Part shown: piece by piece, positions 1 through 64,000 of the stretch
Numbering within the stretch: position 1 is the first letter of the stretch
How the letters are laid out: each line of letters begins with the position of its first letter
Source: Vicinamibacterales bacterium
Lineage (GTDB): Bacteria; Acidobacteriota; Vicinamibacteria; Vicinamibacterales; UBA8438
Reading direction: 5' to 3'
Assembly (NCBI GenBank): GCA_965249175.1
Contig: OZ252227.1
Coordinates: 6,455,474 to 6,519,473 of the forward strand
Length of the DNA stretch: 64,000 nt
Translations under genes and position numbers: made by a program
The notes under the pieces: generated by a model
The model's input: the letters and a program-made list of their open reading frames with translations, nothing else
The model's database searches: none
Told to the model about the DNA's origin: nothing

Positions 1-77
1 TCGATGATCTCGCCCTCGGACGTGAGGATGCAGATTTGACTTTCTCTCTTATGGACGTCGATGCCAATATGCTCCAT
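1..77 (-). CDS. IS110-family transposase, N-terminus only (runs off the window)
   Basis: Reverse strand from ATG at 77 reads MEHIGIDVHKRESQICILTSEGEII, with the GIDVHK motif of the DEDD RuvC-like IS110 N-terminus; RBS-like GGGAG upstream. Not in the ORF track. Confidence 0.85.
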   Translation of the reverse strand, partial: MEHIGIDVHKRESQICILTSEGEII

Positions 78-165
78 GGCTGGTCTCCCTCTGTGCGCCT
101 TGAGCGCGTTTGAAAAATGTGGAGCGCAAGCTACCACGTGGGGACGACCAGCCGCTTCATCCTAT
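1..165 (-). mobile_element. Left end of an IS110/IS1111-type element inserted in the 5' part of a kinase gene
   Basis: Non-coding 78-165 has an inverted repeat (ggctggtc...gaccagcc) overlapping the RBS; kinase-homologous sequence ([15 protein letters not shown]) begins abruptly at about 166. Confidence 0.75.
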
Positions 166-2278
166 CTCCCCGACGCCTTCGCCGCTGACCCGGATCGGCT
201 CGCCCGGTTCCAGCGGGAAGCACACGTTCTCGCCAGTCTCAACCACCCCAACATCGCGCAGATCCACGGCATCGAGAAGTCGGAAGACACCCAGGCGCTG
301 GTCCTGGAGCTGGTCGAAGGCCCGACCCTCGCCGACCGGATCGCGAAGGGGCCGATCCCGCTCGATGAGGCGCTGCCGATCGCGAAGCAGATTGCCGAGG
401 CGTTGGAGGCAGCGCATGAGGCGGGCGTGATCCATCGGGACTTGAAGCCCGCGAACATCAAGGTGCGGGAGGACGGGACCGTCAAGGTGTTGGACTTCGG
501 GCTGGCCAAGGCGTTGGCTGGCGACGCGGCTGATCCTGACTTGTCACACTCGCCAACGGTAACGGCTTCTGTGGCTGGAACGCGCCAGGGCGTCGTTCTC
601 GGGACGGCTGCCTATATGAGTCCAGAGCAGGCTCGTGGGAAGCCACTGGACAAACGCACGGATATGTGGTCCTTCGGCTGCGTGTTCTACGAAATGCTCA
701 CGGGGAGGGCAGCCTTCGCCAGAGAGACGCTGTCCGACACCATCGCGAGCGTTCTGGAGCACGAGCCAGACGAGGCGGGGCTCCCAATGACAGCGCGTGA
801 GCCAGTACGCCGCCTTGTTCGTCGGTGCCTGGTGAAGGAGCGGCGAGGTCGTATCCCTGACGCGGCGATGGTGCGCATCGAAATCGATGAGGCTGATCGC
901 AGTCCGGGCCCAATGCCGCCGGAAGAGCAAGGTGCGTTTCGCTGGCTACGGTGGGCCGTTGCAGTCCTTGGCAGCGGGGTCGTCGGCGGCTTTGCCGTAT
1001 GGTTTTTGATCGCGAACAACGCGGATTCAACGCTGGCGATGCGCCAGGTACGGTTTAGTGTTTCGCTGCCCCCGTCCGAAGGCGTGTGGTCCGCTGGTTC
1101 GCTCACCATTGCAGCGGACGGATCTCGGGTAGCGTTCGTGGGAAGTGCGAACGGTACGCCCGCGCTGTATGTGCGAGATATGGATGGTCAAGAGATTCGC
1201 CCAGTGCGTGACACTGACGGCGCAGAGTATCCGTTCTTCTCGCCCGACGGGGGCTGGCTGGGGTTTTGGGTAGCTGACAGCCTCAGAAAAGTGTCACTCG
1301 CCGGTGGGCCTTCAGAGACGATTTGTAATGAATGCCGAGGACTCGGGGCCGTGTGGGCTGCCGACGGCACAATTGTCTTTGGCTCCAGCACGCAGCCTGT
1401 CTACCAGGTGTCGGCTCAAGGAGGTCGCCCGCAGGCTCTTGATGTCCAGCAGCTTGGTCAGATCTTCTTGAGAGTATCCCAGTCGCTGCCAGAGTCAGAC
1501 GCGGTCCTTGTGACAGTGCGGTACTCTGGTTCGGTGGACGGTTCAGACGTCGCCGTCCTGTCGCTTCGCACCGGCGCATTGAAAACCATCGCGCCCGGCA
1601 ACCAGCCTTACCTTCTCGACAACGGAGATCTCCTTTTCGCTCGTGAAGACTCCATCTGGTCAGTCCCGTTCGATCACGACGGCCTCACGCCGACTGGGAA
1701 CCCACGTCCCGTCCTGGAAGGGCTGCAAGTCGGCAGCAGTGGAGGCGCGCTGTTCGCCGCGTCACGACGTGGGACCTTAGCTTTTATTGCTGGCGGTGGA
1801 TCACGTGTCGGTGATTCCATCATGTGGGTCGACCGAACCGGGGGTGTCCCAGCGCCGGTCGTCGGCCAGCCAGCCCAAGCCGAAGCCTTCTTCGCTCCCC
1901 GCATCTCAAGCGACGGACGGCTTGTCGCACTTCAGGTCCTTGTTGATGGAAACCACGACCTCTGGTTCTACGACACCCTTCGTGGTACGTTCGAGCGAGC
2001 TACCGTGGCGGACGAGTACGAAGGGTCCCCAGCGTGGGCACCCGATGGCACCACACTCGCCTATACCGCCACCAATGAGCGCGCCCTGCATGTGCGGACG
2101 CTTGGCACCGTTGGAGAGGGCGAGTTACTTCTGACAAGAGAAGGGCGGCAATACCCGAATGCGTGGACGCCGGACCAGCGTCAGTTGCTGTTCAGCGAAG
2201 TACACCCTGATCGAGGTGCCGATATCCTCGTCTTCTCGATAGCGGACCGGAACGTGACGCCCGTGGTCGCCACGAACG

Positions 2279-3685
2279 CTAGCAGCCCGTGGTGAAAACG
2301 CCCTTTCGTAGGTCGAGGGGCATGTGTTCGTGACACCGTGTCATAAGGTCGAGAAACGACGAGTGCGGCAGATCTTGCGCATCTCGCGCCCACGCGGGCG
2401 ATACGAGGGTCCAGAGGCGGCCAAGATCAGCGATCAAGGCCTCGAAGACGGCGACCGCGCGGCCTTGGAGGCTCCGCGGCGTGCCGACGCCCGTCAGCTG
2501 CCGCATGAGGAGCCCAAGATTGAACCCGCAGACGTGCACAAGCACGCGCTTGAGGATGTTGGGATGCCCACGCAGATGCACCCGGCGCAGCCGCCCGGTC
2601 TCGTAGAGATGCGCGTTGGGGCGTTCGAGCAACTCGCCCCGCCGTCGCAGCAGCCGTTGCCCACGCGTGCCCCGAATGCGCCGACGGTTCGCGTACACGG
2701 CGTCGCGCGCCGCCGCCTTGCCTGTCCAGTTGCGTCGCCCGCGGTCCGGCTCCGAAACATAACTGCGCACGCCGAGCGCGGCGAACGCCACCATCGTCTC
2801 GTTACTGTGATACCCCTTGTCCCCGACGACCTCGGCGATACCGGCGCCGGCCGGCAGGACGGCTTCGACGTGGTCGGCCGCCGTGATCAGGGTCTCGACC
2901 ATCGTCGTCGTATCGCCGTCGTCGGCATCCTGCACGGTGACGCCGACGATGGCCCCCGTCTCCAGGTCCACCGCATGCTCCGCGGTGTGCGCCAAGTGCG
3001 TGCGCCCGTCCTTCAGCTTCGTGATCTTCGCGTCCGGATCCTGCGGATGCGTCCAGTCGTCGTTGGAGCCTTTCTTCTTCCGTTTCCGGTCGAACCGGGC
3101 CAGCTCAGCGCGGGTCGGCGTGACGATGCCGGACGCCTCGGCCAGCCCGGTCAGAAACGCCTCGTAGCCTTCGCCCGTGTCCCGGCGCACGATACTCCGC
3201 AATGCGGCGTTCGCTTCCAACGTCGTGGCATCGATGCCGAGGGTCCGCCCGGTCACGAGCTGGGCGTCGGCCAGTTGCTGCAGCACCCACGTGAACACCG
3301 CTTGATGGGTCTCGACGTCGATCAGGCGCCGGGTGCGCGACAGCGTCGAGTGATCCGGCGGCGCCTCGTGCAGCTCGAGGTCCAGAAACTGCCGGATGCT
3401 CAGCGAATCGGCCGCCCGCCACGCGATCGCCCGCTCCGAGTCCAGCCCTTCGAAGTAGCCGAGCATCAGCAGCCGGAAGTACCGCCCCGGCGCCAGACTC
3501 GGACGACCGACGCCGTCCGCGTAGAACGGCGCGCATTGCGCCTCGACGAACGCGTCGAAGCCCGTGTCATCGAGGATCCGATTCAATCGCTGATAGAACG
3601 GATGCGCCGCACTGCGAGGCAGGTCGCTGGTGGGAACCCACATCGATGCTTGCCGCGCCCGGCGTCGTCGTTTGCCCATCGCCAT
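2279..3685 (-). CDS. DDE transposase (IS1182-like)
   Basis: GRPS..P, SER, PDHSTLSR, IDAT, DPDA and DKGY motifs; the stop codon lies in the duplicated CTAG. Confidence 0.88.
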   Translation of the reverse strand: MAMGKRRRRARQASMWVPTSDLPRSAAHPFYQRLNRILDDTGFDAFVEAQCAPFYADGVGRPSLAPGRYFRLLMLGYFEGLDSERAIAWRAADSLSIRQFLDLELHEAPPDHSTLSRTRRLIDVETHQAVFTWVLQQLADAQLVTGRTLGIDATTLEANAALRSIVRRDTGEGYEAFLTGLAEASGIVTPTRAELARFDRKRKKKGSNDDWTHPQDPDAKITKLKDGRTHLAHTAEHAVDLETGAIVGVTVQDADDGDTTTMVETLITAADHVEAVLPAGAGIAEVVGDKGYHSNETMVAFAALGVRSYVSEPDRGRRNWTGKAAARDAVYANRRRIRGTRGQRLLRRRGELLERPNAHLYETGRLRRVHLRGHPNILKRVLVHVCGFNLGLLMRQLTGVGTPRSLQGRAVAVFEALIADLGRLWTLVSPAWARDAQDLPHSSFLDLMTRCHEHMPLDLRKGVFTTGC

Positions 3686-3750
3686 GCGCGACAGTGTAGT
3701 ACGCGGGATCGATCGTGTCGATCCCTAATAGGGACTTTCACCACGGGCTG
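2283..3750 (-). mobile_element. IS1182/IS5-like DDE insertion sequence
   Basis: Perfect 15-bp terminal IRs (cagcccgtggtgaaa / tttcaccacgggctg); CTAG duplicated at 2279-2282 and 3751-3754. Confidence 0.9.
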
Positions 3751-4165
3751 CTAGGGAAGTCGCACCCAGACTTTCTCGCGATGGCCGATGGCTCGCCTTC
3801 CAATCCGATGAGTCGGGACGGGAGGAAGTGTATGTACAGCCGTTTCCAGGTCCGGGCCGCCGAGAACTCGTTTCGGAAGGCGGAGGTGGGATGCCCGTGT
3901 GGTCTGGTGACGGTCGCGAACTGTTCTATCGGATTGGCGACAGGATGATGGCCGTCACCGTGGAGACTGAACCGCAGTTCCGAGCATCAGCGCCCGTCGA
4001 GTTGTTCGAGGGCCACTATGGGCGAACACGAGGAGGTGAAGGTTCCAACTATGATGCTTCGCCCGACGGGACACGTTTCCTCATGCTGAGTGGTGGTGAA
4101 CGGCCTTCGCAGCTAGAAGTGATCGTGAACTGGTCGAGAGCGGAGGCTACGCTGGAGCCCTAAGC

Positions 4166-5218
4166 GTGACACTGTCCCCTGGCACCACTCTCGGCCCGTA
4201 CGCCGTCACCGCCCAGATCGGCCGCGGCGGTATGGGCGAGGTCTACCGTGCCCGCGACACGAAGCTCGACCGGGACGTGGCGCTCAAAGTGCTGTCCGAG
4301 GCGTTCACGTCCGATCCCGACCGCCTGGCCCGCTTTGGTCAATCGACAGTGGCCGCAACGACAAGACGACCGCCCCCCCCAATACGCCGAACCGCGCTCG
4401 CCCTGATCCTCGCGAGCCAGTTTCTGTGGCCGGCCCTCCCCGCAGCCCAACAGTCTCGGCCCACGCTCGGTCAAGAAGGGAAAGACGCCCCCTACGTCCC
4501 GACACCACAGGTCCTCGTCAATACGATGCTCGAGATGGCGGCGGTTGCACCCACCGACGTCCTTGTCGACCTTGGGTCGGGGGATGGCCGGGTGGTCATC
4601 TCTGCCGCGCGGATTGGGGCGCGGGCGATCGGTGTCGAGCTCGACGCCGGCCTGGTGGAGCTATCGCGAATGAACGCTGCCGAAGCCGGCGTCGGCGACC
4701 TCACTGAGTTCATTGCTGCCGATCTCTTCGCGTTCGATCTCTCTCCCGCCACCGTGATCACGATGTTCCTCTTGCCCGATCTCACGCTCCGGCTCCGTCC
4801 CACGCTGTTCGCCCTCAGACCTGGCACCCGGATCGTCTCGAACACCTGGGACATGCGTGGAACAGATGACGACCCGGAAGCCCCCGGATGGGACCCGGAC
4901 CAGACGATCGTCCTCGACCCCTGTCCCGGCTTTTGCACAGCCCACCTGTGGACCGTTCCAGCCAAGGTCGGGGGCATCTGGCGTACGGGCGACGAGGGTG
5001 GCGAACTGCACCTGGAGCAGCGGTTTCAAAAGGTGACCGGTTGGCTGCGCGCCGGTGGCCAGACGATCCAAATAGAGGAGGCCCACCTACACGGCTCCAC
5101 GCTTACGTTCCACGCGGCCCGCACCGACTATCGGGCCGAGGTCGACGACTCGACGATGCGCGGCGTTGCCCGCCGGGACAACGACACCCGTACGTGGCAG
5201 TCGCAGCGTGTGCAGTGA
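4166..5218 (+). CDS. Kinase N-terminal stub (4166-4336) fused in frame to a secreted class I SAM-dependent methyltransferase
   Basis: [23 protein letters not shown] stub; then a signal-peptide-like stretch, PYVPTP and [11 protein letters not shown] motif. Confidence 0.85.
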
Positions 5219-5228
5219 CCCAATAGCC

Positions 5229-7966
5229 ATGTCTCTCAGCCCTGGCGCGCGGCTCGGACCGTACGAGGTCACGGCCCGCATTGGTGCCGGCGGCATGGGG
5301 GAGGTGTACCAAGCGCGTGACACGAAGCTGGATCGGGACGTCGCGCTAAAGGTCCTGCCTGACGCCTTCACGTCCGACCCCGACCGCTTAGCCCGTTTCG
5401 AGCGGGAAGCCAGAGTCCTCGCCTCGCTGAACCATCCGAATATCGGGCACATCTACGGGCTGGAAGAAGCCGAGGGCACCTGGTGCTCGAACTGGTCGAG
5501 GGGCCGACGCTGGCGGATCGCATCGCCGACGGGCCGATCCCGATTGACGAGGCGCTCCCCATCGCGAAACAGATCGCGGAAGCCCTCGAAGCGGCGCATG
5601 AGCAGGGGATCATCCACCGCGACCTGAAACCGGCCAACGTGAAGGTGAAGGCCGACGGCACGGTGAAGGTGCTGGACTTTGGGCTGGCGAAAGCGTTTCA
5701 GCCGGAAGCGAGTGGGGCGAGTGCGTCGGAGTCGCCGACGATCTCGTTGACGGCGGCGGCGACCCAGATGGGGATGGTGATCGGGACGGCGGCGTATATG
5801 GCACCGGAGCAAGCCAGCGGCAAGGCGGTGGACAAGCGGGCGGATGTGTGGGCGTTTGGTGTCGTGCTCTACGAGATGTTGACGGGGCAGCGCGTGTTCA
5901 GCGGAAAGGACGTGTCGCATACGTTGGCCGCGGTGCTGATGAAAGACATCGAGTGGACGGGCCTCCCTTCGCGACTCCCTGCGTCGCTTGGGCGTGTGCT
6001 GCGGCGGTGCCTCGAGCGCGACCCGAAGCAGCGCCTGCGGGACATCGGTGAGGCGCGGATCGAGTTGGGCTCCGCCGCCACCGTGCCAAACTCTGTTGCT
6101 GCACCGGTAGCGGTCAGTCCGCCGCTTCAGGTCTGGCAGCGTCCCGTTCCTGCGGCCCTCGTCGCTCTGGTTCTGGTGGCGGTGACTGGCGTCGTGGTCT
6201 GGAGCCTCTCCCAGCCCGGCGTCGTTCCTGTGGACGTGATCCGATTTGTCATCCCTGAACCCGACACCGCCACGTTCGATTTCGCCAGCTCCTATCCTGA
6301 CCTTGCGATTTCCCCTGATGGCACACAGGTCGTCTACGTAGTCCGTGCCCCGGACGGTGAGCTGCAGCTCTATCTGCGGCCCATCGACCAGCTCCGTGGT
6401 GCGCCCTTGCGCGGCGCTGAAGGTGGTCAGGCACCGTTCGTCTCACCGGACGGCGAGTGGGTCGGATTCCTTAGCTCTGACAACGTGACTCTTCAAAAAG
6501 TGTCGATCTTCGGCGGCCCGCCGGTGACGCTTGCTGGATTTCCGGACTTTATCGCCGGCGCCAACTGGGAGGGCGACGACCAGATCATCGTTGGCATGGT
6601 GCGCGGGGGCCTGTTTCGAGTGCCAGCAGGCGGAAGCGAACCCGACGTCCTCACGACCCCCGATGCCGACCAGGGTGAAACCAGCCACTTCTGGCCCAGC
6701 GTTATCCCAGGCCGACGGGCCGTGCTGTTCCAGATCGCCACAGGCGGGGCCGACGCGCCCCAGTTGGCGATCCTGGAACTCGACACGGGTGAGGTGACGC
6801 GGCTCGGTCTTACCGGAACCCAGCCGCAGTATGTGTCGACGGGGCATCTCGTGTATGCCGTCCAGGATGGGTCGGTGCGGGCGGCTCCGTTTGATGCCGA
6901 GCGCCTCGAGGTGACAGGGAATCCCGTGCCCTTGCTAGAGGACGTCGTGGTGAAGAACGTCACACGTGCCTCCAACTTCAGCCTCTCAGACAACGGGCGT
7001 TTGGTGTTCATGTCGAGTGCGGGCGGGGGCGTCGCTCAGCTGTCTTCACTGGTCTGGGTGGACCGGCAAGGTCGGGAAGAGTCGCTCGGGGACGCTTGGC
7101 AGCCTGCCGACTACGTCTACCCCCGCGTCTCGCCCGACGGCACGCGGGTGGCGGTCGGGATCCTGGAGAACGCCGCTACCGACCTGTGGGTGCTTGACTT
7201 GGCGCGCCCGGGGTCACGCTCCCGCATCACCTTTGGCGGGAACAATCTCCCCGGGGCCTGGTCACCGGACGGATCGCAGTTGGCGTTCGCCGACAGTAAC
7301 GCGGCGACAAACCGCGTGCTGTTGGCTCCCGCTGACGGCAACGGTGAGGTCGAGACGCTCCTGGATCGCGGCGAGCGCCAGTTTCCGACATCGTGGGCGT
7401 CTGACGGAAACGTGTTGGCCCTCTACATCGATCGCGCGGGGGAGACCGGGCGAGATCTCGCGATGCTCCCGATGGACGGGGACCGCACGCCGGTGCCTTT
7501 CCTGGGCACGCCCTTCCAAGAGCGCGCCGGAGCGTTTTCCCCGGACGGTCGCTGGCTCGCCTACGTATCTGACGAGTCCGGGCAAGACGAGGTCTACGTG
7601 CGCCCGGTTCCGGGTCCGGGGCAACAGCACACGATCTCGACGAATGGCGGTGCGGAGCCCCTGTGGTCACGCGACGGAACCGAGCTGTTCTATCGCCTCG
7701 TGGACCAGGTTCTGGTTGTCGCGATAGACACGGCGGACTCCTTCCGCGTGGCGGCCCCTCAGGAGCTCTTTGTAGGAGCCTACGCAGCGGACTCCAGTGG
7801 GGGGTCTCACGTGAGGAACTATGACGTCACGCCAGACGGGCAACGGTTCCTCATGGTCAAGAGGGAGACCGGATCGGCGGGGACAGGTTCAGCAGAGAGT
7901 GCTCCCGAGATCACCGTCGTCCTAAACTGGCATCAAGAGCTGCTCGAGCGTGTTCCCGTTCCCTGA
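5229..7966 (+). pseudogene. Ser/Thr kinase + TM + beta-propeller, frameshifted near 5480
   Basis: Full kinase motifs split across two frames; compared with the paralog near 43910, 7 bp (agggcgc) are missing after gagggcacc. Confidence 0.88.
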
Positions 7967-7969
7967 TCC

Positions 7970-8152
7970 ATGCCCCTCCAGCCCGGCACCACCCTCGGTC
8001 CTTACGAGATCCAAGCCCCGCTCGGCGCGGGCGGCATGGGTGAGGTCTATAAGGCCCTCGACACCCGCCTGGACCGCACCGTCGCCATCAAGGTGCTGCC
8101 CGAGCACGTCGCCGCCGACCCCGATCTGAAGCAGCGGTTCGAGCGCGAGGCC
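7970..8152 (+). pseudogene. Kinase N-terminal stub
   Basis: [28 protein letters not shown]...KQRFEREA, then unrelated sequence. Confidence 0.85.
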
Positions 8153-8177
8153 AACGGATCGACACGGAGGTTTACAC

Positions 8178-8420
8178 ATGGATAAGGATCGCCCGATCAG
8201 GTTTCTCTACCCACCGCTGTTCTTCGTGGGTTTCTTGATGTGGGCGCTATACCTCGATCCAGTTCGTGGGATGGCCGACTACCTGCCGACCGTACAAGCG
8301 GGTGCGCAAACGCAGATCAACCTCAACAACATCCTCGGAGTCTTGTGGCTGGAGGCGGGGTCCTCGTCCTAGTACTGGGGTTCTTGTTGCCTGTGCTTGA
8401 ACGTGGGTCGTTCTCCCTCG
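8178..8420 (+). pseudogene. Frameshifted or truncated membrane protein
   Basis: RBS ggagg before ATG; hydrophobic segments continue in a second frame (LVAGGGVLVLVLGFLL). Confidence 0.4.
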
Positions 8421-8456
8421 TCTCGACAAAGAATCAGCCACACAGAGACTGCAAAC

Positions 8457-8915
8457 ATGGATAGCACAGACCGCCTTGAGGTCTACCGGCAGCGTTACGA
8501 GACCTACCGGCACTTGGACCGGATCCGCTGGCAGATGTTGCAGATTGCGATTGCTGTCGGTGCGCTGGTCGTCACCTTCGGCGGACGCGGCGCAGACGGA
8601 CCCGAGTGGTGGGTAATCGGTGGCGCCGGGTGGCTCCTCTGCACACTGGCCGTCGTCATGTTGCGAATCAACGGCGGCATCACGAAGAACCAGCAAGAAC
8701 TGGCTAAGGCGGCTGTCAAGACTGGTGACGCAGGAATCCCTCCGATCGCCGACTGGTGGAAACGGTCGTCATTCTGGGTCGCCGCCTCCGTATTCGCGCT
8801 CGGTGCCGTGTGCCTCGTCCTGGCCATCGTCTCCGCTCGGTCCCAGGAGTCCCCATGCACAGAGTCTTCATCAGCTACCACCACGGGCGAGACCAGGAGT
8901 ACAAGGAACACCTAA
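8457..8915 (+). CDS. Small membrane protein with 3 predicted TM helices, candidate defence effector
   Basis: Charged N-terminal helix (YRQRYETYRHLDRIRWQ) followed by three hydrophobic segments; overlaps the TIR gene start. Confidence 0.65.
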   Translation: MDSTDRLEVYRQRYETYRHLDRIRWQMLQIAIAVGALVVTFGGRGADGPEWWVIGGAGWLLCTLAVVMLRINGGITKNQQELAKAAVKTGDAGIPPIADWWKRSSFWVAASVFALGAVCLVLAIVSARSQESPCTESSSATTTGETRSTRNT

Positions 8916-9469
8916 TCCGGCTCAACACCATCGCTCCGGTCTTCATCGACGAGTCCGTAGACACCGGTGACATCTCGGATAACCTTGACGACCAGGCGAT
9001 CCGGCAGACAATTCGTGACGAGTACCTCCGTCAGACGACGGTGACCATCGTGCTCGTTGGGCAACAGACCAAGAACCGCAAGCACGTCGACTGGGAGATC
9101 TACTCGAGCATGATCAACGGCACGGTCAACAAGCGGTCGGGCATCGTTGCCGTCCTGCTCCCCGACGCCAACCCCGACGGTTACTTCACGGCAGCGCACA
9201 CGAACGAGAAGGCGACCATCTACCCGGAGCAAGGCGACGACTGGACCACGGTGACCACGGAAACCGAATACCGGCGCCGGTACCCCTATATGCCGGATCG
9301 CATCATCGACAACCTGGTCGACCGAGACGTGAAGATCTCTGTCACCGGATGGGCCAAGATCGACGGGGGCAACTTCGACAATCTGTCCCTCCTGATCGAC
9401 AACGCGTATCACGTCAGGGAGCAGAACGAGTACGACCTCAGCCGAGCGATGAGACGGGCGGACTCCTGA
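8855..9469 (+). CDS. TIR domain protein (ThsB/MTH538-like)
   Basis: MHRVFISYHH, TVTIVLVG..T..RKHVDWEI with the catalytic Glu; RBS aggag at 8845-8849. Confidence 0.88.
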   Translation: MHRVFISYHHGRDQEYKEHLIRLNTIAPVFIDESVDTGDISDNLDDQAIRQTIRDEYLRQTTVTIVLVGQQTKNRKHVDWEIYSSMINGTVNKRSGIVAVLLPDANPDGYFTAAHTNEKATIYPEQGDDWTTVTTETEYRRRYPYMPDRIIDNLVDRDVKISVTGWAKIDGGNFDNLSLLIDNAYHVREQNEYDLSRAMRRADS

Positions 9470-9601
9470 CTGCCGAACGCCGCGGGGCACATTCCGTCTT
9501 CAATTCCCACCGACGAGACCCGTGGTGCGGCCCTCCAGTTCCTCGGCCTCCCCAAGCGTGCGACCGATCATCGAGCAGCACGGCGCCTCGAGGAGTGGAT
9601 C

Positions 9602-10138
9602 GTGAGCCAGGACCACAGGTTCGAGGATTACTACGAGCGTTTCATCGAGCCGCGCGAGCAGGTCACGTCGGAACGCGCCCCGGACTTCGCGGCAGTTCGT
9701 CCGAAGTGTCCTCAAGGCCCGACGACGCGCGTGGTCGAGAGAACCTCGCGCGTGATCGGCCGGGGCTCGGCCACCCGTCCGTCCCTGAACTCCGGGACCC
9801 GGACGTCCTCGGACCGGAAGCGTCAAGAGCTGACCGAGACGGACTACAAGCGTGCGCGATCAGGTGCTGAGGTCATCAGGCCGTTGATCAAGCTCGCCAA
9901 GAAGCAATGCGCGAGCGGTCGCAATCCCAGGCCGCAGCTCGAAGCCGTCGCGGAGAAGATGGGACCCAAGCCCCCCTCGTGCGCTGCGATCACCCAACAC
10001 TGCGTGCCAAAAAACTCCGAAGGTCGGCGTCACATGCCCCTGCGAACGGAAGAGATCACTCGTTGGATCATCTCCCAATACCTCGGCGTTGGCCTCACGC
10101 GCGCGAAACAGATCATTGCACGGCCCCGCCGGGGATAG
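9602..10138 (+). CDS. Hypothetical protein
   Basis: ORF with RBS-like gaggag; no recognisable motif. Confidence 0.4.
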   Translation: MSQDHRFEDYYERFIEPREQVTSERAPDFAAVRPKCPQGPTTRVVERTSRVIGRGSATRPSLNSGTRTSSDRKRQELTETDYKRARSGAEVIRPLIKLAKKQCASGRNPRPQLEAVAEKMGPKPPSCAAITQHCVPKNSEGRRHMPLRTEEITRWIISQYLGVGLTRAKQIIARPRRG

Positions 10139-10192
10139 ATCTAATCCGCTAAGGGATTTGTCCATCCCCTCTCACCCTTTCTAGCTCTCGTT

Positions 10193-10214
10193 TGTACTAC
10201 AGGTGTACTACAGG
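10193..10214 (+). repeat. Tandem 11-bp direct repeat (tgtactacagg x2), likely a protein-binding site
   Basis: Seen directly, in the AT-richer intergenic region upstream of the excisionase-like gene. Confidence 0.6.
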
Positions 10215-10360
10215 TTTCGGAACTGGGCTTACGATTTAGTCAGTGGACGAATTTGAGAGGAGCTGATGCGGCGACCGCCGCGTCGGACCTCTCGCAGACC
10301 CACCGACGTTGACGCGCTACGGGAGATCGACCACGCCGAAAAACGGGAGGCTAAGGATCA

Positions 10361-10567
10361 GTGAGAGCGACCGCGACCCGGCCCAACGCCAAGCTCATCG
10401 CCGTCAAGCAGGCCGAATCCGAGTTCGGACTGCCGGCGGCGCTCCTGCGTGGCCTGATCGCGCGCGGCGAGGTGGCGGCGGTCAATCCTCCACACGTACG
10501 CCGGGTGTTCATCGTGCGAGCCGACCTCGAAAAGAAGATCGAAGCGTGGAGCGTCGACCATGAGTAA
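10361..10567 (+). CDS. Excisionase-like winged-HTH protein
   Basis: 68 aa, LIAVKQAESEFGLPAALLRGLIARGEV...RRVFIVRADLE pattern, located just before the primase gene. Confidence 0.6.
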   Translation: MRATATRPNAKLIAVKQAESEFGLPAALLRGLIARGEVAAVNPPHVRRVFIVRADLEKKIEAWSVDHE

Positions 10568-10618
10568 CACGCGCGCCGACTTCCTCGCGGCGCTCTTCCG
10601 AAGCGAGCGGGAGGCTCC

Positions 10619-12697
10619 ATGAGCGCACCCACCTGGTTCGTCCGGGCTCTCACGTTGGGCTTCCAGCTCGTCTGTTACGCGGAGAAATCCAAGGGACCGT
10701 CAGGTCCCGACGGGATCGGCTGGCCACGCAAGACGGTCACGACGGTTGAAGGCTATGTCGACAGGCGTAATTGGGGCGCGCTCCTCGGCGTGGAGATCGC
10801 GCCAGGGCGCTTTCTCCACGCGGTCGACTTCGACTGGGTGCTCGGGATCCCTCTCGGGGCACGCCTCCTGCCGTCGACCGCATGTGGTACGTCGCGTCCC
10901 TCGAAGTTGGTCTCGCAGGCCCTTTACACAACGGACCGCCCCCTCGTCACGCGGCAGTTCAAGGACGTCGATGGCGCGATGCTCGTCGAGCTGCGGGGGA
11001 CCAAGGCCGACGGCTCACTCGGGTGCCAGAGCATGATCGCTGGCATCCATCCGGGCGGCGAGGAAGTCGAGCTGCGAGATGGCGCGCTCAGGCACGGCAC
11101 GGGCGACGTCGTGGAGCGGCGCGCCGCGCTCTACGCGGTGGCGTGCCTGCTGCTCAAACACCTCGGTCACCGCGGCCTTCTGCACGAGCAGCGCCTCGAG
11201 GTAGCCGGGTTACTGCTCGCGGGCGGCGCGACGCAGGACGAGGCCATCGACGTTCTGGAGGCCGTGGCCGAAGCGTCGAGTAACGACGTCCGCGACGTCA
11301 GGGCCACGGTGCTCTCGACGGCTGCGCTTCGCGAACGCGGGCAGCCGCGTAGAGGGGGGCGCGCGCTTGCGAAGGCGATCGGTGACGACGGGCCGAAGAT
11401 CGTCGCGAGGATTCGCGAGTGGCTCGGCGCGGGCGACGACTTCCGACGCACCGAGAAAGGTGTCGTCACCGCCGACCAGCAGAACGTCCGGCTCGCGCTC
11501 GAGAAGCTCGGGGTGAGGGCGGAGTGCGACCGGTTCTCGAACAAGGTCTTCGTCACGGCGCCCCCCGCGCCGCGTAGCGTCTGGAGCGACGAGCTGCTCG
11601 TGAAGACGCGGCTCCGCATCGACCGAGAGTTCCACTTCTTACCGACGAAAGACCTCGTCGACGACATCGTGCGCGACCTCGGTTGGGATCACGAGCGGCA
11701 TCCGGTCCGCGAATACTTGGACGGTCTCACGTGGGACACCACGCCGCGACTCGACGCTTGGCTCGCCAGCTATGGCGGCGCGCCCGACTCGGCGTATACG
11801 CGCGCCGTCGGTGCCCTCGTCCTGATCGCGGCGGTGCGCCGCGTGCGTCAGCCAGGGTGCAAGTTCGACGAGCTGCTGGTGCTCGAGAGCGGCCAGGGCA
11901 CCAACAAGTCAACGGCCCTGCGTGTCCTGTGCCGCGACGAGGGCTGGTTCTCCGACGATCTCCCACTGGGCGCCCGCTCCAAGGAAGTGATCGAGTCGAC
12001 GCAGGGCAAGTGGTTGATCGAGGCCGCTGAACTCGTGGGAGGTCGCGACGTCGACAAGCTCAAAGCGTTTCTCAGTCGGCAGGTGGATGGCCCCGTCCGG
12101 TTGGCCTATGGTCGCGTCTCGACGGAGGTCACGCGGCAATTCACCGTGATCGGCACGACGAACAAGCTCCAGTACCTGAAGGACGCGACTGGGGCTCGAC
12201 GTTTCTGGCCCGTTCGGATTCAGCGTTTCGACCTCGGCACTCTCCGACGCGACCGCGACCAGCTCTGGGCGGAGGCCGCGCACCGCGAGGCCGCGGGTGA
12301 CTCGATCAGGCTGGACCCCACACTCTGGGACGCCGCGGCTGACGAGCAGGAGCGCCGGCGCGACGAGGATCCATGGGAACGCGTCATCGATGAACTCGTC
12401 GAGACGATCGAGGGGGAGGAGATAGAAGGCGACGACCCGAACGTCGTGCCAGTCAGCATGATCTGGGGCCGACTCGGCGGCGTTGAGTATCACGACAGGA
12501 GCTCGTCGGCCCGCGTCGCCGTCATCATGCAACGCCGCGGATACACGGACAAGCGCAAGCGTCGGCCCTCGAGGGGGGCCACCCCGTGCTGGTGTTGGGT
12601 GAAGGGCGAGACGCAGGAGGAGCTCGACCTGGGCCGTGCCACCCGTTCCGAGCGCGAGGACGCAGATCTGCCCGCAACGCAATGGAGCCCGTTCTGA
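10619..12697 (+). CDS. Primase-helicase with a VirE/VapE ATPase domain
   Basis: HPVREYL..L.WD..PRL, PGCKFD..LVLESGQGTNKST Walker A, GTTN..YLKDATGARRFWP; the N-terminus resembles a bifunctional primase/polymerase. Confidence 0.85.
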   Translation: MSAPTWFVRALTLGFQLVCYAEKSKGPSGPDGIGWPRKTVTTVEGYVDRRNWGALLGVEIAPGRFLHAVDFDWVLGIPLGARLLPSTACGTSRPSKLVSQALYTTDRPLVTRQFKDVDGAMLVELRGTKADGSLGCQSMIAGIHPGGEEVELRDGALRHGTGDVVERRAALYAVACLLLKHLGHRGLLHEQRLEVAGLLLAGGATQDEAIDVLEAVAEASSNDVRDVRATVLSTAALRERGQPRRGGRALAKAIGDDGPKIVARIREWLGAGDDFRRTEKGVVTADQQNVRLALEKLGVRAECDRFSNKVFVTAPPAPRSVWSDELLVKTRLRIDREFHFLPTKDLVDDIVRDLGWDHERHPVREYLDGLTWDTTPRLDAWLASYGGAPDSAYTRAVGALVLIAAVRRVRQPGCKFDELLVLESGQGTNKSTALRVLCRDEGWFSDDLPLGARSKEVIESTQGKWLIEAAELVGGRDVDKLKAFLSRQVDGPVRLAYGRVSTEVTRQFTVIGTTNKLQYLKDATGARRFWPVRIQRFDLGTLRRDRDQLWAEAAHREAAGDSIRLDPTLWDAAADEQERRRDEDPWERVIDELVETIEGEEIEGDDPNVVPVSMIWGRLGGVEYHDRSSSARVAVIMQRRGYTDKRKRRPSRGATPCWCWVKGETQEELDLGRATRSEREDADLPATQWSPF

Positions 12698-12719
12698 TGC
12701 CCCCCCTACATGGATCTGC

Positions 12720-12798
12720 TTGGAACGGTTGGAACAGTCGGAACAGAGCCCGAAAAGCCCCCCTCGATCCGTTCCGAGCAGCGTTCCAGGCGTTCCGA
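12720..12798. repeat. Putative replication origin (inverted GGAAC/GTTCC iterons)
   Basis: ttggaacggttggaacagtcggaacag facing cgttccgag..cgttccaggcgttccga, immediately after the primase gene. Confidence 0.6.
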
Positions 12799-12995
12799 CC
12801 AGACGGCCCCCCTCGAGCGTCCGCCGCACCCCAGTCCGCTCTGCCAAGCGACCGCCCACGGTCCTCGAGCCCCGCCGCGCAGCGGGCCTGGAAACCGCTG
12901 ACACCGAACTTACACAGGCCGCTCGAGAGCTTGGAACCATTGGGGCAAATGAACGTGTGCCGGTCCCCACAACCGCCGCCTTCGGAGCACGACGC

Positions 12996-13526
12996 ATGGT
13001 AAAACCGGTTGACGGGAGCCAGACGCCTGGACTCGACACGGCGTCGACGGCCCCGGAGCACGCGACGTGCACCCGCTGCGGTCACGTCGGCCCCGCGGAG
13101 GGCAAGGGGCAGTGTGCGCAGTGCAAGTGCTGGCTGGGTGGCAACCTGGCCCGTCTGACTCACGGCGTCAAGCTGTTCGAGCGCCGGGGCGAGCTTCAGC
13201 CAGAGATTCGACAGGCGCTCAACGCGTTCCGAGACCAGCTCATCAGCGACCAGGGCGGCGAAGAGGAGCTGACAGCCGCACGTGCTGGCCTGATCGACAG
13301 GCTCGTGAGCGCACAGGCCGTGTTGGTGCTCCTCGAGTCTGACCTGGCCGCACGCGGGATGCTCACCCCGCGCGGCAGGCTGCGCACGACGTATGGCGCC
13401 TGGTTGTCCGCCCTCGATCGGTTTCAGCGACTCACCAAGGATCTCGGACTCGAGCGACGCGCCGTCAAGGTGCCGACCATCGAGGCGTATCTGGCACAGA
13501 AGGAACAGGTGCGCGATGCGAGCTGA
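12996..13526 (+). CDS. Putative terminase small subunit with an N-terminal Cys cluster
   Basis: CxxC...CxxC, GNLARLTHG motif, helical core ending in KDLGLERR; lies upstream of TerL. Confidence 0.55.
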   Translation: MVKPVDGSQTPGLDTASTAPEHATCTRCGHVGPAEGKGQCAQCKCWLGGNLARLTHGVKLFERRGELQPEIRQALNAFRDQLISDQGGEEELTAARAGLIDRLVSAQAVLVLLESDLAARGMLTPRGRLRTTYGAWLSALDRFQRLTKDLGLERRAVKVPTIEAYLAQKEQVRDAS

Positions 13527-13670
13527 CCGCCGCGACTTTTTCACTGGCAGGGGGGCCAAGGGAATACTCCGGGGCTCAGAACTTTTGTGGCCATTTTCAA
13601 CCCTCGTCTCTCACTCCACGCCCCGCGATGACCATACCGCGCGTTGCGTTGTACGCCGGAGGCCGATCCC

Positions 13671-13916
13671 ATGCCGCGACCACTGAATCTCCCAAACGCT
13701 CGAGTCGCCGCGTGGACCCGCGGCACCGGCGACGTCGAAGAGTGTCCGACCACGATGCGCGTGAGCGTCCATCACGCGATCGTCCGACACCCGCGGACAC
13801 AGATCCCCGGTCACTCACTCGAGGTGGGTGACCTCCTGCACGACGGAACCACCTGGGTCAGCCTCGGTGAGGCGTCTGCCGCGTGGGTGGAGAGGATGCT
13901 CGATGACGTTGGTTGA
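13671..13916 (+). CDS. Hypothetical protein
   Basis: RBS ggagg; overlaps the TerL start. Confidence 0.5.
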   Translation: MPRPLNLPNARVAAWTRGTGDVEECPTTMRVSVHHAIVRHPRTQIPGHSLEVGDLLHDGTTWVSLGEASAAWVERMLDDVG

Positions 13917-15354
13917 GGCGATGTCGGATCCGTTGATCCTCGGCCGCGGCTTCGACGGACCCTCGTGGGAGCCGTGGAAAGATGTCGCGCGGGTCCTCGG
14001 CGGAGGCGACGCGCCGAGGAACGAGGATCTCGTGCGTCGATGCACGGGTGGCCGGCCGCTCCCGACGGATCCGGTTCGCGAAGCCTTTCTGATCTGCGGC
14101 CGTCGCGCGGGCAAGAGCTACTTCACGGCGGCGCTGGCGACCCATCAAGCGTGCCTCGAGCGTTACGTGCTCAAACCGGGCGAGATGGGGACATTGATGG
14201 TGCTCGCGGCGGATCGGAAGCAAGCGCGCGTGCTCATGCGCTACATCAAAGCGAACTTTCAGAACTCAGAACTCCTCTCGCACATGATCGCCCGCGACAC
14301 GCAGACCGAGATCGAGCTGTCGAACGGGATCACGATCGAGATCACGACGGCCAACTATCGCACCTTGCGCGGCTACACCGTCGTCGGCGCGATTTGCGAC
14401 GAACTCGCCTTTTGGAGATCAGAAGACTCGAGCAATCCTGATACTGAGGTGCTCAACGCGCTGCGGCCGGCGATGGCGACGGTGCCGAATGCCCGCCTGC
14501 TCTGCATCAGCTCCCCCTACTCAAGACGCGGCGAACTGTGGAAGGCGTATCAGCGCGACTTCGGCAAAGACGGCGACGTGCTCGTGTGGCAGGCGGCGTC
14601 GACGGTGATGAATCCTCAGCTCCCACAGTCGATCATCGACGCGGCCTATCAGAAGGATCCGGTCTCCGCGGCGGCGGAATACGGCGCCGAGTTTCGAGGC
14701 GACCTCGAGACGTTCCTGATACCTGAGGCGGTGGAGGCGTGCGTCACAGCTGGCCTGAGAGAAAGGCCCGCTGCGCAGGGCGTCGCGTATCACGCCTTTC
14801 TCGACTTCGCGGGCGGCAGCGGCAACGACTCCGCAACCCTGGCCATCGCCCACGCGGAGGGCGACACCCAGGTCCTCGACGTCGTCCGCGAGATTCGACC
14901 GCCGTTCTCCCCACAGCTGGCGTGCGAGGAGTTCGCGGCGACGCTCCACTTGTACGGCGTCAGTGCGGCAACCTCCGACAAGTGGGGCGGACAGTTCCCC
15001 GTCGAGCAGATGCGGAAGTTCGGGGTCCGACTGGAACCGTCCGCGCGACCGAAGAGCGACCTCTATCTGGCCCTGCTCCCGCTGGTGAACAGCGGGGCCG
15101 TCGCGCTGCTCGACCACGCACGGCTCCTCGCGCAGCTCGTCGGTCTGGAACGTCGGACCGGCCGCGGGCGAGACCACGTCGACCACGCGCCGGGGGCGCA
15201 CGACGACGTGGCGAACGCGGTAGCCGGGGCGCTCGCCACGTCGCCGGGGCCGACGATCCGGGTCCGCTCGTTCCTGAGCGCGGACGAAGCGAACGTGCTC
15301 CAACGCACGCAAGCCGCGGCGATCGTCGCTCGATCAGATCTGCTTTTTCGTTAA
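13903..15354 (+). CDS. terL: Terminase large subunit
   Basis: Walker A GRRAGKS, Walker B AICDELAFW, coupling motif ISSP, nuclease acidic residues in FLDFAGG..D and HDDVANA. Confidence 0.88.
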   Translation: MTLVEAMSDPLILGRGFDGPSWEPWKDVARVLGGGDAPRNEDLVRRCTGGRPLPTDPVREAFLICGRRAGKSYFTAALATHQACLERYVLKPGEMGTLMVLAADRKQARVLMRYIKANFQNSELLSHMIARDTQTEIELSNGITIEITTANYRTLRGYTVVGAICDELAFWRSEDSSNPDTEVLNALRPAMATVPNARLLCISSPYSRRGELWKAYQRDFGKDGDVLVWQAASTVMNPQLPQSIIDAAYQKDPVSAAAEYGAEFRGDLETFLIPEAVEACVTAGLRERPAAQGVAYHAFLDFAGGSGNDSATLAIAHAEGDTQVLDVVREIRPPFSPQLACEEFAATLHLYGVSAATSDKWGGQFPVEQMRKFGVRLEPSARPKSDLYLALLPLVNSGAVALLDHARLLAQLVGLERRTGRGRDHVDHAPGAHDDVANAVAGALATSPGPTIRVRSFLSADEANVLQRTQAAAIVARSDLLFR

Positions 15355-15550
15355 CAGGGGAGGATTCACAATGAAACATGTGCCCTTCGACAAACCCAGG
15401 GCGGGCCTCACTCGTGATCTTCCCGGCGACCCTCCGGGGCCCGCGTCACGACGCTCGCGTCGGAAGACGCGGGTGCGATCACCCTCGACGAGACCACCGC
15501 GTCGATCGGGTTGCTCCGGCTCGCCGCAGCGCGGCGGAGACGACGCGACG

Positions 15551-16156
15551 ATGACCGATCCGGTGCGGGCCATGCGCGCGGCACAGTGCGTCGTGTTGCG
15601 AGACGAAAACGGGCGCGAGGTGAGCGCGCGGCTCTACTGGCAGTCGCCAGACATCGACGCCCGGGTCCTCCGGGTCGGCGACCGGCGGGTATGGTTTCCC
15701 CGCGGCTTGCCGCGGCGGTGGAGCACGTTCCTCTGGCGCGTGAGGAACCACGCGGGCTTCTGGCTGTCGGACGACCTGGCGCCGGCGTGGGGCGACCTGC
15801 GACGGCGCCTGGACGCGTTTCCGCAGGTGCGGCCGTGCCCGCGGCTCGTCTGGTCCGGCCTGCCGTGTCGCCTCGCGCGGGTGGATGCCGTGCTCCGGCG
15901 GTCGGCGATCGCGTGGCGGCTCACGTTCGTCCGTGAGACCACCGATCCGGACCAGCGGGCGACGCTGTCGATGACCGTCGCGCGCGGCACGCTCTGGAGC
16001 TGGCCGCGCGTATACCGGATGGGGCGCCGCCTCGGCCCCGGTGCGCTCGGGCCGTACAACCTGAGTCCGGACGAGTGGAACGACATCTTGGTTACGGCCA
16101 TGGCGCTCGGTCGACCGGACGCCGACGTTGCGGCACGCGAGGGAGGCGCACCATGA
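15551..16156 (+). CDS. Hypothetical protein (start uncertain, possibly 15371)
   Basis: Trp/Arg-rich ORF following TerL. Confidence 0.45.
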   Translation: MTDPVRAMRAAQCVVLRDENGREVSARLYWQSPDIDARVLRVGDRRVWFPRGLPRRWSTFLWRVRNHAGFWLSDDLAPAWGDLRRRLDAFPQVRPCPRLVWSGLPCRLARVDAVLRRSAIAWRLTFVRETTDPDQRATLSMTVARGTLWSWPRVYRMGRRLGPGALGPYNLSPDEWNDILVTAMALGRPDADVAAREGGAP

Positions 16157-16192
16157 CGACGCACGTCGCCCTTCTCCGCCGGACGGGACGGC

Positions 16193-16220
16193 TTGATCTA
16201 CGTATTCTAACGTCTATACT
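16193..16220 (+). promoter_or_regulatory. Sigma70-like promoter
   Basis: TTGATC-16 bp-TATACT followed by GGAGG and the ATG at 16233. Confidence 0.55.
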
Positions 16221-16232
16221 CTTGGAGGCCCC

Positions 16233-16406
16233 ATGACGCGGCGGCGCAAGTACGCGTTCTACGCCGACGAGGACCAGCTCGCGGGGCTGAAGCGCATCAA
16301 GGCACGCGACGGGGTGCTCGAGAGCGAGACGATCCGCCGCGCGCTCGACGCGTGGCTTCGCAAGAAGGGCGTCGTAAAAGTGGACCGTAAGCGCAAGCGT
16401 TCTTGA
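16233..16406 (+). CDS. Ribbon-helix-helix (CopG-like) regulator, 57 aa
   Basis: MTRRRKYAFYADEDQLAGLKRIKARDGVLESETIRRALDAWL; below the ORF-track cutoff. Confidence 0.75.
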   Translation: MTRRRKYAFYADEDQLAGLKRIKARDGVLESETIRRALDAWLRKKGVVKVDRKRKRS

Positions 16407-16743
16407 AGGAGAGCGCGATTCACGGCGACTCCTGAGCACCTGGGATTCTGAAGCGAGGTATCCGCGGTAGCCACATGCAACGGTTTCCGGACACAAGGGC
16501 GAATGACGACCGACGAACTACATCGACTGCAGCGGACGTGGTCGACGGCGCGCTGTCGCTTCTGGACGAGAGCCAGCGGCGGACGGGAACCTCGTGTCAG
16601 TCCAGAGAAAGTGCCGGTGAACGAGGGGCCACCCACCGCCGTCGAGGGTGTCGTCGACGGCATTGTGAAAACGGTTCTCATTTTCAGAGCGAAAGTTGAA
16701 GACTCGTGGTCCCAACGCACACGTTGCCAGAGGAGGGACTCTG

Positions 16744-17964
16744 ATGGGCAGCATCTATCAACGGCGAGTCAAGTTCTGCACGCGCTGTCACCGTCGCCTG
16801 GACCGGACCGAGGACCAGGAATCCTGTCGAGCTTCGGGACACGCGATCGAGACGCGCATCCTGTCGACGTGGTGGATTCAGTACCGCGTCGGCGGGCGCG
16901 CCCACAGCGAGTCGTCCCGCAGTAAGCGACGCGCCGAAGCGGTGGACCTCCTGAAGCGTCGCGAAGGGGACGCGGTGCGGGGGCTCCCGGTGAGCGCGAA
17001 GGTCGGCCAGCTTCGGCTCGAGGAGGCGGCTGAGGACCTCTTCAACGACTACCGTACGAACGGCAAGCGGTCCCTCGCGGACGTGAGGCGGCGCGTCGAG
17101 AAGCATCTCAAGCCGTTCTTCCGGAACCGGCGGATGACCGCCATCACGACCGTCGACGTGCGCGCGTTTACCGCGACACGACAGGTGGCTAACGCCTCGA
17201 ACGGCGAGATCAATCGTGAGCTGACTGCCCTTAAGCGCATGTTCAACCTCGCCGTCCAAGCCGGGAAGCTCCTCTTCAAGCCCTACATCCCGATGCTCCA
17301 GGAGCACAATGTCCGCCAGGGGTTCTTCGAGCGTGAGCAGTACGAGAGCATCCGGGCTCACCTACCGCCGTCGTTCCGCGGCGTGGCGGCGTTCGCGTTC
17401 GCGACCGGCTGGCGAGTGCCTAGCGAGATCCTGCCGCTCGAGTGGCGGCAGATAGACTTCCGCGCCGCCGAGGTCCGGCTTGACCCCGGCACCACGAAAA
17501 ACGACGAGGGTCGCGTCTTTCCCTTCACGACGGAACTCCAGAGGATCCTCGAGGAACAACGGCGGCTTGCAGTCCGGTTGCGGGAAAAGGGTTTGATCGC
17601 GCGCTACGTGTTCTTCCACGTGGTCGAGATGAAGGACGGCACACTCGGGAAGAAGAGCGGTGCGCGGATCACGGGGAGCGGCTTCGACAAGGCGTGGCGA
17701 CGGGCTCGCGATCAGGCCGGCTGTCCCGGCCTGATCCCCCACGACTTTCGCCGGACGGCCGTACGGAACCTCGAGCAGGCCGGCGTGCCGCGGTCGGTCG
17801 CCATGAAGCTGACCGGCCACAAGACCGAGTCCGTCTACCGCCGCTATGCTATCGTTAGCTCTGGGGATTTGCGGTCCGCGGCGCGCCAGCTTGACGCTTA
17901 CACTTCCGCTTACACTCAGGGCATCGCGCGCACCGAGGCTAACACGGCCGCGCAGAATTCTTAG
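16744..17964 (+). CDS. int: Tyrosine integrase
   Basis: TGWR, TKN, HDFRR, TGH and RRY catalytic motifs; ends 12 bp before tRNA-Ser. Confidence 0.93.
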   Translation: MGSIYQRRVKFCTRCHRRLDRTEDQESCRASGHAIETRILSTWWIQYRVGGRAHSESSRSKRRAEAVDLLKRREGDAVRGLPVSAKVGQLRLEEAAEDLFNDYRTNGKRSLADVRRRVEKHLKPFFRNRRMTAITTVDVRAFTATRQVANASNGEINRELTALKRMFNLAVQAGKLLFKPYIPMLQEHNVRQGFFEREQYESIRAHLPPSFRGVAAFAFATGWRVPSEILPLEWRQIDFRAAEVRLDPGTTKNDEGRVFPFTTELQRILEEQRRLAVRLREKGLIARYVFFHVVEMKDGTLGKKSGARITGSGFDKAWRRARDQAGCPGLIPHDFRRTAVRNLEQAGVPRSVAMKLTGHKTESVYRRYAIVSSGDLRSAARQLDAYTSAYTQGIARTEANTAAQNS

Positions 17965-17976
17965 GAAAGTCTCAAT

Positions 17977-18070
<94 letters not shown>

Positions 18071-18162
18071 TTTCTTTCTTTTTCCCAAGTGAGTTAGGCG
18101 TCCGAAGCCGACCGTGCCACTAGCCGGCGCCGTCGGACTGAACCGGGTGAGAATACACGAAG

Positions 18163-19236
18163 GTGAGCTATATCCGAGACGTGGGCGCGGCGGATGGCCG
18201 CGTTGGTCGCACGGGGTCGGTCGCGAGCGAGGGGTCCACGGCGTGGGAGTGGCGCACCCGCTTCTGGGCGCTCGTGTTCGCGGCGTTGACGTTGCTGGTG
18301 TCGGCGCTCGCGGCGTGGGTGGTCATCCGTAACGGATGGCCGGCGGCCACGACGCTCGCGCTCGCGCTCGTCCCCCCGTGCCTCGTCTACATCTGGCTCA
18401 CGGGCAAGATCCGCCGGCGTCGAGCGATCCTGGGTGCACCGTTTCCGCCGGAATGGGAGACCGTGCTGCAACGGGACGTGGTGTTCTTTCGGGCGCTCGA
18501 CCCGACGGCGCAGCGTCGGTTCCGCCAGCAGCTTCAGGTGTTTCTGGGGGAGAAGCGAATCACCGGCGTCAGGAGCCGGCTCGACACGACCACACGGGTG
18601 CTGGCCGCCGTCAGCGCGATTATCCCGATCTTCGGGTTCCCCGACTGGGAGTGGCACCAGATCAGCGAGATTCTGGTCTACCCGACCCGGTTCGACGGCG
18701 AATTCGACTTCGGCGACAAGCAGGACCACAACATCCTGGGCATGGTGGGTACCGGAAGTCTCAACCGGCTGATGATCCTGTCCAAGCCAGATTTGATCCA
18801 GGGATTCCGGAACGCCGCCGACAAGCGCAATGTCGGGGTGCACGAGTTTGCGCACCTGGTGGACAAGACCGACGGTGTCATCGACGGCGTGCCGGGGATT
18901 GGGCTCGAGCGGCAGGCCGTCGAACCCTGGATCGATCTCGTGCGTCGGAAGATGGCGGAGATCGAGGACGGCAAGTCCGATATCAACCGGTATGGCCTGA
19001 AGAACGAGGCGGAGTTCTTCGCCGTCACGTCGGAGTACTTCTTCGAACGCCCCGGTCTGATGCAGCGGAAGCATCCCGAGTTGTATCGAGCGCTCGCACG
19101 GGTGTTCAACCAAGATCTGCGCACTCGGGTGCACGCCATGCGTCGGGAGCGGGGCCGGGGCCGGCTGAAGTTCGGCCGCAACTCGCCGTGCCCTTGCGGG
19201 AGCGGGAAGAAGTTCAAGAAGTGCTGTCTGCAGTAG
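18163..19236 (+). CDS. MtfA/M90-family zinc-dependent peptidase with a C-terminal SEC-C motif
   Basis: HEFAH, Y...N.AEFFAV.SEYFFE; GRNSPCPCGSGKKFKKCC; two N-terminal TM segments. Confidence 0.9.
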   Translation: MSYIRDVGAADGRVGRTGSVASEGSTAWEWRTRFWALVFAALTLLVSALAAWVVIRNGWPAATTLALALVPPCLVYIWLTGKIRRRRAILGAPFPPEWETVLQRDVVFFRALDPTAQRRFRQQLQVFLGEKRITGVRSRLDTTTRVLAAVSAIIPIFGFPDWEWHQISEILVYPTRFDGEFDFGDKQDHNILGMVGTGSLNRLMILSKPDLIQGFRNAADKRNVGVHEFAHLVDKTDGVIDGVPGIGLERQAVEPWIDLVRRKMAEIEDGKSDINRYGLKNEAEFFAVTSEYFFERPGLMQRKHPELYRALARVFNQDLRTRVHAMRRERGRGRLKFGRNSPCPCGSGKKFKKCCLQ

Positions 19237-19313
19237 GCAGGCTGTTGCCGTCGCGATCTCCGGTCAGCGTGGCTTACCTCATTCGAGCCCAATAGGCCGT
19301 TCATATCCTGGCC

Positions 19314-20252
19314 TCACGGTCGCCACATGGCGACCGCACGGTTCGGATAGTCGAAACCGACGACAAAGTGTCTCAGCACCCCGTTCCCGAGATTCGCGCC
19401 ACGCGCAGCGAGCGGCGTGTTCCCCCGGTCGCCGTCAAGTACGAACCGGGCGTCGACAGTATCCACCTGCAACGGACCGAGGCGCACGGTGTCCACCGAA
19501 CCCAGTCGAATAGGGGCCGCTCCACCGTAACCGATCGTCGTTCCCTCCTCAGCTTCGGCCGCGACGGACTGAAGACCTAGCAACTCCACTCCCGCGCGAT
19601 AAAGTGTCACACCCGCGTTCGAACCTGTGTCTACCGTCGCACGCAAAGCCGAGCCGTTCACGAAGATCTCGGGTAGCAGTGGAAAGTTCTCGCCCTCGAA
19701 GTCCTCGAACGTGCTCTCGAACATCGGATGTGGCGCGTCTCTGCTCCACGAGGTGTCAAGGGGAAGGAACCTGATTTCCCGCTCGGGATAGTCGATTTCG
19801 AGCTTGTAGCGCCGCAGGAAGTTGTGGCCCAGGATGCCGTGTATCGGCACGCCCATCCGCTCTGACGCCGCAGACAGGTCGCCCGCCAGCGCGAGGAGAC
19901 GGCGGGCGCGGAGCCCTTGAATCTCGAGCCGGACGGGGGGGATCAGGGCCACCTCAACGCGACCGCCGACTCCCTCTCCCTGCGCCCCGAGTGGGAGCAC
20001 AAAGCCAGAAACGGACTCGGCAACCGCGAGATCGAGCACCGACGGGTCGGTCCCCGTGTCGAGGACGAGGTTATAGGGCCCACCGCCGTTCACGCGCCCA
20101 GTCAGGCGAATGACCTCGCGTGTGAACTGGAAGCTGACGGCCACCACGTCGGGGGGGGCGGCGCGTCGGAAGCGCTCGGCGCCAACGAAGGCACTGAGCA
20201 CTGCACCCGCGCTCACGATCAGGGTGAAGGCCCAACGGACGATTCGTTTCAT
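19314..20252 (-). CDS. Retropepsin-like aspartyl protease (two domains)
   Basis: VLDTG and VDTGS motifs, GILG.NFL...IDYP; N-terminal signal or anchor. Confidence 0.85.
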   Translation of the reverse strand: MKRIVRWAFTLIVSAGAVLSAFVGAERFRRAAPPDVVAVSFQFTREVIRLTGRVNGGGPYNLVLDTGTDPSVLDLAVAESVSGFVLPLGAQGEGVGGRVEVALIPPVRLEIQGLRARRLLALAGDLSAASERMGVPIHGILGHNFLRRYKLEIDYPEREIRFLPLDTSWSRDAPHPMFESTFEDFEGENFPLLPEIFVNGSALRATVDTGSNAGVTLYRAGVELLGLQSVAAEAEEGTTIGYGGAAPIRLGSVDTVRLGPLQVDTVDARFVLDGDRGNTPLAARGANLGNGVLRHFVVGFDYPNRAVAMWRP

Positions 20253-20429
20253 AGGTGCTTCCGCCTCCTGCGCGAAAATCGGCTTCTAAAGCCTCGGTCA
20301 GCGCCTGGGCGGAAACGAATCGCTCGGACTCATCCTCGGCATTCGGAGCACGTCTGAGGCCGACGACGATGACCGGGGACTTAGATGCGCAGAACCGGGA
20401 TCGAAACTGGGCTGCAACGCTGCGTGTTT

Positions 20430-20972
20430 CTAGGAAACTTGGCGCCGTTTCCGTCGCGCGATTTCCCACCTGTCCAGGCGGGCTAGGAACCCCAGTCAAC
20501 GGTGTTCCCGCGCGGGACTTCCTTGGAGTGTCCCCAGCACGTGGGGAATGGCGCGCATCTCTCAGCCCGGCACGGCCAACGCACCGGCGAGGAGGAACGA
20601 CAGACCGCCGAACCCGCTCGCGAAGGCGAGGACCGTCATCGTCACAAGGGTGGTATTGGGGCCGAACGGTGTGCCGCTCGTCGCGATACCGACGGCGCCG
20701 GAGAGCACGATGAGCCCGAGCGCGATCGTCCGGGGCCAGTGACGCAATCGAACCCCGAACCCGAGGTTGACGATGTGCGGGAAAAAGTAGAGCGCGAACG
20801 CCAGACCTAACCAGACCGTGACATCGGACGCCTCGGCGACACCCGGGAATCGGTAGCCGGTCGCGATGTTATAGAAGCCGGCTGCGAGCATTGCTCCGAG
20901 CGCGCCCCGAACGAATCGCCCGAGTGGTCGAGGGCGGTCCAGCGCGCCGGTCTCTAGAAAATCGACTTCCAC
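20430..20972 (-). CDS. Multi-TM membrane protein with two in-frame UGA codons, candidate di-selenoprotein (DUF6410-like)
   Basis: AGGAG RBS + GTG at 20972; reads ...LAVPG-UGA-EMRAIPHVLGTLQGSPAREHR-UGA-LGFLARLDRWE... to TAG at 20430; a hairpin follows each UGA. Confidence 0.72.
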
Positions 20973-21109
20973 CGCTGCTCCTGTTCGAGCCACGGCTGAC
21001 CGACACGCGTGCCGTCGGCCAGTGAGGTTCCCTTTCAACCGCTGCGCCGCGATGGCCGCACCGCGGACCCGTGCCGCCAGACCCACTGTATGCGTACATG
21101 CGACAGAAC

Positions 21110-21127
21110 ACATGTGCCAGAAGTCAC
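21110..21127 (-). promoter_or_regulatory. Putative response-regulator site RTGAC-N5-GCACATG, copy 1
   Basis: Its 17-bp core is a perfect inverted match to 23499-23515. Confidence 0.6.
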
Positions 21128-21184
21128 GAGGGTAGCCAAGACGAGGCTGATAGCCATCTCGGCAACGCGCTTCAAGGGAGCGGC

Positions 21185-21216
21185 TTGACTCTGGAGTCGA
21201 CACCAGGGTGCATACT
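21185..21216 (+). promoter_or_regulatory. MerR-type promoter/operator
   Basis: TTGACT-20 bp-CATACT with a dyad (actctgg...ccagggt) in the long spacer. Confidence 0.8.
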
Positions 21217-21222
21217 GGCGCT

Positions 21223-23183
21223 ATGGACGATGCACACGGCTCGGGCGGAGCGAGATATTGTCAAATGTTGTGGATCGGTCATCAGCGTGATCAGGCGGCC
21301 ACCTTCCGATCTCCCTCGTTGTTTCGCTCCTGCTGTACCCCGTCAATGAACGTCACGCCGGCGCGGACGAGTGGCAGCAGATGCGCGCCATTGAGCCGAC
21401 GCCAGCGCTGCTGTGCCATCTCGAGCAGCTTGTAGGCCATCAACAGGCCCTTGGTGCGCGAGCCCGCGCCTTTGGTCACGCGCTGCCGGAGTCGGACCGT
21501 GGCGAATGGCGACTCGATGACGTTGCTCGTGCGCACGTGCTGCCAATGCTCAGCTGGCAGGGCAAAGTGCGTGAGGAGGCGGTCGCGGTCTGCGTCCAGG
21601 CACGCCGCCGCCTTCGGGTACTTGGCCTCGTACTCGGCGATGAAGACGTCCATGGCCTCCTCGGCGTGTGCCCGCGTCTCGGCGTACATGATCTCGCGGA
21701 GCGCGCGCTTCGCTTTCGGCTGTAATCGCTTTGGCAATTTGTCGAGCACGTTGCCCATCTTGTGACACCAGTCGCGGAGCTCTCGCGTGTCCGGCCACAC
21801 GTCGCGCACGGCCGCCCAGAAACCCAGGGCGCCGTCGCCGACCGCCCCCACCGGGGCCCGCATGCCGCGCCGCTGGAGGTCCCGCAGCACCGTCGCCCAG
21901 CTGTCGGTGCTCTCGCGGTAGCCGTCCTCCAGGGCCACGAGCTTCTTGGTCCCATCGGGCCGTACGCCGATGATCACCAGCGTACAGAGCCGATCGTCCT
22001 CGAGCCGGATGTTGAAATGGATGCCGTCGACCCACACGTACACGTAGTCACGATCGGCCAGGTCCCGCTGGCGGAACCGCCGGTAGTCCTCTTCCCACAC
22101 CGCCGTGAGGCGCGCGATGTTGGTCGCGCTGAGGCCGGCCGCGTCATCCCCCAATAGCACCGGCAGCGCTTCGCGGAAATCGCCCGTCGACAGACCGCGC
22201 AGATAGAGGATCGGCAGCACCTCCGCCACCTTGGGCGAGCGACGCATGTAGGGGGGCAAGATCCGACTCGTGAACCGCTCCCGCTGGCCCGCGCCGTTGA
22301 CCCTTTTGTCGTTCACCCGAGGAGCATGCACCTCGAGCGTACCTGCCCCGCACGTCACCTTCCGCGCCTGGGCCCGACCATTCCGAACGACCAGCCGGCG
22401 TCCCCGCGCGTCCCGCTCCTCGCCGTGGGCCTCGATGTACTGCCCGACCTCCACCGCCAGGGCCGTCATCAACATCCGCCGGGCTCCCTCCCGGGCCAGC
22501 TCGTCCACCGTCTGCGCACCGCGCTCTTCCGGCGGAACTTCGTTGTCTGCTCCATCGTTGTCGAGTACCTTCAGCATGGGTGGCGGCTCCTTTCACCGGC
22601 CTGCCAGCCGGAGTTTTCGCGTTGCTCACGCGAAAGGATACGCCGCCTTCTTCAGACTGCCGATCCACAACTTCTGGTTATATCTCGGCGGAGCCACCAC
22701 GTCGGCGTACCGAATCGGAGAGCTGGCAACACTGACCCAGCTGACACCCGATACATTGCGCTACTACGAGCGGCTCTAGGGCTGCTCGGCAAGCCGCGTC
22801 GTAGTCCGGGCGGATTCAGGCTGTATAGCCGTGACGCGGTGCCGCAAGTGCGCTTCGTGAAGCAGGCCCAGGCTCTCGGCCTCGAGCTCGGCGAGATCCG
22901 CCAACTTGCCGGTGCCAATGGCGCGCGCGGACTGGCGCAATGCCGCCAGGTGCAGCCGGTGCTGCTGGCCAGGCTCGCTGAGCTGGACACGCGCCTCGCG
23001 GAGTTGCGCGGGCTCCGCCGGACGCTCAGGCGCGCCTTGGCGGACTGCGAGGAGCGGCTCGCAAGCCAGCCGGACGCCGCGTGTCCCGTGGTCGAGGAAT
23101 TGGAGGCGCGTGCGGCGCGCCCTCGGAGGCCCAGCCGCAAGACGGCACGCGCGCACGGCCCTCGACGAGTGAGCAAACCATGA
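21223..23183 (+). pseudogene. MerR-family metal-responsive regulator, disrupted by IS256 and a 2-bp frameshift near 22776
   Basis: YRIGELA...TLRYYERLGLL..P.RS.GGFRLY, with three Cys (QCRQ, DCEE, ACPVV). Confidence 0.88.
21252..22686 (-). mobile_element. IS256-family element, copy 1 (1435 bp; transposase 21291-22577)
   Basis: gagata...tatctc ends, 8-bp TSD ggcggagc; Mutator-type DDE transposase. Confidence 0.95.
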
Positions 23184-23501
23184 AGGCTGAGCTGTACTAT
23201 TTCGATGGGTGCCCTTCATACCAGAGGCGCTGGACAACCTGAAACAGGCCCTGCGCAGCGAACAGCGTTCCGACGAGGTCGAGATGATTCCGGTCGCCGA
23301 TGTTGCGGATGCTCGAGCCAGCGGTTCATCGGGTCACCGACCATTCGCATCGACGGTATCGATGTGGAGGGCGCGGCGGCGGAAACGCGTGGATACGGGT
23401 ATGGGTGCCGCGTTTACACTGACGGCGGCCGCGCCGTCGGCTGGCCGACGGTGGACCAGATTCGGGAGGCGCTCCGGCGACGGCGCCGCACGTTCCCATG
23501 A
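23180..23501 (+). pseudogene. Thioredoxin-like protein of the type found in mer-associated loci, two frameshifts
   Basis: MKAELYYFDGCPSY ... FIGSPTIRIDGIDV ... YGCRVY ... GWPT across frames. Confidence 0.75.
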
Positions 23502-23515
23502 CTTCTGGCACATGT
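23498..23515 (+). promoter_or_regulatory. Putative response-regulator site, copy 2
   Basis: atgacttctggcacatgt upstream of the histidine kinase gene. Confidence 0.6.
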
Positions 23516-23777
23516 CCGGTCCTCCGCGTAGGTCCTATATTTGCAGTGAGGCTCGTGACGGGTCAGACCCTGTCTCTCTGGCTCCATCCCTAGGCGACCC
23601 TTTGGGTGAACGGCCACGTCAAGGAGAGATGAACGGTTGCGGAAGCGATCTCTTCTGGGTTAGAGAGCACGTCGAGGAGTGGTTGACCGAACGTCCTGGT
23701 ATCGGGACCTGACGCAGGTGCCCATCCGCGAGTTCCTCGAGCAGCTCGAGGCGCGCTAGAACCTGCGGGCCGCCCGT

Positions 23778-24959
23778 ATGTCGAGCACACGGCGACGCCA
23801 CCGAACAGCCCAGAACCTCCTCCGGAGTGCGGGCGCCGTCACGCTGACCCTGGCCGCGCTTCCGGCCGTGTCGATGCTGCTGGGCGTGCGGCTCATCCCC
23901 GGCGAGTTGCCCACACTGTCGCTGAGCGCGCTGTGGGTCTGGCTCGCGGCCGCGGTGTGCTACGCCATCGCGTTCTGGCGCACCGCCGCCGCCGTTGGCA
24001 TCGATCGGCTCCAGACCAGGGCCAGACTCCTCGTCGGCGTGCAGGCCGTGGCTGCCCTGGTGATGTTCTCGCTCGTGTGCAGTGGATACGAGACGACGCA
24101 GCTCGTCGTGGTCGCGGCTCAGATTGGACTGCTGTTTTCGCTCCCTCTGAGCATCGGTCTGGTGCTCCTGCAATCAGTGATTCAAGGCTGGATCGCGATC
24201 GACCACTTTGGCGTCATGATGGCGCTCTGGTGGATCGGCGCCCTCACGCTTCCGTACTCGTCCTTGGCGCTGCTCACCGCGCGTATGGCTGCCAATCAGG
24301 CGAGGGCCGGCGACGAGCTCGCCAGCGCAAACGCCCAGCTTCGCGCAGCGCAAGCGCTACTCGCCGACAGCAGTCGGATGTCGGAGCGCGTGCGGATCTC
24401 CCAGGAGCTCCACGACCTGCTCGGACATCATCTGACCGGGTTGAGCCTGCATCTCGAGGCCGCCCGCCATCAGGCGCAGGACAAATCGCTCGACGAGATC
24501 CGCACCTGTCAGTCGCTGACGAAGCTGCTCCTCAGTGATGTGCGCGATGCCGTCAGCTCTCTCAGGGGACAGGACACCCTGGACGTGACCAAGGCCCTCT
24601 TGCCCCTCGTGACGGAGATTCCCCACCCGGAGGTGCATCTCAGCGTTCCTGCGGACTTGGCGGTGGCCGACCCGGAGCGTGCGCACGCGCTGGTCCGCTG
24701 CGTGCAGGAAATCGTAACGAATACCGTCAGACATGCGAGTGCGGACAACCTGTGGATCGAGTTCGTACAGACCGATGACGGGGTGCATGTCCAGGCGCAC
24801 GACGACGGCAGAGCCACCAAGAACTGGACGCTGGGCCAGGGGCTCAAGGGGATGCGAGATCGCGTGGAGCACTTCGGCGGTCGTCTCGAGATCGACGCGC
24901 GTCCGTCCCACGGGTTTCGTCTGGACGCCTGGATCCCGTTCAGCGGAGACACGCCGTGA
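23778..24959 (+). CDS. Membrane sensor histidine kinase (HisKA_3, DesK-like)
   Basis: ERVRISQELHDLLGHHL, QEIVTNTVRH, DDG, GQGLKGMRDRV. Confidence 0.93.
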   Translation: MSSTRRRHRTAQNLLRSAGAVTLTLAALPAVSMLLGVRLIPGELPTLSLSALWVWLAAAVCYAIAFWRTAAAVGIDRLQTRARLLVGVQAVAALVMFSLVCSGYETTQLVVVAAQIGLLFSLPLSIGLVLLQSVIQGWIAIDHFGVMMALWWIGALTLPYSSLALLTARMAANQARAGDELASANAQLRAAQALLADSSRMSERVRISQELHDLLGHHLTGLSLHLEAARHQAQDKSLDEIRTCQSLTKLLLSDVRDAVSSLRGQDTLDVTKALLPLVTEIPHPEVHLSVPADLAVADPERAHALVRCVQEIVTNTVRHASADNLWIEFVQTDDGVHVQAHDDGRATKNWTLGQGLKGMRDRVEHFGGRLEIDARPSHGFRLDAWIPFSGDTP

Positions 24960-25600
24960 TTCGCGTGTGCCTGGTCGAAGATCAGACCATCGTCCGCCAG
25001 GGGCTGCGGACGTTGCTCGATCTCGTCGATGACATCGAGGTCGTGGCCGAGGCCGTCGATGGCGAGGACGCCGTGCGGCGCATTCCCGACGCGACCCCGG
25101 ACGTAGTGCTGCTGGATATGCGGATGCCCAAGCTCGACGGGTTGGGCGTCCTGGCGCAGCTTGGCGCCCAGCACCGCCTGCCACCCACCATCATCCTGAC
25201 CACGTTCGATGACGACAGCACGGTGCTCGACGGGATCCGCGCGGGCGCCAAGGGCTTTCTCTTGAAGGATGTGTCGCTGGACCAGCTGACGGGCGCGATC
25301 CGCACGGTCGCCGCCGGCGGCACCATGATTCAGCCCGCGGTGACGGATCGCATCCTCAAGGGATTGCATGGCGTCCCTCGCGAGTTCCCCAGCCTCGATC
25401 CGCCGGACCCCTTGACCGCGCGTGAGACGGAGATCCTCCGGCTCATCGCCGGCGGCTACAGCAACCGAGAGATCGCGGGCGCGCTCGATCTGGCCGAAGG
25501 CACCGTCAAGAACCACATTTCGAGCATCCTGTCCAAGCTCGGAGTCCGGGACCGCACGCGGTCCGTGCTGAAGGCGGTCGAGCTCGGGCTGATCCAGTAG
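24956..25600 (+). CDS. NarL/LuxR-family response regulator
   Basis: Receiver domain (EDQ, D..MP, LTTF, LLK) + LTARE...GYSNREIA...TVKNH HTH. Confidence 0.95.
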   Translation: MIRVCLVEDQTIVRQGLRTLLDLVDDIEVVAEAVDGEDAVRRIPDATPDVVLLDMRMPKLDGLGVLAQLGAQHRLPPTIILTTFDDDSTVLDGIRAGAKGFLLKDVSLDQLTGAIRTVAAGGTMIQPAVTDRILKGLHGVPREFPSLDPPDPLTARETEILRLIAGGYSNREIAGALDLAEGTVKNHISSILSKLGVRDRTRSVLKAVELGLIQ

Positions 25601-25639
25601 CGCTGGATCGACCCAGTGGGGGGCGGCGGCTCGCGCGGA

Positions 25640-25726
25640 CTACCAGAAGAACGTGACGGCCACCATAGCGGCCGCGCACCACAGACAGGCCAGCCCGCAG
25701 AGGGCCGCACAGAACAACTTGATCAT
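25640..25726 (-). CDS. 28-aa hydrophobic Cys-rich small protein
   Basis: GGAGG RBS then MIKLFCAALCGLACLWCAAAMVAVTFFW*. Confidence 0.55.
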   Translation of the reverse strand: MIKLFCAALCGLACLWCAAAMVAVTFFW

Positions 25727-25800
25727 GGCATCCTCCCGTCGCTCACCGGTGGATTCACGTCGGCTCCAAACCTCGACCGTAGCCGTGTTGGACTGCGGCG

Positions 25801-25872
25801 CATGTGCTGAAAGTCACGCCGCTCTACCCCTGCCGAAGGTCACGGTAGCGGGCCGTGACGGCCGGCACATGT
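25801..25872. promoter_or_regulatory. Divergent pair of RTGAC-N5-GCACATG sites (copies 3 and 4)
   Basis: gtgactttcagcacatg on minus (25801-25817); gtgacggccggcacatgt on plus (25855-25872). Confidence 0.6.
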
Positions 25873-26042
25873 GCGCACGAACGTCCCTGCTGTTCACAGC
25901 ACTCCGAAATGACGCCGGGTGTGAGGTGATGACGCTGCCAGGGTGTTTGGCCGACGCACACACCTGGTCTGCATCGCGTTCTCGCCGGTCGATTGGGTAG
26001 AAGAGAGACTCTCCGCGCGGTCTAGCAGCACCGCCTGAAGGG

Positions 26043-27022
26043 ATGGCAGGACGAACGCGGCTCGGACGGTCGGCGCGACGACTCGTCACGCGCGTGACCG
26101 AGCGATCTGTCATCGACCGGCGAGTCTCACCGTTGCCCCTCCTCCTCCTGGCCCTGGTCGCCGCCTGCGCGCAGACCGAGCCCCCCGTGACCGAGGCGGC
26201 CAGCTACGACCGGGAACGGGTGATGTACGCCAGTCAGGACGTGGAGCTGTCGGGCGTCTTGTGGACGCCGCGAGCGCCGGGCCCACATCCCGCGCTCGTG
26301 CTCGTGGACGGATCGGGAGAGACGACGGCGGAGCGGTTGGAGTCGTGGGCACGGCGATTCACTGAGTGGGGGCTCGCTTGTCTGTCGTACGACAAGCGGG
26401 AGTCGGAGCATCCGGAGGTCGCTACCTCGGTGGTTACGACATCGACATCCCGCTCCTGGCGCGTGACGCCGTCGCCGGTGTGCACTATTTGAAAACCCGC
26501 GATGAAATAGACGGTTCGCAGATCGGACTGCTCGGGCAAAGCCAGGCAGGGTGGATCATCCCCGTCGCCGCAGCCGAGTCGCCCGACGTGTCGTTCAGCG
26601 TTGTCCTGTCGGGAGCGACGGTCACCCTCGGGGAGGAGGGTTACTTCAGTCAGCTCTCTGGTGACGATCCCTTCTGGCGCTGGATATATCGGGATCTCTC
26701 GCTGGACGAGATCTCTCGCCGGCTGGCGGAGCGAGGTCCCTCGCTCTTCGACCCTCGTCCCTACCTCGAGCGGGTCATGGTGCCGGGACTGTGGCTCTAC
26801 GGAGCGGAGGATCGTAGCCAGCCCACCCGCGAGAGCGTGCGAATCCTCGACGAGCTCATCGAGGCCCATGACAGGGACTTCACCTACAGGGTGTTTGACA
26901 ACGCGGACCACGCTCTCCGGGTCAACGGGACAACGGCCGAGGGCGTGTACGAGCTGGTAGAAGAGTGGATAGGCCGACAGCTCCGGCAAAGCCCGCGACC
27001 GACGCTCCAATCTGGGCGATAG
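26043..27022 (+). pseudogene. Alpha/beta hydrolase (lipoprotein-like), frameshift near 26399; start uncertain
   Basis: YDKR|GVGASGG, nucleophile elbow GQSQAG, catalytic Asp/His (GAED, ADH). Confidence 0.8.
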
Positions 27023-27409
27023 CCGGATTGCTCGCGGTCGCCTGGCTCGGCGTCAACGCGAGCTGGGGCCTGACCGATCCGGGCGACACGCTCGTCTCGG
27101 GCAGACTTCGTGCTGTCGCGCCGGAAACAGCCTGGTTGCTCGCGTGCGCCGCCGTCCTCGCTGCTGCCGCAGCGGCGCCGCCGCGCGTGGACGATGGTCT
27201 CGGCGATGCTTCTCGCCTCGTCGGTGGCCCTGCTGGCAGGCGCGGTCGATGCCGCCGCCGCCAGTCTCCCGATAGCGGTCGTGACAGGACTCTTGTGGGT
27301 GCTGTGGGGTCGCAGCGTCCTCGAAACGCGCGGACTGGGATGGGCGATCGTCACGCACGCCAGTCTCGATCTCGCCTTCTTTCTTGCGCAGTTCGTGCCG
27401 GACCGGTAG
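27019..27409 (+). pseudogene. Membrane protein fragment (CAAX protease-like C-terminus)
   Basis: Hydrophobic stretches in two frames ending GLGWAIVTHASLD. Confidence 0.35.
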
Positions 27410-27446
27410 GTGGATTGCACGGCGCGCCGCCAGCGCGACTGGTGCG

Positions 27447-27836
27447 CTACTCCTCGAGCGGCTGGCTGAAGTAGTAGCAGAGGCCATCGGGGGCGACGAC
27501 AAAAAAGACCTGGAGCTTCTGGCCGTCGCGCTCGTCGATGCGCCAGTTCGAGATCTTCACGTCGCGAGCTTCGAGCTCTGCCTTGGCGCGATGAATGTCG
27601 GTCACTGATATGGCTGCACCCTCCTGTGAGGGGTCGCCACCGTTCACGGCGAAACCGAGCTGCACACCGTCGCGCTCCAGGATGACGGTCGGGGTGGGCT
27701 CAGTACGCCTCTCGACCTCTTTCAGTCCGAAGGCCTTCGTGTACCATTTCGCGGCCTGCTCGATGTCCTTGACGGGCAGCGCAAGGACATCGTCGGCAAA
27801 TGGGGAAGCGTCCTTGTAGAGTGCTGTGTCTGCCAT
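27447..27836 (-). CDS. VOC/glyoxalase family protein
   Basis: LPVKDIEQAAKWY..AFG, APDG motifs. Confidence 0.85.
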   Translation of the reverse strand: MADTALYKDASPFADDVLALPVKDIEQAAKWYTKAFGLKEVERRTEPTPTVILERDGVQLGFAVNGGDPSQEGAAISVTDIHRAKAELEARDVKISNWRIDERDGQKLQVFFVVAPDGLCYYFSQPLEE

Positions 27837-27911
27837 GTGCTCGTATCCGATCGGTAACCGTCAAACCGGAGCCATTGTAGTGGCCGCGGGTGCCTCATAG
27901 TCGGGGGAAAG

Positions 27912-28298
27912 ATGGATCCAAGTACGGACACGAGGGCGCCATTCCTGGCGGCGGCAGTTCCAATAGTGTCGGTCGAGGATCTGGCCTCGGCGCTGAGCTA
28001 TTACCAGCGGGTGCTGGGATTCGATGTGGGTTGGAGTTGGGGCGATCCGCCGCACCTGGCAAGCGTGTGTCGCGACCGGGTCGAGGTCAATCTGGCGCAA
28101 CGCGACGGGTCCCAGGAGTCACAGCCTTCGAGGGTGTACTTCCAGATGTCGGGGGTCGACGAGTATTACCGGCTGGCGACCGAGGCCGGCGCGACGATTG
28201 AGGTCCCACTCGGTGACCGGCCGTATGGGATGAGGGACTTCAGGCTGCGGGATTTGGCCGGAAACGAGCTCAGCTTTGGCGAGGCCGCTGTGGATTGA
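27912..28298 (+). CDS. VOC/bleomycin-resistance family protein
   Basis: V.DL..AL.YYQRVLGF, DRPYGMRDF.L.DLAGN.L.F. Confidence 0.88.
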   Translation: MDPSTDTRAPFLAAAVPIVSVEDLASALSYYQRVLGFDVGWSWGDPPHLASVCRDRVEVNLAQRDGSQESQPSRVYFQMSGVDEYYRLATEAGATIEVPLGDRPYGMRDFRLRDLAGNELSFGEAAVD

Positions 28299-28360
28299 AG
28301 ATCCTGGTACCCATCGCGGCAAGGACGATGACGGACGCGCGTAAGCTCGACGGTGAGGGT

Positions 28361-28762
28361 ATGACAGTGACCGCGGAGCAAGCCCTTGGGCCTATCTCGC
28401 CCTTCTTCATCGTGCGCGATGTTCCCCAGGCGATCAGGTTTTACGAGGAGCGGCTCGGGTTCGAGGTTCGGTTTTCTGAACCAGACGGGGCGCCGTTCTT
28501 CGCCATCGTGGGTCGCAACGCCGTCCAGATCCTCCTAAAGGCCGTCTCGGACGAGATCGATCCTCAGCCGAATCACACCCGTCATGACTGGGCGCCGTGG
28601 GACGCGTACGTGTTCGTCAGGGATCCTGACGCCCTGGCCACTGAGTTCACGTCTCGGGGCGTTGAGTTTCACAAAGAAGTCGTCAATCGCGGCGACGGGC
28701 TTCGGGGATTCGAGGTGTGCGATAACGATGGCTACGTACTCTTTTTCGGTTGCCCCCACTAG
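28361..28762 (+). CDS. VOC/bleomycin-resistance family protein
   Basis: ISPFFIVRDV..AIRFYEERLGF, GLRGFEV.D.DGYVLFFG. Confidence 0.85.
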   Translation: MTVTAEQALGPISPFFIVRDVPQAIRFYEERLGFEVRFSEPDGAPFFAIVGRNAVQILLKAVSDEIDPQPNHTRHDWAPWDAYVFVRDPDALATEFTSRGVEFHKEVVNRGDGLRGFEVCDNDGYVLFFGCPH

Positions 28763-28779
28763 CCGGAGCGGGTCGCCAC

Positions 28780-28812
28780 TGTCCCTATATTGTCCCCATC
28801 AGGACTGCACTG
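28780..28812 (+). repeat. Integrase arm-type repeat block, copy 1
   Basis: tgtccc at 11-bp spacing; 30/33 identical to 30802-30834. Confidence 0.7.
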
Positions 28813-28916
28813 CTCGTGTTCCTACGCACTCCTCGCATTTCTTGAGGCGGCGGCAAGTTATTGACAGTGAAGAATTGGGCCGGAAATCGTCGATCGTGGG
28901 GATCGCGCGCGCCGCA

Positions 28917-28979
28917 TTGCTAAACCGTTATAGGGGCTAAAAACCTCTACCCACGGTTCGAATCCCTGCCTCACCGCCA
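28917..28979 (+). repeat. Duplicated 3' half of tRNA-Ser (attR-like)
   Basis: Matches 18009-18070 from the anticodon loop to CCA, with 3 substitutions and 1 insertion. Confidence 0.92.
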
Positions 28980-29027
28980 TTTTCTTCTCCGGTTCGGGTC
29001 CTCTTGCTCTAGGTTTAGATACCCATC

Positions 29028-30710
29028 ATGGCGGCCGGTATGACCCTGCGCGAGCTAGAAGGGCTGAAGACGGAGTTCGGCGACAACGCGGCGCACCGCA
29101 AGCTCCGGTTGCTCTCTCTTCTGCGCGGCGCGCGTTTCGCGCGCGCGACGGACGTGCTGGCTCTGCACGAACATCTCTGCTTCATGCGCGCCTACCCAGA
29201 CGACGCCTCCGTCTTGCGGCGCGTCGAGCAGATGCTCCACGGGTTTGATCGTCGCTCCGACCTACGCCGATTCGCGGAGAGCCTCGCTGACACCGGCATC
29301 GCCGGCACCGACACCCACTACGCATTCTTTGCCCCTACGGCCCGTTGGCTCGTGCGGCGCTGGGGCGACCGGCTGCATATCGACTGGCAGCACTTCGCCA
29401 ACGCGGCGCAGCTCGACGAGCTGATCCACCACTTCGCGCTGTGGACCGAGACGCCAGGGCTGGATGAGTCGGAGGACGGGGCGCGCGAGTGGATCGAGTA
29501 CATGCGGGGGCCAGACGAGACCGACGCGGCCTTTCTGGTACGGAGCGTTGGGGCGTTGGACGCAGGCGAGCCGTTGGCTGACCACATCTATGATCAGCTC
29601 GACCCGCCGCTGCGCCTTGCGCCGGGACCCGACACGCCGAGCCGCACTCGCCCGAAACACGCGGACACCCGGGTGATCTTCCAGACCGGTCCGCTGCGCA
29701 TGGCCCGACCGGAGCTGCCCGCCGCCATCCGCAAGCGCCCGCGCGGCGTGCACGTCCTATCTCCGCGCGCCGGCGCGCGTCTGGTCGATACGGCGCGTGA
29801 GACCCTGGTAACGCGCAGCCGCGACCTAGATGCCTTCGCGTTCGGTGACCGGCGCGACGTGCGCCTCGTCGAATGGGACGAGGGGCTGGCGGTTGCGACG
29901 TTCTGCACGACCCCGGATCGACGCCTGCTTCTCGAGTCGGTCTACGGAGTGCTCGTCCTGAAGAATGGTGTCCCCATCGGCTACGGGTCGATCTCAGCGC
30001 TCTTTGGTAGCAGTGGGATCGCGCACAACGTCTTCGAGACCTTCCGTGGCGCTGAAGGCGGACAGGTGTACGGCGCCGTGCTCGCCACCGCGCACCATCT
30101 GTTCGACGGCGATACGTTCACCATCGACCCCTACCAGCTTGGTGACGGCAATGACGAGGCGCTTCGGTCCGGGGCGTGGTGGTTCTACCAAAAGCTGGGC
30201 TTCCGCCCGCGCGACGCTGCGGTGATGCGGCTGATGCGGCGCGAGGAGGCCGCAATGGCCAAGCGTCCACGGCACCGCTCGCCGATCCCCACGTTGCGCA
30301 GGCTGGCCCAAGCGCCCCTCTTCTACGACATGGCGGGGCCGCGCGATGACGTGATCGGCACACTGCCTCTGGGGCGCGTCGGCGAGGCAGTGACCGCCGC
30401 AGTTGCGAGGCGCTTCGGCAGCGATCGCCGACGCGCGGTCCGCGTGCTCACGGCTGAGGCGCGAGCCCTGCTCGACCTGCGTTCGCTCGACGGTTGGGAC
30501 CGGAGTCAGCGCCTCATCCTGCAGCGCTGGGCGCCGCTGATTTGCGTGTTGCCGGGCGTCTCGCGTTGGAAGGCGGGTGACCGTCGGGCGCTAGCGGACA
30601 TCGTGCGCGCCAAAGGCGGTCGGCGTGAGTCGGACTACGTCCGCCGCTTCGATTCGCACCGCCCCCTGCGGCGTGCGGTGTTCGCATTGACCCAACGAGC
30701 CGCGGGGTGA
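29028..30710 (+). CDS. Hypothetical 560-aa protein with a GNAT-like motif in the C-terminal half
   Basis: Long intact ORF; N.EA..SGAWWFYQKLGFRP resembles the GNAT CoA-binding motif. Confidence 0.65.
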   Translation: MAAGMTLRELEGLKTEFGDNAAHRKLRLLSLLRGARFARATDVLALHEHLCFMRAYPDDASVLRRVEQMLHGFDRRSDLRRFAESLADTGIAGTDTHYAFFAPTARWLVRRWGDRLHIDWQHFANAAQLDELIHHFALWTETPGLDESEDGAREWIEYMRGPDETDAAFLVRSVGALDAGEPLADHIYDQLDPPLRLAPGPDTPSRTRPKHADTRVIFQTGPLRMARPELPAAIRKRPRGVHVLSPRAGARLVDTARETLVTRSRDLDAFAFGDRRDVRLVEWDEGLAVATFCTTPDRRLLLESVYGVLVLKNGVPIGYGSISALFGSSGIAHNVFETFRGAEGGQVYGAVLATAHHLFDGDTFTIDPYQLGDGNDEALRSGAWWFYQKLGFRPRDAAVMRLMRREEAAMAKRPRHRSPIPTLRRLAQAPLFYDMAGPRDDVIGTLPLGRVGEAVTAAVARRFGSDRRRAVRVLTAEARALLDLRSLDGWDRSQRLILQRWAPLICVLPGVSRWKAGDRRALADIVRAKGGRRESDYVRRFDSHRPLRRAVFALTQRAAG

Positions 30711-30801
30711 CGGAGCCATGGCGGCGATTCGTCGTCGCACTACTCCTCCTCGTCCCGCGCCCGCCTGCGGCTCGTGGGGCTGTTTCGGGACCCGTTCCTA
30801 A

Positions 30802-30834
30802 TGTCCCCAAATTGTCCCCATCAGGACCGCACTG
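30802..30834 (+). repeat. Integrase arm-type repeat block, copy 2
   Basis: tgtccccaaattgtccccatcaggaccgcactg. Confidence 0.7.
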
Positions 30835-31056
30835 GTGATGTGTATGTGATGGACTTGCGCGTGTTGCACTCACTCTCCCCCAACTAATGATGGTGACCCA
30901 GCGATTCCTGTTGGAGTCGGTGCGTCATCAAGTCAAGCGGCGTTACTGCCTCGGTGGACACCCAAAACCGGCCATCGATCGACACCTGAAAACCGGCCAC
31001 CACACGTAGCGCGTTGAGGCGTTGACGTCGGCGGGGAACCGCGGTTCCTACGCCGG

Positions 31057-32649
31057 ATGAGCAACGTCTTGAGCGAACACACACGACAGCAAGTTCTGGC
31101 GCTGGGGCGACTCGGCTGGTCGCTGCGACGCATCGAGGAGGCAACGGGCGTCCGCCGAGAGACGGCGAGCGGCTATCTGAAGGCCGCCGGGGTCCCGGTG
31201 CGCGGGCGTGGGGGCCGGCCGCGGGCCTGGCCACCAAAACCGGCCACCACGCCCGAGGTGTCCACCGACCCGCGCCGGCCAAAACCGGCCACCACGGCAC
31301 CGGTGTCCACCGACCCCACTGCGCTCGCGCCGCCTGGCCGGGCGCCGCGGGCGAGCACGTGCGAGCCGTATCGCGAGCTGATTGTCGAGGCGTTGGGCCG
31401 CGGGCGCAACGCCATGGCCATCTGGCAGGACCTGGTCGACGACCACGGGTTTCCCGGGCGCTACGCCAGTGTCCGCCGCTACGTCGCCACGCTGCGGACC
31501 CAGCCCGCCGTCGAGGCCCGTGTCGTCATCACCACGGCCCCGGGTGAAGAAGGCCAAGTCGATTACGGCGAGGGCCCGATGGTCCGCTATCCGGACACCG
31601 GCACGTACCGGCGCACCCGGCTCTTCGTCCTGACGTTGGGCTACTCCCGCAAGGCGGTCCGGTTCCTCGTTTGGCGCTCGAGCACCCAGGTCTGGGCCGC
31701 GCTCCACGAGCGCGCCTTCCGCCGGCTAGGCGGTACGGTGCGCGTCATCGTCCTCGACAATCTCAAGGAAGGCGTCCTCACCCCGGACGTCTACGACCCG
31801 GCCCTGAACCCGCTCTACCGCGACGTGCTCGCCCACTACGGCGTCGTCGCCCTGCCGTGTCGCGTCGGGGATCCCGATCGCACGGGGAAGGTCGAATCGA
31901 GCATCGGCCACGCGCAGAAGACGCCCCTGCAGGGACTCCGCTTCGAGATGCTCGACGCGGCCCAAGCCTATCTGGACCGCTGGGAGACCCGCTGGGCCGA
32001 TACGCGCATCCACGGCACGACCAAGCGCCAGGTCGCGGCGATGTTTGCTGAGGAACGACCCGCGCTCGGGCCGTTGCCTCTCGAGCCGTTCCGCTACTAC
32101 CAATACGGCGTCCGGACCGTCCACCTCGATGGCTGCGTCGAGGTCGAGGCCGCCTTCTACGGGGTGCCGCCCGGGTGGATCGGCCGCCGTGTCGACGTCC
32201 AGTGGAACGGCGCGACCGTCCGGGTGCTCCATCCCAAGACCGGTCAGCTCCTCCGCGAGCATCTCCGCGCGCCGCGCGGCTGGCATCAGATCGCCGCCGC
32301 CGACCGCCCGGCGCGCACGCCGGCCAAGACGCTCGCCCTCCTGGCTGCGGGCACACGCGCCGGGCCCTCGGTCGGCACCATCTGCGACCACATCCATCAG
32401 CACGACGGGGCGACTGGGGTCCGCCGCATCCTGGGCGTCCTGTCCCTCGTCAAGCAGCACGGCCCCGCCGTTGTCGAGGAGGCCGCCGCCGCGGCCCTCG
32501 AACTCGGTGTCCCGACCTATCGCTTTCTGAAGCGCTACCTGGATCGCCGGCCGGCGGTCCCGCTCACGCTGCGCCAAGTGGACCCGCTCATCCGACAGCT
32601 CACGCTCTACCGCGATCTCATCGATCGCAGAACAGGAGACTCGTCATGA
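31057..32649 (+). CDS. istA: IS21 transposase IstA
   Basis: PGEEGQVDYG, DNLK, GKVE, R.HGTT. Confidence 0.93.
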   Translation: MSNVLSEHTRQQVLALGRLGWSLRRIEEATGVRRETASGYLKAAGVPVRGRGGRPRAWPPKPATTPEVSTDPRRPKPATTAPVSTDPTALAPPGRAPRASTCEPYRELIVEALGRGRNAMAIWQDLVDDHGFPGRYASVRRYVATLRTQPAVEARVVITTAPGEEGQVDYGEGPMVRYPDTGTYRRTRLFVLTLGYSRKAVRFLVWRSSTQVWAALHERAFRRLGGTVRVIVLDNLKEGVLTPDVYDPALNPLYRDVLAHYGVVALPCRVGDPDRTGKVESSIGHAQKTPLQGLRFEMLDAAQAYLDRWETRWADTRIHGTTKRQVAAMFAEERPALGPLPLEPFRYYQYGVRTVHLDGCVEVEAAFYGVPPGWIGRRVDVQWNGATVRVLHPKTGQLLREHLRAPRGWHQIAAADRPARTPAKTLALLAAGTRAGPSVGTICDHIHQHDGATGVRRILGVLSLVKQHGPAVVEEAAAAALELGVPTYRFLKRYLDRRPAVPLTLRQVDPLIRQLTLYRDLIDRRTGDSS

Positions 32650-33407
32650 ATCTGGTGGAACTCGACCGCGCGCTCCGCAAGCTCCGGCTCTCCGGCATGG
32701 CTGATGTCCTCGACACCCGGCTCCATCAGGCCCAGGCCGAGCAGCTGGCGCCGATCGACCTTGTCTCGACGCTGGTCGGCGACGAACTCCAGCGCCGTCA
32801 AGATCGCCTCCTCGCGCGCCGCCACAAGCAGGCCCGCTTCCGCGACCCCGACCGCGCGCTGGACGGCTTCGACTTCACGTTCAATAAGAAGATGAACCGG
32901 GCGCTCGTCTACGAACTCGCGACCGCGCGCTTCATCGCGCAGCGTGAAGATGCCCTCTTCCTTGGCCCGCCGGGCACCGGCAAGAGCCACCTCGCGCAAG
33001 CCATCGGCCACGCCGCCATCCAGCAGGGCTACCGAGTCGCCTATCGCGAGGCCCACACGCTGCTGGAAGAACTGGCCGAGGCCACGCTCGCCGAGACCCG
33101 CAAGGCCCACCTGGCCGAATTGACCGCCGTCCCGCTGCTCATCATCGACGACCTCGGCATGCGCAAGCTGCCGCATACGGCCGCCGAAGATCTGCTCGAG
33201 CTCATCATGCGCCGCTACGAGCGCGCGTCCACGCTGCTCACGTCAAACCGACCCGTGGACGACTGGGGGAAGCTGCTCGGCGACAGCGCGGCGGTCACCG
33301 CGCTTCTCGACCGGCTCCTACATCACGCCCACGTGCTCAAGTGCGGCCCACGTAGCTGGCGCACCAAACTGCACGCGGACTTGCGATCCACGGAGGGCCT
33401 GCGGTAG
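32646..33407 (+). CDS. istB: IS21 helper ATPase IstB
   Basis: GPPGTGKSHLA, LIIDDLG, TSN, LDRLLHH. Confidence 0.95.
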   Translation: MNLVELDRALRKLRLSGMADVLDTRLHQAQAEQLAPIDLVSTLVGDELQRRQDRLLARRHKQARFRDPDRALDGFDFTFNKKMNRALVYELATARFIAQREDALFLGPPGTGKSHLAQAIGHAAIQQGYRVAYREAHTLLEELAEATLAETRKAHLAELTAVPLLIIDDLGMRKLPHTAAEDLLELIMRRYERASTLLTSNRPVDDWGKLLGDSAAVTALLDRLLHHAHVLKCGPRSWRTKLHADLRSTEGLR

Positions 33408-33491
33408 AACTCAATCCGCCTCACGCGCCACGTGCGTGGTGGCCGGTTTTGAAGTGTCGATCGATGGCCGGTTTCGAGGTGTCCACCGAGG

Positions 33492-34255
33492 AGGAGTGTG
33501 CCGAGAAGGCGTTTCAACTCGATCCCGAGACGGTATCCGGCCGTCACGTGCGCGCTCTTGGTCCTGTTGCATCGAGGACAGGCGCAACGGGCGATGCTGG
33601 AGCTCGGGCGGGCTCTTAGGATCGAGCCCAACAATCCTGATGTGCTGGCGTGGCGAGCGTCGCTTCTCGGGTTCGCGGGGAAAGACTCGACGAACGAGTT
33701 TGCTCGGCTGTTGGAGGTTGACCCCCTCACCCCGTTTAGTCAGATGGCAAGCGCGTGGTGCACCTTCTTACGCGGACAGTTTGCCGCAGCGGCCGAGGAG
33801 AGTCGCGGCGCTTACGGGCGGGACCCAGACAATCCCGGCACGGCGTTCGTATTCGCGGCGGCCCTTGCGAGAAGCGACAGGCGCGCGGAAGCGGCGACGA
33901 TTTACAAGAGGGTGACCTCGCAACAACCCGAGACGATGTTCGGGCGCCTGGCAAAGTTCCTCGGCCATGCGTTGACCGGGGAAAAAGCCGGAGCATTGCG
34001 AGCGGTCACGCCTTCGCTGGTGAACGCGGTTCGGTGGGATCTGCTGTACTCCTGGGAGATGGCGACCGCGCACGCACTCATCGGCGAACGTGTCCAGGCC
34101 CTTGAATGGCTCTAGAGCGCGCGACACGGTTGGGGTTCGTCAATTACCCGTTCCTCTCCGAGTACGATCCGCTGTGGGCACACCTCAGACAGGACGCGCG
34201 GTTCTCGGCGTTGATGCAGAAGGTCCGGTTACAGTGGGAACGGTTTGAGGTGTAG
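33492..34255 (+). pseudogene. C-terminal TPR fragment of a kinase/TPR-type protein, 5' end lost at IS21, frameshift near 34115
   Basis: ALRIEPNN, EVDPL, GF.NYPFL..DPLW..LR.D.RF tail. Confidence 0.7.
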
Positions 34256-34431
34256 CAGACCGACCAGACGCGCTTCCGCCCCTCCGTCTTATGAGCTTCA
34301 ACGAGACGGCGGCTCAGAGCTAGCCCGCGGCCTCCCCGTCCCTCCTGTCCGCTCGTTGCACACCGTCTGCCCATGCGAGACCGTGATCAGCCGAGGCCGG
34401 GCGAGTCGGTAAGGGACCAACGACGCGGGGA

Positions 34432-34791
34432 CTACTTCTTTCTCGAGCGCTTCTTGGCCCGCTTCGTCTTCGCGTTCTTCTCGACCCGCAGCTTCCACGC
34501 CGTGCTGAGCGCGCCGGCGAGCGTGGCTTCATCGGCCGCGGCCAGCCGAACATGGGTCGCGCCCATCCGTCCCCACCCGCCGGCAATCGGTTCGAAGACG
34601 TCGGGGGCCTCTTCGACGAACGTGGTTTGCACGTCGGGCGTCAGCATCAGGTTGCCGAACCCTTGGGAGGCAGACGCGAGCGTCGCGAAGATCCGACCTG
34701 CAACGCGGAAGTCGGGAGATCCCATGTGGGCGCCCTCTTCGGCACCGTCGAGCGCGAGCGCGAGTCGGCGAAAATCGTCCGCGGTCGTCAT
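34432..34791 (-). CDS. MmcQ/YjbR-family protein
   Basis: FRRLALAL.GAEEG.HMGSPDFRVAGRIFATL, GGWGRMGAT.V.L. Confidence 0.85.
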   Translation of the reverse strand: MTTADDFRRLALALDGAEEGAHMGSPDFRVAGRIFATLASASQGFGNLMLTPDVQTTFVEEAPDVFEPIAGGWGRMGATHVRLAAADEATLAGALSTAWKLRVEKNAKTKRAKKRSRKK

Positions 34792-35018
34792 GAGGTGGTC
34801 GTGAGTATCACGGTGGTAATCAGATGACCGCCTCCTGGCGAGGCGGGGTCGTCCTTGCCAACCATCCGAGGCCGTGATCAGCCCCGGCCGGTGGCATAGT
34901 CGGCTTCCACCCGACGGGAATCCGGCACTACCTTCGGACCGCATAAAGTTGGCGCAAGGGTACGGCGAGGACAAGCGCCGCGACGGCCGTGGTCGCGTGC
35001 GGGTTTCGACATGGCACC

Positions 35019-36122
35019 ATGCGTATCAGCTTGAACCAAGCGCGGTGGTTTCGATTCCGGCGCTCAGGTCTTGGGGAGCCGTTCGCCACTCCGCCTGGGA
35101 CGGCGCGGCGTCTCATCGGCGTGCAGGCCCAGATGAGCGCGGCCGCCGACATCGCGTTCTTCAACCGCACCGCCGGCGTGTCACCTGACTCGCTCGCTCA
35201 GGCGCGTGTCGGGACACGGTCGGTGGTTCGGCTCTGGGGGCAACGCCACACGCTGCATCTCTACGCGGCGGACGATTGGCCACTGCTGTGTACGGTCTTT
35301 CGGGACCGCGAATCCGTGACAACGAAGCGACTAGCGAAAGCGGCGTTGCTTCCCGAGTTTCGACGACTGGTGAAGCGCGTGGAACGGCGCCTCGCTGCCG
35401 GTGAGCGCCTCACCTATCGAGACGCGTCGTCGAAGAAGCTCGAAGGCACCCTGGACGAGTGGGGAGGGGTAGGCTATGCCACCTTTCGGAAACTCGTGCG
35501 TGCCGGCGTCGTCTGCCACGGCCCAGATGACGGCGTTGAATCGACGTTCGTCCATCGGAGATCATGGCTACCAGACCTGCCCTGGACGGTGCCGGACCCC
35601 AGTGCGGCCTACGTCGAACTCACGTGTCGATACCTTGGCACGTATGGTCCAGCGACACCCCGTGATCTAGCGTTCTGGTGCGGCGCGACGATCACGAACG
35701 CTGAGCATTGGATCGCGGCCGCCGGAGGTCGGATTGCGGACGTCACAGTCGATGGGCAACCTGCCCACTGTCGCACCGAGGATCTGGAAGTCGTCGCGGA
35801 AAAGCCGCCACCCGCCGGCCAATGGCCGGTGAAGCTCCTGCACCGCTTCGATCCGTTGCTGCTGGGTACCAAAGACAAGAGTTGGCTCATCGAGCCGCGG
35901 TACTACAAGCGGGTCTGGCGCTCCGCCGGCCATATCGACGCCGTTGTCCTCGTTGGCGGGCGAATCGCCGGCACGTGGCGCTACGACAAGCAAACGAAGG
36001 GGCTCAGGATCACCGTCAAGCCGTTCGAGCCGTTCAGCCGTCGGGTCGACCGCGCGGTGGCACTCCAGGCCAGAACGCTGGCCAGGTTCATGGGGCTCGA
36101 TCTCCTCGAACTCACGAGCTAG
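35019..36122 (+). CDS. HTH_42 (AlkZ/YcaQ-like) DNA glycosylase family protein
   Basis: GVQAQ motif, WGQRHTLH, YLGTYGPATPRDLAFW, FDP.LLG, G.IAGTW. Confidence 0.85.
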   Translation: MRISLNQARWFRFRRSGLGEPFATPPGTARRLIGVQAQMSAAADIAFFNRTAGVSPDSLAQARVGTRSVVRLWGQRHTLHLYAADDWPLLCTVFRDRESVTTKRLAKAALLPEFRRLVKRVERRLAAGERLTYRDASSKKLEGTLDEWGGVGYATFRKLVRAGVVCHGPDDGVESTFVHRRSWLPDLPWTVPDPSAAYVELTCRYLGTYGPATPRDLAFWCGATITNAEHWIAAAGGRIADVTVDGQPAHCRTEDLEVVAEKPPPAGQWPVKLLHRFDPLLLGTKDKSWLIEPRYYKRVWRSAGHIDAVVLVGGRIAGTWRYDKQTKGLRITVKPFEPFSRRVDRAVALQARTLARFMGLDLLELTS

Positions 36123-36412
36123 CCAGTGAGCCCGTTCTTTGCGGGCGTTGCATGGGCTCCGTCATCGTCCGAGACTTTCGCCTCGATTCCCGCCTGTTTC
36201 TGACGCTCGCGCCTGCCGGAGGCCGGGGTCATCAAACATCGGTTTCTGAGCCGAGCCTAGCAGGAGCGCTCTGCGTTCGTGGCCCCGCTCTTCCTCCCGG
36301 AGGGGTTACCCCCCAGGCCGATGCCGCTCGTGCGCGTAGCTCACTAGCGGACTGGAGTCCTGGAGCTTCCTGGGCATTCTGAGCGCGGTCCCCCGGCCGG
36401 CTGCCGGCGCCC

Positions 36413-36520
36413 GTGTCCTAGGTGTCCTAGGATCTCCCCCTTTTCTCCACCTCCCTGTATTGCTTTCCTTCGCGTTCGAGATTGGCAAGAAGTACAGATC
36501 TCCTAGGACACCTGGGACAC
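36413..36520. repeat. Orphan inverted iteron pair (origin-like)
   Basis: gtgtcctaggtgtcctagga ... tcctaggacacctgggacac, 19/20 complementary. Confidence 0.65.
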
Positions 36521-36587
36521 CAACACTGACGCGAAGCGGACGGGTCGTCGCGCTAACGTCGCGCCTTGCGAGGCCGATACCCTCCAC

Positions 36588-36803
36588 ATGCGATCAATCC
36601 TGCGACGGGGCGCCGAGCAGCTCGAGTATGAGATCCACACTGGCAGCGGCCAAACACCGTACGCATTGCGCATCGCCGCTCCAGATGGCCGGCTGGTGCT
36701 CGACGAGCAGTTTCCTGAGCCGTACGCACTGCACGAACGGGCCGCCCAAGTTGAGCGGCTGCTCGCCCGCCTCGGCTGGCACGGGTCGCCTCTCGACTGT
36801 TAG
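36588..36803 (+). CDS. Small hypothetical protein
   Basis: 71-aa ORF with plausible composition. Confidence 0.55.
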   Translation: MRSILRRGAEQLEYEIHTGSGQTPYALRIAAPDGRLVLDEQFPEPYALHERAAQVERLLARLGWHGSPLDC

Positions 36804-36854
36804 CCGGAGGGTGGGATCTGTGGCCCGGCGCGAGAGCCATAATCCGGCCCTCCG

Positions 36855-37547
36855 ATGTCCCTGGCGCCCGGCTCATCCCTCGGCCCGTATGAGATCCGCT
36901 CCCAACTCGGCCAGGGCGGGATGGGCGTCGTCTACCTCGCCCAGGATCCGCGCCTCAAGCGCCAGGTCGCCATCAAGCTCCTGCCGCCGGACCTGACCCG
37001 CGACGAGATGGCCAAGCAACGATTCCTGCAAGGAGCGCAAGCGGCCTCGGCCCTGGACCACCCGAACATCCGCACGATCTTCGAGATCAACGAGACGGCC
37101 GATGACGTTTCTACAGAGACGGTGCTGCGCGGCGGGAGACGGCGACCAGAACGCACGAATGGGCACGACCTCCTGGGTCGAGACGAATCACTCACGGTCG
37201 ACCTGACGACGCGGGCGGACACAAGAACAGGCGGCTGCAAGCCGCGCGAGCTCGCCCGGATGCCGTTCTCGAACCTTCAGGATCTCAAGGACGAGGACGG
37301 CAACTGGCTCCCGATGTCGCAATGGCCCCGTGAGGCGGCCGCGGCTGTGGCTCGGGTTAAGGTTCGGAAGGAAAACCTCACGGCCTGCGACGGCGTCCAG
37401 GAGGTCGTCGTCGACGTCCAGATGTGGAACAAGAATCAGGCGATCGATTCCGCGTTGAAGCACCTGGGGATGCTGATTGAGCCGGTCGAGCACGGCGGAG
37501 ACATCACGATCCGATGGCAGACCGAGGAGGAAGCGAAAGGATCGTAG
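36855..37547 (+). pseudogene. Chimera: kinase N-terminal stub (to about 37106) joined in frame to a terminase-small-subunit C-terminal fragment
   Basis: [13 protein letters not shown]...SALDHPNI, then VSTETVLR...ELARMPFS...DEDGN...W...K..A...LKHLGM..VEH.G. Confidence 0.7.
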
Positions 37548-37738
37548 GTCCCGTATTCGGCGCAGGACGCTGTGCGGCCGTGGTACCCTCTCGTCCGTGC
37601 CGGAATTGCGCGAACACCCACGTGTGCCCGGCCCGTTACAGGTGAGCTAGCGTCGAGCCCCCTAGAGGTGGCCAGGCTCAGATCGCGAACCTGAGCGGAG
37701 AGCAGAGGCAGCGAGTACCGAGCAATGAGGAGCTTGTA

Positions 37739-38755
37739 ATGGGACAGGACTTGTCGTTTCGTGGATGCCGTCGCGTGGCTGTCATTGTCGCTGTAGGGGT
37801 GGCCGTTGCCGTGCCCGTGGCGGGCCAGAACCCGGCAGCGGGGCCACAGGCGTCGATCAGCTCGACGGCGCCCCGCACCGCTGACGGTCATCCGGATCTT
37901 CGGGGCGTATGGTTCTTCGGTACGTTGACGCCCCTCCAGCGACCCGACGACCTGGCCGGGCGAACGCATCTCACGGACGAAGAGATTGCGGCGATTGAAG
38001 AAAGGGCCGGAAATCGGCCGCAGTTCTTTGGACTGTTTGGGGACACCTCGAGGTACGCCTTCGACAAGCGGACCTCACTCATCGTGGATCCGGCCGACGG
38101 GAAGGTTCCTGCGCGGACGCCTGCTGGAGAAAAGCGACAAGCCGAGCGCGACGCGGCTCGCCGAGCAGCCGCCAACCCCGAGGACCTTCCCGTGTACGAG
38201 CGGTGCATCCTCGGGTTCAACGCCGGTCCCCCGATCATCCCCGCCGGGTACAACCAGTACATCCAGTTGTTCCAGACGCGCGACCACGTCGCGATCCACA
38301 CCGAGATGGTGCACGACACTCGCATCGTCCCACTCGATGGACGTCCACATCTGCCTTCCCACGTTCGCCAGTGGAACGGAAGCTCGCGCGGGCGATGGGA
38401 AGGGGACACGTTCGTGGTCACGACCACGAACTTCAGGAGCGAGGGGACAGGGACCCTGATGCTCGACGGCAACCGGGCCAGGCCCGGCGTCGGATGGTCG
38501 CCCGACGAGAACCTGACGCTCGTCGAGCGCTTCACGCGCGTGGACCCCGACACGCTGATCTACGAGTGGACGATCACCGATCCGACGGTCTGGACGAAGC
38601 CCTGGACCGTGTCCATCCCCATGGCGCGGAGCGACCAGCAGCTGTATGAGTACGCCTGCCACGAAGGGAACCACGACATGGGGAACATTCTGGCCGGCGA
38701 GCGGAATCTCGAGGCAGAGGATGCAGCGAGCGGGGCGGAGGGGAATCCACGCTGA
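37739..38755 (+). CDS. Secreted hypothetical protein
   Basis: Signal peptide, PRTADGHPDL.G.W, G.S.G.WEGDT, LYEYACHEGN; from recollection a pattern common in Acidobacteria. Confidence 0.75.
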   Translation: MGQDLSFRGCRRVAVIVAVGVAVAVPVAGQNPAAGPQASISSTAPRTADGHPDLRGVWFFGTLTPLQRPDDLAGRTHLTDEEIAAIEERAGNRPQFFGLFGDTSRYAFDKRTSLIVDPADGKVPARTPAGEKRQAERDAARRAAANPEDLPVYERCILGFNAGPPIIPAGYNQYIQLFQTRDHVAIHTEMVHDTRIVPLDGRPHLPSHVRQWNGSSRGRWEGDTFVVTTTNFRSEGTGTLMLDGNRARPGVGWSPDENLTLVERFTRVDPDTLIYEWTITDPTVWTKPWTVSIPMARSDQQLYEYACHEGNHDMGNILAGERNLEAEDAASGAEGNPR

Positions 38756-39046
38756 CTGAGGCCAGCGGGATCGACTCACCCGATACCACTCACGCAGCAT
38801 CGGAAGCAGCGTGGGGATAGCATGACGTAGCGATCCTCGTGTGGCGCCGTGGAGCAACGCCGCTGCCGGCGCGGCCCACGTCTTCCGGCGCACCGCGTTG
38901 GGGCGTCGTCAGCGCCGGCGTGGCGCAAGCGTTCACCGGCTTCTCGGAGCTGGCGATGAGCATGAGCATGCCCCGAGCGTTGTGCTGTTGGCCTGGATGA
39001 TTGCCGTTGGGCTCAGGATGTGGCGTCAGGAGGCGGCGCAGCAGTC

Positions 39047-39130
39047 ATGGCCCTAGAAGTCGGCTCCCGCCTCGGCCATGACGACGTCACCGCCCTCATC
39101 GGCGAAGGCGGCATGGGGCAGGTCTATCGC
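39047..39130 (+). pseudogene. Kinase N-terminal stub
   Basis: [28 protein letters not shown], then unrelated sequence. Confidence 0.8.
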
Positions 39131-39143
39131 TCGGCCCGTATGC

Positions 39144-39215
39144 TCGAGGGCGGTCGAAGCGGGGGGCAGGGGGGCAGTCTGGTGATCGGGGGGCTTCTAG
39201 AACCGGCTATCGTCC
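39144..39215 (+). repeat. 72-bp direct repeat, copy 1
   Basis: 68/72 identical to 43158-43229. Confidence 0.85.
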
Positions 39216-39216
39216 A

Positions 39217-39568
39217 AAGACCGCCGAGTTGGCGGCGGTGGCGGCGATGGCCGATATTCTCGTCGCCGCCATCGGACGACCGGCGTTCGTGACGCCGGCG
39301 TTCGTCAAACCGGGCGCGACGGTGATCGACGTCGGCACGAACGCGCTGACCGACCGTGACCAGGTGGCCGAGATCTTCGGGGTCGGGTCGAAGAAGATGG
39401 TGGCGTTCGACAAGCGCGGCCGCGTGCTGTCCGGGGACGTGCATCCAGCAGTCGCGTCGGTCGCGGGCGCGCCTCACGCCGGTCCCCGGCGGGGTCGGGC
39501 CGCTGACGATCGCCATGCTCCGGTCCAACACGGTCACCGCGGCAGAGGCACGACTGGGCGCTCGCTGA
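39217..39568 (+). pseudogene. folD: FolD C-terminal fragment, frameshifted
   Basis: [40 protein letters not shown]. Confidence 0.85.
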
Positions 39569-39795
39569 CCGCGCAAGCTGGTCGCGTGCGGCAACCGCGA
39601 ACCCCCGCCGCCGGGGCCGCGTGTATCGCTCCGATCAGCCGGGTCGTACGGCCTCGCTCCTGATCTATACCTGCCCGCGATGGCGCTCCCCGGTGCGAGC
39701 GTCTGGCCCCGTATGACGACGTATCCAGACGGATGTCCTGGGTGCCGCGGTTCCAACATTGTGTTCAACGGCGCTTGGGCGACACTCTCCGCACA

Positions 39796-40368
39796 ATGAA
39801 CTCCACGTCGCTCGAACGTATCGACGGTTGCACGACAGTGCCCGTGCGCCCCAATTCAGACAACCGTGGATGCCTGTTCGAGATTTTTCGCGAGGAATGG
39901 CCAGGTGCCTTCAAGACGGTGCAGTGGAACGCATGTGTATCGCGCACCGGCGTGATGCGCGGTGTGCACGTTCACGCCGACTACGACGAGTTCTACACGC
40001 TCCCCGTTGGCCGCGTCTTCCTCGCCCTTCGCGATATACGCCGGGCGTCACCGACCTTCGGCAACAGCGTCGGCGTCGAATGGTCGGCGGCCGACAAATG
40101 TGCTGTTCCAGTGCCTGCCGGAGTCGCCCACGCAGTTTGTTTTCTGGAGGACTCCGTACTTGCGTTCGGGCTCAGCGGCTACTGGACACGTGAGTTGGAC
40201 GTGGTCGGCTGCCGATGGGACGAACTCGATCCGGCCCTGCAGTGGCCGATGGAACCCGCAGTGCTCTCGCGTCGCGATTCGGGGACAGGGTCGTTTACTG
40301 AGATGGTCGCCAAGTACGAACCCGTATCCGCGTCGCTAGCCGAGCGCGCCACGCCCGCGCGCGCGTAG
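39796..40368 (+). CDS. dTDP-4-dehydrorhamnose 3,5-epimerase-like (RmlC cupin)
   Basis: DNRG...E.FR, Q.N...S..GV.RG.H, DIRR.SPTFG, P.GVAH. Confidence 0.85.
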   Translation: MNSTSLERIDGCTTVPVRPNSDNRGCLFEIFREEWPGAFKTVQWNACVSRTGVMRGVHVHADYDEFYTLPVGRVFLALRDIRRASPTFGNSVGVEWSAADKCAVPVPAGVAHAVCFLEDSVLAFGLSGYWTRELDVVGCRWDELDPALQWPMEPAVLSRRDSGTGSFTEMVAKYEPVSASLAERATPARA

Positions 40369-40396
40369 TCGGCGCCGCCGGGGCGGAGGCAGGCTA

Positions 40397-42782
40397 TTGA
40401 CTCCAGCGGTGTCTGTCGTCATCGCCACGTACAACAGAAGTCGGGTCCTACGGCACGCGATCCAGAGCGTGCGTGGCTCGTCGTTCACCGACTGGGAACT
40501 CATCGTCGTCGGCGACGCGTGCACCGACGATACGGCTGAGTGCGTGGCGTCCTTCGGCGATACACGAATCCGGTTTGTCAATCTGACAGGTCGCTGCGGT
40601 GATCAATCCGAGCCCAACAACCATGGCGTAGCTCTATCGGGCGGACGATATGTGGCGTTCTTGAACCATGACGATCTGTATCTGCCCGACCACCTTGGTA
40701 CGTGCGTAGCTGAAGTGGAGTCGGGCGACGCTGATTTTGTGTGGGGGGCATGCGCCATGGTTACTCCCAACGCTGAATCTGGGAGCGGAGATCGCCCATG
40801 TAAGTTTGAGTTCACCGGTGTACCACCCACCTCCGGGTATTCGCCACTGTGTTTTTCCTGCGCATCGTCTTGGGTGTGAGATATAACCAGAAGTTGTGGA
40901 TCGGCAGTCTGAAGAAGGCGGCGTATCCTTTCGCGTGAGCAACGCGAAAACTCCGGCTGGCAGGCCGGTGAAAGGAGCCGCCACCCATGCTGAAGGTACT
41001 CGACAACGATGGAGCAGACAACGAAGTTCCGCCGGAAGAGCGCGGTGCGCAGACGGTGGACGAGCTGGCCCGGGAGGGAGCCCGGCGGATGTTGATGACG
41101 GCCCTGGCGGTGGAGGTCGGGCAGTACATCGAGGCCCACGGCGAGGAGCGGGACGCGCGGGGACGCCGGCTGGTCGTTCGGAATGGTCGGGCCCAGGCGC
41201 GGAAGGTGACGTGCGGGGCAGGTACGCTCGAGGTGCATGCTCCTCGGGTGAACGACAAAAGGGTCAACGGCGCGGGCCAGCGGGAGCGGTTCACGAGTCG
41301 GATCTTGCCCCCCTACATGCGTCGCTCGCCCAAGGTGGCGGAGGTGCTGCCGATCCTCTATCTGCGCGGTCTGTCGACGGGCGATTTCCGCGAAGCGCTG
41401 CCGGTGCTATTGGGGGATGACGCGGCCGGCCTCAGCGCGACCAACATCGCGCGCCTCACGGCGGTGTGGGAAGAGGACTACCGGCGGTTCCGCCAGCGGG
41501 ACCTGGCCGATCGTGACTACGTGTACGTGTGGGTCGACGGCATCCATTTCAACATCCGGCTCGAGGACGATCGGCTCTGTACGCTGGTGATCATCGGCGT
41601 ACGGCCCGATGGGACCAAGAAGCTCGTGGCCCTGGAGGACGGCTACCGCGAGAGCACCGACAGCTGGGCGACGGTGCTGCGGGACCTCCAGCGGCGCGGC
41701 ATGCGGGCCCCGGTGGGGGCGGTCGGCGACGGCGCCCTGGGTTTCTGGGCGGCCGTGCGCGACGTGTGGCCGGACACGCGAGAGCTCCGCGACTGGTGTC
41801 ACAAGATGGGCAACGTGCTCGACAAATTGCCAAAGCGATTACAGCCGAAAGCGAAGCGCGCGCTCCGCGAGATCATGTACGCCGAGACGCGGGCACACGC
41901 CGAGGAGGCCATGGACGTCTTCATCGCCGAGTACGAGGCCAAGTACCCGAAGGCGGCGGCGTGCCTGGACGCAGACCGCGACCGCCTCCTCACGCACTTT
42001 GCCCTGCCAGCTGAGCATTGGCAGCACGTGCGCACGAGCAACGTCATCGAGTCGCCATTCGCCACGGTCCGACTCCGGCAGCGCGTGACCAAAGGCGCGG
42101 GCTCGCGCACCAAGGGCCTGTTGATGGCCTACAAGCTGCTCGAGATGGCACAGCAGCGCTGGCGTCGGCTCAATGGCGCGCATCTGCTGCCACTCGTCCG
42201 CGCCGGCGTGACGTTCATTGACGGGGTACAGCAGGAGCGAAACAACGAGGGAGATCGGAAGGTGGCCGCCTGATCACGCTGATGACCGATCCACAACATT
42301 TGACAATATCTCCTTGGGTGTTCCGGCGAAGCTTGGCGGATCGTGTCGGACCATGGCTGACAGCGGCTCGGCTTTATGTGGAGCCGTCACAGCATTGGCT
42401 GTTTGGAGCCTGGAAGTCCGGCGCAAAACTGCGGTTCGTGCCAGTCGTTAGTGTGATTCTTGTGCCGGCGGCCCGAAGGGCGGGCAGCTACGCTCGGCGT
42501 GAGAGTCCTGAGCACGAGTGGGTCGCACGATTGCTCGAGGACGACGCACGATTCCGTGAGCATGTGCTGTTGGAGGCGGCCATGAACGAAGCGCGGCAAC
42601 ACGCCAGCGACGCCTACGATCGACCCTCGCGAGCCTTGAGGCGACTGCTGCTGTGGCCCGTGTACGCACAGCTTATTGCGCTGGGTATTCATCCACGTGC
42701 TCTTACCTATGTCATATTATTCGGGTTCCGCGGCAGGGCTATCCGGCTGCACAGCAAACTCACTGGCGCGTTGAGACGATAG
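40397..42782 (+). pseudogene. GT2 glycosyltransferase split by IS256
   Basis: VSVVIATYNR, WELIVVGD.CTD, AFLNHDD; the frame continues SSW|VFRRS after the IS is removed. Confidence 0.88.
40878..42312 (+). mobile_element. IS256-family element, copy 2 (transposase 40987-42273)
   Basis: 1435 bp; 9-bp TSD cttgggtgt; protein identical to copy 1. Confidence 0.95.
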
Positions 42783-43157
42783 TCCGCACGCACGACACGA
42801 GCTGGAACGTCAACGGATGTACCCGAGCGACCGGAGTCGGTCCAGGACCTCCTCAGATGCGTCAGTCTCGTCGGAAGGAGCATCGTCCCTGTGGACGGCG
42901 CGCGGTCCCATGAGCGCCTGCAGGCCAGCCGTTCGGTCGGGGTAGGTATCAGACAGCTCGTGTTGCTCCTCGGGGTCCGTGACAAGATCGTAAAGTTCCG
43001 TACGTCCGCGATCGTCCTCGATCAGTTTCCATCCCTCTATCTCTATCGAGCGCAGCTCTCGGGCGAATCGCTCGTCAGCACGCGTCTGGGCCCGTGAGGG
43101 AAAGGACCAGGCACGTAGGGGCCCCGGTGGCGCCTCTGGCGGTCGCCCGTCCAGCTG

Positions 43158-43229
43158 TCGAGGGCGGTCGAGGCGGGGGTCAGGAGGGCAGTCTGGTGAT
43201 CGGGGGGCTTCTAAAACCGGCTATCGTCC
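43158..43229 (+). repeat. 72-bp direct repeat, copy 2
   Basis: 68/72 identical to 39144-39215. Confidence 0.85.
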
Positions 43230-43272
43230 CATCTTGAGGAAAGATTGCGTGGATTTAGTGGAGCAACCTTCG

Positions 43273-43287
43273 AACTGAGACACTACC
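43273..43287 (+). mobile_element. Remnant terminal IR of an IS1-family element
   Basis: aactgagacactacc is the exact reverse complement of the IS end at 63178-63192. Confidence 0.6.
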
Positions 43288-43299
43288 AAAGGTTCGATA

Positions 43300-43711
43300 A
43301 GAAGCTTGAGAACACTAAGTATATTGGCGCGTCTCCGTCGATCGTTTGGAAGGCTACGGAAGACGTCGAGCGGTGGCCACAGTGGACTGCAAGTGTTGAA
43401 ACGGTGAGGCGCTTGGACGACGGACAATTCGATGTCGGGAGCAAGGTGCGTATCAAACAACCTGGCCTCCCAGAAACCGAGTGGCGTGTGACGGCGCTGA
43501 CGCGTGGCGACGGCTCTACGTGGGAGACCCGAATTCGCGGTATGCGTGTGATTGCCTCGCATGAACTCACACCGTCGGGAGCCGGAACGCGGAGCGTCCT
43601 GCGCATCGAAACGCTCGGGGGGCAGTGCTCATGTGGCCGCTAATCCGCCCTTCTTTGCGAAAGTCGCTTGAAAAAGAGAACGTAGGTCTCAAGACCACAT
43701 GTGAGGCGTGA
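43300..43711 (+). pseudogene. SRPBCC/polyketide cyclase family fragment, frameshifted
   Basis: VW..T.DVERWPQWT.S, GS.VRIKQP.LP...W.VT; C-terminal LEKENVGLK is in another frame. Confidence 0.7.
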
Positions 43712-43891
43712 CGATCTCGGCCCGAAGTCGATAGCCGTGTTAGAGGGGGCAAACGCCTGGCCATCTGCCCACTCTGTTAGGGAGCCTCTCAAGTCGGCAA
43801 TCTGCGCTGTAGACGATTTCATCGGCCCACCATAGGACTGGCGGGCGCCGACGAGCGGGTCGCCCTCCCTATGCCCCCGGGACGGCGCGGT

Positions 43892-45485
43892 CTCGACCAG
43901 TTCGAGCACCAGCGCCCTGGTGCCTTCGGCTTCTTCCAGCCCGTAGATGTGCCCGATGCTCGGATGGAGATATTGTCAAATGTTGTGGATCGGTCATCAG
44001 CGTGATCAGGCGGCCACCTTCCGATCTCCCTCGTTGTTTCGCTCCTGCTGTACCCCGTCAATGAACGTCACGCCGGCGCGGACGAGTGGCAGCAGATGCG
44101 CGCCATTGAGCCGACGCCAGCGCTGCTGTGCCATCTCGAGCAGCTTGTAGGCCATCAACAGGCCCTTGGTGCGCGAGCCCGCGCCTTTGGTCACGCGCTG
44201 CCGGAGTCGGACCGTGGCGAATGGCGACTCGATGACGTTGCTCGTGCGCACGTGCTGCCAATGCTCAGCTGGCAGGGCAAAGTGCGTGAGGAGGCGGTCG
44301 CGGTCTGCGTCCAGGCACGCCGCCGCCTTCGGGTACTTGGCCTCGTACTCGGCGATGAAGACGTCCATGGCCTCCTCGGCGTGTGCCCGCGTCTCGGCGT
44401 ACATGATCTCGCGGAGCGCGCGCTTCGCTTTCGGCTGTAATCGCTTTGGCAATTTGTCGAGCACGTTGCCCATCTTGTGACACCAGTCGCGGAGCTCTCG
44501 CGTGTCCGGCCACACGTCGCGCACGGCCGCCCAGAAACCCAGGGCGCCGTCGCCGACCGCCCCCACCGGGGCCCGCATGCCGCGCCGCTGGAGGTCCCGC
44601 AGCACCGTCGCCCAGCTGTCGGTGCTCTCGCGGTAGCCGTCCTCCAGGGCCACGAGCTTCTTGGTCCCATCGGGCCGTACGCCGATGATCACCAGCGTAC
44701 AGAGCCGATCGTCCTCGAGCCGGATGTTGAAATGGATGCCGTCGACCCACACGTACACGTAGTCACGATCGGCCAGGTCCCGCTGGCGGAACCGCCGGTA
44801 GTCCTCTTCCCACACCGCCGTGAGGCGCGCGATGTTGGTCGCGCTGAGGCCGGCCGCGTCATCCCCCAATAGCACCGGCAGCGCTTCGCGGAAATCGCCC
44901 GTCGACAGACCGCGCAGATAGAGGATCGGCAGCACCTCCGCCACCTTGGGCGAGCGACGCATGTAGGGGGGCAAGATCCGACTCGTGAACCGCTCCCGCT
45001 GGCCCGCGCCGTTGACCCTTTTGTCGTTCACCCGAGGAGCATGCACCTCGAGCGTACCTGCCCCGCACGTCACCTTCCGCGCCTGGGCCCGACCATTCCG
45101 AACGACCAGCCGGCGTCCCCGCGCGTCCCGCTCCTCGCCGTGGGCCTCGATGTACTGCCCGACCTCCACCGCCAGGGCCGTCATCAACATCCGCCGGGCT
45201 CCCTCCCGGGCCAGCTCGTCCACCGTCTGCGCACCGCGCTCTTCCGGCGGAACTTCGTTGTCTGCTCCATCGTTGTCGAGTACCTTCAGCATGGGTGGCG
45301 GCTCCTTTCACCGGCCTGCCAGCCGGAGTTTTCGCGTTGCTCACGCGAAAGGATACGCCGCCTTCTTCAGACTGCCGATCCACAACTTCTGGCTATATCT
45401 CGTGCTCGGATGGTTCAGCGAGGCAAGCACCTTGGCTTCGCGCTCGAAGCGGGCCAGGCGATCGGGATCGGCCGTGAATGCCTCG
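43892..45485 (-). pseudogene. Internal kinase fragment interrupted by IS256 copy 3
   Basis: [49 protein letters not shown]. Confidence 0.85.
43967..45401 (-). mobile_element. IS256-family element, copy 3 (transposase 44006-45292)
   Basis: 1435 bp; flanked by (a/g)tgctcggatg duplication; one SNP near the left IR. Confidence 0.95.
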
Positions 45486-45793
45486 AACTATAGGAAGTTC
45501 AAAAACTCGGGGTACGCGGATCGTCCTGGTCGAAAAGACGGATCGACTCTATCGAAATTTGAAGGACTGGGTCATGCTGGACGAGCTGGACGTTGAGGTG
45601 CATCTGGTCAAAGAAGGCGTCGTTCTGTCCCGCGAGTCGCGCTCCTCCGAGAAGTTCATGCACGGCATCAAGGTCCTGATGGCCAAGAACTACATCGACA
45701 ACCTCTCGGAAGAGGCGCGGAAGGGCATGGCCGAAAAGGCCGAGCAGGGCCTCTGGCCATCCTACGCGCCGCTCGGCTATCGCAACGTGACGG

Positions 45794-47111
45794 GGTTGTG
45801 TGCGTCAAGTTGTGCAAAAGGCGGTCATGGCTGAGGTCGGTTAGGCGGCGGTCCTGATGAGCTCCTTCTTCTGCTCCTTTAAGTAATCCATGTTGAGATA
45901 ACGGTTCTCCTCCAGCCAGCCCTCGTGGGTCTCGGCGCAGAGCGCGCGAACCAGCCGGAGGCAGCTCGCGGGATCGGGAAAGATGCGGACGACCCGCGTG
46001 CGGCGCTTGATCTCCTCGTTGAGCCGTTCGAGCATGTTCGTCGACTTCAGGTGCTTGTGGTGCTGGCGGGGCAGGCTGTAGAAGTTCAGCGTTTCCCCGA
46101 TGTTCGCTTCGACCTAGTCGGTGAGCTTCGGGTAGCGGCGCTCCCAGCGCTGGAGCCACGCGTGGAGGTCCTGCTGGGCTTCTTTGAGATTGCGCCGGTC
46201 ATAGAGCCAGCGGAGCTCCTGGCGGCAGTCGTCGTCGGCCTTCCGCGGCAGGTAGTCGAGGGCATTGCGGAGGACGTGCACGTAGCAGCGTTGCCACACC
46301 GCCTCGGGCAGCAGCTAACGGACGGCGCGCTTCAATCCGGCATGGTCGTCCGAGACGACGAACTCCACCCGTGCAGGCCGCGCGTCTTCAGGCCCGTGAC
46401 GAACGTCTTCCAGCTCGAGCGCGACTCCCGGTTCGAGAGCTCCACGCCGAGCAGCTGACGGCGCCCTTCCCCGTTGATCCCAATGGCCACGAACACCGCT
46501 TGTGCCTGGATCACCCCGTCGAGGCGGACCTTCTCGTACCGCGCATCCAGGATGACGTAGGGATAGGCCTCCTCGAGCCGGCGGTGGGCAAAGCGCTGCA
46601 GCAGGGCATCCAAACTGCGGTTGATTCGGCTGACGGTGCTCGCCGAGAGGCCTTCACCTTGCGCGTCGACACGCCCTGGACGTACATCTCGGCCAGCGCG
46701 CTCACCAAGGCCTTCTCGGACCGTTGATACCGGTCAAACAGCTCGGTCGAGAAGCGGCCCTCGCGGTCGCACGGGACCCGCAGCTCCAACTTCCCGATCC
46801 GCGTCACAAGCCCCCGACTGTAGTACCCCGACCCATAGCCGATGCGCCCCGCCGTCCGTTCGCTGGACCCCGCCCCGAGGGCCTCGGTCATGTCGGCCTC
46901 CAGCACCTCCTGGAGCGATTCCTTCACCAGTCGCTTCAGCAGCTCGCGGTCGCTGCTGACGAGGGCTTCGATGCGGGAGGTCTTCGCGCTACGCTTGGCC
47001 CGAGTGGTCATGGTCTGACTCCTTGTGAGTGAGGTCGATCTCGTCAATCAACCTCTTGCCATGACCGCTCGTTTTTCTCAAGCGCTTTTGCACACAGGTC
47101 GCAACACTACC
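45794..47111 (-). mobile_element. Second IS256-type element with a degraded transposase (45841-47012)
   Basis: 8-bp TSD cgtgacgg; imperfect IRs; LELRVP.DR.G.F, MYVQGVSTRKV, WQRC.VH, ER.NEEIKRR; internal stops and frameshifts. Confidence 0.88.
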
Positions 47112-48126
47112 CGTGACGGGCGCGAACGGGAAGAAGCTGATCGAGTTGGACCCGCATCTGGCCGCGATCATCGTCCGCCTGTTCGAGTGGTATTCGACCG
47201 GGACGATGTCACTGAAAGATGTCGCGAGGAAGGTGCGGGCCGCAGGGCTTTCGTTCCGGAAGAGCGGGGACTCGGTTCCCCTGAGCACGGTCCACAAGAT
47301 TCTCCGCAAGCGGATATACATGGGGGATTTCGAGTGGAACGGGCGCGTCTACAAGGGAGCCCACGAGCCAATCGTCTCACGCGAACTCTGGGAACGGGTT
47401 CAAGAGGTCCTGGAAGGCCGCCATGCAAAGCGCCACCGGCGGGTCAAGCACAACGTCGCGTTCTCCGGGCTGATCAGCTGTGGACACTGCGGGTGCGCGA
47501 TCGTCGGAGAGATGAAGAAGCAGCGGTACGTCTACTACCACTGCTCCGGCTACAAGCGGAAGTGCCCCGAGCCGTACGTCCGTGAAGAGGCGCTCGAGGG
47601 GCAGTTCACCGAACTGCTGCACCGACTCACATTCGATGCGGAGGTGCTCGACTGGGTCCGGGAAGCTCTGAGCCAGAGCCACGACGACGAGCGGCAGGCT
47701 CACGACGAGGCCATCAAGCGCCTCCAGGCCGAGTCCGGCCGGCTGCAGAACCGCCTGGACGCGATGTACGTCGACAAGCTCGACGGACGCATCGATGCGG
47801 CTTCGTTCGACCGTATGGCGGCAGCTTGGCGGTCTGAACAGGCCGAATGCCTCCGGTTAATCGAACAACACCAGACGGCGAACCAGTCATACATGGCCGA
47901 GGGCATCCGGCTTCTCGAACTCGCCCGAAACGCCCGGCACCTCTTCGAGAAACAGGAAGCGCACGAGAAGCGGCGCCTGCTCGACTTCCTGGTTTCGAAC
48001 TGCTCCTGGAGGGACAACCGGCTTACGGCCGAGTTCAGGCAACCGTTTGATTTACTTGCAGATACGGCGATGGCCGCAGCTACGGCGGGAGCCGCAGACG
48101 AGTCAGATTCGGCCAAAAGTGAGATT

Positions 48127-48140
48127 TGGCTGGTAGGCAG
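48127..48140 (-). repeat. att repeat of the tRNA-Gln 3' end
   Basis: tggctggtaggcag vs tggctgggaggcag at 58242-58255 (13/14). Confidence 0.75.
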
Positions 48141-48304
48141 TCAGCCATGCATAGGGTCCGGCACGGAACGCGGTGGTGCGGGACGGTCAGCGTAAGTATC
48201 AGTACCGCATGACCTTACACGGTGCATTGTGGTTTGATACGGTCCTTGACGGTGCGCGGAAATCCGGCTACGATTCCTATACAGATTCCCGCACGATTCG
48301 TTTG

Positions 48305-48515
48305 ACACGAGCTTGCGGGCGCGGTCGGCGAGGTGCTTGTCAATGCCGGCATCGGCAAGGGTTGAAGGCTCTTGCGGTGGGACCGCGCGGGACCCACCGC
48401 TCGTGTCACCGCCACCCGTCGCCAGCCCGACGGTGTCCCTTTGTGCCCGCAACAACTCGCCCAGGCGTCGTTCCGCCCGGATGCGGATCTCGGCCGCGTC
48501 GATTTCGAGCTGGCG
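48305..48515 (-). pseudogene. Fragment of a phage DNA-binding protein (segment seen N-terminal of MT-A70/ParB-like proteins)
   Basis: EIDAAEIRIRAERRLGELL...TLADAGIDKHLADRARKL, with an internal DNA palindrome. Confidence 0.55.
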
Positions 48516-48541
48516 GTACGGTCCGACTCACGGTTGCGCCC

Positions 48542-49720
48542 ATGGCCCGACGACGCACGCATCGCCTCAGCGCCCTGTTTATCAAAACGGCCCCGCCTGG
48601 CGCCCATTGCGACGGCGACGGGCTCTATCTGCGCGTCGACCGGTCCGGCGCCCGCCGCTGGGTGCAACAACTCACCATCCGCGGGCGCCCGCGCTCGCTC
48701 GGCCTCGGCAGCGTGCGCCTCGTCTCGCTCGCCGAGGCACGCGCCGTGGCCCTGGCCAACCGGACGCTCGCCCGCGCCGGCGGCGACCCGCTGGCCGAGA
48801 AGCGCCGGGCCTCGGGGATGCCCACGGTCGAAGACGCCGCCGCGCGCGTCCTCGAACAGCGGCGCACCGGCTGGGGCGGCAAGTATGCGCGCGAGTGGGC
48901 CGCGAGACTGCGGGTGCATGCGTTCCCGCGTCTCGGCCCCCTGCCCGTCTCGGACGTGACCACCGCCGACGTGCTCGCGGTGTTGACGCCCCTCTGGTAC
49001 GACAAGCCCGAGACGGCGCGCTGCGTGCGCCAACAGCTCGGCGCCATCATGACGTGGGCGGTGGCCGTGGGACACCGCCCCGACAATCCCGTGGCGCCTG
49101 TCGGCCAGGTGCTTGGCCCGCAGCGCGATGTCGTGCGCCACCGGCCCGCGCTGCCCCATGGCGAGGTGGCTGAGGCGATCCAGCGGGTGCAGGCGTCGCA
49201 GGCGTCCACGTCCGTGAAGCTCGGGTTCGAGTTCCTGGTCGTGACGGCGGCGCGATCGGGGGAAGTGCGGCTCGCCACGTGGCACGAAGTCGATCGCGAC
49301 GCGGCGACGTGGACGGTTCCGGCGTCGCGCATGAAGGCCAAGCGGGATCACCGCGTGCCGTTGTGCGAGCGGGCGCTGGCGATCTTGCATGAGGCTCGGC
49401 AGGTGACCACTCGTGGTCACCTGATCTTCCCCAGCCAGCGGGGCAAGCCGCTCAGCGACATGACGCTCTCGAAGCTCGTCAAGGAACTGGGGATCGCCGC
49501 CGTGCCGCATGGGTTCCGCTCGTCGTTTCGGGATTGGGCCTCGGAGCGGACGAGTCACCCGCGCGAGGTGATTGAAGCGGCCCTGGCCCACACCGTGCGG
49601 AGCCAGGTGGAAGCGGCCTACGCACGCTCGGATCTGTTCGCGCGCCGCCGCCGGCTGATGGACGACTGGGCGGCCTACCTCAGTGGGCAGCGCGGCCAGG
49701 TGATCCTGTTACGACGGTAA
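48542..49720 (+). CDS. int: P4/IntA-type tyrosine integrase with an arm-binding domain
   Basis: DGDGLYLRV..SG..RW, TAARSGEV, RMK..R.HRVPL, HGFRSSFRDW, LAH, AY.RSD. Confidence 0.95.
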   Translation: MARRRTHRLSALFIKTAPPGAHCDGDGLYLRVDRSGARRWVQQLTIRGRPRSLGLGSVRLVSLAEARAVALANRTLARAGGDPLAEKRRASGMPTVEDAAARVLEQRRTGWGGKYAREWAARLRVHAFPRLGPLPVSDVTTADVLAVLTPLWYDKPETARCVRQQLGAIMTWAVAVGHRPDNPVAPVGQVLGPQRDVVRHRPALPHGEVAEAIQRVQASQASTSVKLGFEFLVVTAARSGEVRLATWHEVDRDAATWTVPASRMKAKRDHRVPLCERALAILHEARQVTTRGHLIFPSQRGKPLSDMTLSKLVKELGIAAVPHGFRSSFRDWASERTSHPREVIEAALAHTVRSQVEAAYARSDLFARRRRLMDDWAAYLSGQRGQVILLRR

Positions 49721-49774
49721 GCTCGTGGCGCAGTAGAATTGGTTTCTATTGGTTATTAGAAAGAGAGGAATTAG

Positions 49775-50170
49775 TTGAAGCCAACCATCGACGGAAATAT
49801 AGATGTCACACTGGTGGCTTATGATTGTCTAGATTCACTTGCATCCGAGCTTGGTAAGACACGGGAGGACGTGGCGAGTGTGATCCTGTACCACTACTGT
49901 TCAAGGGAAGCCTACATGGAGACGCTGGATCGAAGGGGTTTGGGCCCAACGGAACCCGTCGTAATTGCAAACGGAACGACAGATGAGAACGCCCACCAGA
50001 TCAGCATCACGTCGGCGGCTTATGAGCAGCTACGTTCACTTGCGTCCGAGCTTCCCAAGATGTCCGCGGCGAGGGCGAGCACCCAGCATGACACCATGCG
50101 AGACGTATCTAGCCAGATCCTGTGCCACTACTGTTCAAAGGAGGACTTCGAGAAGGCGCGGGGGGGTTGA
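49775..50170 (+). CDS. Hypothetical cargo protein with two tandem RHH-like repeats
   Basis: AYDCLDSLASEL...DVASVILYHYCSRE and AYEQLRSLASEL...DVSSQILCHYCSKE; lower GC than the flanks. Confidence 0.65.
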   Translation: MKPTIDGNIDVTLVAYDCLDSLASELGKTREDVASVILYHYCSREAYMETLDRRGLGPTEPVVIANGTTDENAHQISITSAAYEQLRSLASELPKMSAARASTQHDTMRDVSSQILCHYCSKEDFEKARGG

Positions 50171-50185
50171 ATCGGGAAACCGCTC

Positions 50186-51364
50186 TCAGATCGCCTTCTT
50201 AGATCCGCCACGAAGGTGATCACCTACGGGGGGAGAGGGTGAGGTGATCACCTTCGTAAAATCCTTAATATTTTCCCGAAGATGATCACTCTCGGGGTGA
50301 TCCCCTTCGGCGGGTGATCCCCTTCGCAGCGCCCACATCCATTTGGCCGGCGCGAACCCGATTTTCCTGCTCTCGACACCGGCGCGCCGCTTGGCCCGCT
50401 GGAGCGTCGGCTCCGAGATCCCGCACGCCCGGGCCGCCTTCGTCACCTCGGTATACGGCACCGGCCCATCGGCCAGCAGCTCGCGCAGAAACGTCTCTGC
50501 GTCCTCGCGCTCGGTGACGTGCTCGGGACTCGCACTCAACTCGTCGGCCGTGCGGCGATCCACCGCACCCCAGACGAGCCGGCCGGGGGCGACGATGGTG
50601 AACTGCCGGGACGGGCCCAACGTCCCGAAGTTGCTCTTCGCATGCGACACGACGCGGGCCTCGTCGCCGTCGGCTGTGGCCACGATCACGGAGCGGACGG
50701 CCGCCGAGAATTGCAGCGAGCCGGCCACTCGATGAATGGCCTTCTCTGCCCCCGCCTTGCGGTTATGCACGATGAGCAGGACGGCACGGCCGGCACACAG
50801 CGGGGTGAGCCGCTTCACGATCTCACGAATAAATTTCGACTCGTTCACGTCGCCGGGGGCCCACGCCAGGACGCTATCGAGCACCACGAGGCGCGCCCCG
50901 ATCCGATCCGCCTGGACGCGCGCCGCCTCGACAAACAGCGTGTCGAGCTCGGCCCCCGCCTCGAGCTGGTAGCAGGACAACCGATCGGGATCGCCGCCCA
51001 TCCGCATGTACCGAGGCACGACGACGGCCGGGAGATCGTCTTCGAGCCCAAGCCAGAGCGTGGCCCACGGCTCACGCGCCGTGTCACCCGGGAGCGGAGC
51101 CCCGCATGATCCCGCCGCCGCGAGCGCCAGGGCGATCAGGCTCTTGCCGACACCTGGATCGCCGGCCAGGAGCGCCGGATGGCCGAGTGGCAGGTACGGT
51201 TCCCAGAGCCACGCCACCTCCGTCGGTGTGACGGCCGACGCCTTGACGAAACACCGGCCGATCGCGTCGTCGATCTGTTCCCACTGCGCCCGAGGCGCGT
51301 CACCCGCGTCATCACCGTCGCTGAAACGGGGCGCGTGCGTGTCGGGGGTGCGGTGCCAGCTCAT
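50186..51364 (-). CDS. AAA_25/RepA-type replicative helicase
   Basis: V.WLWEPYLP.G...LAGDPGVGKS, LVVLDS, H.RK, GS..F.A..RS, KSNFG. Confidence 0.88.
   Translation of the reverse strand: MSWHRTPDTHAPRFSDGDDAGDAPRAQWEQIDDAIGRCFVKASAVTPTEVAWLWEPYLPLGHPALLAGDPGVGKSLIALALAAAGSCGAPLPGDTAREPWATLWLGLEDDLPAVVVPRYMRMGGDPDRLSCYQLEAGAELDTLFVEAARVQADRIGARLVVLDSVLAWAPGDVNESKFIREIVKRLTPLCAGRAVLLIVHNRKAGAEKAIHRVAGSLQFSAAVRSVIVATADGDEARVVSHAKSNFGTLGPSRQFTIVAPGRLVWGAVDRRTADELSASPEHVTEREDAETFLRELLADGPVPYTEVTKAARACGISEPTLQRAKRRAGVESRKIGFAPAKWMWALRRGSPAEGDHPESDHLRENIKDFTKVITSPSPPVGDHLRGGSKKAI
50212..50326. repeat. Putative origin: five TGATC-centred iterons around an AT-rich core
   Basis: aggtgatcacct, aggtgatcacct, agatgatcactc, gggtgatcccct, gggtgatcccct within the helicase 3' end. 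Confidence 0.7.
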
Positions 51365-51576
51365 GCCGCCCTCGTCGTCGTGTCGCGCTGATGGGCCCGC
51401 AACCAGCGGTTCTGCACCCGCCGAAGGCGCGCCTGCAGCCGATCCCGCTCCACCGTCAGCGCGTGCACCTGTTCGACAGCGGCATGCAGCACTTCGCGCA
51501 GCCCTGCCGCCTCACGCGCCAGGGTGTGCTCGCTGTCGGCCAGCTCCCGAATTACGAGATCGCGATCGTCGGGCAT
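51361..51576 (-). CDS. Small coiled-coil protein
   Basis: Translationally coupled to the helicase gene. Confidence 0.6.
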   Translation of the reverse strand: MPDDRDLVIRELADSEHTLAREAAGLREVLHAAVEQVHALTVERDRLQARLRRVQNRWLRAHQRDTTTRAA

Positions 51577-51582
51577 GGGCGT

Positions 51583-51786
51583 TTAGGCCGCCGGCCTGTC
51601 CGTGCCGCCGCGCGGGCGGGCGTCGAGCCACGCCACGATTTCGGATTCGTACCAGCGGACCGCGCGGCTGCCGAGCCTGATCGGCTTCGGGAATCCGTCT
51701 CGCTTGATCAGGCTGTAAATGGTCGACTTCGACGCGCCGACCAATGCCCGCACCGCGCGGCAGTCAAGCATGCGGGGCGGGGTCAT
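51583..51786 (-). CDS. alpA: AlpA-family regulator/excisionase
   Basis: V...VG.SKSTIY..I....FPKPIRLG.RAV.W.ESEI..W. Confidence 0.93.
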   Translation of the reverse strand: MTPPRMLDCRAVRALVGASKSTIYSLIKRDGFPKPIRLGSRAVRWYESEIVAWLDARPRGGTDRPAA

Positions 51787-52280
51787 GGGTCCGACCTTTC
51801 GTCGGCCGCTACCTTCGCCAGCATGCCCCGCATCATCGCCTGGAACTTCTCGGGGTCGTCGCGCTGGAGCCGGAGCAGCGTGTTGCGCTCAAATGCGCGC
51901 TGAATGGCGGGCGGCGCGTCCGCCGTCAGGCGCTCATTGTGGGTGCGCGTCCATGCGCCGGCCTCCCTGAGGTCGGCTTCTGTCGTCCCCGCAATGGCTA
52001 CTTCGATGTTGAAGCGCGTGGGATGGCGCGCCTCGAAGCTCAGACGCTGTTCGATGAGCGCCCCGAGGAATCGCCGCCGCTCGTTCGCAATGCGATGCGG
52101 GGTCAGCGGTTCGAGCTGGCGGCCTTCCTGAATCAGCGCCGGGAGCGTCAGCATGTCCCGCTGCTTGAGGTCATCGACAATCGCCGCATCCAGCATCTCC
52201 ACATGCCGTTTTTCCAGCCGAACCACCACCGCCTGTTCGTCATCTGGTTTCGGGGGACGCCCGATCTTCGCTGCAGCCAT
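51783..52280 (-). CDS. Hypothetical DNA-binding protein
   Basis: KIGRPPK...VVVRL N-terminus (RHH-like); coupled to alpA. Confidence 0.6.
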   Translation of the reverse strand: MAAAKIGRPPKPDDEQAVVVRLEKRHVEMLDAAIVDDLKQRDMLTLPALIQEGRQLEPLTPHRIANERRRFLGALIEQRLSFEARHPTRFNIEVAIAGTTEADLREAGAWTRTHNERLTADAPPAIQRAFERNTLLRLQRDDPEKFQAMMRGMLAKVAADERSDP

Positions 52281-52374
52281 TTTTCAAGCCTACAAAGCCT
52301 TTAAGAATCGTATATTACTTTGGAGTCGGAATACAAGCGCTGGCCAGTCGGCCGAACGGTGAACGCCCGCCGCC

Positions 52375-52614
52375 CTACTCGTCGCCGCCGTATTTGTCGG
52401 GCAACGTCACGCCCTTCAACTTGGCGATTTCGAGGCAGAGACAGCTGACGGCCACGGCCAGCGTGCTGCTGATGGCCGGCTCATCAGCGACGAGCCGCCA
52501 GGCGACGCGCAGGGGGTTGTCGTGCGCCGTCGGCGAGACAGTGAGGGCCTCGCGAATCGTGGGCGGTGTGAGTGTGGGAGACGAAACAGGCGGGATAGAA
52601 TGAGACTCAGCCAT
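52375..52614 (-). CDS. Small hypothetical protein
   Basis: AGGAG RBS, MAESHSIP... Confidence 0.55.
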   Translation of the reverse strand: MAESHSIPPVSSPTLTPPTIREALTVSPTAHDNPLRVAWRLVADEPAISSTLAVAVSCLCLEIAKLKGVTLPDKYGGDE

Positions 52615-52696
52615 GGCACGCTCCTGGTTAGCGGGTTGTGGTGAGGCTCTCGGGGGTGCTTTGTACACCCTCGGGGGCCGCTTCAAACTGCCCGCA

Positions 52697-52726
52697 AGCC
52701 TAGACGGGTGGGGGGCGACGTGTCAA
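52697..52726 (-). promoter_or_regulatory. Sigma70-like leftward promoter
   Basis: TTGACA-18 bp-TAGGCT on the minus strand. Confidence 0.55.
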
Positions 52727-52742
52727 GCGTGAGACGTGCCAA

Positions 52743-53173
52743 TTTTCGCGCCGGCGCGAAAAATTCCGATGGGCCGAGACGTTCCAATTGTGTCGGCGCC
52801 GACACCGACGCCACCCGAAGGGCGGTATCTTTCTGACGCTTCGACATCCCTGCGTCGCGAGCCGCTTGGGAGCGTGAAGAACTTGTATCGGCGCCGATAC
52901 AAGTTCGTGAGCCGGCTAACTAATTCGTTAGGCGCCGACCGATTTTGGGAAATACGGCAGGTCTGCCGCATTTTTCTGACGGGCCCGCCCGTTCCAGTGC
53001 CTGCCCGCCGGCCATCGGTGCCAACCAAAACATTAGGGACGGGGCCGACCCTAATGTTCTTACTCGTCAGCCAGCAGCCCGGCCAGCTCCGCCGCCCGGT
53101 TCATGTCCAATTTTCTCGGCGCCGAGAAACAGGGGAGGCGCCTCCCCCTAATTCGTGCGCCGGCGCACGAATT
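52743..53173. repeat. Array of loop-less palindromes centred on GGCGCC/GCCGGC
   Basis: Perfect palindromes at 52743-52762, 52790-52805, 52879-52906, 53112-53129, 53132-53147 and 53150-53173; degenerate ones near 52922, 52950 and 53029. Confidence 0.9.
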
Positions 53174-53175
53174 GC

Positions 53176-54222
53176 TTAGGACGCGTCCAGCAGCCCGGCC
53201 AGGCCCGCCGCCTGATCCACCGACATCCCGCCGCCCACGAGGCTTTGGAAGGCGCGAGCGCGGCCAGATAGATCCGACGCGAACAGCTTGTCGAACCCGA
53301 GCGTGAGCGTCGGTGTATCGAGCTTCGCGGCCAGTTCGGTGGCCACGCACGCCGCGAGCGGTTGGACGCAGCCGTGCAAGAACCGCCGCCACGCTTCACG
53401 TTGCCCCGTGCCGTCGCCGGGGGTGACGAGTTCCACCGGCACGCCACACGCACTCAACACGGCGCGCGCGGCATCTGTGCGCAACGTCGCCAAACTCGCC
53501 GGCGGATTCGCGCCTAACCGCTGCGGCTGGTAATCACCTCGCGGGGCGGCCATCCGCCCGTCGCCCCAGCCGGCCGCCAACGTTTCGACGAGCGCCGTCT
53601 TGCCGCCGAGCGATCCAATATCCCGACGCAGATCCGACACGCTGTCATCCTGGCCGTCGCTCGGAATGGGCAGCACGAACCCTCTCGTGCCGGCTGCCTC
53701 GTCGCCGAGCGCCGCTTCGAGTTCCGCACTGAGCCGGCCCGACAACCGGGCACGTGCGAGCGGCCCGACGCCCACCCACGGCCGCGCCGGATCGATTGAG
53801 TAGCGGCAGTGAATCACGCCCTCGGCCGGACGCACGATCGTCGTCGTGCCGGACGGGCCAGCGAGATCGCAGCGGTAGCGCCAGGTGGTGGAATCGGCCG
53901 CGCCCGTCACGTCCCACGCGGCAACGGGTAGGAGACGTACCCGGCCCTCGGCGACAGCGAGAATCAGGACGATCTCGCCGTGGACGATCAGGGCACGGCC
54001 GATGTCGGCCAGCACGTCAGGGGTGAGCCCCCGCGTCGCTGGCGTGTTCGGTGTGATCTCAGCGCTGGCGAACGCGCGACTGAGCGCCCCCGCCGCCGCT
54101 TCCACAGCCGCCGTGGCCGCCACGTCCGCGTGCGTGCCCGCAGCCCGCGCGAGGATCGCCTGGACGACGCCATCCGTATAGGACGCCTGCCGGTGTTCGG
54201 TGCGTCGCGTGAAGGGCCACAT
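53176..54222 (-). CDS. Phage portal protein
   Basis: Position in the head module; MWPF..., AV.AA...LS..FAS, LIVHGE, A.GVP..L, VQPL....ELA.KL. Confidence 0.8.
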   Translation of the reverse strand: MWPFTRRTEHRQASYTDGVVQAILARAAGTHADVAATAAVEAAAGALSRAFASAEITPNTPATRGLTPDVLADIGRALIVHGEIVLILAVAEGRVRLLPVAAWDVTGAADSTTWRYRCDLAGPSGTTTIVRPAEGVIHCRYSIDPARPWVGVGPLARARLSGRLSAELEAALGDEAAGTRGFVLPIPSDGQDDSVSDLRRDIGSLGGKTALVETLAAGWGDGRMAAPRGDYQPQRLGANPPASLATLRTDAARAVLSACGVPVELVTPGDGTGQREAWRRFLHGCVQPLAACVATELAAKLDTPTLTLGFDKLFASDLSGRARAFQSLVGGGMSVDQAAGLAGLLDAS

Positions 54223-54224
54223 GG

Positions 54225-54539
54225 CTAACAGGCTCCCGCGCGGTGCACGCGCCATGGCTTGAGCAGACTGGCCGCCCCGCTCTTGATGAACCCGCCCGCC
54301 GAACTGACGGCCGGCCGTTCGTCGCTGCCGAACGAGGCGCTATCGAACAACCAGCCGAACAACCGGAGCGTCGCTTCGTCCTTCACGGCGTCGGGTGCGT
54401 CGGGCGCGTGCTGCGTCACCAAGGCGACAGCCGCCGCGAGCGGGCGAGGCACCAGCCCTTCGTACTCCGAGCCGGCGTAGGCCTCTTCGTCCGCCACGAG
54501 GCGCAGATGCAGCGCCGCCTGCGCCTCTGTCACAGCCAT
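54225..54539 (-). CDS. Head-tail connector (gp6-like)
   Basis: HLRL, P.AVK.A.L.L.GWLF, AASLLKPWRV. Confidence 0.78.
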   Translation of the reverse strand: MAVTEAQAALHLRLVADEEAYAGSEYEGLVPRPLAAAVALVTQHAPDAPDAVKDEATLRLFGWLFDSASFGSDERPAVSSAGGFIKSGAASLLKPWRVHRAGAC

Positions 54540-55069
54540 ACGCGCCGCTGTCGTGGCCACACCTCGGGAGGGTGGCCACCCGAGGTGTGTCTTGCCGCTG
54601 CCGCGCGTTCGGCAATCGCCGCCAGACTCTCGCCGTACGCGGGCCGATCCACCAGCGCCAGGCCCCGCAACGCGGCCCGCTCGACGATCCGCACGCCGCC
54701 CTCGAAGCGTTCCCCCTCGACGCGAAATTCGAGCGAGAATCCCCGCAACACCCCACGACGCAGCAAGGCGGCCGTGTCGTGTCCGTCGCGGGTGTCCGGC
54801 AAGTCGAGCGTGGCCCGCAAGGCGTCCGGCCCGTCCGTGAACGTCAACCCGCCGCCGCCGGTACGGGCCAACGGCCGGCCGCGATCGTGGTGCACGTTCG
54901 CCAACACGTCGAGCGCCGCCACGTCGCCGAAGGCCCCAGACTGGAACCGCTCACGAAACCCCGGCAACTGCGCTTCGTCGTGGTAGCTGAGCGCGACGCC
55001 CTCGACACGGCCGGGGCCGCTGGCACTCTCGCGCCACTCGACAGGGGCGAAGCGATACTCGTCGATCAT
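54530..55069 (-). CDS. HK97-family prohead protease
   Basis: F.ERF..GAF, NVHHD...LART, G.L.GFS.EF, LALVDRPAY. Confidence 0.9.
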   Translation of the reverse strand: MIDEYRFAPVEWRESASGPGRVEGVALSYHDEAQLPGFRERFQSGAFGDVAALDVLANVHHDRGRPLARTGGGGLTFTDGPDALRATLDLPDTRDGHDTAALLRRGVLRGFSLEFRVEGERFEGGVRIVERAALRGLALVDRPAYGESLAAIAERAAAARHTSGGHPPEVWPRQRRVWL

Positions 55070-56307
55070 TACGCCACCTTGAACGCGGCCCGCACGTAGG
55101 CATCCGTTCGGATGATGCTGAACGCCCAGAGCGCGACGGCCGTGATCGCTATTTGGCCCTTCGCCGCGTGCGTATACGGATCGCGGATGAGTTCGAGGCC
55201 TTGCCACACCGGCGCAACAGCCGAGCCCGCGCCCCGGGCCGCCCGGTAGACGATCGCCGCTTGGATGTCCTGCCCCGTGCCGCTCGCTGGCGGGGCCGGA
55301 ATGAGCGCCGAGCTGACAAACCCGCCGCTGCGGGCGATCAAGTAGTCGCTCACGGCCACGTCACCACTCGTGTTCAGGAGCGTGCCGGCCAGCCCGTATG
55401 TCGCGGCCCCGACGAGCATCTTCACACCCGTGAGGTTGCGCGCGTAGCGGCCATCCACCGCCCGACTCGCCGCGCCGACGAAGTCTGAGAAGGTGGCTGT
55501 TGCTGTCGGGGCCGTCGGGGTCGCGAGCGCGCTCAGGAACCCGCTGACGTTCGGGGCCGTGCCGTTCCCATTCAGGACCTGATCGTCGATCTTTTCCCCG
55601 AGCGCCCCACTCAGATCCCGACGCAACGCCTCTTCCATGCCGCGCAGCCGCGCCGTGTCTTCGACGCCGAACAGATACCGTGCCGTCAGTCGACGTGGTT
55701 CCAAGACTGTCGTGCTGATCGTCGCCGCCTCGGCATCCTTCACCGCGCCCTTGCTCTTCATCTCCGGCGACACGCCAGCACTGAGCACCGGGTAATTGAC
55801 TTCGCCGATCCCGACCTGCGGCATGCTGACACCGAGATAGGCCGACGCGGTGTTCGCGAAGATGCGCCCCAGAATGGACGCCTGCGACTGGCCCACATTC
55901 GACGGCGCCGTCGTCGCCGTATCCGCCCGTTCCTCGTGACGGGGCAGCAACGCCTCCCACGGGATCAACCCTTCTCTCGCATGCTCCCCGAAGACGGCCG
56001 CGCGGAGTTCCTGTTCGGCCCCCGTGACGGCTCGGCCGGTGGCCGCCTCGTGCAAGTAGCTCCGCAGTTCGGCCCGCTCGACGAGGGCGCGCCGCTCGGT
56101 GTCTTCGCCGTCGTCGGCGCGCGGCTCCGGCGCGTCGGCCTCGGCGATGGTGGCCGCCCGCCAGCGCGTCTCGATGGTGGGGTATTCCGTCGCCAGCGCG
56201 GCCATCGTCGCGCGCTGTGCGTCCGTCGGGCTGTCAAGCCCAGATAGCTCATTGAGCGTCTGCCTGATCTCACTCAGTCGGAGTTGCAATCGTTGTCCAG
56301 TCGTCAT
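55069..56307 (-). CDS. HK97-fold major capsid protein
   Basis: Coiled N-terminal delta domain, D.QVLNGNG...P.G.L, RDPYT.A.KGQ. Confidence 0.88.
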   Translation of the reverse strand: MTTGQRLQLRLSEIRQTLNELSGLDSPTDAQRATMAALATEYPTIETRWRAATIAEADAPEPRADDGEDTERRALVERAELRSYLHEAATGRAVTGAEQELRAAVFGEHAREGLIPWEALLPRHEERADTATTAPSNVGQSQASILGRIFANTASAYLGVSMPQVGIGEVNYPVLSAGVSPEMKSKGAVKDAEAATISTTVLEPRRLTARYLFGVEDTARLRGMEEALRRDLSGALGEKIDDQVLNGNGTAPNVSGFLSALATPTAPTATATFSDFVGAASRAVDGRYARNLTGVKMLVGAATYGLAGTLLNTSGDVAVSDYLIARSGGFVSSALIPAPPASGTGQDIQAAIVYRAARGAGSAVAPVWQGLELIRDPYTHAAKGQIAITAVALWAFSIIRTDAYVRAAFKVA

Positions 56308-56585
56308 GTCTGTATCCCTTCTGTCAGTTCATTCACCAGTCGATCCCATGGTGTGTGTCTAAGGGGCGGATGATGCGCCCGCAGGTGACAGCGGCGACAG
56401 CGCACCTCCAGGTTGTCGATCGCAAAGGCGGGCCCGCCAGAGGCCAGTGGCTGCCGATGGTGGACTTCAAGCCGCCCCACACCGCCGCACACGCCGCAGC
56501 GCCACGCGGCCCGACTGAGCGCGGCGCGTCGGACGTGCGCCCAGCGCCGATCTCGATACACCGTCCGGCCGCGAGTGCCCGCCAT
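56304..56585 (-). CDS. HNH endonuclease (terminase-associated)
   Basis: C..CG..LEVHH..PL..GG....NL..C..CH. Confidence 0.92.
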   Translation of the reverse strand: MAGTRGRTVYRDRRWAHVRRAALSRAAWRCGVCGGVGRLEVHHRQPLASGGPAFAIDNLEVRCRRCHLRAHHPPLRHTPWDRLVNELTEGIQT

Positions 56586-58087
56586 TACGCCACCCCGAGA
56601 TAGACACGCGCCGGCCGGGGCCGCTCGTGCCGGACGCCAGCACTCACCGCCAGAATCGCCGCCGCCACCGCGTCGTCCTTCGCCCGAAACCGTCGCCCGC
56701 CTTCACTCGCCTTACTGAGTTTTTCGTTGCCGGCTGGATCGGCAATCACCGTCGCTTCGCGCATGGCGGCCCTGAGCAACAGCGACACGGCCGGACGCAC
56801 CTGACCCGTCAGACACGCCGTCCGAAACGCCCGCACATCTTCAGCCCCATCTTTGTAGCCTTGGCCCCGCAACAGGAACGCGCAGCGGGGCAGCCCCGCC
56901 GCGTCGAGCGCATCTCTCAGCTCACCTTCGCGCCACCGATCGGCGACGACGGCGGCTGGTACCCCAAAGCGATCCCGGACCACACGCACGAAGTCACTCA
57001 GCGGCACGACACGGCCCCCGAGCGTGACGAGCTCGCCTCGCCGGGCCATCTGCTGATACAGATCGGCCACGCCGTCCTTCAGCCCGCGTGCGGCCAGCGT
57101 CGGCGCACTCGGAAAGGCCGCCACGGTGTCCAGCCGGCCGCTCTCGGGCCAGAACGCACAGGCCGCCGTCATGGCCGCCGTGGTACCCGCGTCGATCCCC
57201 CAAATGCACGGGCCGTGACGGGGCGCGTCGTCGGCCTCAAGCTGTTCCCACGTGCCGGCCGCCAAGAGCGCTGCCCGTTCGGTGTCCGAGGTACCCAAGT
57301 TCAACCGCAGCGCCTGGAACGCCGGGAGCAGCGAGGCATCTGTCTTCGCGCGATCCGCCTCCACGCGAATCGCCGCCGCCAAGTCGGGCATCGTCGCGAG
57401 TGACGGGTTGGCCTTCCGCCACGTCCGTGTCACGAACGGGGGATCGTCAGACTCGGCCGCGTGACACTGGCTGTAGATGCCGGGCCCGCCGCCGAGCAAC
57501 GTCGCGAACCAGTGGCTCGTATCCGCCGGCCGCGTCCCGAACGCGATCAGCCGACTGTGCTGGATTTTCCCGAGCGCCGTCACCATCGCCGCGTGCATCC
57601 GCGCGCTCGTGCTCGGCGGCCATTGCGCCGGTTCATCCGCCAACACCAGCACCGGGGCCAAGCCATGCGCTCGACGCGGATCGCTACCAAGACAGCGCAC
57701 CCGCGCGCCCGTCGTCCGATCCTCAATGCTGGCCCGGTTCGCGCTGTCCTGGATGCGCCAGCGCGTCGGTTCGGTATCGAGCCATGGCCGCAGAAAGCTC
57801 AGCACGTGCTCGAAGATAATTCGGGCTTGCGTGAAGCTCGACGCGACACACACCACATCAGCCCTCGGCTGTGCCAACGGCCCGGCAATCGCCGCCGTCG
57901 CAATGGCCGCCGTCAGCGTCGATTTTCCGTTGCCCCGTGCCACCGACAACCCCGCACTCGACACCCCCGTCCGGAACGCGCCGCGCAGAAACCGGCGCTG
58001 CCACGGAGCCACAACGAACGGCTGCCCGGCGAGCCGCCCCTGCGTCACCGTCAACGCGCCGATCCAGTCAAGCAGTGCGTGTTGCAT
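56585..58087 (-). CDS. terL: Terminase large subunit
   Basis: PWQ, ARGNGKST Walker A, LADE Walker B, GID, KDD..A..LA. Confidence 0.92.
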   Translation of the reverse strand: MQHALLDWIGALTVTQGRLAGQPFVVAPWQRRFLRGAFRTGVSSAGLSVARGNGKSTLTAAIATAAIAGPLAQPRADVVCVASSFTQARIIFEHVLSFLRPWLDTEPTRWRIQDSANRASIEDRTTGARVRCLGSDPRRAHGLAPVLVLADEPAQWPPSTSARMHAAMVTALGKIQHSRLIAFGTRPADTSHWFATLLGGGPGIYSQCHAAESDDPPFVTRTWRKANPSLATMPDLAAAIRVEADRAKTDASLLPAFQALRLNLGTSDTERAALLAAGTWEQLEADDAPRHGPCIWGIDAGTTAAMTAACAFWPESGRLDTVAAFPSAPTLAARGLKDGVADLYQQMARRGELVTLGGRVVPLSDFVRVVRDRFGVPAAVVADRWREGELRDALDAAGLPRCAFLLRGQGYKDGAEDVRAFRTACLTGQVRPAVSLLLRAAMREATVIADPAGNEKLSKASEGGRRFRAKDDAVAAAILAVSAGVRHERPRPARVYLGVA

Positions 58088-58241
58088 CGAAGCCTTGGCT
58101 GCGGTGTCAGCGGCCCGGTGTGCGGCGTGGACAGGGGTCCCCACGGGGTGACCGGCGCACCAGAACCCTATACAAATACCTATACGCGATCCGGACGCGA
58201 TACGTCAACTACATTTAAATGATGGACTTACATGAATGAAG

Positions 58242-58315
58242 TGGCTGGGAGGCAGGGATTCGAACCCCGATTACACGGTCCAGAGCCGCGTGTCCTACCA
58301 TTGAACGACCTCCCA
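58242..58315 (-). tRNA. tRNA-Gln(CTG)
   Basis: TGGGAGG/CCTCCCA acceptor stem, CTCTGGA anticodon loop, GGTTCGAATCC, CCA end. Confidence 0.97.
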
Positions 58316-58390
58316 GCAAGAGGTCTCAGCGTAGGCGGAAACTCTCATTATAATCGCTCGTTAGGCGCCGGCGTCCGGGTACTGTAACGG

Positions 58391-59881
58391 GTGTGCTTCG
58401 CCGGTGAGCCGCCCCGGTTCATCCTCTCGCGCTGGCTGTTCCTCCGCCTCCTCGGCCTTGTCTACTTTCTGGCCTTTGCCTCGCTGACGCCGCAGATCCT
58501 GGGGCTGGTCGGCTCGGACGGTCTGCTGCCGATTGCGCGCTACCTCGAGGCCGCGAACGGGGTCTGGGGCTCGGACGCGTATTTCCGCCTGCCGACGCTG
58601 GCGTGGATCTCGGCGAGTGACTTCACCCTCACGGCCTTCTGCTGGACCGGAATGGGGCTCGCGCTGCTCGCCATCGCGGGGCTCGCACCCGTCGTGACGT
58701 TCGGTGCTCTCTGGATCCTCTATCTCTCGGTGACGGTCGCCGGGCAAGACTTTCTGCAGTTTCAGTGGGACATCCTGCTGCTGGAGACGGGCCTCCTCGG
58801 CATGCTCTACGCGCCGCTGGGGTGGTGGCCGCGCCTCGCCACGGCGCGTCCTCCGCTGACGGCGGTCCGATGGCTGATCTGGGGCCTAGCGTTCAAGCTG
58901 ACGTTTCTTTCGGGCGTCACCAAGCTGACGAGCGGCGACGAGACGTGGTGGGGCTTCACCGCGCTGCGCTACCACTACGAGACGCAGCCGCTGCCGACCT
59001 GGGTGGGCTGGTATGCGCACAATCTGCCGGACTGGTTCGGCACGCTGTCGGTCGGCGTGATGTTCGTCATCGAGCTCGCGGTCCCCTTTCTCATCGTTGT
59101 GCCCTCGCGTTTCCAGCGCGTGCGGGCCGCGGCGTGCGCGGCCCTCTGCCTGCTGCAGATCCTCATTGCGTTGACCGGCAACTACGGCTTCTTCAACCTG
59201 CTGACACTCGCCCTGTATCTCTCGCTCGTTGACGATGCGGTTGTCCACCGCCTGCTGCCCCGCTGGCTTGTCCGGGGCCGTGCGGCCACCCCTCTGGATC
59301 GACAGGTGCCGGAGCCGATGCCCTGGCGTCTCGCGGTCGCCGTCATCGCTGTTCCGCTGGCGTTGTTGAGCGCGCTCACCATCGTGCGGGAAGTCGCGCC
59401 CCCGGCGTCGCTGCCGACCCCGGTGAGCGCCGTGCTCGGCTGGGTAGCGCCGGTTCGCGCCATCAACGGCTACGGGTTGTTTCGCACGATGACGACCGAG
59501 CGCCCGGAGATCATCCTCGAGGCGAGCCCGGACGGAACAACCTGGACCGAGCACGCGTTTCGGTGGAAGCCCGGTCGCCTTTCAAGCCGGCCACGGTTCG
59601 TCCAGCCGCACATGCCGAGACTCGACTGGCAGATGTGGTTTGCCGCGCTCGGTCCACGCCAGCAGGCGCACTGGCTGATTCCGCTGGCCGAGGGGATCCT
59701 CGACGGATCTCCCGCCGTGCTCGCACTGCTCGACGCGCGCCCTTTCGTCGACGCGCCGCCGCAATTCGTCCGCTTTGTGTTGTATCGCTACCACTTCACG
59801 ACATCGGCCGAGGGTGCCGAAGGCGACTGGTGGCGCCGCGAGTTCATCGCCTACTTGACCGACCCCATCTCGCGTCGATGA
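58391..59881 (+). CDS. Lipase maturation factor (LMF1) family membrane protein
   Basis: FQWD.LLLETG, YHYETQPLP, TGNYGFFN, YGLF..MT..RPE, PHMPRLDWQMWFAA. Confidence 0.92.
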   Translation: MCFAGEPPRFILSRWLFLRLLGLVYFLAFASLTPQILGLVGSDGLLPIARYLEAANGVWGSDAYFRLPTLAWISASDFTLTAFCWTGMGLALLAIAGLAPVVTFGALWILYLSVTVAGQDFLQFQWDILLLETGLLGMLYAPLGWWPRLATARPPLTAVRWLIWGLAFKLTFLSGVTKLTSGDETWWGFTALRYHYETQPLPTWVGWYAHNLPDWFGTLSVGVMFVIELAVPFLIVVPSRFQRVRAAACAALCLLQILIALTGNYGFFNLLTLALYLSLVDDAVVHRLLPRWLVRGRAATPLDRQVPEPMPWRLAVAVIAVPLALLSALTIVREVAPPASLPTPVSAVLGWVAPVRAINGYGLFRTMTTERPEIILEASPDGTTWTEHAFRWKPGRLSSRPRFVQPHMPRLDWQMWFAALGPRQQAHWLIPLAEGILDGSPAVLALLDARPFVDAPPQFVRFVLYRYHFTTSAEGAEGDWWRREFIAYLTDPISRR

Positions 59882-59971
59882 CCGCCCGTGCCGGGTCGCA
59901 CCGACGCCGCAGGCTGGAACACCGCTGACCTGCGCGCCGTCCATATCTAGTGTCGTGCGCGAGGGGCGATC

Positions 59972-60586
59972 ATGAACAGACGGAAGGCACTCGGAGCAGC
60001 CGTGGCGCTGGTCGTGGTGGGGGTCACCGTCGTGGCTGTTGTCGGGCCGACGGAGTCCGAGCCGGACGAGATCGACCAGTTGCAGCAGGTGCTGCGCCTG
60101 GCCCCGGGGTCGACGGTGGCGGACGTCGGCGCCGGTGACGGCTGGCTGAGCGTCGAGGTGGCGCGACGGGTCGGCCCGGACGGTCACGTCTTCGCGACGG
60201 AGCTCAACCCGGCGCGACGCGACACGATACGCGAGACGGCGGCGGCGGCGGGTCTCGACCGACAGTTGACCGTGGTCGAGGCGGGTGTGCGAGAGTAGAA
60301 CTTACCGCCGGCCTGCTGCGACGCGATCTTCATGCGCCGCGTCTACCACCACCTCGGCGATCCCGCGCGCATCAACGCGAGCCTGTTCGACGCAACCCGC
60401 CCCGGCGGGCGTGTTGCCATCATCGAAGTCGAGCCGACGGGTCTGTTCAGCCCGCTGAAGATCTGGCCGCACTGGACGGACGACGAACGGGTGGTTGCCG
60501 AGATGACCGCAGCAGGCTTCCGACACGTGTCAACGGAGCCGTGGCCTGGCGCGGCCCACTACGTCGCGCTGTTCGAGAAGCATTGA
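59972..60586 (+). pseudogene. SAM-dependent methyltransferase with an in-frame TAG at 60296-60298
   Basis: VADVGAGDG; the frame continues NLPP.CCDAIFMRRVYHH, PGG.V.I.E after the stop. Confidence 0.8.
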
Positions 60587-60695
60587 ACCCGCCGAGACTC
60601 GAACGGCCGCTGCAGGGCCTGAAGGCCTGCGCTACGACGGTCGTTGGTCCAGGGTCCAGCGCCTGCGCGACGGATCCACACGTGTGCGCTGTGGG

Positions 60696-61886
60696 TTAGT
60701 GCACGCGGCCCACTTGAAACTTCTGCCGGCCGGCGATATCGGCCAGCGCGCTGCGTGCGTGCTGCTCGGTATCGGGGTGTGGATCGAGATCGAAAACGGC
60801 GACCAGGTGCTGATAGGCCGCTGTCGGCTGATTGAGTGCGTGGAGCTGCACCAGTCCGGCGCCAAGATGCGCTTCGGCTGCGTAGGGCCCCATTGGATAG
60901 TCCCGCAGGTGCCGCTGATAGACGACGAGCGCGGCGTCGGGATGCCGGTGGTTGGCCAGCCAGTTGCTCAGCGCGATCGAATGCACTGGCGACAGCGCCC
61001 GCCCGCTGAGCTCTGGCGTCAACTGGAAGTACTCATCAGCCGCTTCGTCGAGGCGATTGGCGGCTACGAGCCGCGCGACGACCTCCTTTGCCGAGGCCGC
61101 CGGCGTTGCGGACACCGACCCTGGTGCGTAGTCAGGCGGGAGCGCTCGTACGCCTCGCCGCTCTGCCCACCACGCGGAGCCGAGGCCGGCAATGAAACCG
61201 CCAATGTGCGCCCCATACGCGACGCCTCCTCCCTCCAGACCGTCCGACGCGAGGAGCGGGAGCAGGTTGAAGAGGAGATACGCCCCGAGCACCCACCGTG
61301 CCGGCGCGTAGATGATGTTCACGAAGAAAAAGAAGTAGACGAGGAGCCGCACCCGATTGCGCGGGAACCAGATGAAGTAGAAGCCCAGGACCCCGGAGAT
61401 GGCCCCCGAGGCGCCGACGACCGGGAGCAGCGAGTCGGGGGCGAGGACGGCGTGAAACAGCGTCGCGGCAACTCCGGTGGCCAGATAGGCGCCGAGAAAG
61501 CGACCGCGGCCGAGGCGATGCTCGACGTTGTCGCCGTAGATCCACAGAAACAGCATGTTTCCCGCCAGGTGCATGAAGCCGCCGTGGAGGAACATCGAGG
61601 TAAAGAGCCCGATGACGCTCGGGGCGGCGGGGCGGTAGCCGTAGTTGAACGTGACCAGCTCGTAGGCCGAGATCTGCTGGAGGATGTCGCTCAGCGCCAT
61701 CCGCCCCGACAGCTGCTGGACCAGGATCTGAACGTATTCCGCCAGGCGCGGGTCGTCGAAGTCCGGGCGCACGCTCCCGAGCGGCAGCGTCACGACGAGA
61801 TACACCGCAACGTTGACGGCAATCAACCCGTAGGTCACCACGGGGACACCGCGCGGGTTCGGTTCGTCTCCCAGTGGTAGAAACAT
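60696..61886 (-). CDS. Rhomboid intramembrane serine protease with a C-terminal TPR-like domain
   Basis: TSMFLHGG..HL.GNM.FL, GASGA, AHIGGF. Confidence 0.93.
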   Translation of the reverse strand: MFLPLGDEPNPRGVPVVTYGLIAVNVAVYLVVTLPLGSVRPDFDDPRLAEYVQILVQQLSGRMALSDILQQISAYELVTFNYGYRPAAPSVIGLFTSMFLHGGFMHLAGNMLFLWIYGDNVEHRLGRGRFLGAYLATGVAATLFHAVLAPDSLLPVVGASGAISGVLGFYFIWFPRNRVRLLVYFFFFVNIIYAPARWVLGAYLLFNLLPLLASDGLEGGGVAYGAHIGGFIAGLGSAWWAERRGVRALPPDYAPGSVSATPAASAKEVVARLVAANRLDEAADEYFQLTPELSGRALSPVHSIALSNWLANHRHPDAALVVYQRHLRDYPMGPYAAEAHLGAGLVQLHALNQPTAAYQHLVAVFDLDPHPDTEQHARSALADIAGRQKFQVGRVH

Positions 61887-62066
61887 GGATCACGTGCTGT
61901 GCGCGCTGTTGCAGACCTCGCCGTGGAGCCCGGCGGGGCGATGTGTAGATGTTACACGGCGCGAACGGCAATGGTCGGCGCGCGACGCCCTCAGCGGACG
62001 ATGTGTTCACTGAGGGCGTTTCGTGAGGCGGGCAACGGACGAGAGGCGATATGAGGCGGGTCCCAA

Positions 62067-62932
62067 CTATTGATACACAGCCGCTACGTTCGTCAGACCA
62101 GCACCGCTCCCGACGAACGCTGTCGCGTCGACAGTCCCGATGACCTGTAGCTTGCTCGTGGCCCAGATGGTTCCAATACCGACGTTGCCGATCTTGTTGA
62201 GGCTCATGGTCGTGCCATTCGAGCTCGTATTGAACCTGAGATTGCCGTAATTCCCCCCGGCTCGGTCGTACGACTGAATGATGACGGTCTGGCCGCTCGG
62301 CACGAGCTCGAACCCTACGCCGCCGTTGTCCGAGACCACGAACTTCTGGAGCGCATTCGCGGTGCCGACGCCGAGCGAGTTGACGACGTGGACGTCGTCA
62401 TGCGTCGTCATCGCGTTCCCGATCGGGCCGTCGTCCGCCGATTCGCGTACGGAGTCGCTACTCGCCGGCCGCTCCTCGGGGGCGGCGTGCCAGTCCTCGC
62501 CGGCCAGTACGAACGCCGAGATAGGCAGACCACCCAGGGTCTCGGCGTCGCCGGCCTTCATCGCATACGGGACGCTCGCAAGCAACACACGGGGCTCTTC
62601 GCCCGCACCGTCCAACTGCACGCCAAGCCAGCGCCCCCCCCTGCTTGAAACAGTGCGAGCGGCACACCGCCGGCAGCATACGCGCCGAGTATGACGTCGT
62701 AGTGCCCAGTCTCGTCGGTCTCGACCGCCTGGGTTTCCTGCCAGAGCGCCTCGCCACCGGTATTCGTCGCGTAAATCGCAAATGTGACCGAGAGGACTCC
62801 GGCCCGGGGTTGACCGGCCGCATCGCGAGCAACGCCGTTGAAGGGAATGAGCGGAGGCGGCGCTTGCGCGGCAACCGCTGCGGAGAGACACAGAAAGCCA
62901 AGTAGCACAGCCGTCGTTTTCATCACGTTCAT
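62067..62932 (-). pseudogene. Secreted protein (SVPYA / GNVGIGT type), frameshifted at the G8 run 62634-62641
   Basis: Signal peptide, IPF.G...D, TF.IY...GG..LW.E, RWLGV, SVPYA, GNVGIGT across two frames. Confidence 0.7.
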
Positions 62933-63177
62933 CGTGGATCTCCAGCTCTGACGACGAGTTGAACCCGCTGACACGAAACCTGAGGCGCTCTGATCACGTG
63001 AGCACATATCGAACATCTACCCCAGCGCAGTCACGAGCCCACGCAGCTCGGTGACGTGAATTGACTTGAGCGCCGTACTAGCGCCAAGACCAGGATCCGT
63101 ATACGTGGGTGGCGGCATCTCGATCGGTTAGGCAGCCATACGCGTTCCGAAGAGGCGTGGTCTCGGTCACTCTAGAG

Positions 63178-64000
63178 GGTAGTGTCTCAGTTTCAGCGGT
63201 CCAGCAGTCCGACTAATTCTTCTAGCTCCCAGACGTGATCGGCCAGACCTGCCTCGATGGCCGGCGTGACCCGCAGGCTCTTGTGAATCCGGCACCAGTT
63301 GTAGTGCGTGTAGTGGATGGCGACCGCGTGCGCGTGATTCTCGACCTTCTTGCTGAAGCCGTTTGACAGCCGCGTGAACCGGCGCGAGCCCATCCTGAGC
63401 GTAAGATTCGACCGCTCGATGTAGCTGGTGCTGATGTGCTTCGGGTTCGGATTGCCAGTGACAGTCCGTGCCTTGCACCCCAGGCACTTGGCCGGGCTGT
63501 ACCGCTTCTCCATCTCCGGGTCCGCACCGTAGAGCTTGGTCAACGTGGCGTAGTCGATCTGCTCGTTGAACGCGCTCTCAACGGCTTCGATGTACGGCCT
63601 GTGGCCATCCGTGGTCAACTGGACGCGGGTCACGATCCTGTCGGCGACGTCGTGCATGAACGTGTAGGCCGCGCCGAGGTCGCGGGTGCCCACCAGCCAG
63701 GACGGGATGAGCTTGGTGTCCGCGTCGATGGCGACCCACGTCCACACATCGCCAGCCCAGTCAGGCGCGGCCTTCGCGTGCTCGACGTTCTTGGCCTTGG
63801 CGTAGCAGAACGCCCAAATCTCGTCACACTGAATCCGCCGGCAGCGCAGGCCCCGTACCGTTTCGTCGTGGAACTGGGCGCAGGCGGTCCCAAGGTCAAC
63901 CAACAGCTTGGTCACCGTGTTGATCGACACGTCGGCCATTCGGCTTGTGGCCCGAAGGCTGTTGCCCTCGACCATTGCCGAGACGATCTGGACCCGCTTG
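63178..64000 (-). mobile_element. IS1-family element (runs off the window); transposase 63193 to beyond 63975
   Basis: EG.S.R.TSR, QCDE.W.F, TTDG, STSYIER.N.T.R, RRFTR...FSKK; terminal ggtagtg. Confidence 0.88.

Follow-up and report, generated by a model that had tools for sequence, protein, structure and literature searches.

Kinase gene starts as probable homology anchors for accessory-gene exchange in arrays of Vicinamibacterales-like Acidobacteriota

Integron cassette arrays are characterised by the integrase IntI, the attI site and attC sites, and the minimal mobile elements of Neisseria are cassettes exchanged through homologous recombination in the conserved coding sequences on either side. 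In the PeSL cassettes of the T4-type phages RB49 and phi1, repeats bound variable genes and homologous recombination from repeat to repeat excises or inserts the cargo; no dedicated integrase is identified there, and the authors draw a comparison with integrons (PMC2839356). PeSLs are described there as non-coding promoter/stem-loop motifs of defined anatomy, with mini-circles shown by inverse PCR (PMC2839356).

Here we analyse a window of 64,000 nt (the whole stretch of DNA studied) from a Vicinamibacterales-like Acidobacteriota genome (G000), in which 5'-terminal pieces of kinase genes, or stubs, border unrelated genes. Like integrons, such arrays are co-oriented, and the RBS-led accessory genes they hold are diverse and differ among relatives in order and content; unlike integrons, they lack an attC-like repeat, a fixed crossover and a linked integrase. 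Whereas the Neisseria elements are single loci with intact flanking genes, the kinase anchor is dispersed and multicopy. The likeness to PeSLs lies in a promoter-bearing repeat at the cassette borders (here predicted promoters, from enrichment of -10-like hexamers) and in crossovers at variable positions inside the repeat; the kinase anchor differs in being the promoter and coding 5' end of a signalling gene, of variable length, on a bacterial chromosome. Displacement of rhs C-terminal tips (PMC2935791) shares a conserved coding stretch as anchor and arrays of dissociated pieces, possibly across taxa; rhs tips, however, fuse in frame to a core, whereas the kinase anchor is an N-terminus and its cargo consists of unrelated whole genes. 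The in-frame toxin tip with immunity gene of rhs and polymorphic-toxin systems was not found, since only 24 of 218 stubs stay in frame (>300 nt beyond the junction) and the cargo is mostly enzymes. Homology-facilitated illegitimate recombination, as summarised in PMC6382021, likewise integrates foreign DNA through a RecA-type anchor combined with joining at microhomology a few bases long; in contrast, it is a laboratory transformation mechanism with no genome-wide repeat network, and a related process may operate here. No published description of such kinase-start arrays was found in open-access full text.

Kinase fragments were mapped by BLAST. G000 holds 136 kinase starts, 69 of which are 5' stubs, and 218 stubs were mapped in six genomes. 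Gene calls beside stubs were made with a custom codon model and are approximate. The relatives' loci were picked by kinase motifs, and the genomes are not independent of one another.

The first gene of the window (166-4163, + strand) is a single kinase, interrupted twice: an IS110 element lies just before position 166, and a DUF772 transposase element lies at ~2280-3750. The left end and transposase start of the IS110 element, which is of IS1111 type, occupy 1-165 (- strand). It is inserted at a CT core at kinase codons 43/44 and separates the kinase body (166-2280, + strand; Pkinase, TM and PD40 propeller) from the first 129 nt of the gene, which lie before the window start (G000:C1:6453995-6454123). 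The DUF772/DDE element lies at 2279-3752 (- strand, ends approximate) and the C-terminal part of the kinase at 3753-4163 (+ strand, stop at 4163). Consistent with the initial annotation, kinase starts follow shortly after stops, with gaps of 2 nt (4163/4166), 10 nt (5218/5229) and 3 nt (7966/7970), and two of these starts are short stubs. The first (4166-4337, + strand, 172 nt) is joined in frame, at a short microhomology, to the leader of a class I SAM methyltransferase (4349-5218, + strand) whose N-terminus, by eye, resembles a signal peptide. This gene had been described as bracketed by a stub and a full kinase copy. The stub is confirmed, but kinase 2 (5229-7966, + strand; kinase, TM and propeller) is frameshifted at ~5480, where the assembled sequence is 7 nt short of G008; its start moves together with the methyltransferase. 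The second stub (7970-8155, + strand, ~186 nt) is of another subtype and joins ~22 nt ahead of an RBS-led ORF. Its cargo (8178-9469, + strand) comprises a ThsB TIR-like gene (8855-9469) preceded by a 64-aa and a 152-aa ORF, neither of which matches Pfam; among 103 family genomes, the cargo after 8152 is matched in 9, and there only distantly and in part. The two breaks had been placed in one motif but do not lie at one position, ending at codon 57 and codon 61-62; that neighbouring stubs should have similar ends is unremarkable because nt 160-195 contains the ends of 36 of 212 stubs. Two of the further stubs proposed were recovered, at 36855-37104 (+ strand, 250 nt, with a -10-like box), where the same upstream DNA leads into a long kinase in G001, and at 39047-39130 (+ strand, 84 nt). 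The remaining candidate (43892-45485) proved to be an internal kinase fragment rather than a 5' stub (43892-45484, - strand, model nt 133-279) and is interrupted by a Mutator-family IS.

Stub ends are spread over nt 49-662 of the kinase gene, with a median of ~140. According to the initial annotation, uniformly scattered breakpoints would speak against a recombination site. Scatter was indeed observed: no clustering rose above a smooth null (largest 7-nt window 14, null mean 14.3, p=0.66) and a fixed breakpoint was rejected. The ends are, however, far from uniform, with a strong 5' bias across nt 60-700 (KS p=5e-17). Fragments anchored at the 5' end outnumber those anchored at the 3' end by 153 to 36, a gap inflated by some kinase subtypes having other C-termini, and a kinase tail follows the stub in only 5 of 212 cases. 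Paralogs are no less similar to one another over nt 300-660 than over nt 0-300; thus, homology alone does not account for the 5' bias. Frameshifts are present in 61 of 211 stubs, and differences between stubs and intact alleles are mainly silent (1802:612; among intact genes, 410:118). In three junction pairs compared by hand, the longer stub had the more eroded leader each time (offsets of ~+13, +64 and +133), three pairs being too few to count as 'in-register' drift.

Adjacent kinase starts lie on the same strand in 76 of 78 cases, and cargo is co-oriented with the stub in 122/160 cases downstream and 109/126 upstream. A -10-like box precedes 47 of the 144 stubs without a nearby stop, compared with 16 of 5000 random windows, and -10-like hexamers are strongly enriched ahead of 437 kinase starts. 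On these sequence patterns, the kinase 5' region carries a putative promoter at the cassette borders; no conserved dyad upstream of kinase starts was evident by eye in the sequences viewed. The cargo ranges over hydrolases, glyoxalases, SnoaL, P450 and PQQ dehydrogenases, and among 67 cargo proteins the Pfam matches were mainly to enzymes, with one HNH. The suggestion that stubs supply translation starts holds for a minority, the 24 in-frame cases, which include the window methyltransferase; promoter supply is predicted to be at least as common.

Identical stub-cargo junctions were found beneath unrelated upstream DNA, across genera too. The same junction and cargo, preceded by upstream DNA that is unrelated and by stub 5' alleles that differ, occur at the locus pairs L035/L029, L023/L022 and L076/L064, and within G000 at 1093918 and 1665484. 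Furthermore, L019 (G013) and L051 (G008) share 1.57 kb at 96% identity, each end lying within kinase starts, while their upstream DNA is unrelated and their stub 5' alleles differ. Where the junction is identical and the upstream DNA unrelated, a crossover must have taken place within the stub. The ends of low-copy segments shared between genomes fell in kinase 5' zones, which make up 5-6% of loci length, in 13 of 50 cases in a first set (p=0.001 at 10% expectation) and 20 of 58 in a second; the figures for multi-copy IS-like controls were 1/112 and 3/56 (pooled, 33/108 versus 4/168). Both ends lay in kinase zones in only 9 of 54 shared segments (3/25 and 6/29), and 75 of the 108 ends lay elsewhere, indicating that the islands are busy in general.

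Relatives of the window methyltransferase occur with and without kinase flanks. The existence of native loci free of kinase implies that the cargo became joined to kinase starts on both sides. Three upstream junctions are represented, at nt 109 (G008, G001, L131), 172 (G000, L130) and 264 (G006, L105), and in a second methyltransferase lineage the downstream stubs measure 81, 115, 119 and 196 nt and their alleles differ. Crossovers at the methyltransferase loci lie in scattered short conserved blocks, and identity change-points were located at nt 20, 21, 42, 50, 56, 57, 62, 71, 77, 86, 107 and 140. Where the parent is known, microhomology at the join was 14 nt (L014/L104), ~11 nt (L032/L029), ~5 nt (4336 in the window) and 0-1 nt (L038). 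The idea of a portable recombination boundary for cargo and kinase bodies, without an att repeat, is therefore supported, but not that of a fixed site, given the scattered ends and crossovers at nt 20-140 and beyond.

We consider it probable (roughly 0.65) that the promoter and initial 50-350 bases of this expanded Hanks-type kinase family, found repeatedly as co-oriented stubs among unrelated accessory genes, serve as homology anchors in common, that stub-bounded units are swapped by general recombination between arrays and genera, and that new junctions form singly by microhomology-guided illegitimate joining. From the stubs, their 5' bias, the co-orientation, the mosaic alleles and the recurrence of one junction under unrelated flanks, all directly visible, we infer three steps. 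Initially, a deletion or illegitimate join would bring a gene's leader or N-terminus up against a kinase 5' end, or else the stop of a gene would be joined to a kinase start; such joins would use 3-14 nt of microhomology and often displace the gene's own promoter. A gene flanked by two kinase starts could then be exchanged via crossovers in their conserved blocks, probably by linear double-crossover replacement rather than through a circle. Similar subtypes are not enriched among neighbouring starts (mean rank 0.48), which argues against single-crossover integration, and neither circles nor empty sites were seen in short assembled contigs, where the joints present are paralog-like. Finally, further joins would shorten the stubs, with ~50 nt or more needed to recombine, which would yield the observed hump of lengths. 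Transformation and phage are candidate routes of transfer. ComEC was found in G000. MutS, whose presence should hinder homeologous exchange at 65-85% identity, was found in 30 of 31 genomes, and its loss was rejected as a driver.

The best placed alternative, which we nevertheless regard as unlikely, is decay of a large paralog family in IS-rich islands, whereby kinase bodies are stripped by deletion, the mosaics come from gene conversion together with duplication or transfer of blocks, and kinase starts are not favoured for exchange. Pure deletion does create stubs, as L065 of G001 is full-length and its counterpart at 6349080 in G000 is a stub with five tail codons; ten internal deletions were counted. 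A strict motif search returned only 29 open kinases, IS insertions are numerous, and the stub frameshifts and the shared-segment ends outside kinase zones fit as well. Against decay stand the excess of 5'-anchored fragments, the scarcity of kinase tails behind stubs, the in-stub crossovers or the joining of the methyltransferase to kinase starts on both sides. As the sole cause of stubs, plain decay fails.

Also unlikely is a stronger version of exchange at kinase starts: an integron-like, community-wide cassette network of Vicinamibacterales without att site or integrase. In it, the kinase promoter and 5' end would be maintained as a universal adapter by which accessory genes are captured, expressed and put into new order across genera; the cassettes would be circular, and a host factor might focus breaks or annealing on the adapter. 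More probably, the arrays are no dedicated machine but organised themselves as a side effect of a sequence that is high-copy, promoter-bearing and community-wide.

That a dedicated recombinase acts site-specifically, as in integrons, on an att-like site within the part of the gene that encodes the N-lobe is improbable, although the co-oriented, RBS-led cargo gives an integron-like appearance. One genuine site-specific event is present, the IS110 insertion at nt 129, which comparison of ends and cores assigned to an element with sub-terminal inverted repeats and a CT core. Its 346-aa ORF, which we take to be of the IS110 type from its N-terminal motif, is followed by a long right end, the 386-nt 3' end. 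Two variants of the right end differ in 8-nt stretches that each match their own kinase target, and this stretch is a putative guide. The IS1111 group of IS110 bridge recombinases (PMC11208160) shares the sub-terminal inverted repeats, long right end and target-matching stretch; the window element differs in parasitising the kinase repeat at one site, its target being conserved coding sequence. By an exact 14-nt pattern, which distant variants would escape, 6 of 61 genomes had the IS110 end, while G008, G013 (both array-rich) and G006 gave no match, and the element was therefore rejected as the maker of stubs. A switch at nt 20-21 is common to five methyltransferase loci, but may stem from one or two events. 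A heptamer resembling the attC core lay close to 11 of 209 junctions, where 5.9 were expected, and the motif search revealed no junction motif beyond RBS-like words. Sites of the form TGTCG-N17-CGACA (27 bp) lay within 1.5 kb of a kinase piece in 1 of 36 cases in G000 and numbered 5 in 1.77 Mb of relatives' loci; they do not mark these arrays. IntI (TIGR02249) exceeded its cut-off in 10 of 61 genomes; none is listed for the complete, array-rich G000, G001, G008, G013, G028, G050 or G060, G000 having sub-cut-off pieces only. The presence of Ku, RecT and MutS does not follow the arrays, and the expected association with a specific recombinase was not borne out, with no linked integrase and no pattern for Ku, RecT or IntI. 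The attL/attR-like pair proposed around the methyltransferase is likewise contradicted: identity between a stub and the next start was 0.659 and to any other 0.661, and 0 of 106 pairs reached at least 95%, which rejects target duplication.

Similarly improbable is the insertion between genes of short copies of the kinase transcript 5' end (by reverse transcription) or of the promoter region. The stubs are 5'-anchored with a decaying length distribution, and reverse transcriptases occur in 5 of 5 genomes tested, all array-rich; many stubs, however, retain an upstream -10 box that a transcript copy would not have, and a non-exhaustive search found no stub between genes adjacent elsewhere. Kinase 5' ends are repeated to very great depth in the source sample, but misassembly at a repeat can be dismissed at 4336: that junction is crossed with 0 differences by a contig assigned to the source sample as its probable origin (X1 record 2, 4264-4488), and the junction recurs in another genome (L130), with related ones in G008, G001 and L131; at 8152 the spanning contigs hold 28 letters on the left, below the 31-letter threshold.

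In annotation, such stubs will pass as kinase pseudogenes or false kinase fusions, and short-read assemblies will miss these arrays. The arrays show how integron-like cassettes might arise without an integrase or att repeat, a high-copy, promoter-bearing gene start common to several genera being enough for accessory-gene portability, and are relevant to the way uncultured Acidobacteriota build up and exchange their flexible islands.

At the left end of the window (1-9469), kinase 1 (kinase-TM-propeller, 166-4163) is a single gene broken up by two elements, an IS110 immediately ahead of 166 and a DUF772 transposase element. Two bases past its stop begins a 172-nt stub (a short 5' piece of a Hanks-type kinase gene) that reads in frame into a class I SAM methyltransferase, the two together occupying 4166-5218. 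Kinase 2 (5229-7966, frameshifted near 5480) starts 10 bases after the methyltransferase and is followed after 3 bases by a second stub of approximately 186 nt, an RBS-led ORF, another ORF and a ThsB TIR-like gene. The initial annotation had allowed for misassembly at the junctions; one contig of the probable source sample spans that at 4336 exactly, and this junction is thus real. Contigs from a seawater run and a marine run also covered the methyltransferase, one of them including the next kinase start. Past the ThsB TIR-like gene come genes for a VapE-like primase, a terminase and a tyrosine integrase; the region as a whole (8178-18000) may be a satellite-like element that carries a defence module. 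Another prophage- or satellite-like element lies at 45478-58144, where pieces of serine recombinase accompany genes for a tyrosine integrase and for portal, capsid and terminase proteins. At 36855, a 250-nt stub continues into a 95-aa ORF (37105-37547), without a Pfam match and phage-like by eye; in the relative G001, a long kinase follows the same upstream DNA.

Kinase starts were sought with a DNA profile built on 29 open kinases. The source genome (G000; one 6.64-Mb contig, 66.6% G+C) yielded 136 starts: 48 long, 14 interrupted, 5 internally deleted and 69 stubs. With the loci of five relatives, the stubs totalled 218, their median length being 139.5 nt (quartiles 102-198; n=212, six abutting IS110 left out) with a detection floor of approximately 50 nt. 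Relatives' loci were chosen around a motif at nt 55-78 of the kinase model and around clusters, and only G000 is near unbiased; there, 58 of 65 stubs (IS110-abutting ones left out) measured 350 nt or less. In another five genomes, twenty loci held 74 short starts and 7 long ones, a count that does not separate out IS-interrupted starts. Elsewhere in the order, twenty loci of other families had 61 starts; 28 were short, several of these being in-gene insertions and not stubs. Stub ends were biased towards the 5' side (p=5e-17 against uniform), not uniformly scattered as the initial annotation would have expected of plain decay; nor were they clustered (p=0.66). A motif search at the junctions returned nothing except RBS-like words. 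Adjacent starts lay on one strand in 76/78 cases, genes flanking stubs were mostly co-oriented, and starts were often preceded by a stop no more than 20 nt away or by a -10-like box.

The kinase expansion is patchy across the family. The glycine-rich-loop motif occurs 106 times in G000 and 72, 122, 87 and 41 times in relatives G001, G013, G066 and G008; most of 85 family genomes, complete ones among them, have 10 or fewer, counts from fragmented assemblies being possibly too low. Paralog expansion as such is reported for Solibacter (PMC3174227).

In at least five locus pairs, an identical junction with its cargo (the accessory gene next to kinase starts) sits behind differing stub alleles and unrelated upstream DNA. 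The clearest unit (1.57 kb, 96%) runs from inside one stub into the next and is common to G013 and G008, members of different genera. Low-copy segments shared between genomes had 13/50 and 20/58 of their ends, in two sets, inside a kinase 5' zone (the start region of a kinase gene; 5-6% of locus length), against 1/112 and 3/56 ends for multi-copy controls. Other exchange is ongoing as well, because only 9/54 segments have both ends inside zones. Within G000, positions 4551010 and 764409 (minus strand) have a common 650-nt unit, from near the kinase C-terminal motif to inside a kinase start; this conserved tail motif may be a crossover point too.

The window methyltransferase is the best-sampled cargo (the best 29 of 42 loci were examined). 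Close relatives with the same methyltransferase are mostly labelled Vicinamibacterales or Acidobacteria, and distant homologs have no adjoining kinase start. In lineage one, an upstream junction at nt 109 retains the native -10-like box; at nt 172 (G000 and locus L130) the box is gone and the fusion is in frame. In the second lineage, the upstream junction (nt 264) formed at a 14-nt microhomology, and downstream stubs of 81, 115, 119 and 196 nt each lead into different sequence. Identity breaks between locus pairs fall at scattered short conserved blocks. The kinase domain behind the methyltransferase is common to G000 and L130 only up to approximately nt 714, a divergence compatible with swapping of sensor parts. 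Locus L131 (labelled Bryobacterales) equals L012 of G008 over 1.66 kb, comprising two stubs and the methyltransferase, which points either to a transfer between orders in the very recent past or to faulty binning.

Decay alone might instead have produced the stubs. Deletion was indeed seen, a full gene of G001 corresponding to a 158-nt stub plus the last five codons in G000, and 61/211 stubs contained frameshifts. Against this, 153 fragments were 5'-anchored and 36 3'-anchored (a tally tempered by some subtypes ending in other domains), and a kinase tail lay behind the stub in only 5/212. In-gene inserts of approximately 70-150 nt in genomes G028, G058 and G057 (L153:4931-5049 and 11482-11634, L161:7706-7638, L163:5201-5103) occupy a common point, model nt 299-316; at least one is palindromic, and they are possibly a miniature repeat targeting that coding site.

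A 1515-nt IS110 element is present in G000 as sixteen full copies (99.9-100% identity), of which fifteen sit in kinase codons 43/44 and the last at a different site, with one partial copy and four variants at 77-83%. All insert at a CT core; the element occupies 1-165 of the window and a further 21 sites in this genome, and occurs in G001 too. Its sub-terminal inverted repeats and long right end match the IS1111 group (PMC11208160). A right-end stretch matches the target and varies between variants in step with their kinase targets; two variants, with differing putative guide stretches, are a natural retargeting pair. As the maker of stubs the element was rejected, since the kinase body usually resumes beyond it and its end was found, by an exact 14-nt pattern, in only 6/61 genomes; it is a parasite of the kinase repeat. 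At G000:C1:1108019-1105718 (minus strand), the kinase parts flanking an IS110 variant are of two different subtypes, which suggests recombination across or by the IS.

The kinase arrays are neither integrons, to which the initial annotation had likened them, nor a 27-bp-site system. Two broken integron-integrase-like loci (G000:C1:917581-918445 and 6324379-6325238) both score below the family cut-off, and none of the recombinases tested tracks the arrays.

A candidate parent was found for thirteen junctions, several of which were ends of IS elements or diverged versions of one junction; overlaps at informative junctions were 14, ~11, ~5, ~3-5 and 0-1 nt. Junctions would arise by microhomology-guided joining of the homology-facilitated illegitimate recombination kind (PMC6382021). 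Loci L032 and L029 have a common segment with the kinase junction at its left end in one and its right end in the other, which suggests that junctions form one at a time. MutS is present. Paralog identity at nt 0-300 is not above that at nt 300-660; therefore the 5' bias would need selection, perhaps for promoter capture or short leaders, or serial trimming. Linear replacement is favoured over circle integration because neighbouring starts are not subtype-matched. Kinase-start exchange works like the cassette shuffling at PeSLs, promoter-bearing repeats of T4-type phages (PMC2839356), and like rhs tip displacement (PMC2935791). We consider it probable, at about 0.65, that the kinase starts support homology-anchored cassette exchange.

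Follow-up and report, generated by a model that had tools for sequence, protein, structure and literature searches.

Background

Bacterial selenoproteins made through SelB and a SECIS element share three marks, a UGA codon aligned with a Cys of the homologues, a consensus hairpin and the presence of selABCD (PMC13188914); the legend to Fig. 2 of that paper places the hairpin loop 16-37 nt downstream of the UGA, with G at the first two loop positions and a folding energy of <=-7.5 kcal/mol. Some of the described families belong to mercury-type systems, namely the putative mercuric transport protein (PF02411), the UxxU metal-binding protein (NF041115), the MerT/CopZ fusion (NF045683) and the DF family (NF049942), in which selenocysteine (Sec) replaces Cys in heavy-metal clusters. 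The Cys-based MerT, MerF and MerE are small inner-membrane proteins of mer operons, and in PMC5715351 the cytoplasmic Cys pair of MerT is described as passing Hg(II) on to MerA. A very high affinity of selenium for mercury is pointed out by Haft and Gwadz (bioRxiv 2022.07.06.499078). A last group, DUF6410 (PF19948) and the YgaP-like TM domain (PF11127), consists of proteins in which a helix ends at a conserved Cys; our literature search found no paper on DUF6410.

Here we follow up a prediction from a 64,000-nt stretch of a Vicinamibacterales genome (GCA_965249175.1, contig OZ252227.1; hereafter the window), according to which a membrane protein with two Sec residues is hidden behind two in-frame UGA codons. 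The locus differs from each of these systems. Compared with the usual SelB/SECIS arrangement, it has two UGAs, separated by 22 codons, and a hairpin for each of them. The Sec mer-type proteins occur as its neighbours or fusion partners, but no similarity to them was detected, and both Sec residues are predicted to lie in a cytoplasmic tail after four helices and not in a CC or CxxC motif. Unlike MerT, MerF and MerE, the family lacks a helix-1 Cys pair and any profile match (PF02411, PF11431, PF05052), and the protein and its 94 aligned members reach neither the DUF6410 nor the YgaP-like cut-off. The comparisons below make a real, new family of di-Sec membrane proteins well supported; its function we infer.

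Results

The minus-strand frame runs from a GTG at 20972 to a TAG at 20432-20430 and, with UGA read as Sec, gives 180 residues including U137 and U159 (Table 1). Its tail has the layout PG-UGA(20564-20562)-EMRAIPHVLGTLQGSPAREHR-UGA(20498-20496)-LGFLARLDRWEIARRKRRQVS-TAG(20432-20430), in agreement with the original prediction that the frame stays open past both UGAs. That standard annotation would truncate such a gene was also foreseen, and the public protein record of the same DNA (P0002) does end at residue 136. In the contigs of three sequencing runs, which represent at most two samples, one of them probably the source of the window, neither UGA showed an alternative letter, which makes a sequencing error unlikely. 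Neither a sigma-70-like promoter nor a terminator was found in 20200-21300. A search for RNA records carrying the gene listed none, an outcome with no bearing on expression.

Table 1. Features at and around the di-Sec gene (window positions)
Feature	Position	Strand	Basis or remark
CDS, 180 aa with both UGAs as Sec	20430..20972	-	translation, homologues, structure model
UGA codon 137, PG-U-EMR	20562..20564	-	Cys in 77/79 relatives covering the site
UGA codon 159	20496..20498	-	Cys in 78/79 relatives covering the site; UGA in 29/29 UGA-form loci
AGGAG, ribosome-binding-like site	20978..20982	-	sequence; 5 nt upstream of the GTG
SECIS-like hairpin 1, whose CCCCA / TGGGG core does not vary among UGA forms	20531..20547	-	loop 20 nt after UGA
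SECIS-like hairpin 2	20465..20482	-	loop 20 nt after UGA
MerR-family promoter/operator: TTGACT, 20-bp spacer, CATACT	21185..21216	+	points away from the di-Sec gene
Broken MerR-family regulator gene	21223..23183	+	IS256-family insertion and TAG at 22777-22779; assembly only
DF-family thioredoxin-fold gene, frameshifted near 23224	23180..23501	+	comparison with paralogous locus
HisKA_3 sensor and LuxR-type response regulator	23778..25600	+	context only

A search of 1.84 billion representatives returned 192 clusters at E <= 0.001, 150 of which were listed. Both positions are Cys in nine of the nine full-length first matches. From the listed relatives and the first matches we built an alignment of 94 rows, near full-length and PG-truncated, with fragments and fusions excluded; among the 79 rows that cover each site, 77 have Cys at position 137 and 78 have it at position 159. 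The original prediction expected relatives ending in PGCE with Cys at both positions, as opposed to Trp or Arg, and this is what the alignment contains. Read-through of the UGAs as Trp is ruled out by the Cys of the homologues.

Our DNA scans demanded the first UGA only and left the second free. In genomes, 19 of 25 loci were true homologues, among them members of the Acidobacteriota, Chloroflexota and Latescibacterota, and six were chance matches; all 19 have UGA at site 2. The loose metagenome pattern gave at least 120 loci, of which 112 of the 120 listed were chance matches and eight were true homologues by profile score; all eight have UGA at site 2, and three of them are identical to one another here and are without the 5' part. 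To these 27 loci, profile searches in which stops were read through added two more (L181 and L227/L229), each with two UGAs. The predicted conservation of UGA in relatives is thus seen at both sites in 29 of 29 UGA loci among the matches listed. One of them, L170, has an additional in-frame UGA and may be broken. Among the first 160 retrieved proteins, 17 stop at PG ahead of site 1, as would be expected of truncated UGA forms; only P0002 was matched to its DNA here. In quick and FastTree trees, rows with UGA and PG-truncated rows tend to group (8 changes, compared with 29 when shuffled), with 30 of the 34 in one group of local support 90 and no single supported clade.

The two hairpins are where they had been predicted, each loop with the same 20-nt spacing from its UGA and G at its first two positions, and fold at -8.4 and -10.6 kcal/mol. 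In our own simplified implementation, which is not bSECISearch, both satisfy the published constraints, and the claimed fit to the bacterial SECIS model holds in that sense. Hairpin stability alone was rejected as proof, not being significant against shuffles: the folding z-scores are near zero (+0.17, -0.89, +0.41 and -0.85). About 10% of 3000 random TGA triplets from the same genome, whose GC content is 66.6%, have such a hairpin at <=-7.5 kcal/mol. By themselves the hairpins are weak evidence, and it is their conservation in relatives that lifts them above chance. Of two silent bases that the search pattern had left free, one makes the Pro six codons past site 1 CCC and the other makes the Gly ten codons past it GGG, each in all 26 distinct UGA forms, compared with genome usages of 26% and 24%; of 12 Cys controls, 11 from the family and one a distant paralogue, not one has CCC at this Pro. 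A hairpin at <=-5 kcal/mol follows site 1 in 26/26 UGA forms against 5/12 Cys controls, and site 2 in 21/26 against 1/12, counts for which Fisher values are overstated because the kin are not independent. Hairpin 2 is shifted in register by one base in five Chloroflexota sequences, one of which has a C-G to U-A exchange, and by our own rule is only weak in five others (four Terriglobia and L170). Covariation is slight because the core is invariant: five of the seven helix-1 pairs never vary, and two pairs overall change on both sides.

In the genome itself, selA, selB and selD score above their curated cut-offs and selC is present as a tRNA-Sec with anticodon TCA, so all four genes that the original prediction listed for checking are there. 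Across the 18 host genomes of UGA forms, selA is above cut-off in 17 and the remaining one has selB. The three Cys-form genomes tested also have selB, and the window's genome holds three Cys paralogues, one without its 5' part; thus the Cys forms are not simply the version for selenium-less hosts. Together, Cys at both sites of the homologues, the UGA pairs at 29/29 loci, the silent-site constraint and the Sec machinery lend strong support to the di-Sec reading, and we consider it very likely that both UGAs are recoded in a SelB-dependent manner, each through its own hairpin.

AlphaFold2, run with the 94-row alignment, gave a model of pLDDT 95.9 and pTM 0.88 with predicted membrane helices at 16-39, 51-72, 79-99 and 105-132 and short tail helices at 138-150 and 162-179. 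Basic segments of membrane proteins face the cytoplasm (the positive-inside rule). In the alignment, the number of Lys and Arg is 3.9 for the N-terminus, 2.5 for loop 2 and 5.9 for the C-tail, and 0.8 and 0.1 for loops 1 and 3; the N-terminus, loop 2 and the C-tail are therefore predicted to be cytoplasmic, and so are both Sec residues, U137 where helix 4 ends on that side and U159 within the C-tail. The best-conserved residues (G18, R19, R22, G136, E138, R140, D167, W169 and E170) are mostly on that side as well. No Cys within the membrane or on its outer side is conserved in the 94 rows, and the first helix has no more than a minority Cys at position 29 (15/94).

Family searches placed the protein only remotely. 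Pfam and NCBIfam scans of the protein and its relatives gave no family above cut-off, and 13 members compared with NCBIfam 20.0 gave a single chance match (E 0.051). The best hit among sequences of solved structures had E 1.2, and Foldseek returned no match at E <= 0.001. A second fold search reached Z 5.6 over 72 residues, a score common for helical bundles and one that barely tests the residues past 136; this outcome does not show a new fold. Atlas look-alikes reached at best 0.86 and had no common family, and in a plasmid collection P0020 was unmatched and the single weak match was to the fused domain of P0017. Profile and fold searches detected neither a thioredoxin fold nor a CxxC-type motif. 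DUF6410 was not matched by the protein, nor by the 94 members among the 25 of 55 families listed, but three of the four distant relatives reached through the family profile, with ends of the form PGCE...C...PLD, pass its cut-off. The YgaP-like TM domain gave weak matches in 8/94 members (best E 0.032, all below cut-off) and is not among the listed fold-search matches. The family is probably a remote branch of the DUF6410/YgaP-like group, a link that is transitive.

The original prediction placed the gene next to a MerR/thioredoxin-like pair, and the pair is there, but both of its genes are pseudogenes in this copy. An IS256-family element at 21252-22686, flanked by an 8-bp duplication (GGCGGAGC, at 21244 and 22687), splits the merR-like gene. 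Compared with a paralogous locus of the same genome (~C1:28970-37256), genes of merP-like and merT-like type have been lost in a 764-bp deletion after the DF-like gene. Intact at that locus is a run made up of a merR-like gene, a DF gene (NF049942, over cut-off), a merP-like gene with GMT-UGA-GGC and a merT-like gene, with the same two-component pair further downstream of the last. A 32-nt remnant of the di-Sec gene, including the second UGA, lies beside its promoter. These remains suggest a duplicated ancestor in which the di-Sec gene diverged from a metal operon, one copy having kept the operon and the other the gene.

Control of the gene by the local two-component system, as had been thought probable, finds no support: the pair lies on the opposite strand at a distance of 2.8 kb, and it accompanies a DUF6410 gene both at the paralogous locus and in another genome (G201), the latter having a Cys form two genes away. 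The nearest regulatory site to the di-Sec gene is the MerR-family operator, which is directed away from it. The palindrome of this operator (21188-21209) has 2/22 mismatches to the ZntR-site consensus published in PMC1526738. The MerR-like regulator scores 102 bits with ZntR and 93 with MerR, under every specific cut-off, and together with the ZntR-like operator this leaves the metal not fixed.

Several smaller features surround this unit. The IS256-family element has more than 35 near-identical copies, full or partial, in the genome. A 16-nt sequence flanks the broken merR-DF unit in inverted orientation, at 21110-21125 (-) and 23500-23515 (+); the third of its three genomic copies is at the paralogous locus. 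The DUF6410 gene that follows the two-component pair is mostly deleted in the window (~25884) and present in the paralogous locus. Many unrelated contigs of the sequencing runs contain a match to the operator (21183-21216), which suggests a widespread regulon in that community. Between ~10600 and 18070 of the window lies a run of ORFs that, from their translations, we take to be primase/VapE-like, terminase-like and integrase-like; it ends at a tRNA-Ser (17977-18070) and is probably an integrated element just past the downstream neighbours of the di-Sec gene.

Gene calls at the other loci came from our own simple ORF scorer and cover 3-6 kb. Metal-handling genes lie near 9 of the 22 UGA-form genome loci, the window included, and these nine represent about five independent lineages; the neighbours are MerF, MerE, MerB, a MerT-HMA protein with GMT-UGA-SGC, and MerA-like, CopZ-like and CusB-like proteins. 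The order at L157 is merR, merF (over cut-off), a MerA-like flavoprotein, the di-Sec gene and a CopZ-like gene, and L229 has a flavoprotein of the L157 type before the di-Sec gene and the start of a CopZ-like gene after it, as judged from translation only. At L151, L161, L162 and L171 the MerT-HMA fusion with GMT-UGA-SGC is directly upstream of the di-Sec gene, with a MerE-like gene downstream in two and a MerA with an SCCAG tail in three. DF and MerB genes lie near the di-Sec gene at L166, and outer-membrane efflux and CusB-like genes at L155. At 13 of the 22 loci no metal gene was found within 3-6 kb. At the four Terriglobia loci (two scanned), a LiaF-like small gene or a LytTR-type system lies alongside. 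One of 12 Cys-form loci examined has a mer context, and at the other 11 no mer genes were seen nearby; at that one (G013) the Cys form is the final gene of a merR-trx-DF-merP(UGA)-merT run. Among the 150 listed relatives, three Cys forms carry a fused DF-like domain that has two invariant Cys (E ~1e-9, under cut-off), five are joined to an unnamed membrane domain in which an HC motif is conserved, and one is a fusion with DMP19.

Discussion

The most satisfactory interpretation of these findings, to which we give a probability of about one in two, is a four-helix di-Sec membrane protein whose selenol pair captures mercury-like metals and passes them to soluble partners. In this scheme, SelB would read each UGA using the hairpin 19-21 nt downstream, and U137 and U159 would make up a two-coordinate metal site on the inner surface of the membrane, in the role that the cytoplasmic Cys pair of MerT has ahead of MerA (PMC5715351). 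Once MerT, MerF or MerE had let in Hg(II) or some other thiophilic ion, the Sec pair would buffer it and hand it on, either to a thioredoxin-fold protein of DF type or to a MerA-like reductase. Taken on its own, capture and hand-off by two selenols at the cytoplasmic face seems to us slightly short of an even chance. The affinity of selenium for mercury would fit capture, yet it raises the question of release, as binding might trap the metal instead of passing it on. The evidence against a metal role is that most loci (13/22 of the UGA form and 11/12 of the Cys form) have no mer-type gene in their vicinity, and that the alignment, unlike MerT and MerE, has no conserved Cys in the membrane or outside. 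The metal- or redox-handling role named in the original prediction has support from the neighbourhoods and fusions and is a putative one.

The best-placed alternative, which we nonetheless think unlikely, is that U137 and U159 do not bind metal and instead cycle between diselenide and selenols in a membrane-anchored redox relay against thiol or electrophile stress, with electrons passing to and from either a flavoprotein disulfide reductase or a thioredoxin-fold partner of DF type. The fusions to a DF-like domain with its two invariant Cys would suit such a relay, as would neighbours of the redoxin, CcdA/DsbD-like, glutaredoxin and disulfide-reductase kinds and the majority of loci that have no metal genes, and a redox role is presumed for most uncharacterised selenoproteins (PMC13188914). 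However, the family has neither a CxxC-type motif nor a thioredoxin fold, the informative contexts are of mer type (MerF, MerE, MerB and MerT), and the DF genes themselves adjoin MerB or MerT/MerP.

It seems improbable that the protein is itself a metal transporter like MerT, MerF or MerE and carries ions through the membrane to its Sec residues. Its small size, its polytopic form and its place in mer-type operons with MerP-like and MerA-like neighbours would suit that role, but these operons already contain such transporters, no MerT, MerF, MerE or MerC model matches any member, and the Cys pair that MerT and MerE need in their first membrane helix (PMC5715351) is missing from the family. Marginally less probable again is a sulfur or selenium carrier related to YgaP and DUF6410, which would hold a persulfide or perselenide at the membrane. 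The weak YgaP-like matches and the distant relatives that pass the DUF6410 cut-off lean that way, and so does the Cys of YgaP at the end of its second helix (PMC4730233), but every YgaP match is below cut-off, no rhodanese fusion occurs among the 150 listed relatives, and the loci examined show no recurrent genes for rhodanese or sulfur oxidation. That the UGAs are true stops, of a pseudogene or a 136-residue protein, would sit with the decayed merR-like and DF-like neighbours, the reduction of the genome's second copy to a 32-nt remnant and the three Cys paralogues in the same genome, but is very improbable indeed, since decay would not put two independent nonsense changes precisely at both conserved Cys at 29 loci spanning at least three named phyla, with the coding sequence beyond the UGAs conserved and silent sites fixed. 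The window's own copy of the di-Sec gene could be unexpressed.

None of the 119 families in Table 1 of PMC13188914 fits by description or motif, the only comparison made with those that lack a model, and no NCBIfam model matches; the families of Haft and Tolstoy 2025 are covered through that table and NCBIfam 20.0. Our literature search found no description of this di-Sec family, which could be among the unvalidated candidates of Deng et al. 2026. It adds a family to the approximately 119 prokaryotic ones listed, is among the few with two Sec residues, and its members are truncated in databases. As Cys/Cys and Sec/Sec versions share one genome, the contribution of selenium at a mercury-binding site would be directly testable, and the compact region with two UGAs and two hairpins is a natural model for multi-Sec insertion in bacteria. 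More tentatively, and with the odds clearly against it, the protein may be a new part of heavy-metal resistance, a membrane-anchored Sec...Sec clamp facing the cytoplasm in a selenium-based mer pathway of Chloroflexota and Acidobacteriota. If so, the same operons would carry, likewise as selenoproteins, a chaperone (GMT-U-xxC), a transporter-chaperone fusion and even a flavoprotein reductase (GGT-U-VNEGC), and there would be a natural cassette of 100 nt holding a pair of UGAs and a pair of SECIS elements, and a wider superfamily of C/C, C/U and U/U forms.

Other UGA-containing genes were encountered on the way. In three Chloroflexota genomes, a MerA/dihydrolipoyl-dehydrogenase-like flavoprotein has GGT-UGA-VNEGC, the UGA taking the place of the first Cys of the redox-active CxxxxC (L157:4063-5440 (-), L171:2906-4040 (-) and L229 ~5994-7250 (-)), directly upstream of or near the di-Sec gene. 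The motif is absent from Table 1 of PMC13188914 and no paper on it was found; this is possibly another unlisted selenoprotein, with a tentative hairpin. A MerP/CopZ-like lipoprotein with GMT-UGA-xxC is encoded at L175:9003-9362 (-) (G000:C1 ~36003-36362) and L211:5927-6265 (-), nearest to NF041115 (79.6 bits against a cut-off of 95). Three proteins (P0054, P0131 and P0155, seen as proteins only) have Cys at site 1 and end just ahead of site 2, and are probably mixed Cys/UGA forms of the four-helix family. Lastly, short relatives of ~105 aa with two predicted helices (L028/L224, L029, L183, L184/L225 and L192) combine a Cys at site 1 with a UGA at site 2. The UGA is in every case followed at the same spacing by a CCCT-TGGAC-AGGG hairpin, and these relatives constitute a candidate second selenoprotein subfamily.

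Follow-up and report, generated by a model that had tools for sequence, protein, structure and literature searches.

The window analysed here, a stretch of 64,000 nucleotides from a Vicinamibacterales genome, contains a 10.1-kb satellite in which an integrase, an AlpA-type regulator, a replicase, a capsid of its own, a protease, a portal, HNH, terL and flanking att repeats were all recognized. By the core genes listed in the available text of PMC10085698, the element appears to be cf-PICI-like. No tail or lysis genes were matched among the 14 chosen ORFs of the element that were scanned, and no adaptor or terS was recognized among the satellite ORFs scanned. The main features are as follows.

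48127..58242: cf-PICI-like satellite, 10.1 kb, with int, an AAA_25 replicase, alpA, portal, a putative connector, protease, capsid, HNH and terL
48127-48140 and 58242-58255: att cores of 14 bp, with one difference, at the 3' end of tRNA-Gln
48307..48517, minus strand: 211-bp copy of G000:C1:5116177-5116387, between attL and int and 28 bp upstream of int
48545-49720, plus strand: int, the integrase of the satellite
51583-51786, minus strand: alpA, the AlpA regulator gene of the satellite
52375..52686, minus strand: conserved hairpin leader and 78-aa ORF, both common to the sister element L036; leader alone in the sister L035
52697..52726, minus strand: putative sigma-70-type promoter of the leftward operon (TTGACA at 52726-21, spacer of 18 bp, TAGGCT at 52702-697)
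53176-54222, minus strand: portal gene of the satellite
54225-54560: putative connector ORF, 111 aa, without a family match
54558..54589: inverted repeat at the junction of protease and head-tail connector; L035 and L036 carry other palindromes there

The leftward promoter is kept in L036 and was not called by a consensus promoter scan. The hairpin leader before the 78-aa ORF is possibly a satellite immunity or attenuator RNA, and the ORF gave no usable Atlas match. At 52607-52690 (minus strand), and likewise in L035 and L036, the leader has a weak R1162-like antisense-RNA match that falls below the gathering score. In the 3' end of the replicase (50214-50253 of the window) a 12-bp palindrome occurs twice, with analogous paired inverted repeats in L035, and is a candidate origin. 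Elsewhere in the window, two identical inverted transposase genes (40987-42273 and 44006-45292) enclose a short cargo, and next to the pair is a broken serine recombinase gene extending to attL. A joint of the empty site (48126 to 58242) was found in contigs of three of the four runs, all from one sample, and may represent excision or a strain without the element.

Between the portal stop and the leftward promoter lies an array of palindromes, here numbered u1 to u9.

52743..52762: u1, perfect palindrome of 20 bp centred on CGCCGGCG, which is the published LmbU site; translates as F-S-R-R-R-E in the LmbU-like register
52790..52805: u2, perfect palindrome of 16 bp with a CGGCGCCG centre; LmbU-type (weaker) or DinD-type
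52879..52906: u3, perfect palindrome of 28 bp; LmbU- or DinD-type
52922..52945: u4, decayed palindrome with a GGCGCC centre
52950..52973: u5, near-perfect palindrome, also called terminator-like
53029..53058: u6, near-perfect palindrome of 30 bp, with in-frame G-A-N-Q codons just before it, which we take to be a motif of phage ParB-like genes
53060..53110, minus strand: relic portal 3' end of 51 bp, of a different sister portal allele, dividing the array into two post-portal cassettes
53112..53129: u7, perfect palindrome of 18 bp, LmbU-type; reads F-S-R-R-R-E-T
53132..53147: u8, perfect palindrome of 16 bp, terminator-like on the minus strand
53150..53173: u9, perfect palindrome of 24 bp centred on CGCCGGCG, immediately after the portal stop; weak likeness to in-gene sites of the DUF1016_N type

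A sequence-only reading of this DNA had described six perfect loop-less palindromes of 16-28 bp and about three decayed ones. All of them were confirmed in place, the imperfect ones at approximately 52922-45, 52950-73 and 53029-58, and they are far above chance: among 3000 dinucleotide shuffles of 52736-53180, 2954 contained no palindrome of at least 16 bp, 45 contained one and a single shuffle contained two. Across the 6.64-Mb genome there are 457 perfect palindromes of at least 16 bp, and no 500-bp stretch other than the array contains more than four, the next-densest clusters being (CG)n-type low-complexity runs. Two details of that reading had to be amended. The flank that it gave as C(C/T)AATT before several units is better written AATT-N4-CG(G/C)CG(C/G)CG; and it had missed the portal relic inside the interval. 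The array ends 17 bp upstream of the conserved TTGACA box, and u1 is centred some 62 bp from the predicted start, on its upstream side.

Several classes of repeat and artefact were rejected. A REP/BIME host repeat is ruled out because the 16-bp core of each of the six perfect units is present in a single copy in the genome. The units are not CRISPR repeats, as had already been argued: the centre-to-centre spacings are uneven (45, 95, 41, 28, 82, 77, 19 and 22), all units differ, and Rfam gave no CRISPR match. Restriction-site decoys were discarded as well, since the host genome shows no avoidance of GGCGCC or GCCGGC (observed/expected 1.02 and 1.00, respectively). The array is spanned without difference by short-read contigs in four of four runs; assembly error is excluded for this one sample, which, being possibly the source sample, gives no independent occurrence.

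The closest relatives of the satellite are in genomes labelled Vicinamibacterales, and in these relatives the portal is followed by alpA directly or by a cargo gene. Among 94 distinct post-portal segments of relatives, a palindrome of at least 16 bp is absent in 91 and single in three, and the array is present in none; array DNA beyond the leader and the portal relic was not found in 300 genomes of the order. The comparison with relatives that the sequence-only reading had proposed thus reveals a gain in this element, and, because the post-portal slots of the relatives are without it, the array is regarded as cargo. The relic at 53060-53110 matches the portal end of L035 in 44 of 51 bases and the portal end of the element itself in 34 of 51. 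Two post-portal cassettes from different sisters were evidently joined here, that is, the array grew by accretion through recombination.

Such sites are not confined to the post-portal slot: they were also seen at the protease end, upstream of int and beside att. L036 has a single palindrome at the protease end, and L035 has one between 24-bp direct repeats. Low-depth sister contigs of the same sample, seen as short pieces, carry single palindromes behind the portal stop or at the protease end; one sister contig joins u2 to the protease end, and one has an imperfect palindrome at the place of u1 near the promoter. Single sites were sought in 50 of the 79 genome loci that carry satellites: six genomes matched, and only the site of L036 is a perfect palindrome.

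Counterparts of several units were found inside phage genes for LmbU-like proteins. According to the available text of PMC6510168, LmbU binds CGCCGGCG, the centre of u1 and u9, and in that of PMC10763038 the extended LmbU site is TCGCCGGCGA. Of the LmbU-like genes compared (29 loci, 26 distinct genes), 17 contain a perfect arm of at least 8 bp centred 7 bases into the S-R-R-R codons, where synonymous recoding gives an expectation of 0.1; two of the genes were found through the palindrome, so that 15 of 24 unselected genes carry it. The two centres of the array (GGCGCC or GCCGGC) occur in 10 of the 26. With these centres a palindrome always reads R-R-R; scoring was therefore confined to the arms, by a profile built from 16 genes, with the two palindrome-found genes left out, and compared with 4408 host sites of the same central octamers. 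The scores of u7 (22.8), u1 (20.0) and u3 (9.1) are above those of all 4408 host octamer sites, and the three units also outrank all 30 host palindromes with these centres; u2 scored 4.4, with three of the 4408 host sites higher. Composition-keeping permutations of the arms gave p = 0.002 for u7, 0.006 for u1, 0.011 for u2 and 0.054 for u3. Units u4, u8 and u9 fail the profile (u8 scored -25, and the permutation p of u4 is 0.34). By arms alone, u1, u7 and u2 match LmbU-like in-gene sites, and u3 probably fits them. In 20 bp, u1 has two differences from the in-gene site of one LmbU-like gene (L354), and u3 has two differences both from that of another (L319/L364) and, as read by eye, from that of a DinD-like gene (L320).

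A degenerate scan of viral contigs for u3 yielded eight matches, four of them perfect palindromes (1 in 16 expected each). Three of the perfect u3-type matches fall in the reading frame of a gene, which is LmbU-like in two cases and of the DinD/Bro-N antirepressor type in the third, and one u3-type viral palindrome is identical over 22 bp to the protease-end palindrome of L036. The sibling scan for the GCCGGC centre gave one perfect palindrome in eight matches. The two-site pattern was found in 123 stretches of viral contigs (80 with flanks), none of them an array, and AATT-flanked TCGGCGCCGA palindromes numbered zero in the viral contigs. For none of the array units did we find an exact donor, and five of the nine are without a donor family (u4, u5, u6 and u8) or only weakly assigned (u9). 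We could not find LmbU-, DinD- or DUF1016-like genes in this genome, an LmbU-like match in the INPHARED phage set, or LmbU-, DinD-, DUF1016- or MT-A70-N-like fragments in 101 other satellite loci (tblastn). An LmbU-like gene in the genome of L036 is without the palindrome. In only two of ten virus records does a near-copy of the in-gene site recur at another position, and one of the 24 flanks listed has such a copy. The palindrome is kept in one of five actinomycete plasmid LmbU genes and in none of six mapped distant homologs, and the codons of lmbU itself are not palindromic at the site, by the published primers. Since cellular LmbU genes, lmbU included, are mostly non-palindromic, site and gene can part. 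One phage-like contig (L392:586-766) has five different LmbU-type palindromes with a 27-bp period, between 23-bp direct repeats at a gene start; this run is also an open short frame.

DinD- and DUF1016-like genes are probably also sources of array units. The DUF1016_N genes have in-gene palindromes at a place similar to that in the LmbU-like genes, and u9 agrees in 20 of 24 bases with DUF1016_N-type sites in L393, L372 and L433, a weak match because the best host site agrees in 19 of 24. In the DinD family, only one sampled gene besides L320 has a clear in-gene near-palindrome. In the DUF1016_N (YhcG-like) genes L507-L526, odd-centred in-gene palindromes, sometimes several in tandem, lie just before an L-S-W motif. 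Similar palindromes occur as intergenic repeats in the apparently cellular contigs L371, L372 and L433. A two-site scan of metagenomes found at least 118 stretches, most of them unrelated repeats; the palindromes of the seven flagged stretches include the groups L392, L372/L393 and L371/L433. A conserved palindrome of 22-26 bp with a TCGGCCGGCCGA core is situated just upstream of the second parA-parB pair of the host (G000:C1:2629373), and one with the same core is at the matching place in four related genomes (L331-L333 and L335); it is a candidate non-canonical parS or operator.

Two longer pieces were captured from methyltransferase genes. The sequence-only reading had suggested searching the MT-A70-like genes of phages for such palindromes, and in the co-resident prophage this was borne out by an exact copy: the 211-bp piece upstream of int is 100% identical to the N-terminal part of the prophage MT-A70 gene that bears the palindrome, including the in-gene inverted repeats. 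It is the only piece common to the satellite and about 40 kb of the prophage, and its left junction is covered by short-read contigs. Beside the prophage MT-A70 gene (G000:C1:5116053) is a Dam-like gene (G000:C1:5115211) with its own palindrome behind a G-G-R-P motif; in another genome, L035 contains a frameshifted 172-bp piece (78%) of a Dam-like gene with the same palindrome variant, and a third prophage has a different palindrome at this position of its Dam-like gene. A Dam-like query matched only L035 across the satellite loci. The in-gene palindromes of MT-A70-N genes are ruled out as a source of the array units, as they have 1-3-base loops and other centres. The co-resident prophage contains, inside its tail region (G000:C1:5142581-5151153), a second cf-PICI-like element with a portal 80% identical; its cargo looks like a methyltransferase-nuclease pair.

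The LmbU-like proteins, which are the likely readers of such sites, appear to have a ParB-type fold. For the modelled domain (pLDDT 86), the 16 best Foldseek rows all name ParB, Spo0J or Noc (probability 0.95-1.0, with E-values of 0.09 or worse), and the Pfam HTH_ParB match has an E-value of 0.005. Against the LmbU family NCBIfam NF038070 the likely readers gave E-values of 1e-32 and 1e-29, below the curated cut-off. None of 67 LmbU-like homologs of 115-368 aa lists the ParB_N CTPase domain (PF02195), and a methyltransferase domain is listed in 24 of the 67. No parB-like gene was found among the satellite ORFs scanned, and all units differ from each other. The idea of parS-like loading, which had been offered earlier, is therefore not supported, there being neither a CTPase domain listed in these homologs, nor a cognate gene among the ORFs scanned, nor repeated identical sites. 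The other part of the same idea, a panel of sites of different specificities with counterparts inside phage genes for DNA-binding proteins, an MT-A70 gene among them, is upheld by the arm matches and the 211-bp copy.

Comparison of the sequences shows that several units and the 211-bp piece come from phages, that the array grew by accretion and that the position of such sites varies. As for function, there is nearly an even chance that the array is a panel of docking sites for ParB-type readers of helper phages, so that the DNA of the satellite would be treated like that of the helper itself. A phage protein would bind the palindrome in its own gene, and the copies in the satellite would bind the same protein wherever they lie. 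The docked readers, often methyltransferase fusions, would then methylate or spare satellite DNA like helper DNA, and this licensing would extend across several helpers. Licensing is the most likely benefit because many of the readers are fused to DNA methyltransferases and because both long captures come from methyltransferase genes. More tentatively, and more doubtfully, the case may be general: phages would mark self DNA with short palindromes in their ParB-type reader genes, often methyltransferase-fused, and capsid-forming satellites would gather these from many phages into a DNA passport. With it a satellite would recruit foreign readers in cis, by which its own DNA is modified or spared, and would keep a non-coding, evolving record of past helpers.

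The same evidence of origin, namely the arm matches of the units and the MT-A70 and Dam-like captures, also fits a panel of decoys, in which the excised satellite at high copy would titrate helper regulators off the helper operators and so interfere with the helper. The empty att site was seen, a cf-PICI cut helper yield more than 100-fold in the available text of bioRxiv 10.1101/2025.02.11.637232, and, in that of PMC8585504, suppression of BstA in trans by aba DNA requires a high copy number. However, each specificity is present once, with no tandem copies, and the single sites of the sisters would make a weak sponge; because of these single copies a strong sponge is disfavoured, and we consider decoys unlikely.

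It is rather improbable that the palindromes are neutral or selfish, that is, recombination-prone hairpins copied to gene junctions with short duplications, with symmetry maintained by template switching and with no benefit to the satellite. The duplications of 23-24 bp that flank the insertions in L035 and L392, the relic portal end, the decayed units and the frameshifted fragment are what such a process might leave, and intergenic repeats of the same kind are present in other contigs. However, the units differ and trace to different phage gene families, six are still perfect, and, with about 40 kb to draw from, two captures made independently both took a site-bearing segment, each from a different methyltransferase gene.

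Ranked next, and also improbable, is a sensor in which helper proteins on the array would activate or derepress the leftward promoter and induce alpA and replication, with one unit per helper type. The close approach of the array and u1 to the promoter, the imperfect palindrome at the same place in one sister contig and the 211-bp copy just upstream of int agree with this, and LmbU is an activator in the available text of PMC6510168. However, L036 keeps the promoter without any upstream palindrome, and most units are 100-470 bp from the promoter. The sensing role at the alpA promoter put forward in the sequence-only reading is further weakened by the sites found at the protease end, upstream of int and beside att: the sites do not keep to one position, and a pure promoter sensor is therefore disfavoured. 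A structured RNA, a terminator cluster or a small protein is very improbable: read-through from the portal would give a multi-hairpin RNA, the minus-strand transcript is more stably folded than shuffled sequences (z -2.58) and u5 and u8 are terminator-like, but the folding follows from the palindromes themselves, a hairpin needs no perfect centre and Rfam had no match in the array; and the 147-codon frame at 52736-53179 that spans the array is open, but it is without a Pfam or PHROG match and the R-R-R readings of the units are in three different frames.

The proposed docking panel resembles several known systems in part. The LmbU-operator system of Streptomyces lincolnensis involves the same protein family as the likely readers and the same central octamer as u1 and u9, but LmbU, as described in the available text of PMC6510168 and PMC10763038, is a cellular activator of an antibiotic cluster, whereas here the sites are on a satellite that encodes no reader, have 16-28 bp with variable arms, and match in-gene sites of the phage homologs. 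The aba element of BstA is, in the available text of PMC8585504, likewise a short DNA element: it belongs with the gene for an HTH protein of a phage, confers 'self' status on whichever replicon carries it and is cognate-specific in principle, as is proposed for the satellite sites. It differs in having 63 bp with terminal direct repeats and a KilA-N-like protein, and that text has no mention of a palindrome and no description of a satellite naturally collecting several foreign elements. ParB-parS, and BisD-bisS of ICEclc in the available text of PMC12409273, share palindromic sites of 16-24 bp, sites that may lie inside genes and, as it appears, a reader of ParB-type fold. In contrast to these, no CTPase domain is listed for the sampled readers of satellite sites, and one element carries many different sites with no cognate protein. 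KorB and Noc are further orphan ParB-type regulators, and Roi of phage HK022, of a protein family different from the readers here, is reported to bind within roi, the gene that encodes it. The cf-PICIs, in the available text of PMC10085698 and bioRxiv 10.1101/2025.02.11.637232, have the same set of int, alpA, replicase, capsid, protease, portal, HNH and terL, no tail genes, and variable cargo beside the packaging module. Here, however, the cargo consists of non-coding phage-derived sites and not immune genes, the packaging operon points towards alpA, terS and adaptor were not identified, and the hosts of the relatives are Vicinamibacterales. We found no description of satellites collecting such sites in the full-text literature, a set outside of which are most subscription journals and the bioRxiv supplements.

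The locus adds an exact satellite-prophage pair in one genome, and the idea is thus directly testable with named pairs of protein and site: the prophage MT-A70 gene with the satellite copy, and the LmbU-like genes with the matching array units. It bears on two questions, namely how cf-PICIs cope with many unrelated helpers and what role is played by the widespread HTH-methyltransferase fusions of phages. If the binding is true, the in-gene palindromes would be a natural protein-DNA code set for ParB-type domains, and the arrays of satellites would be a readable record of helper history.
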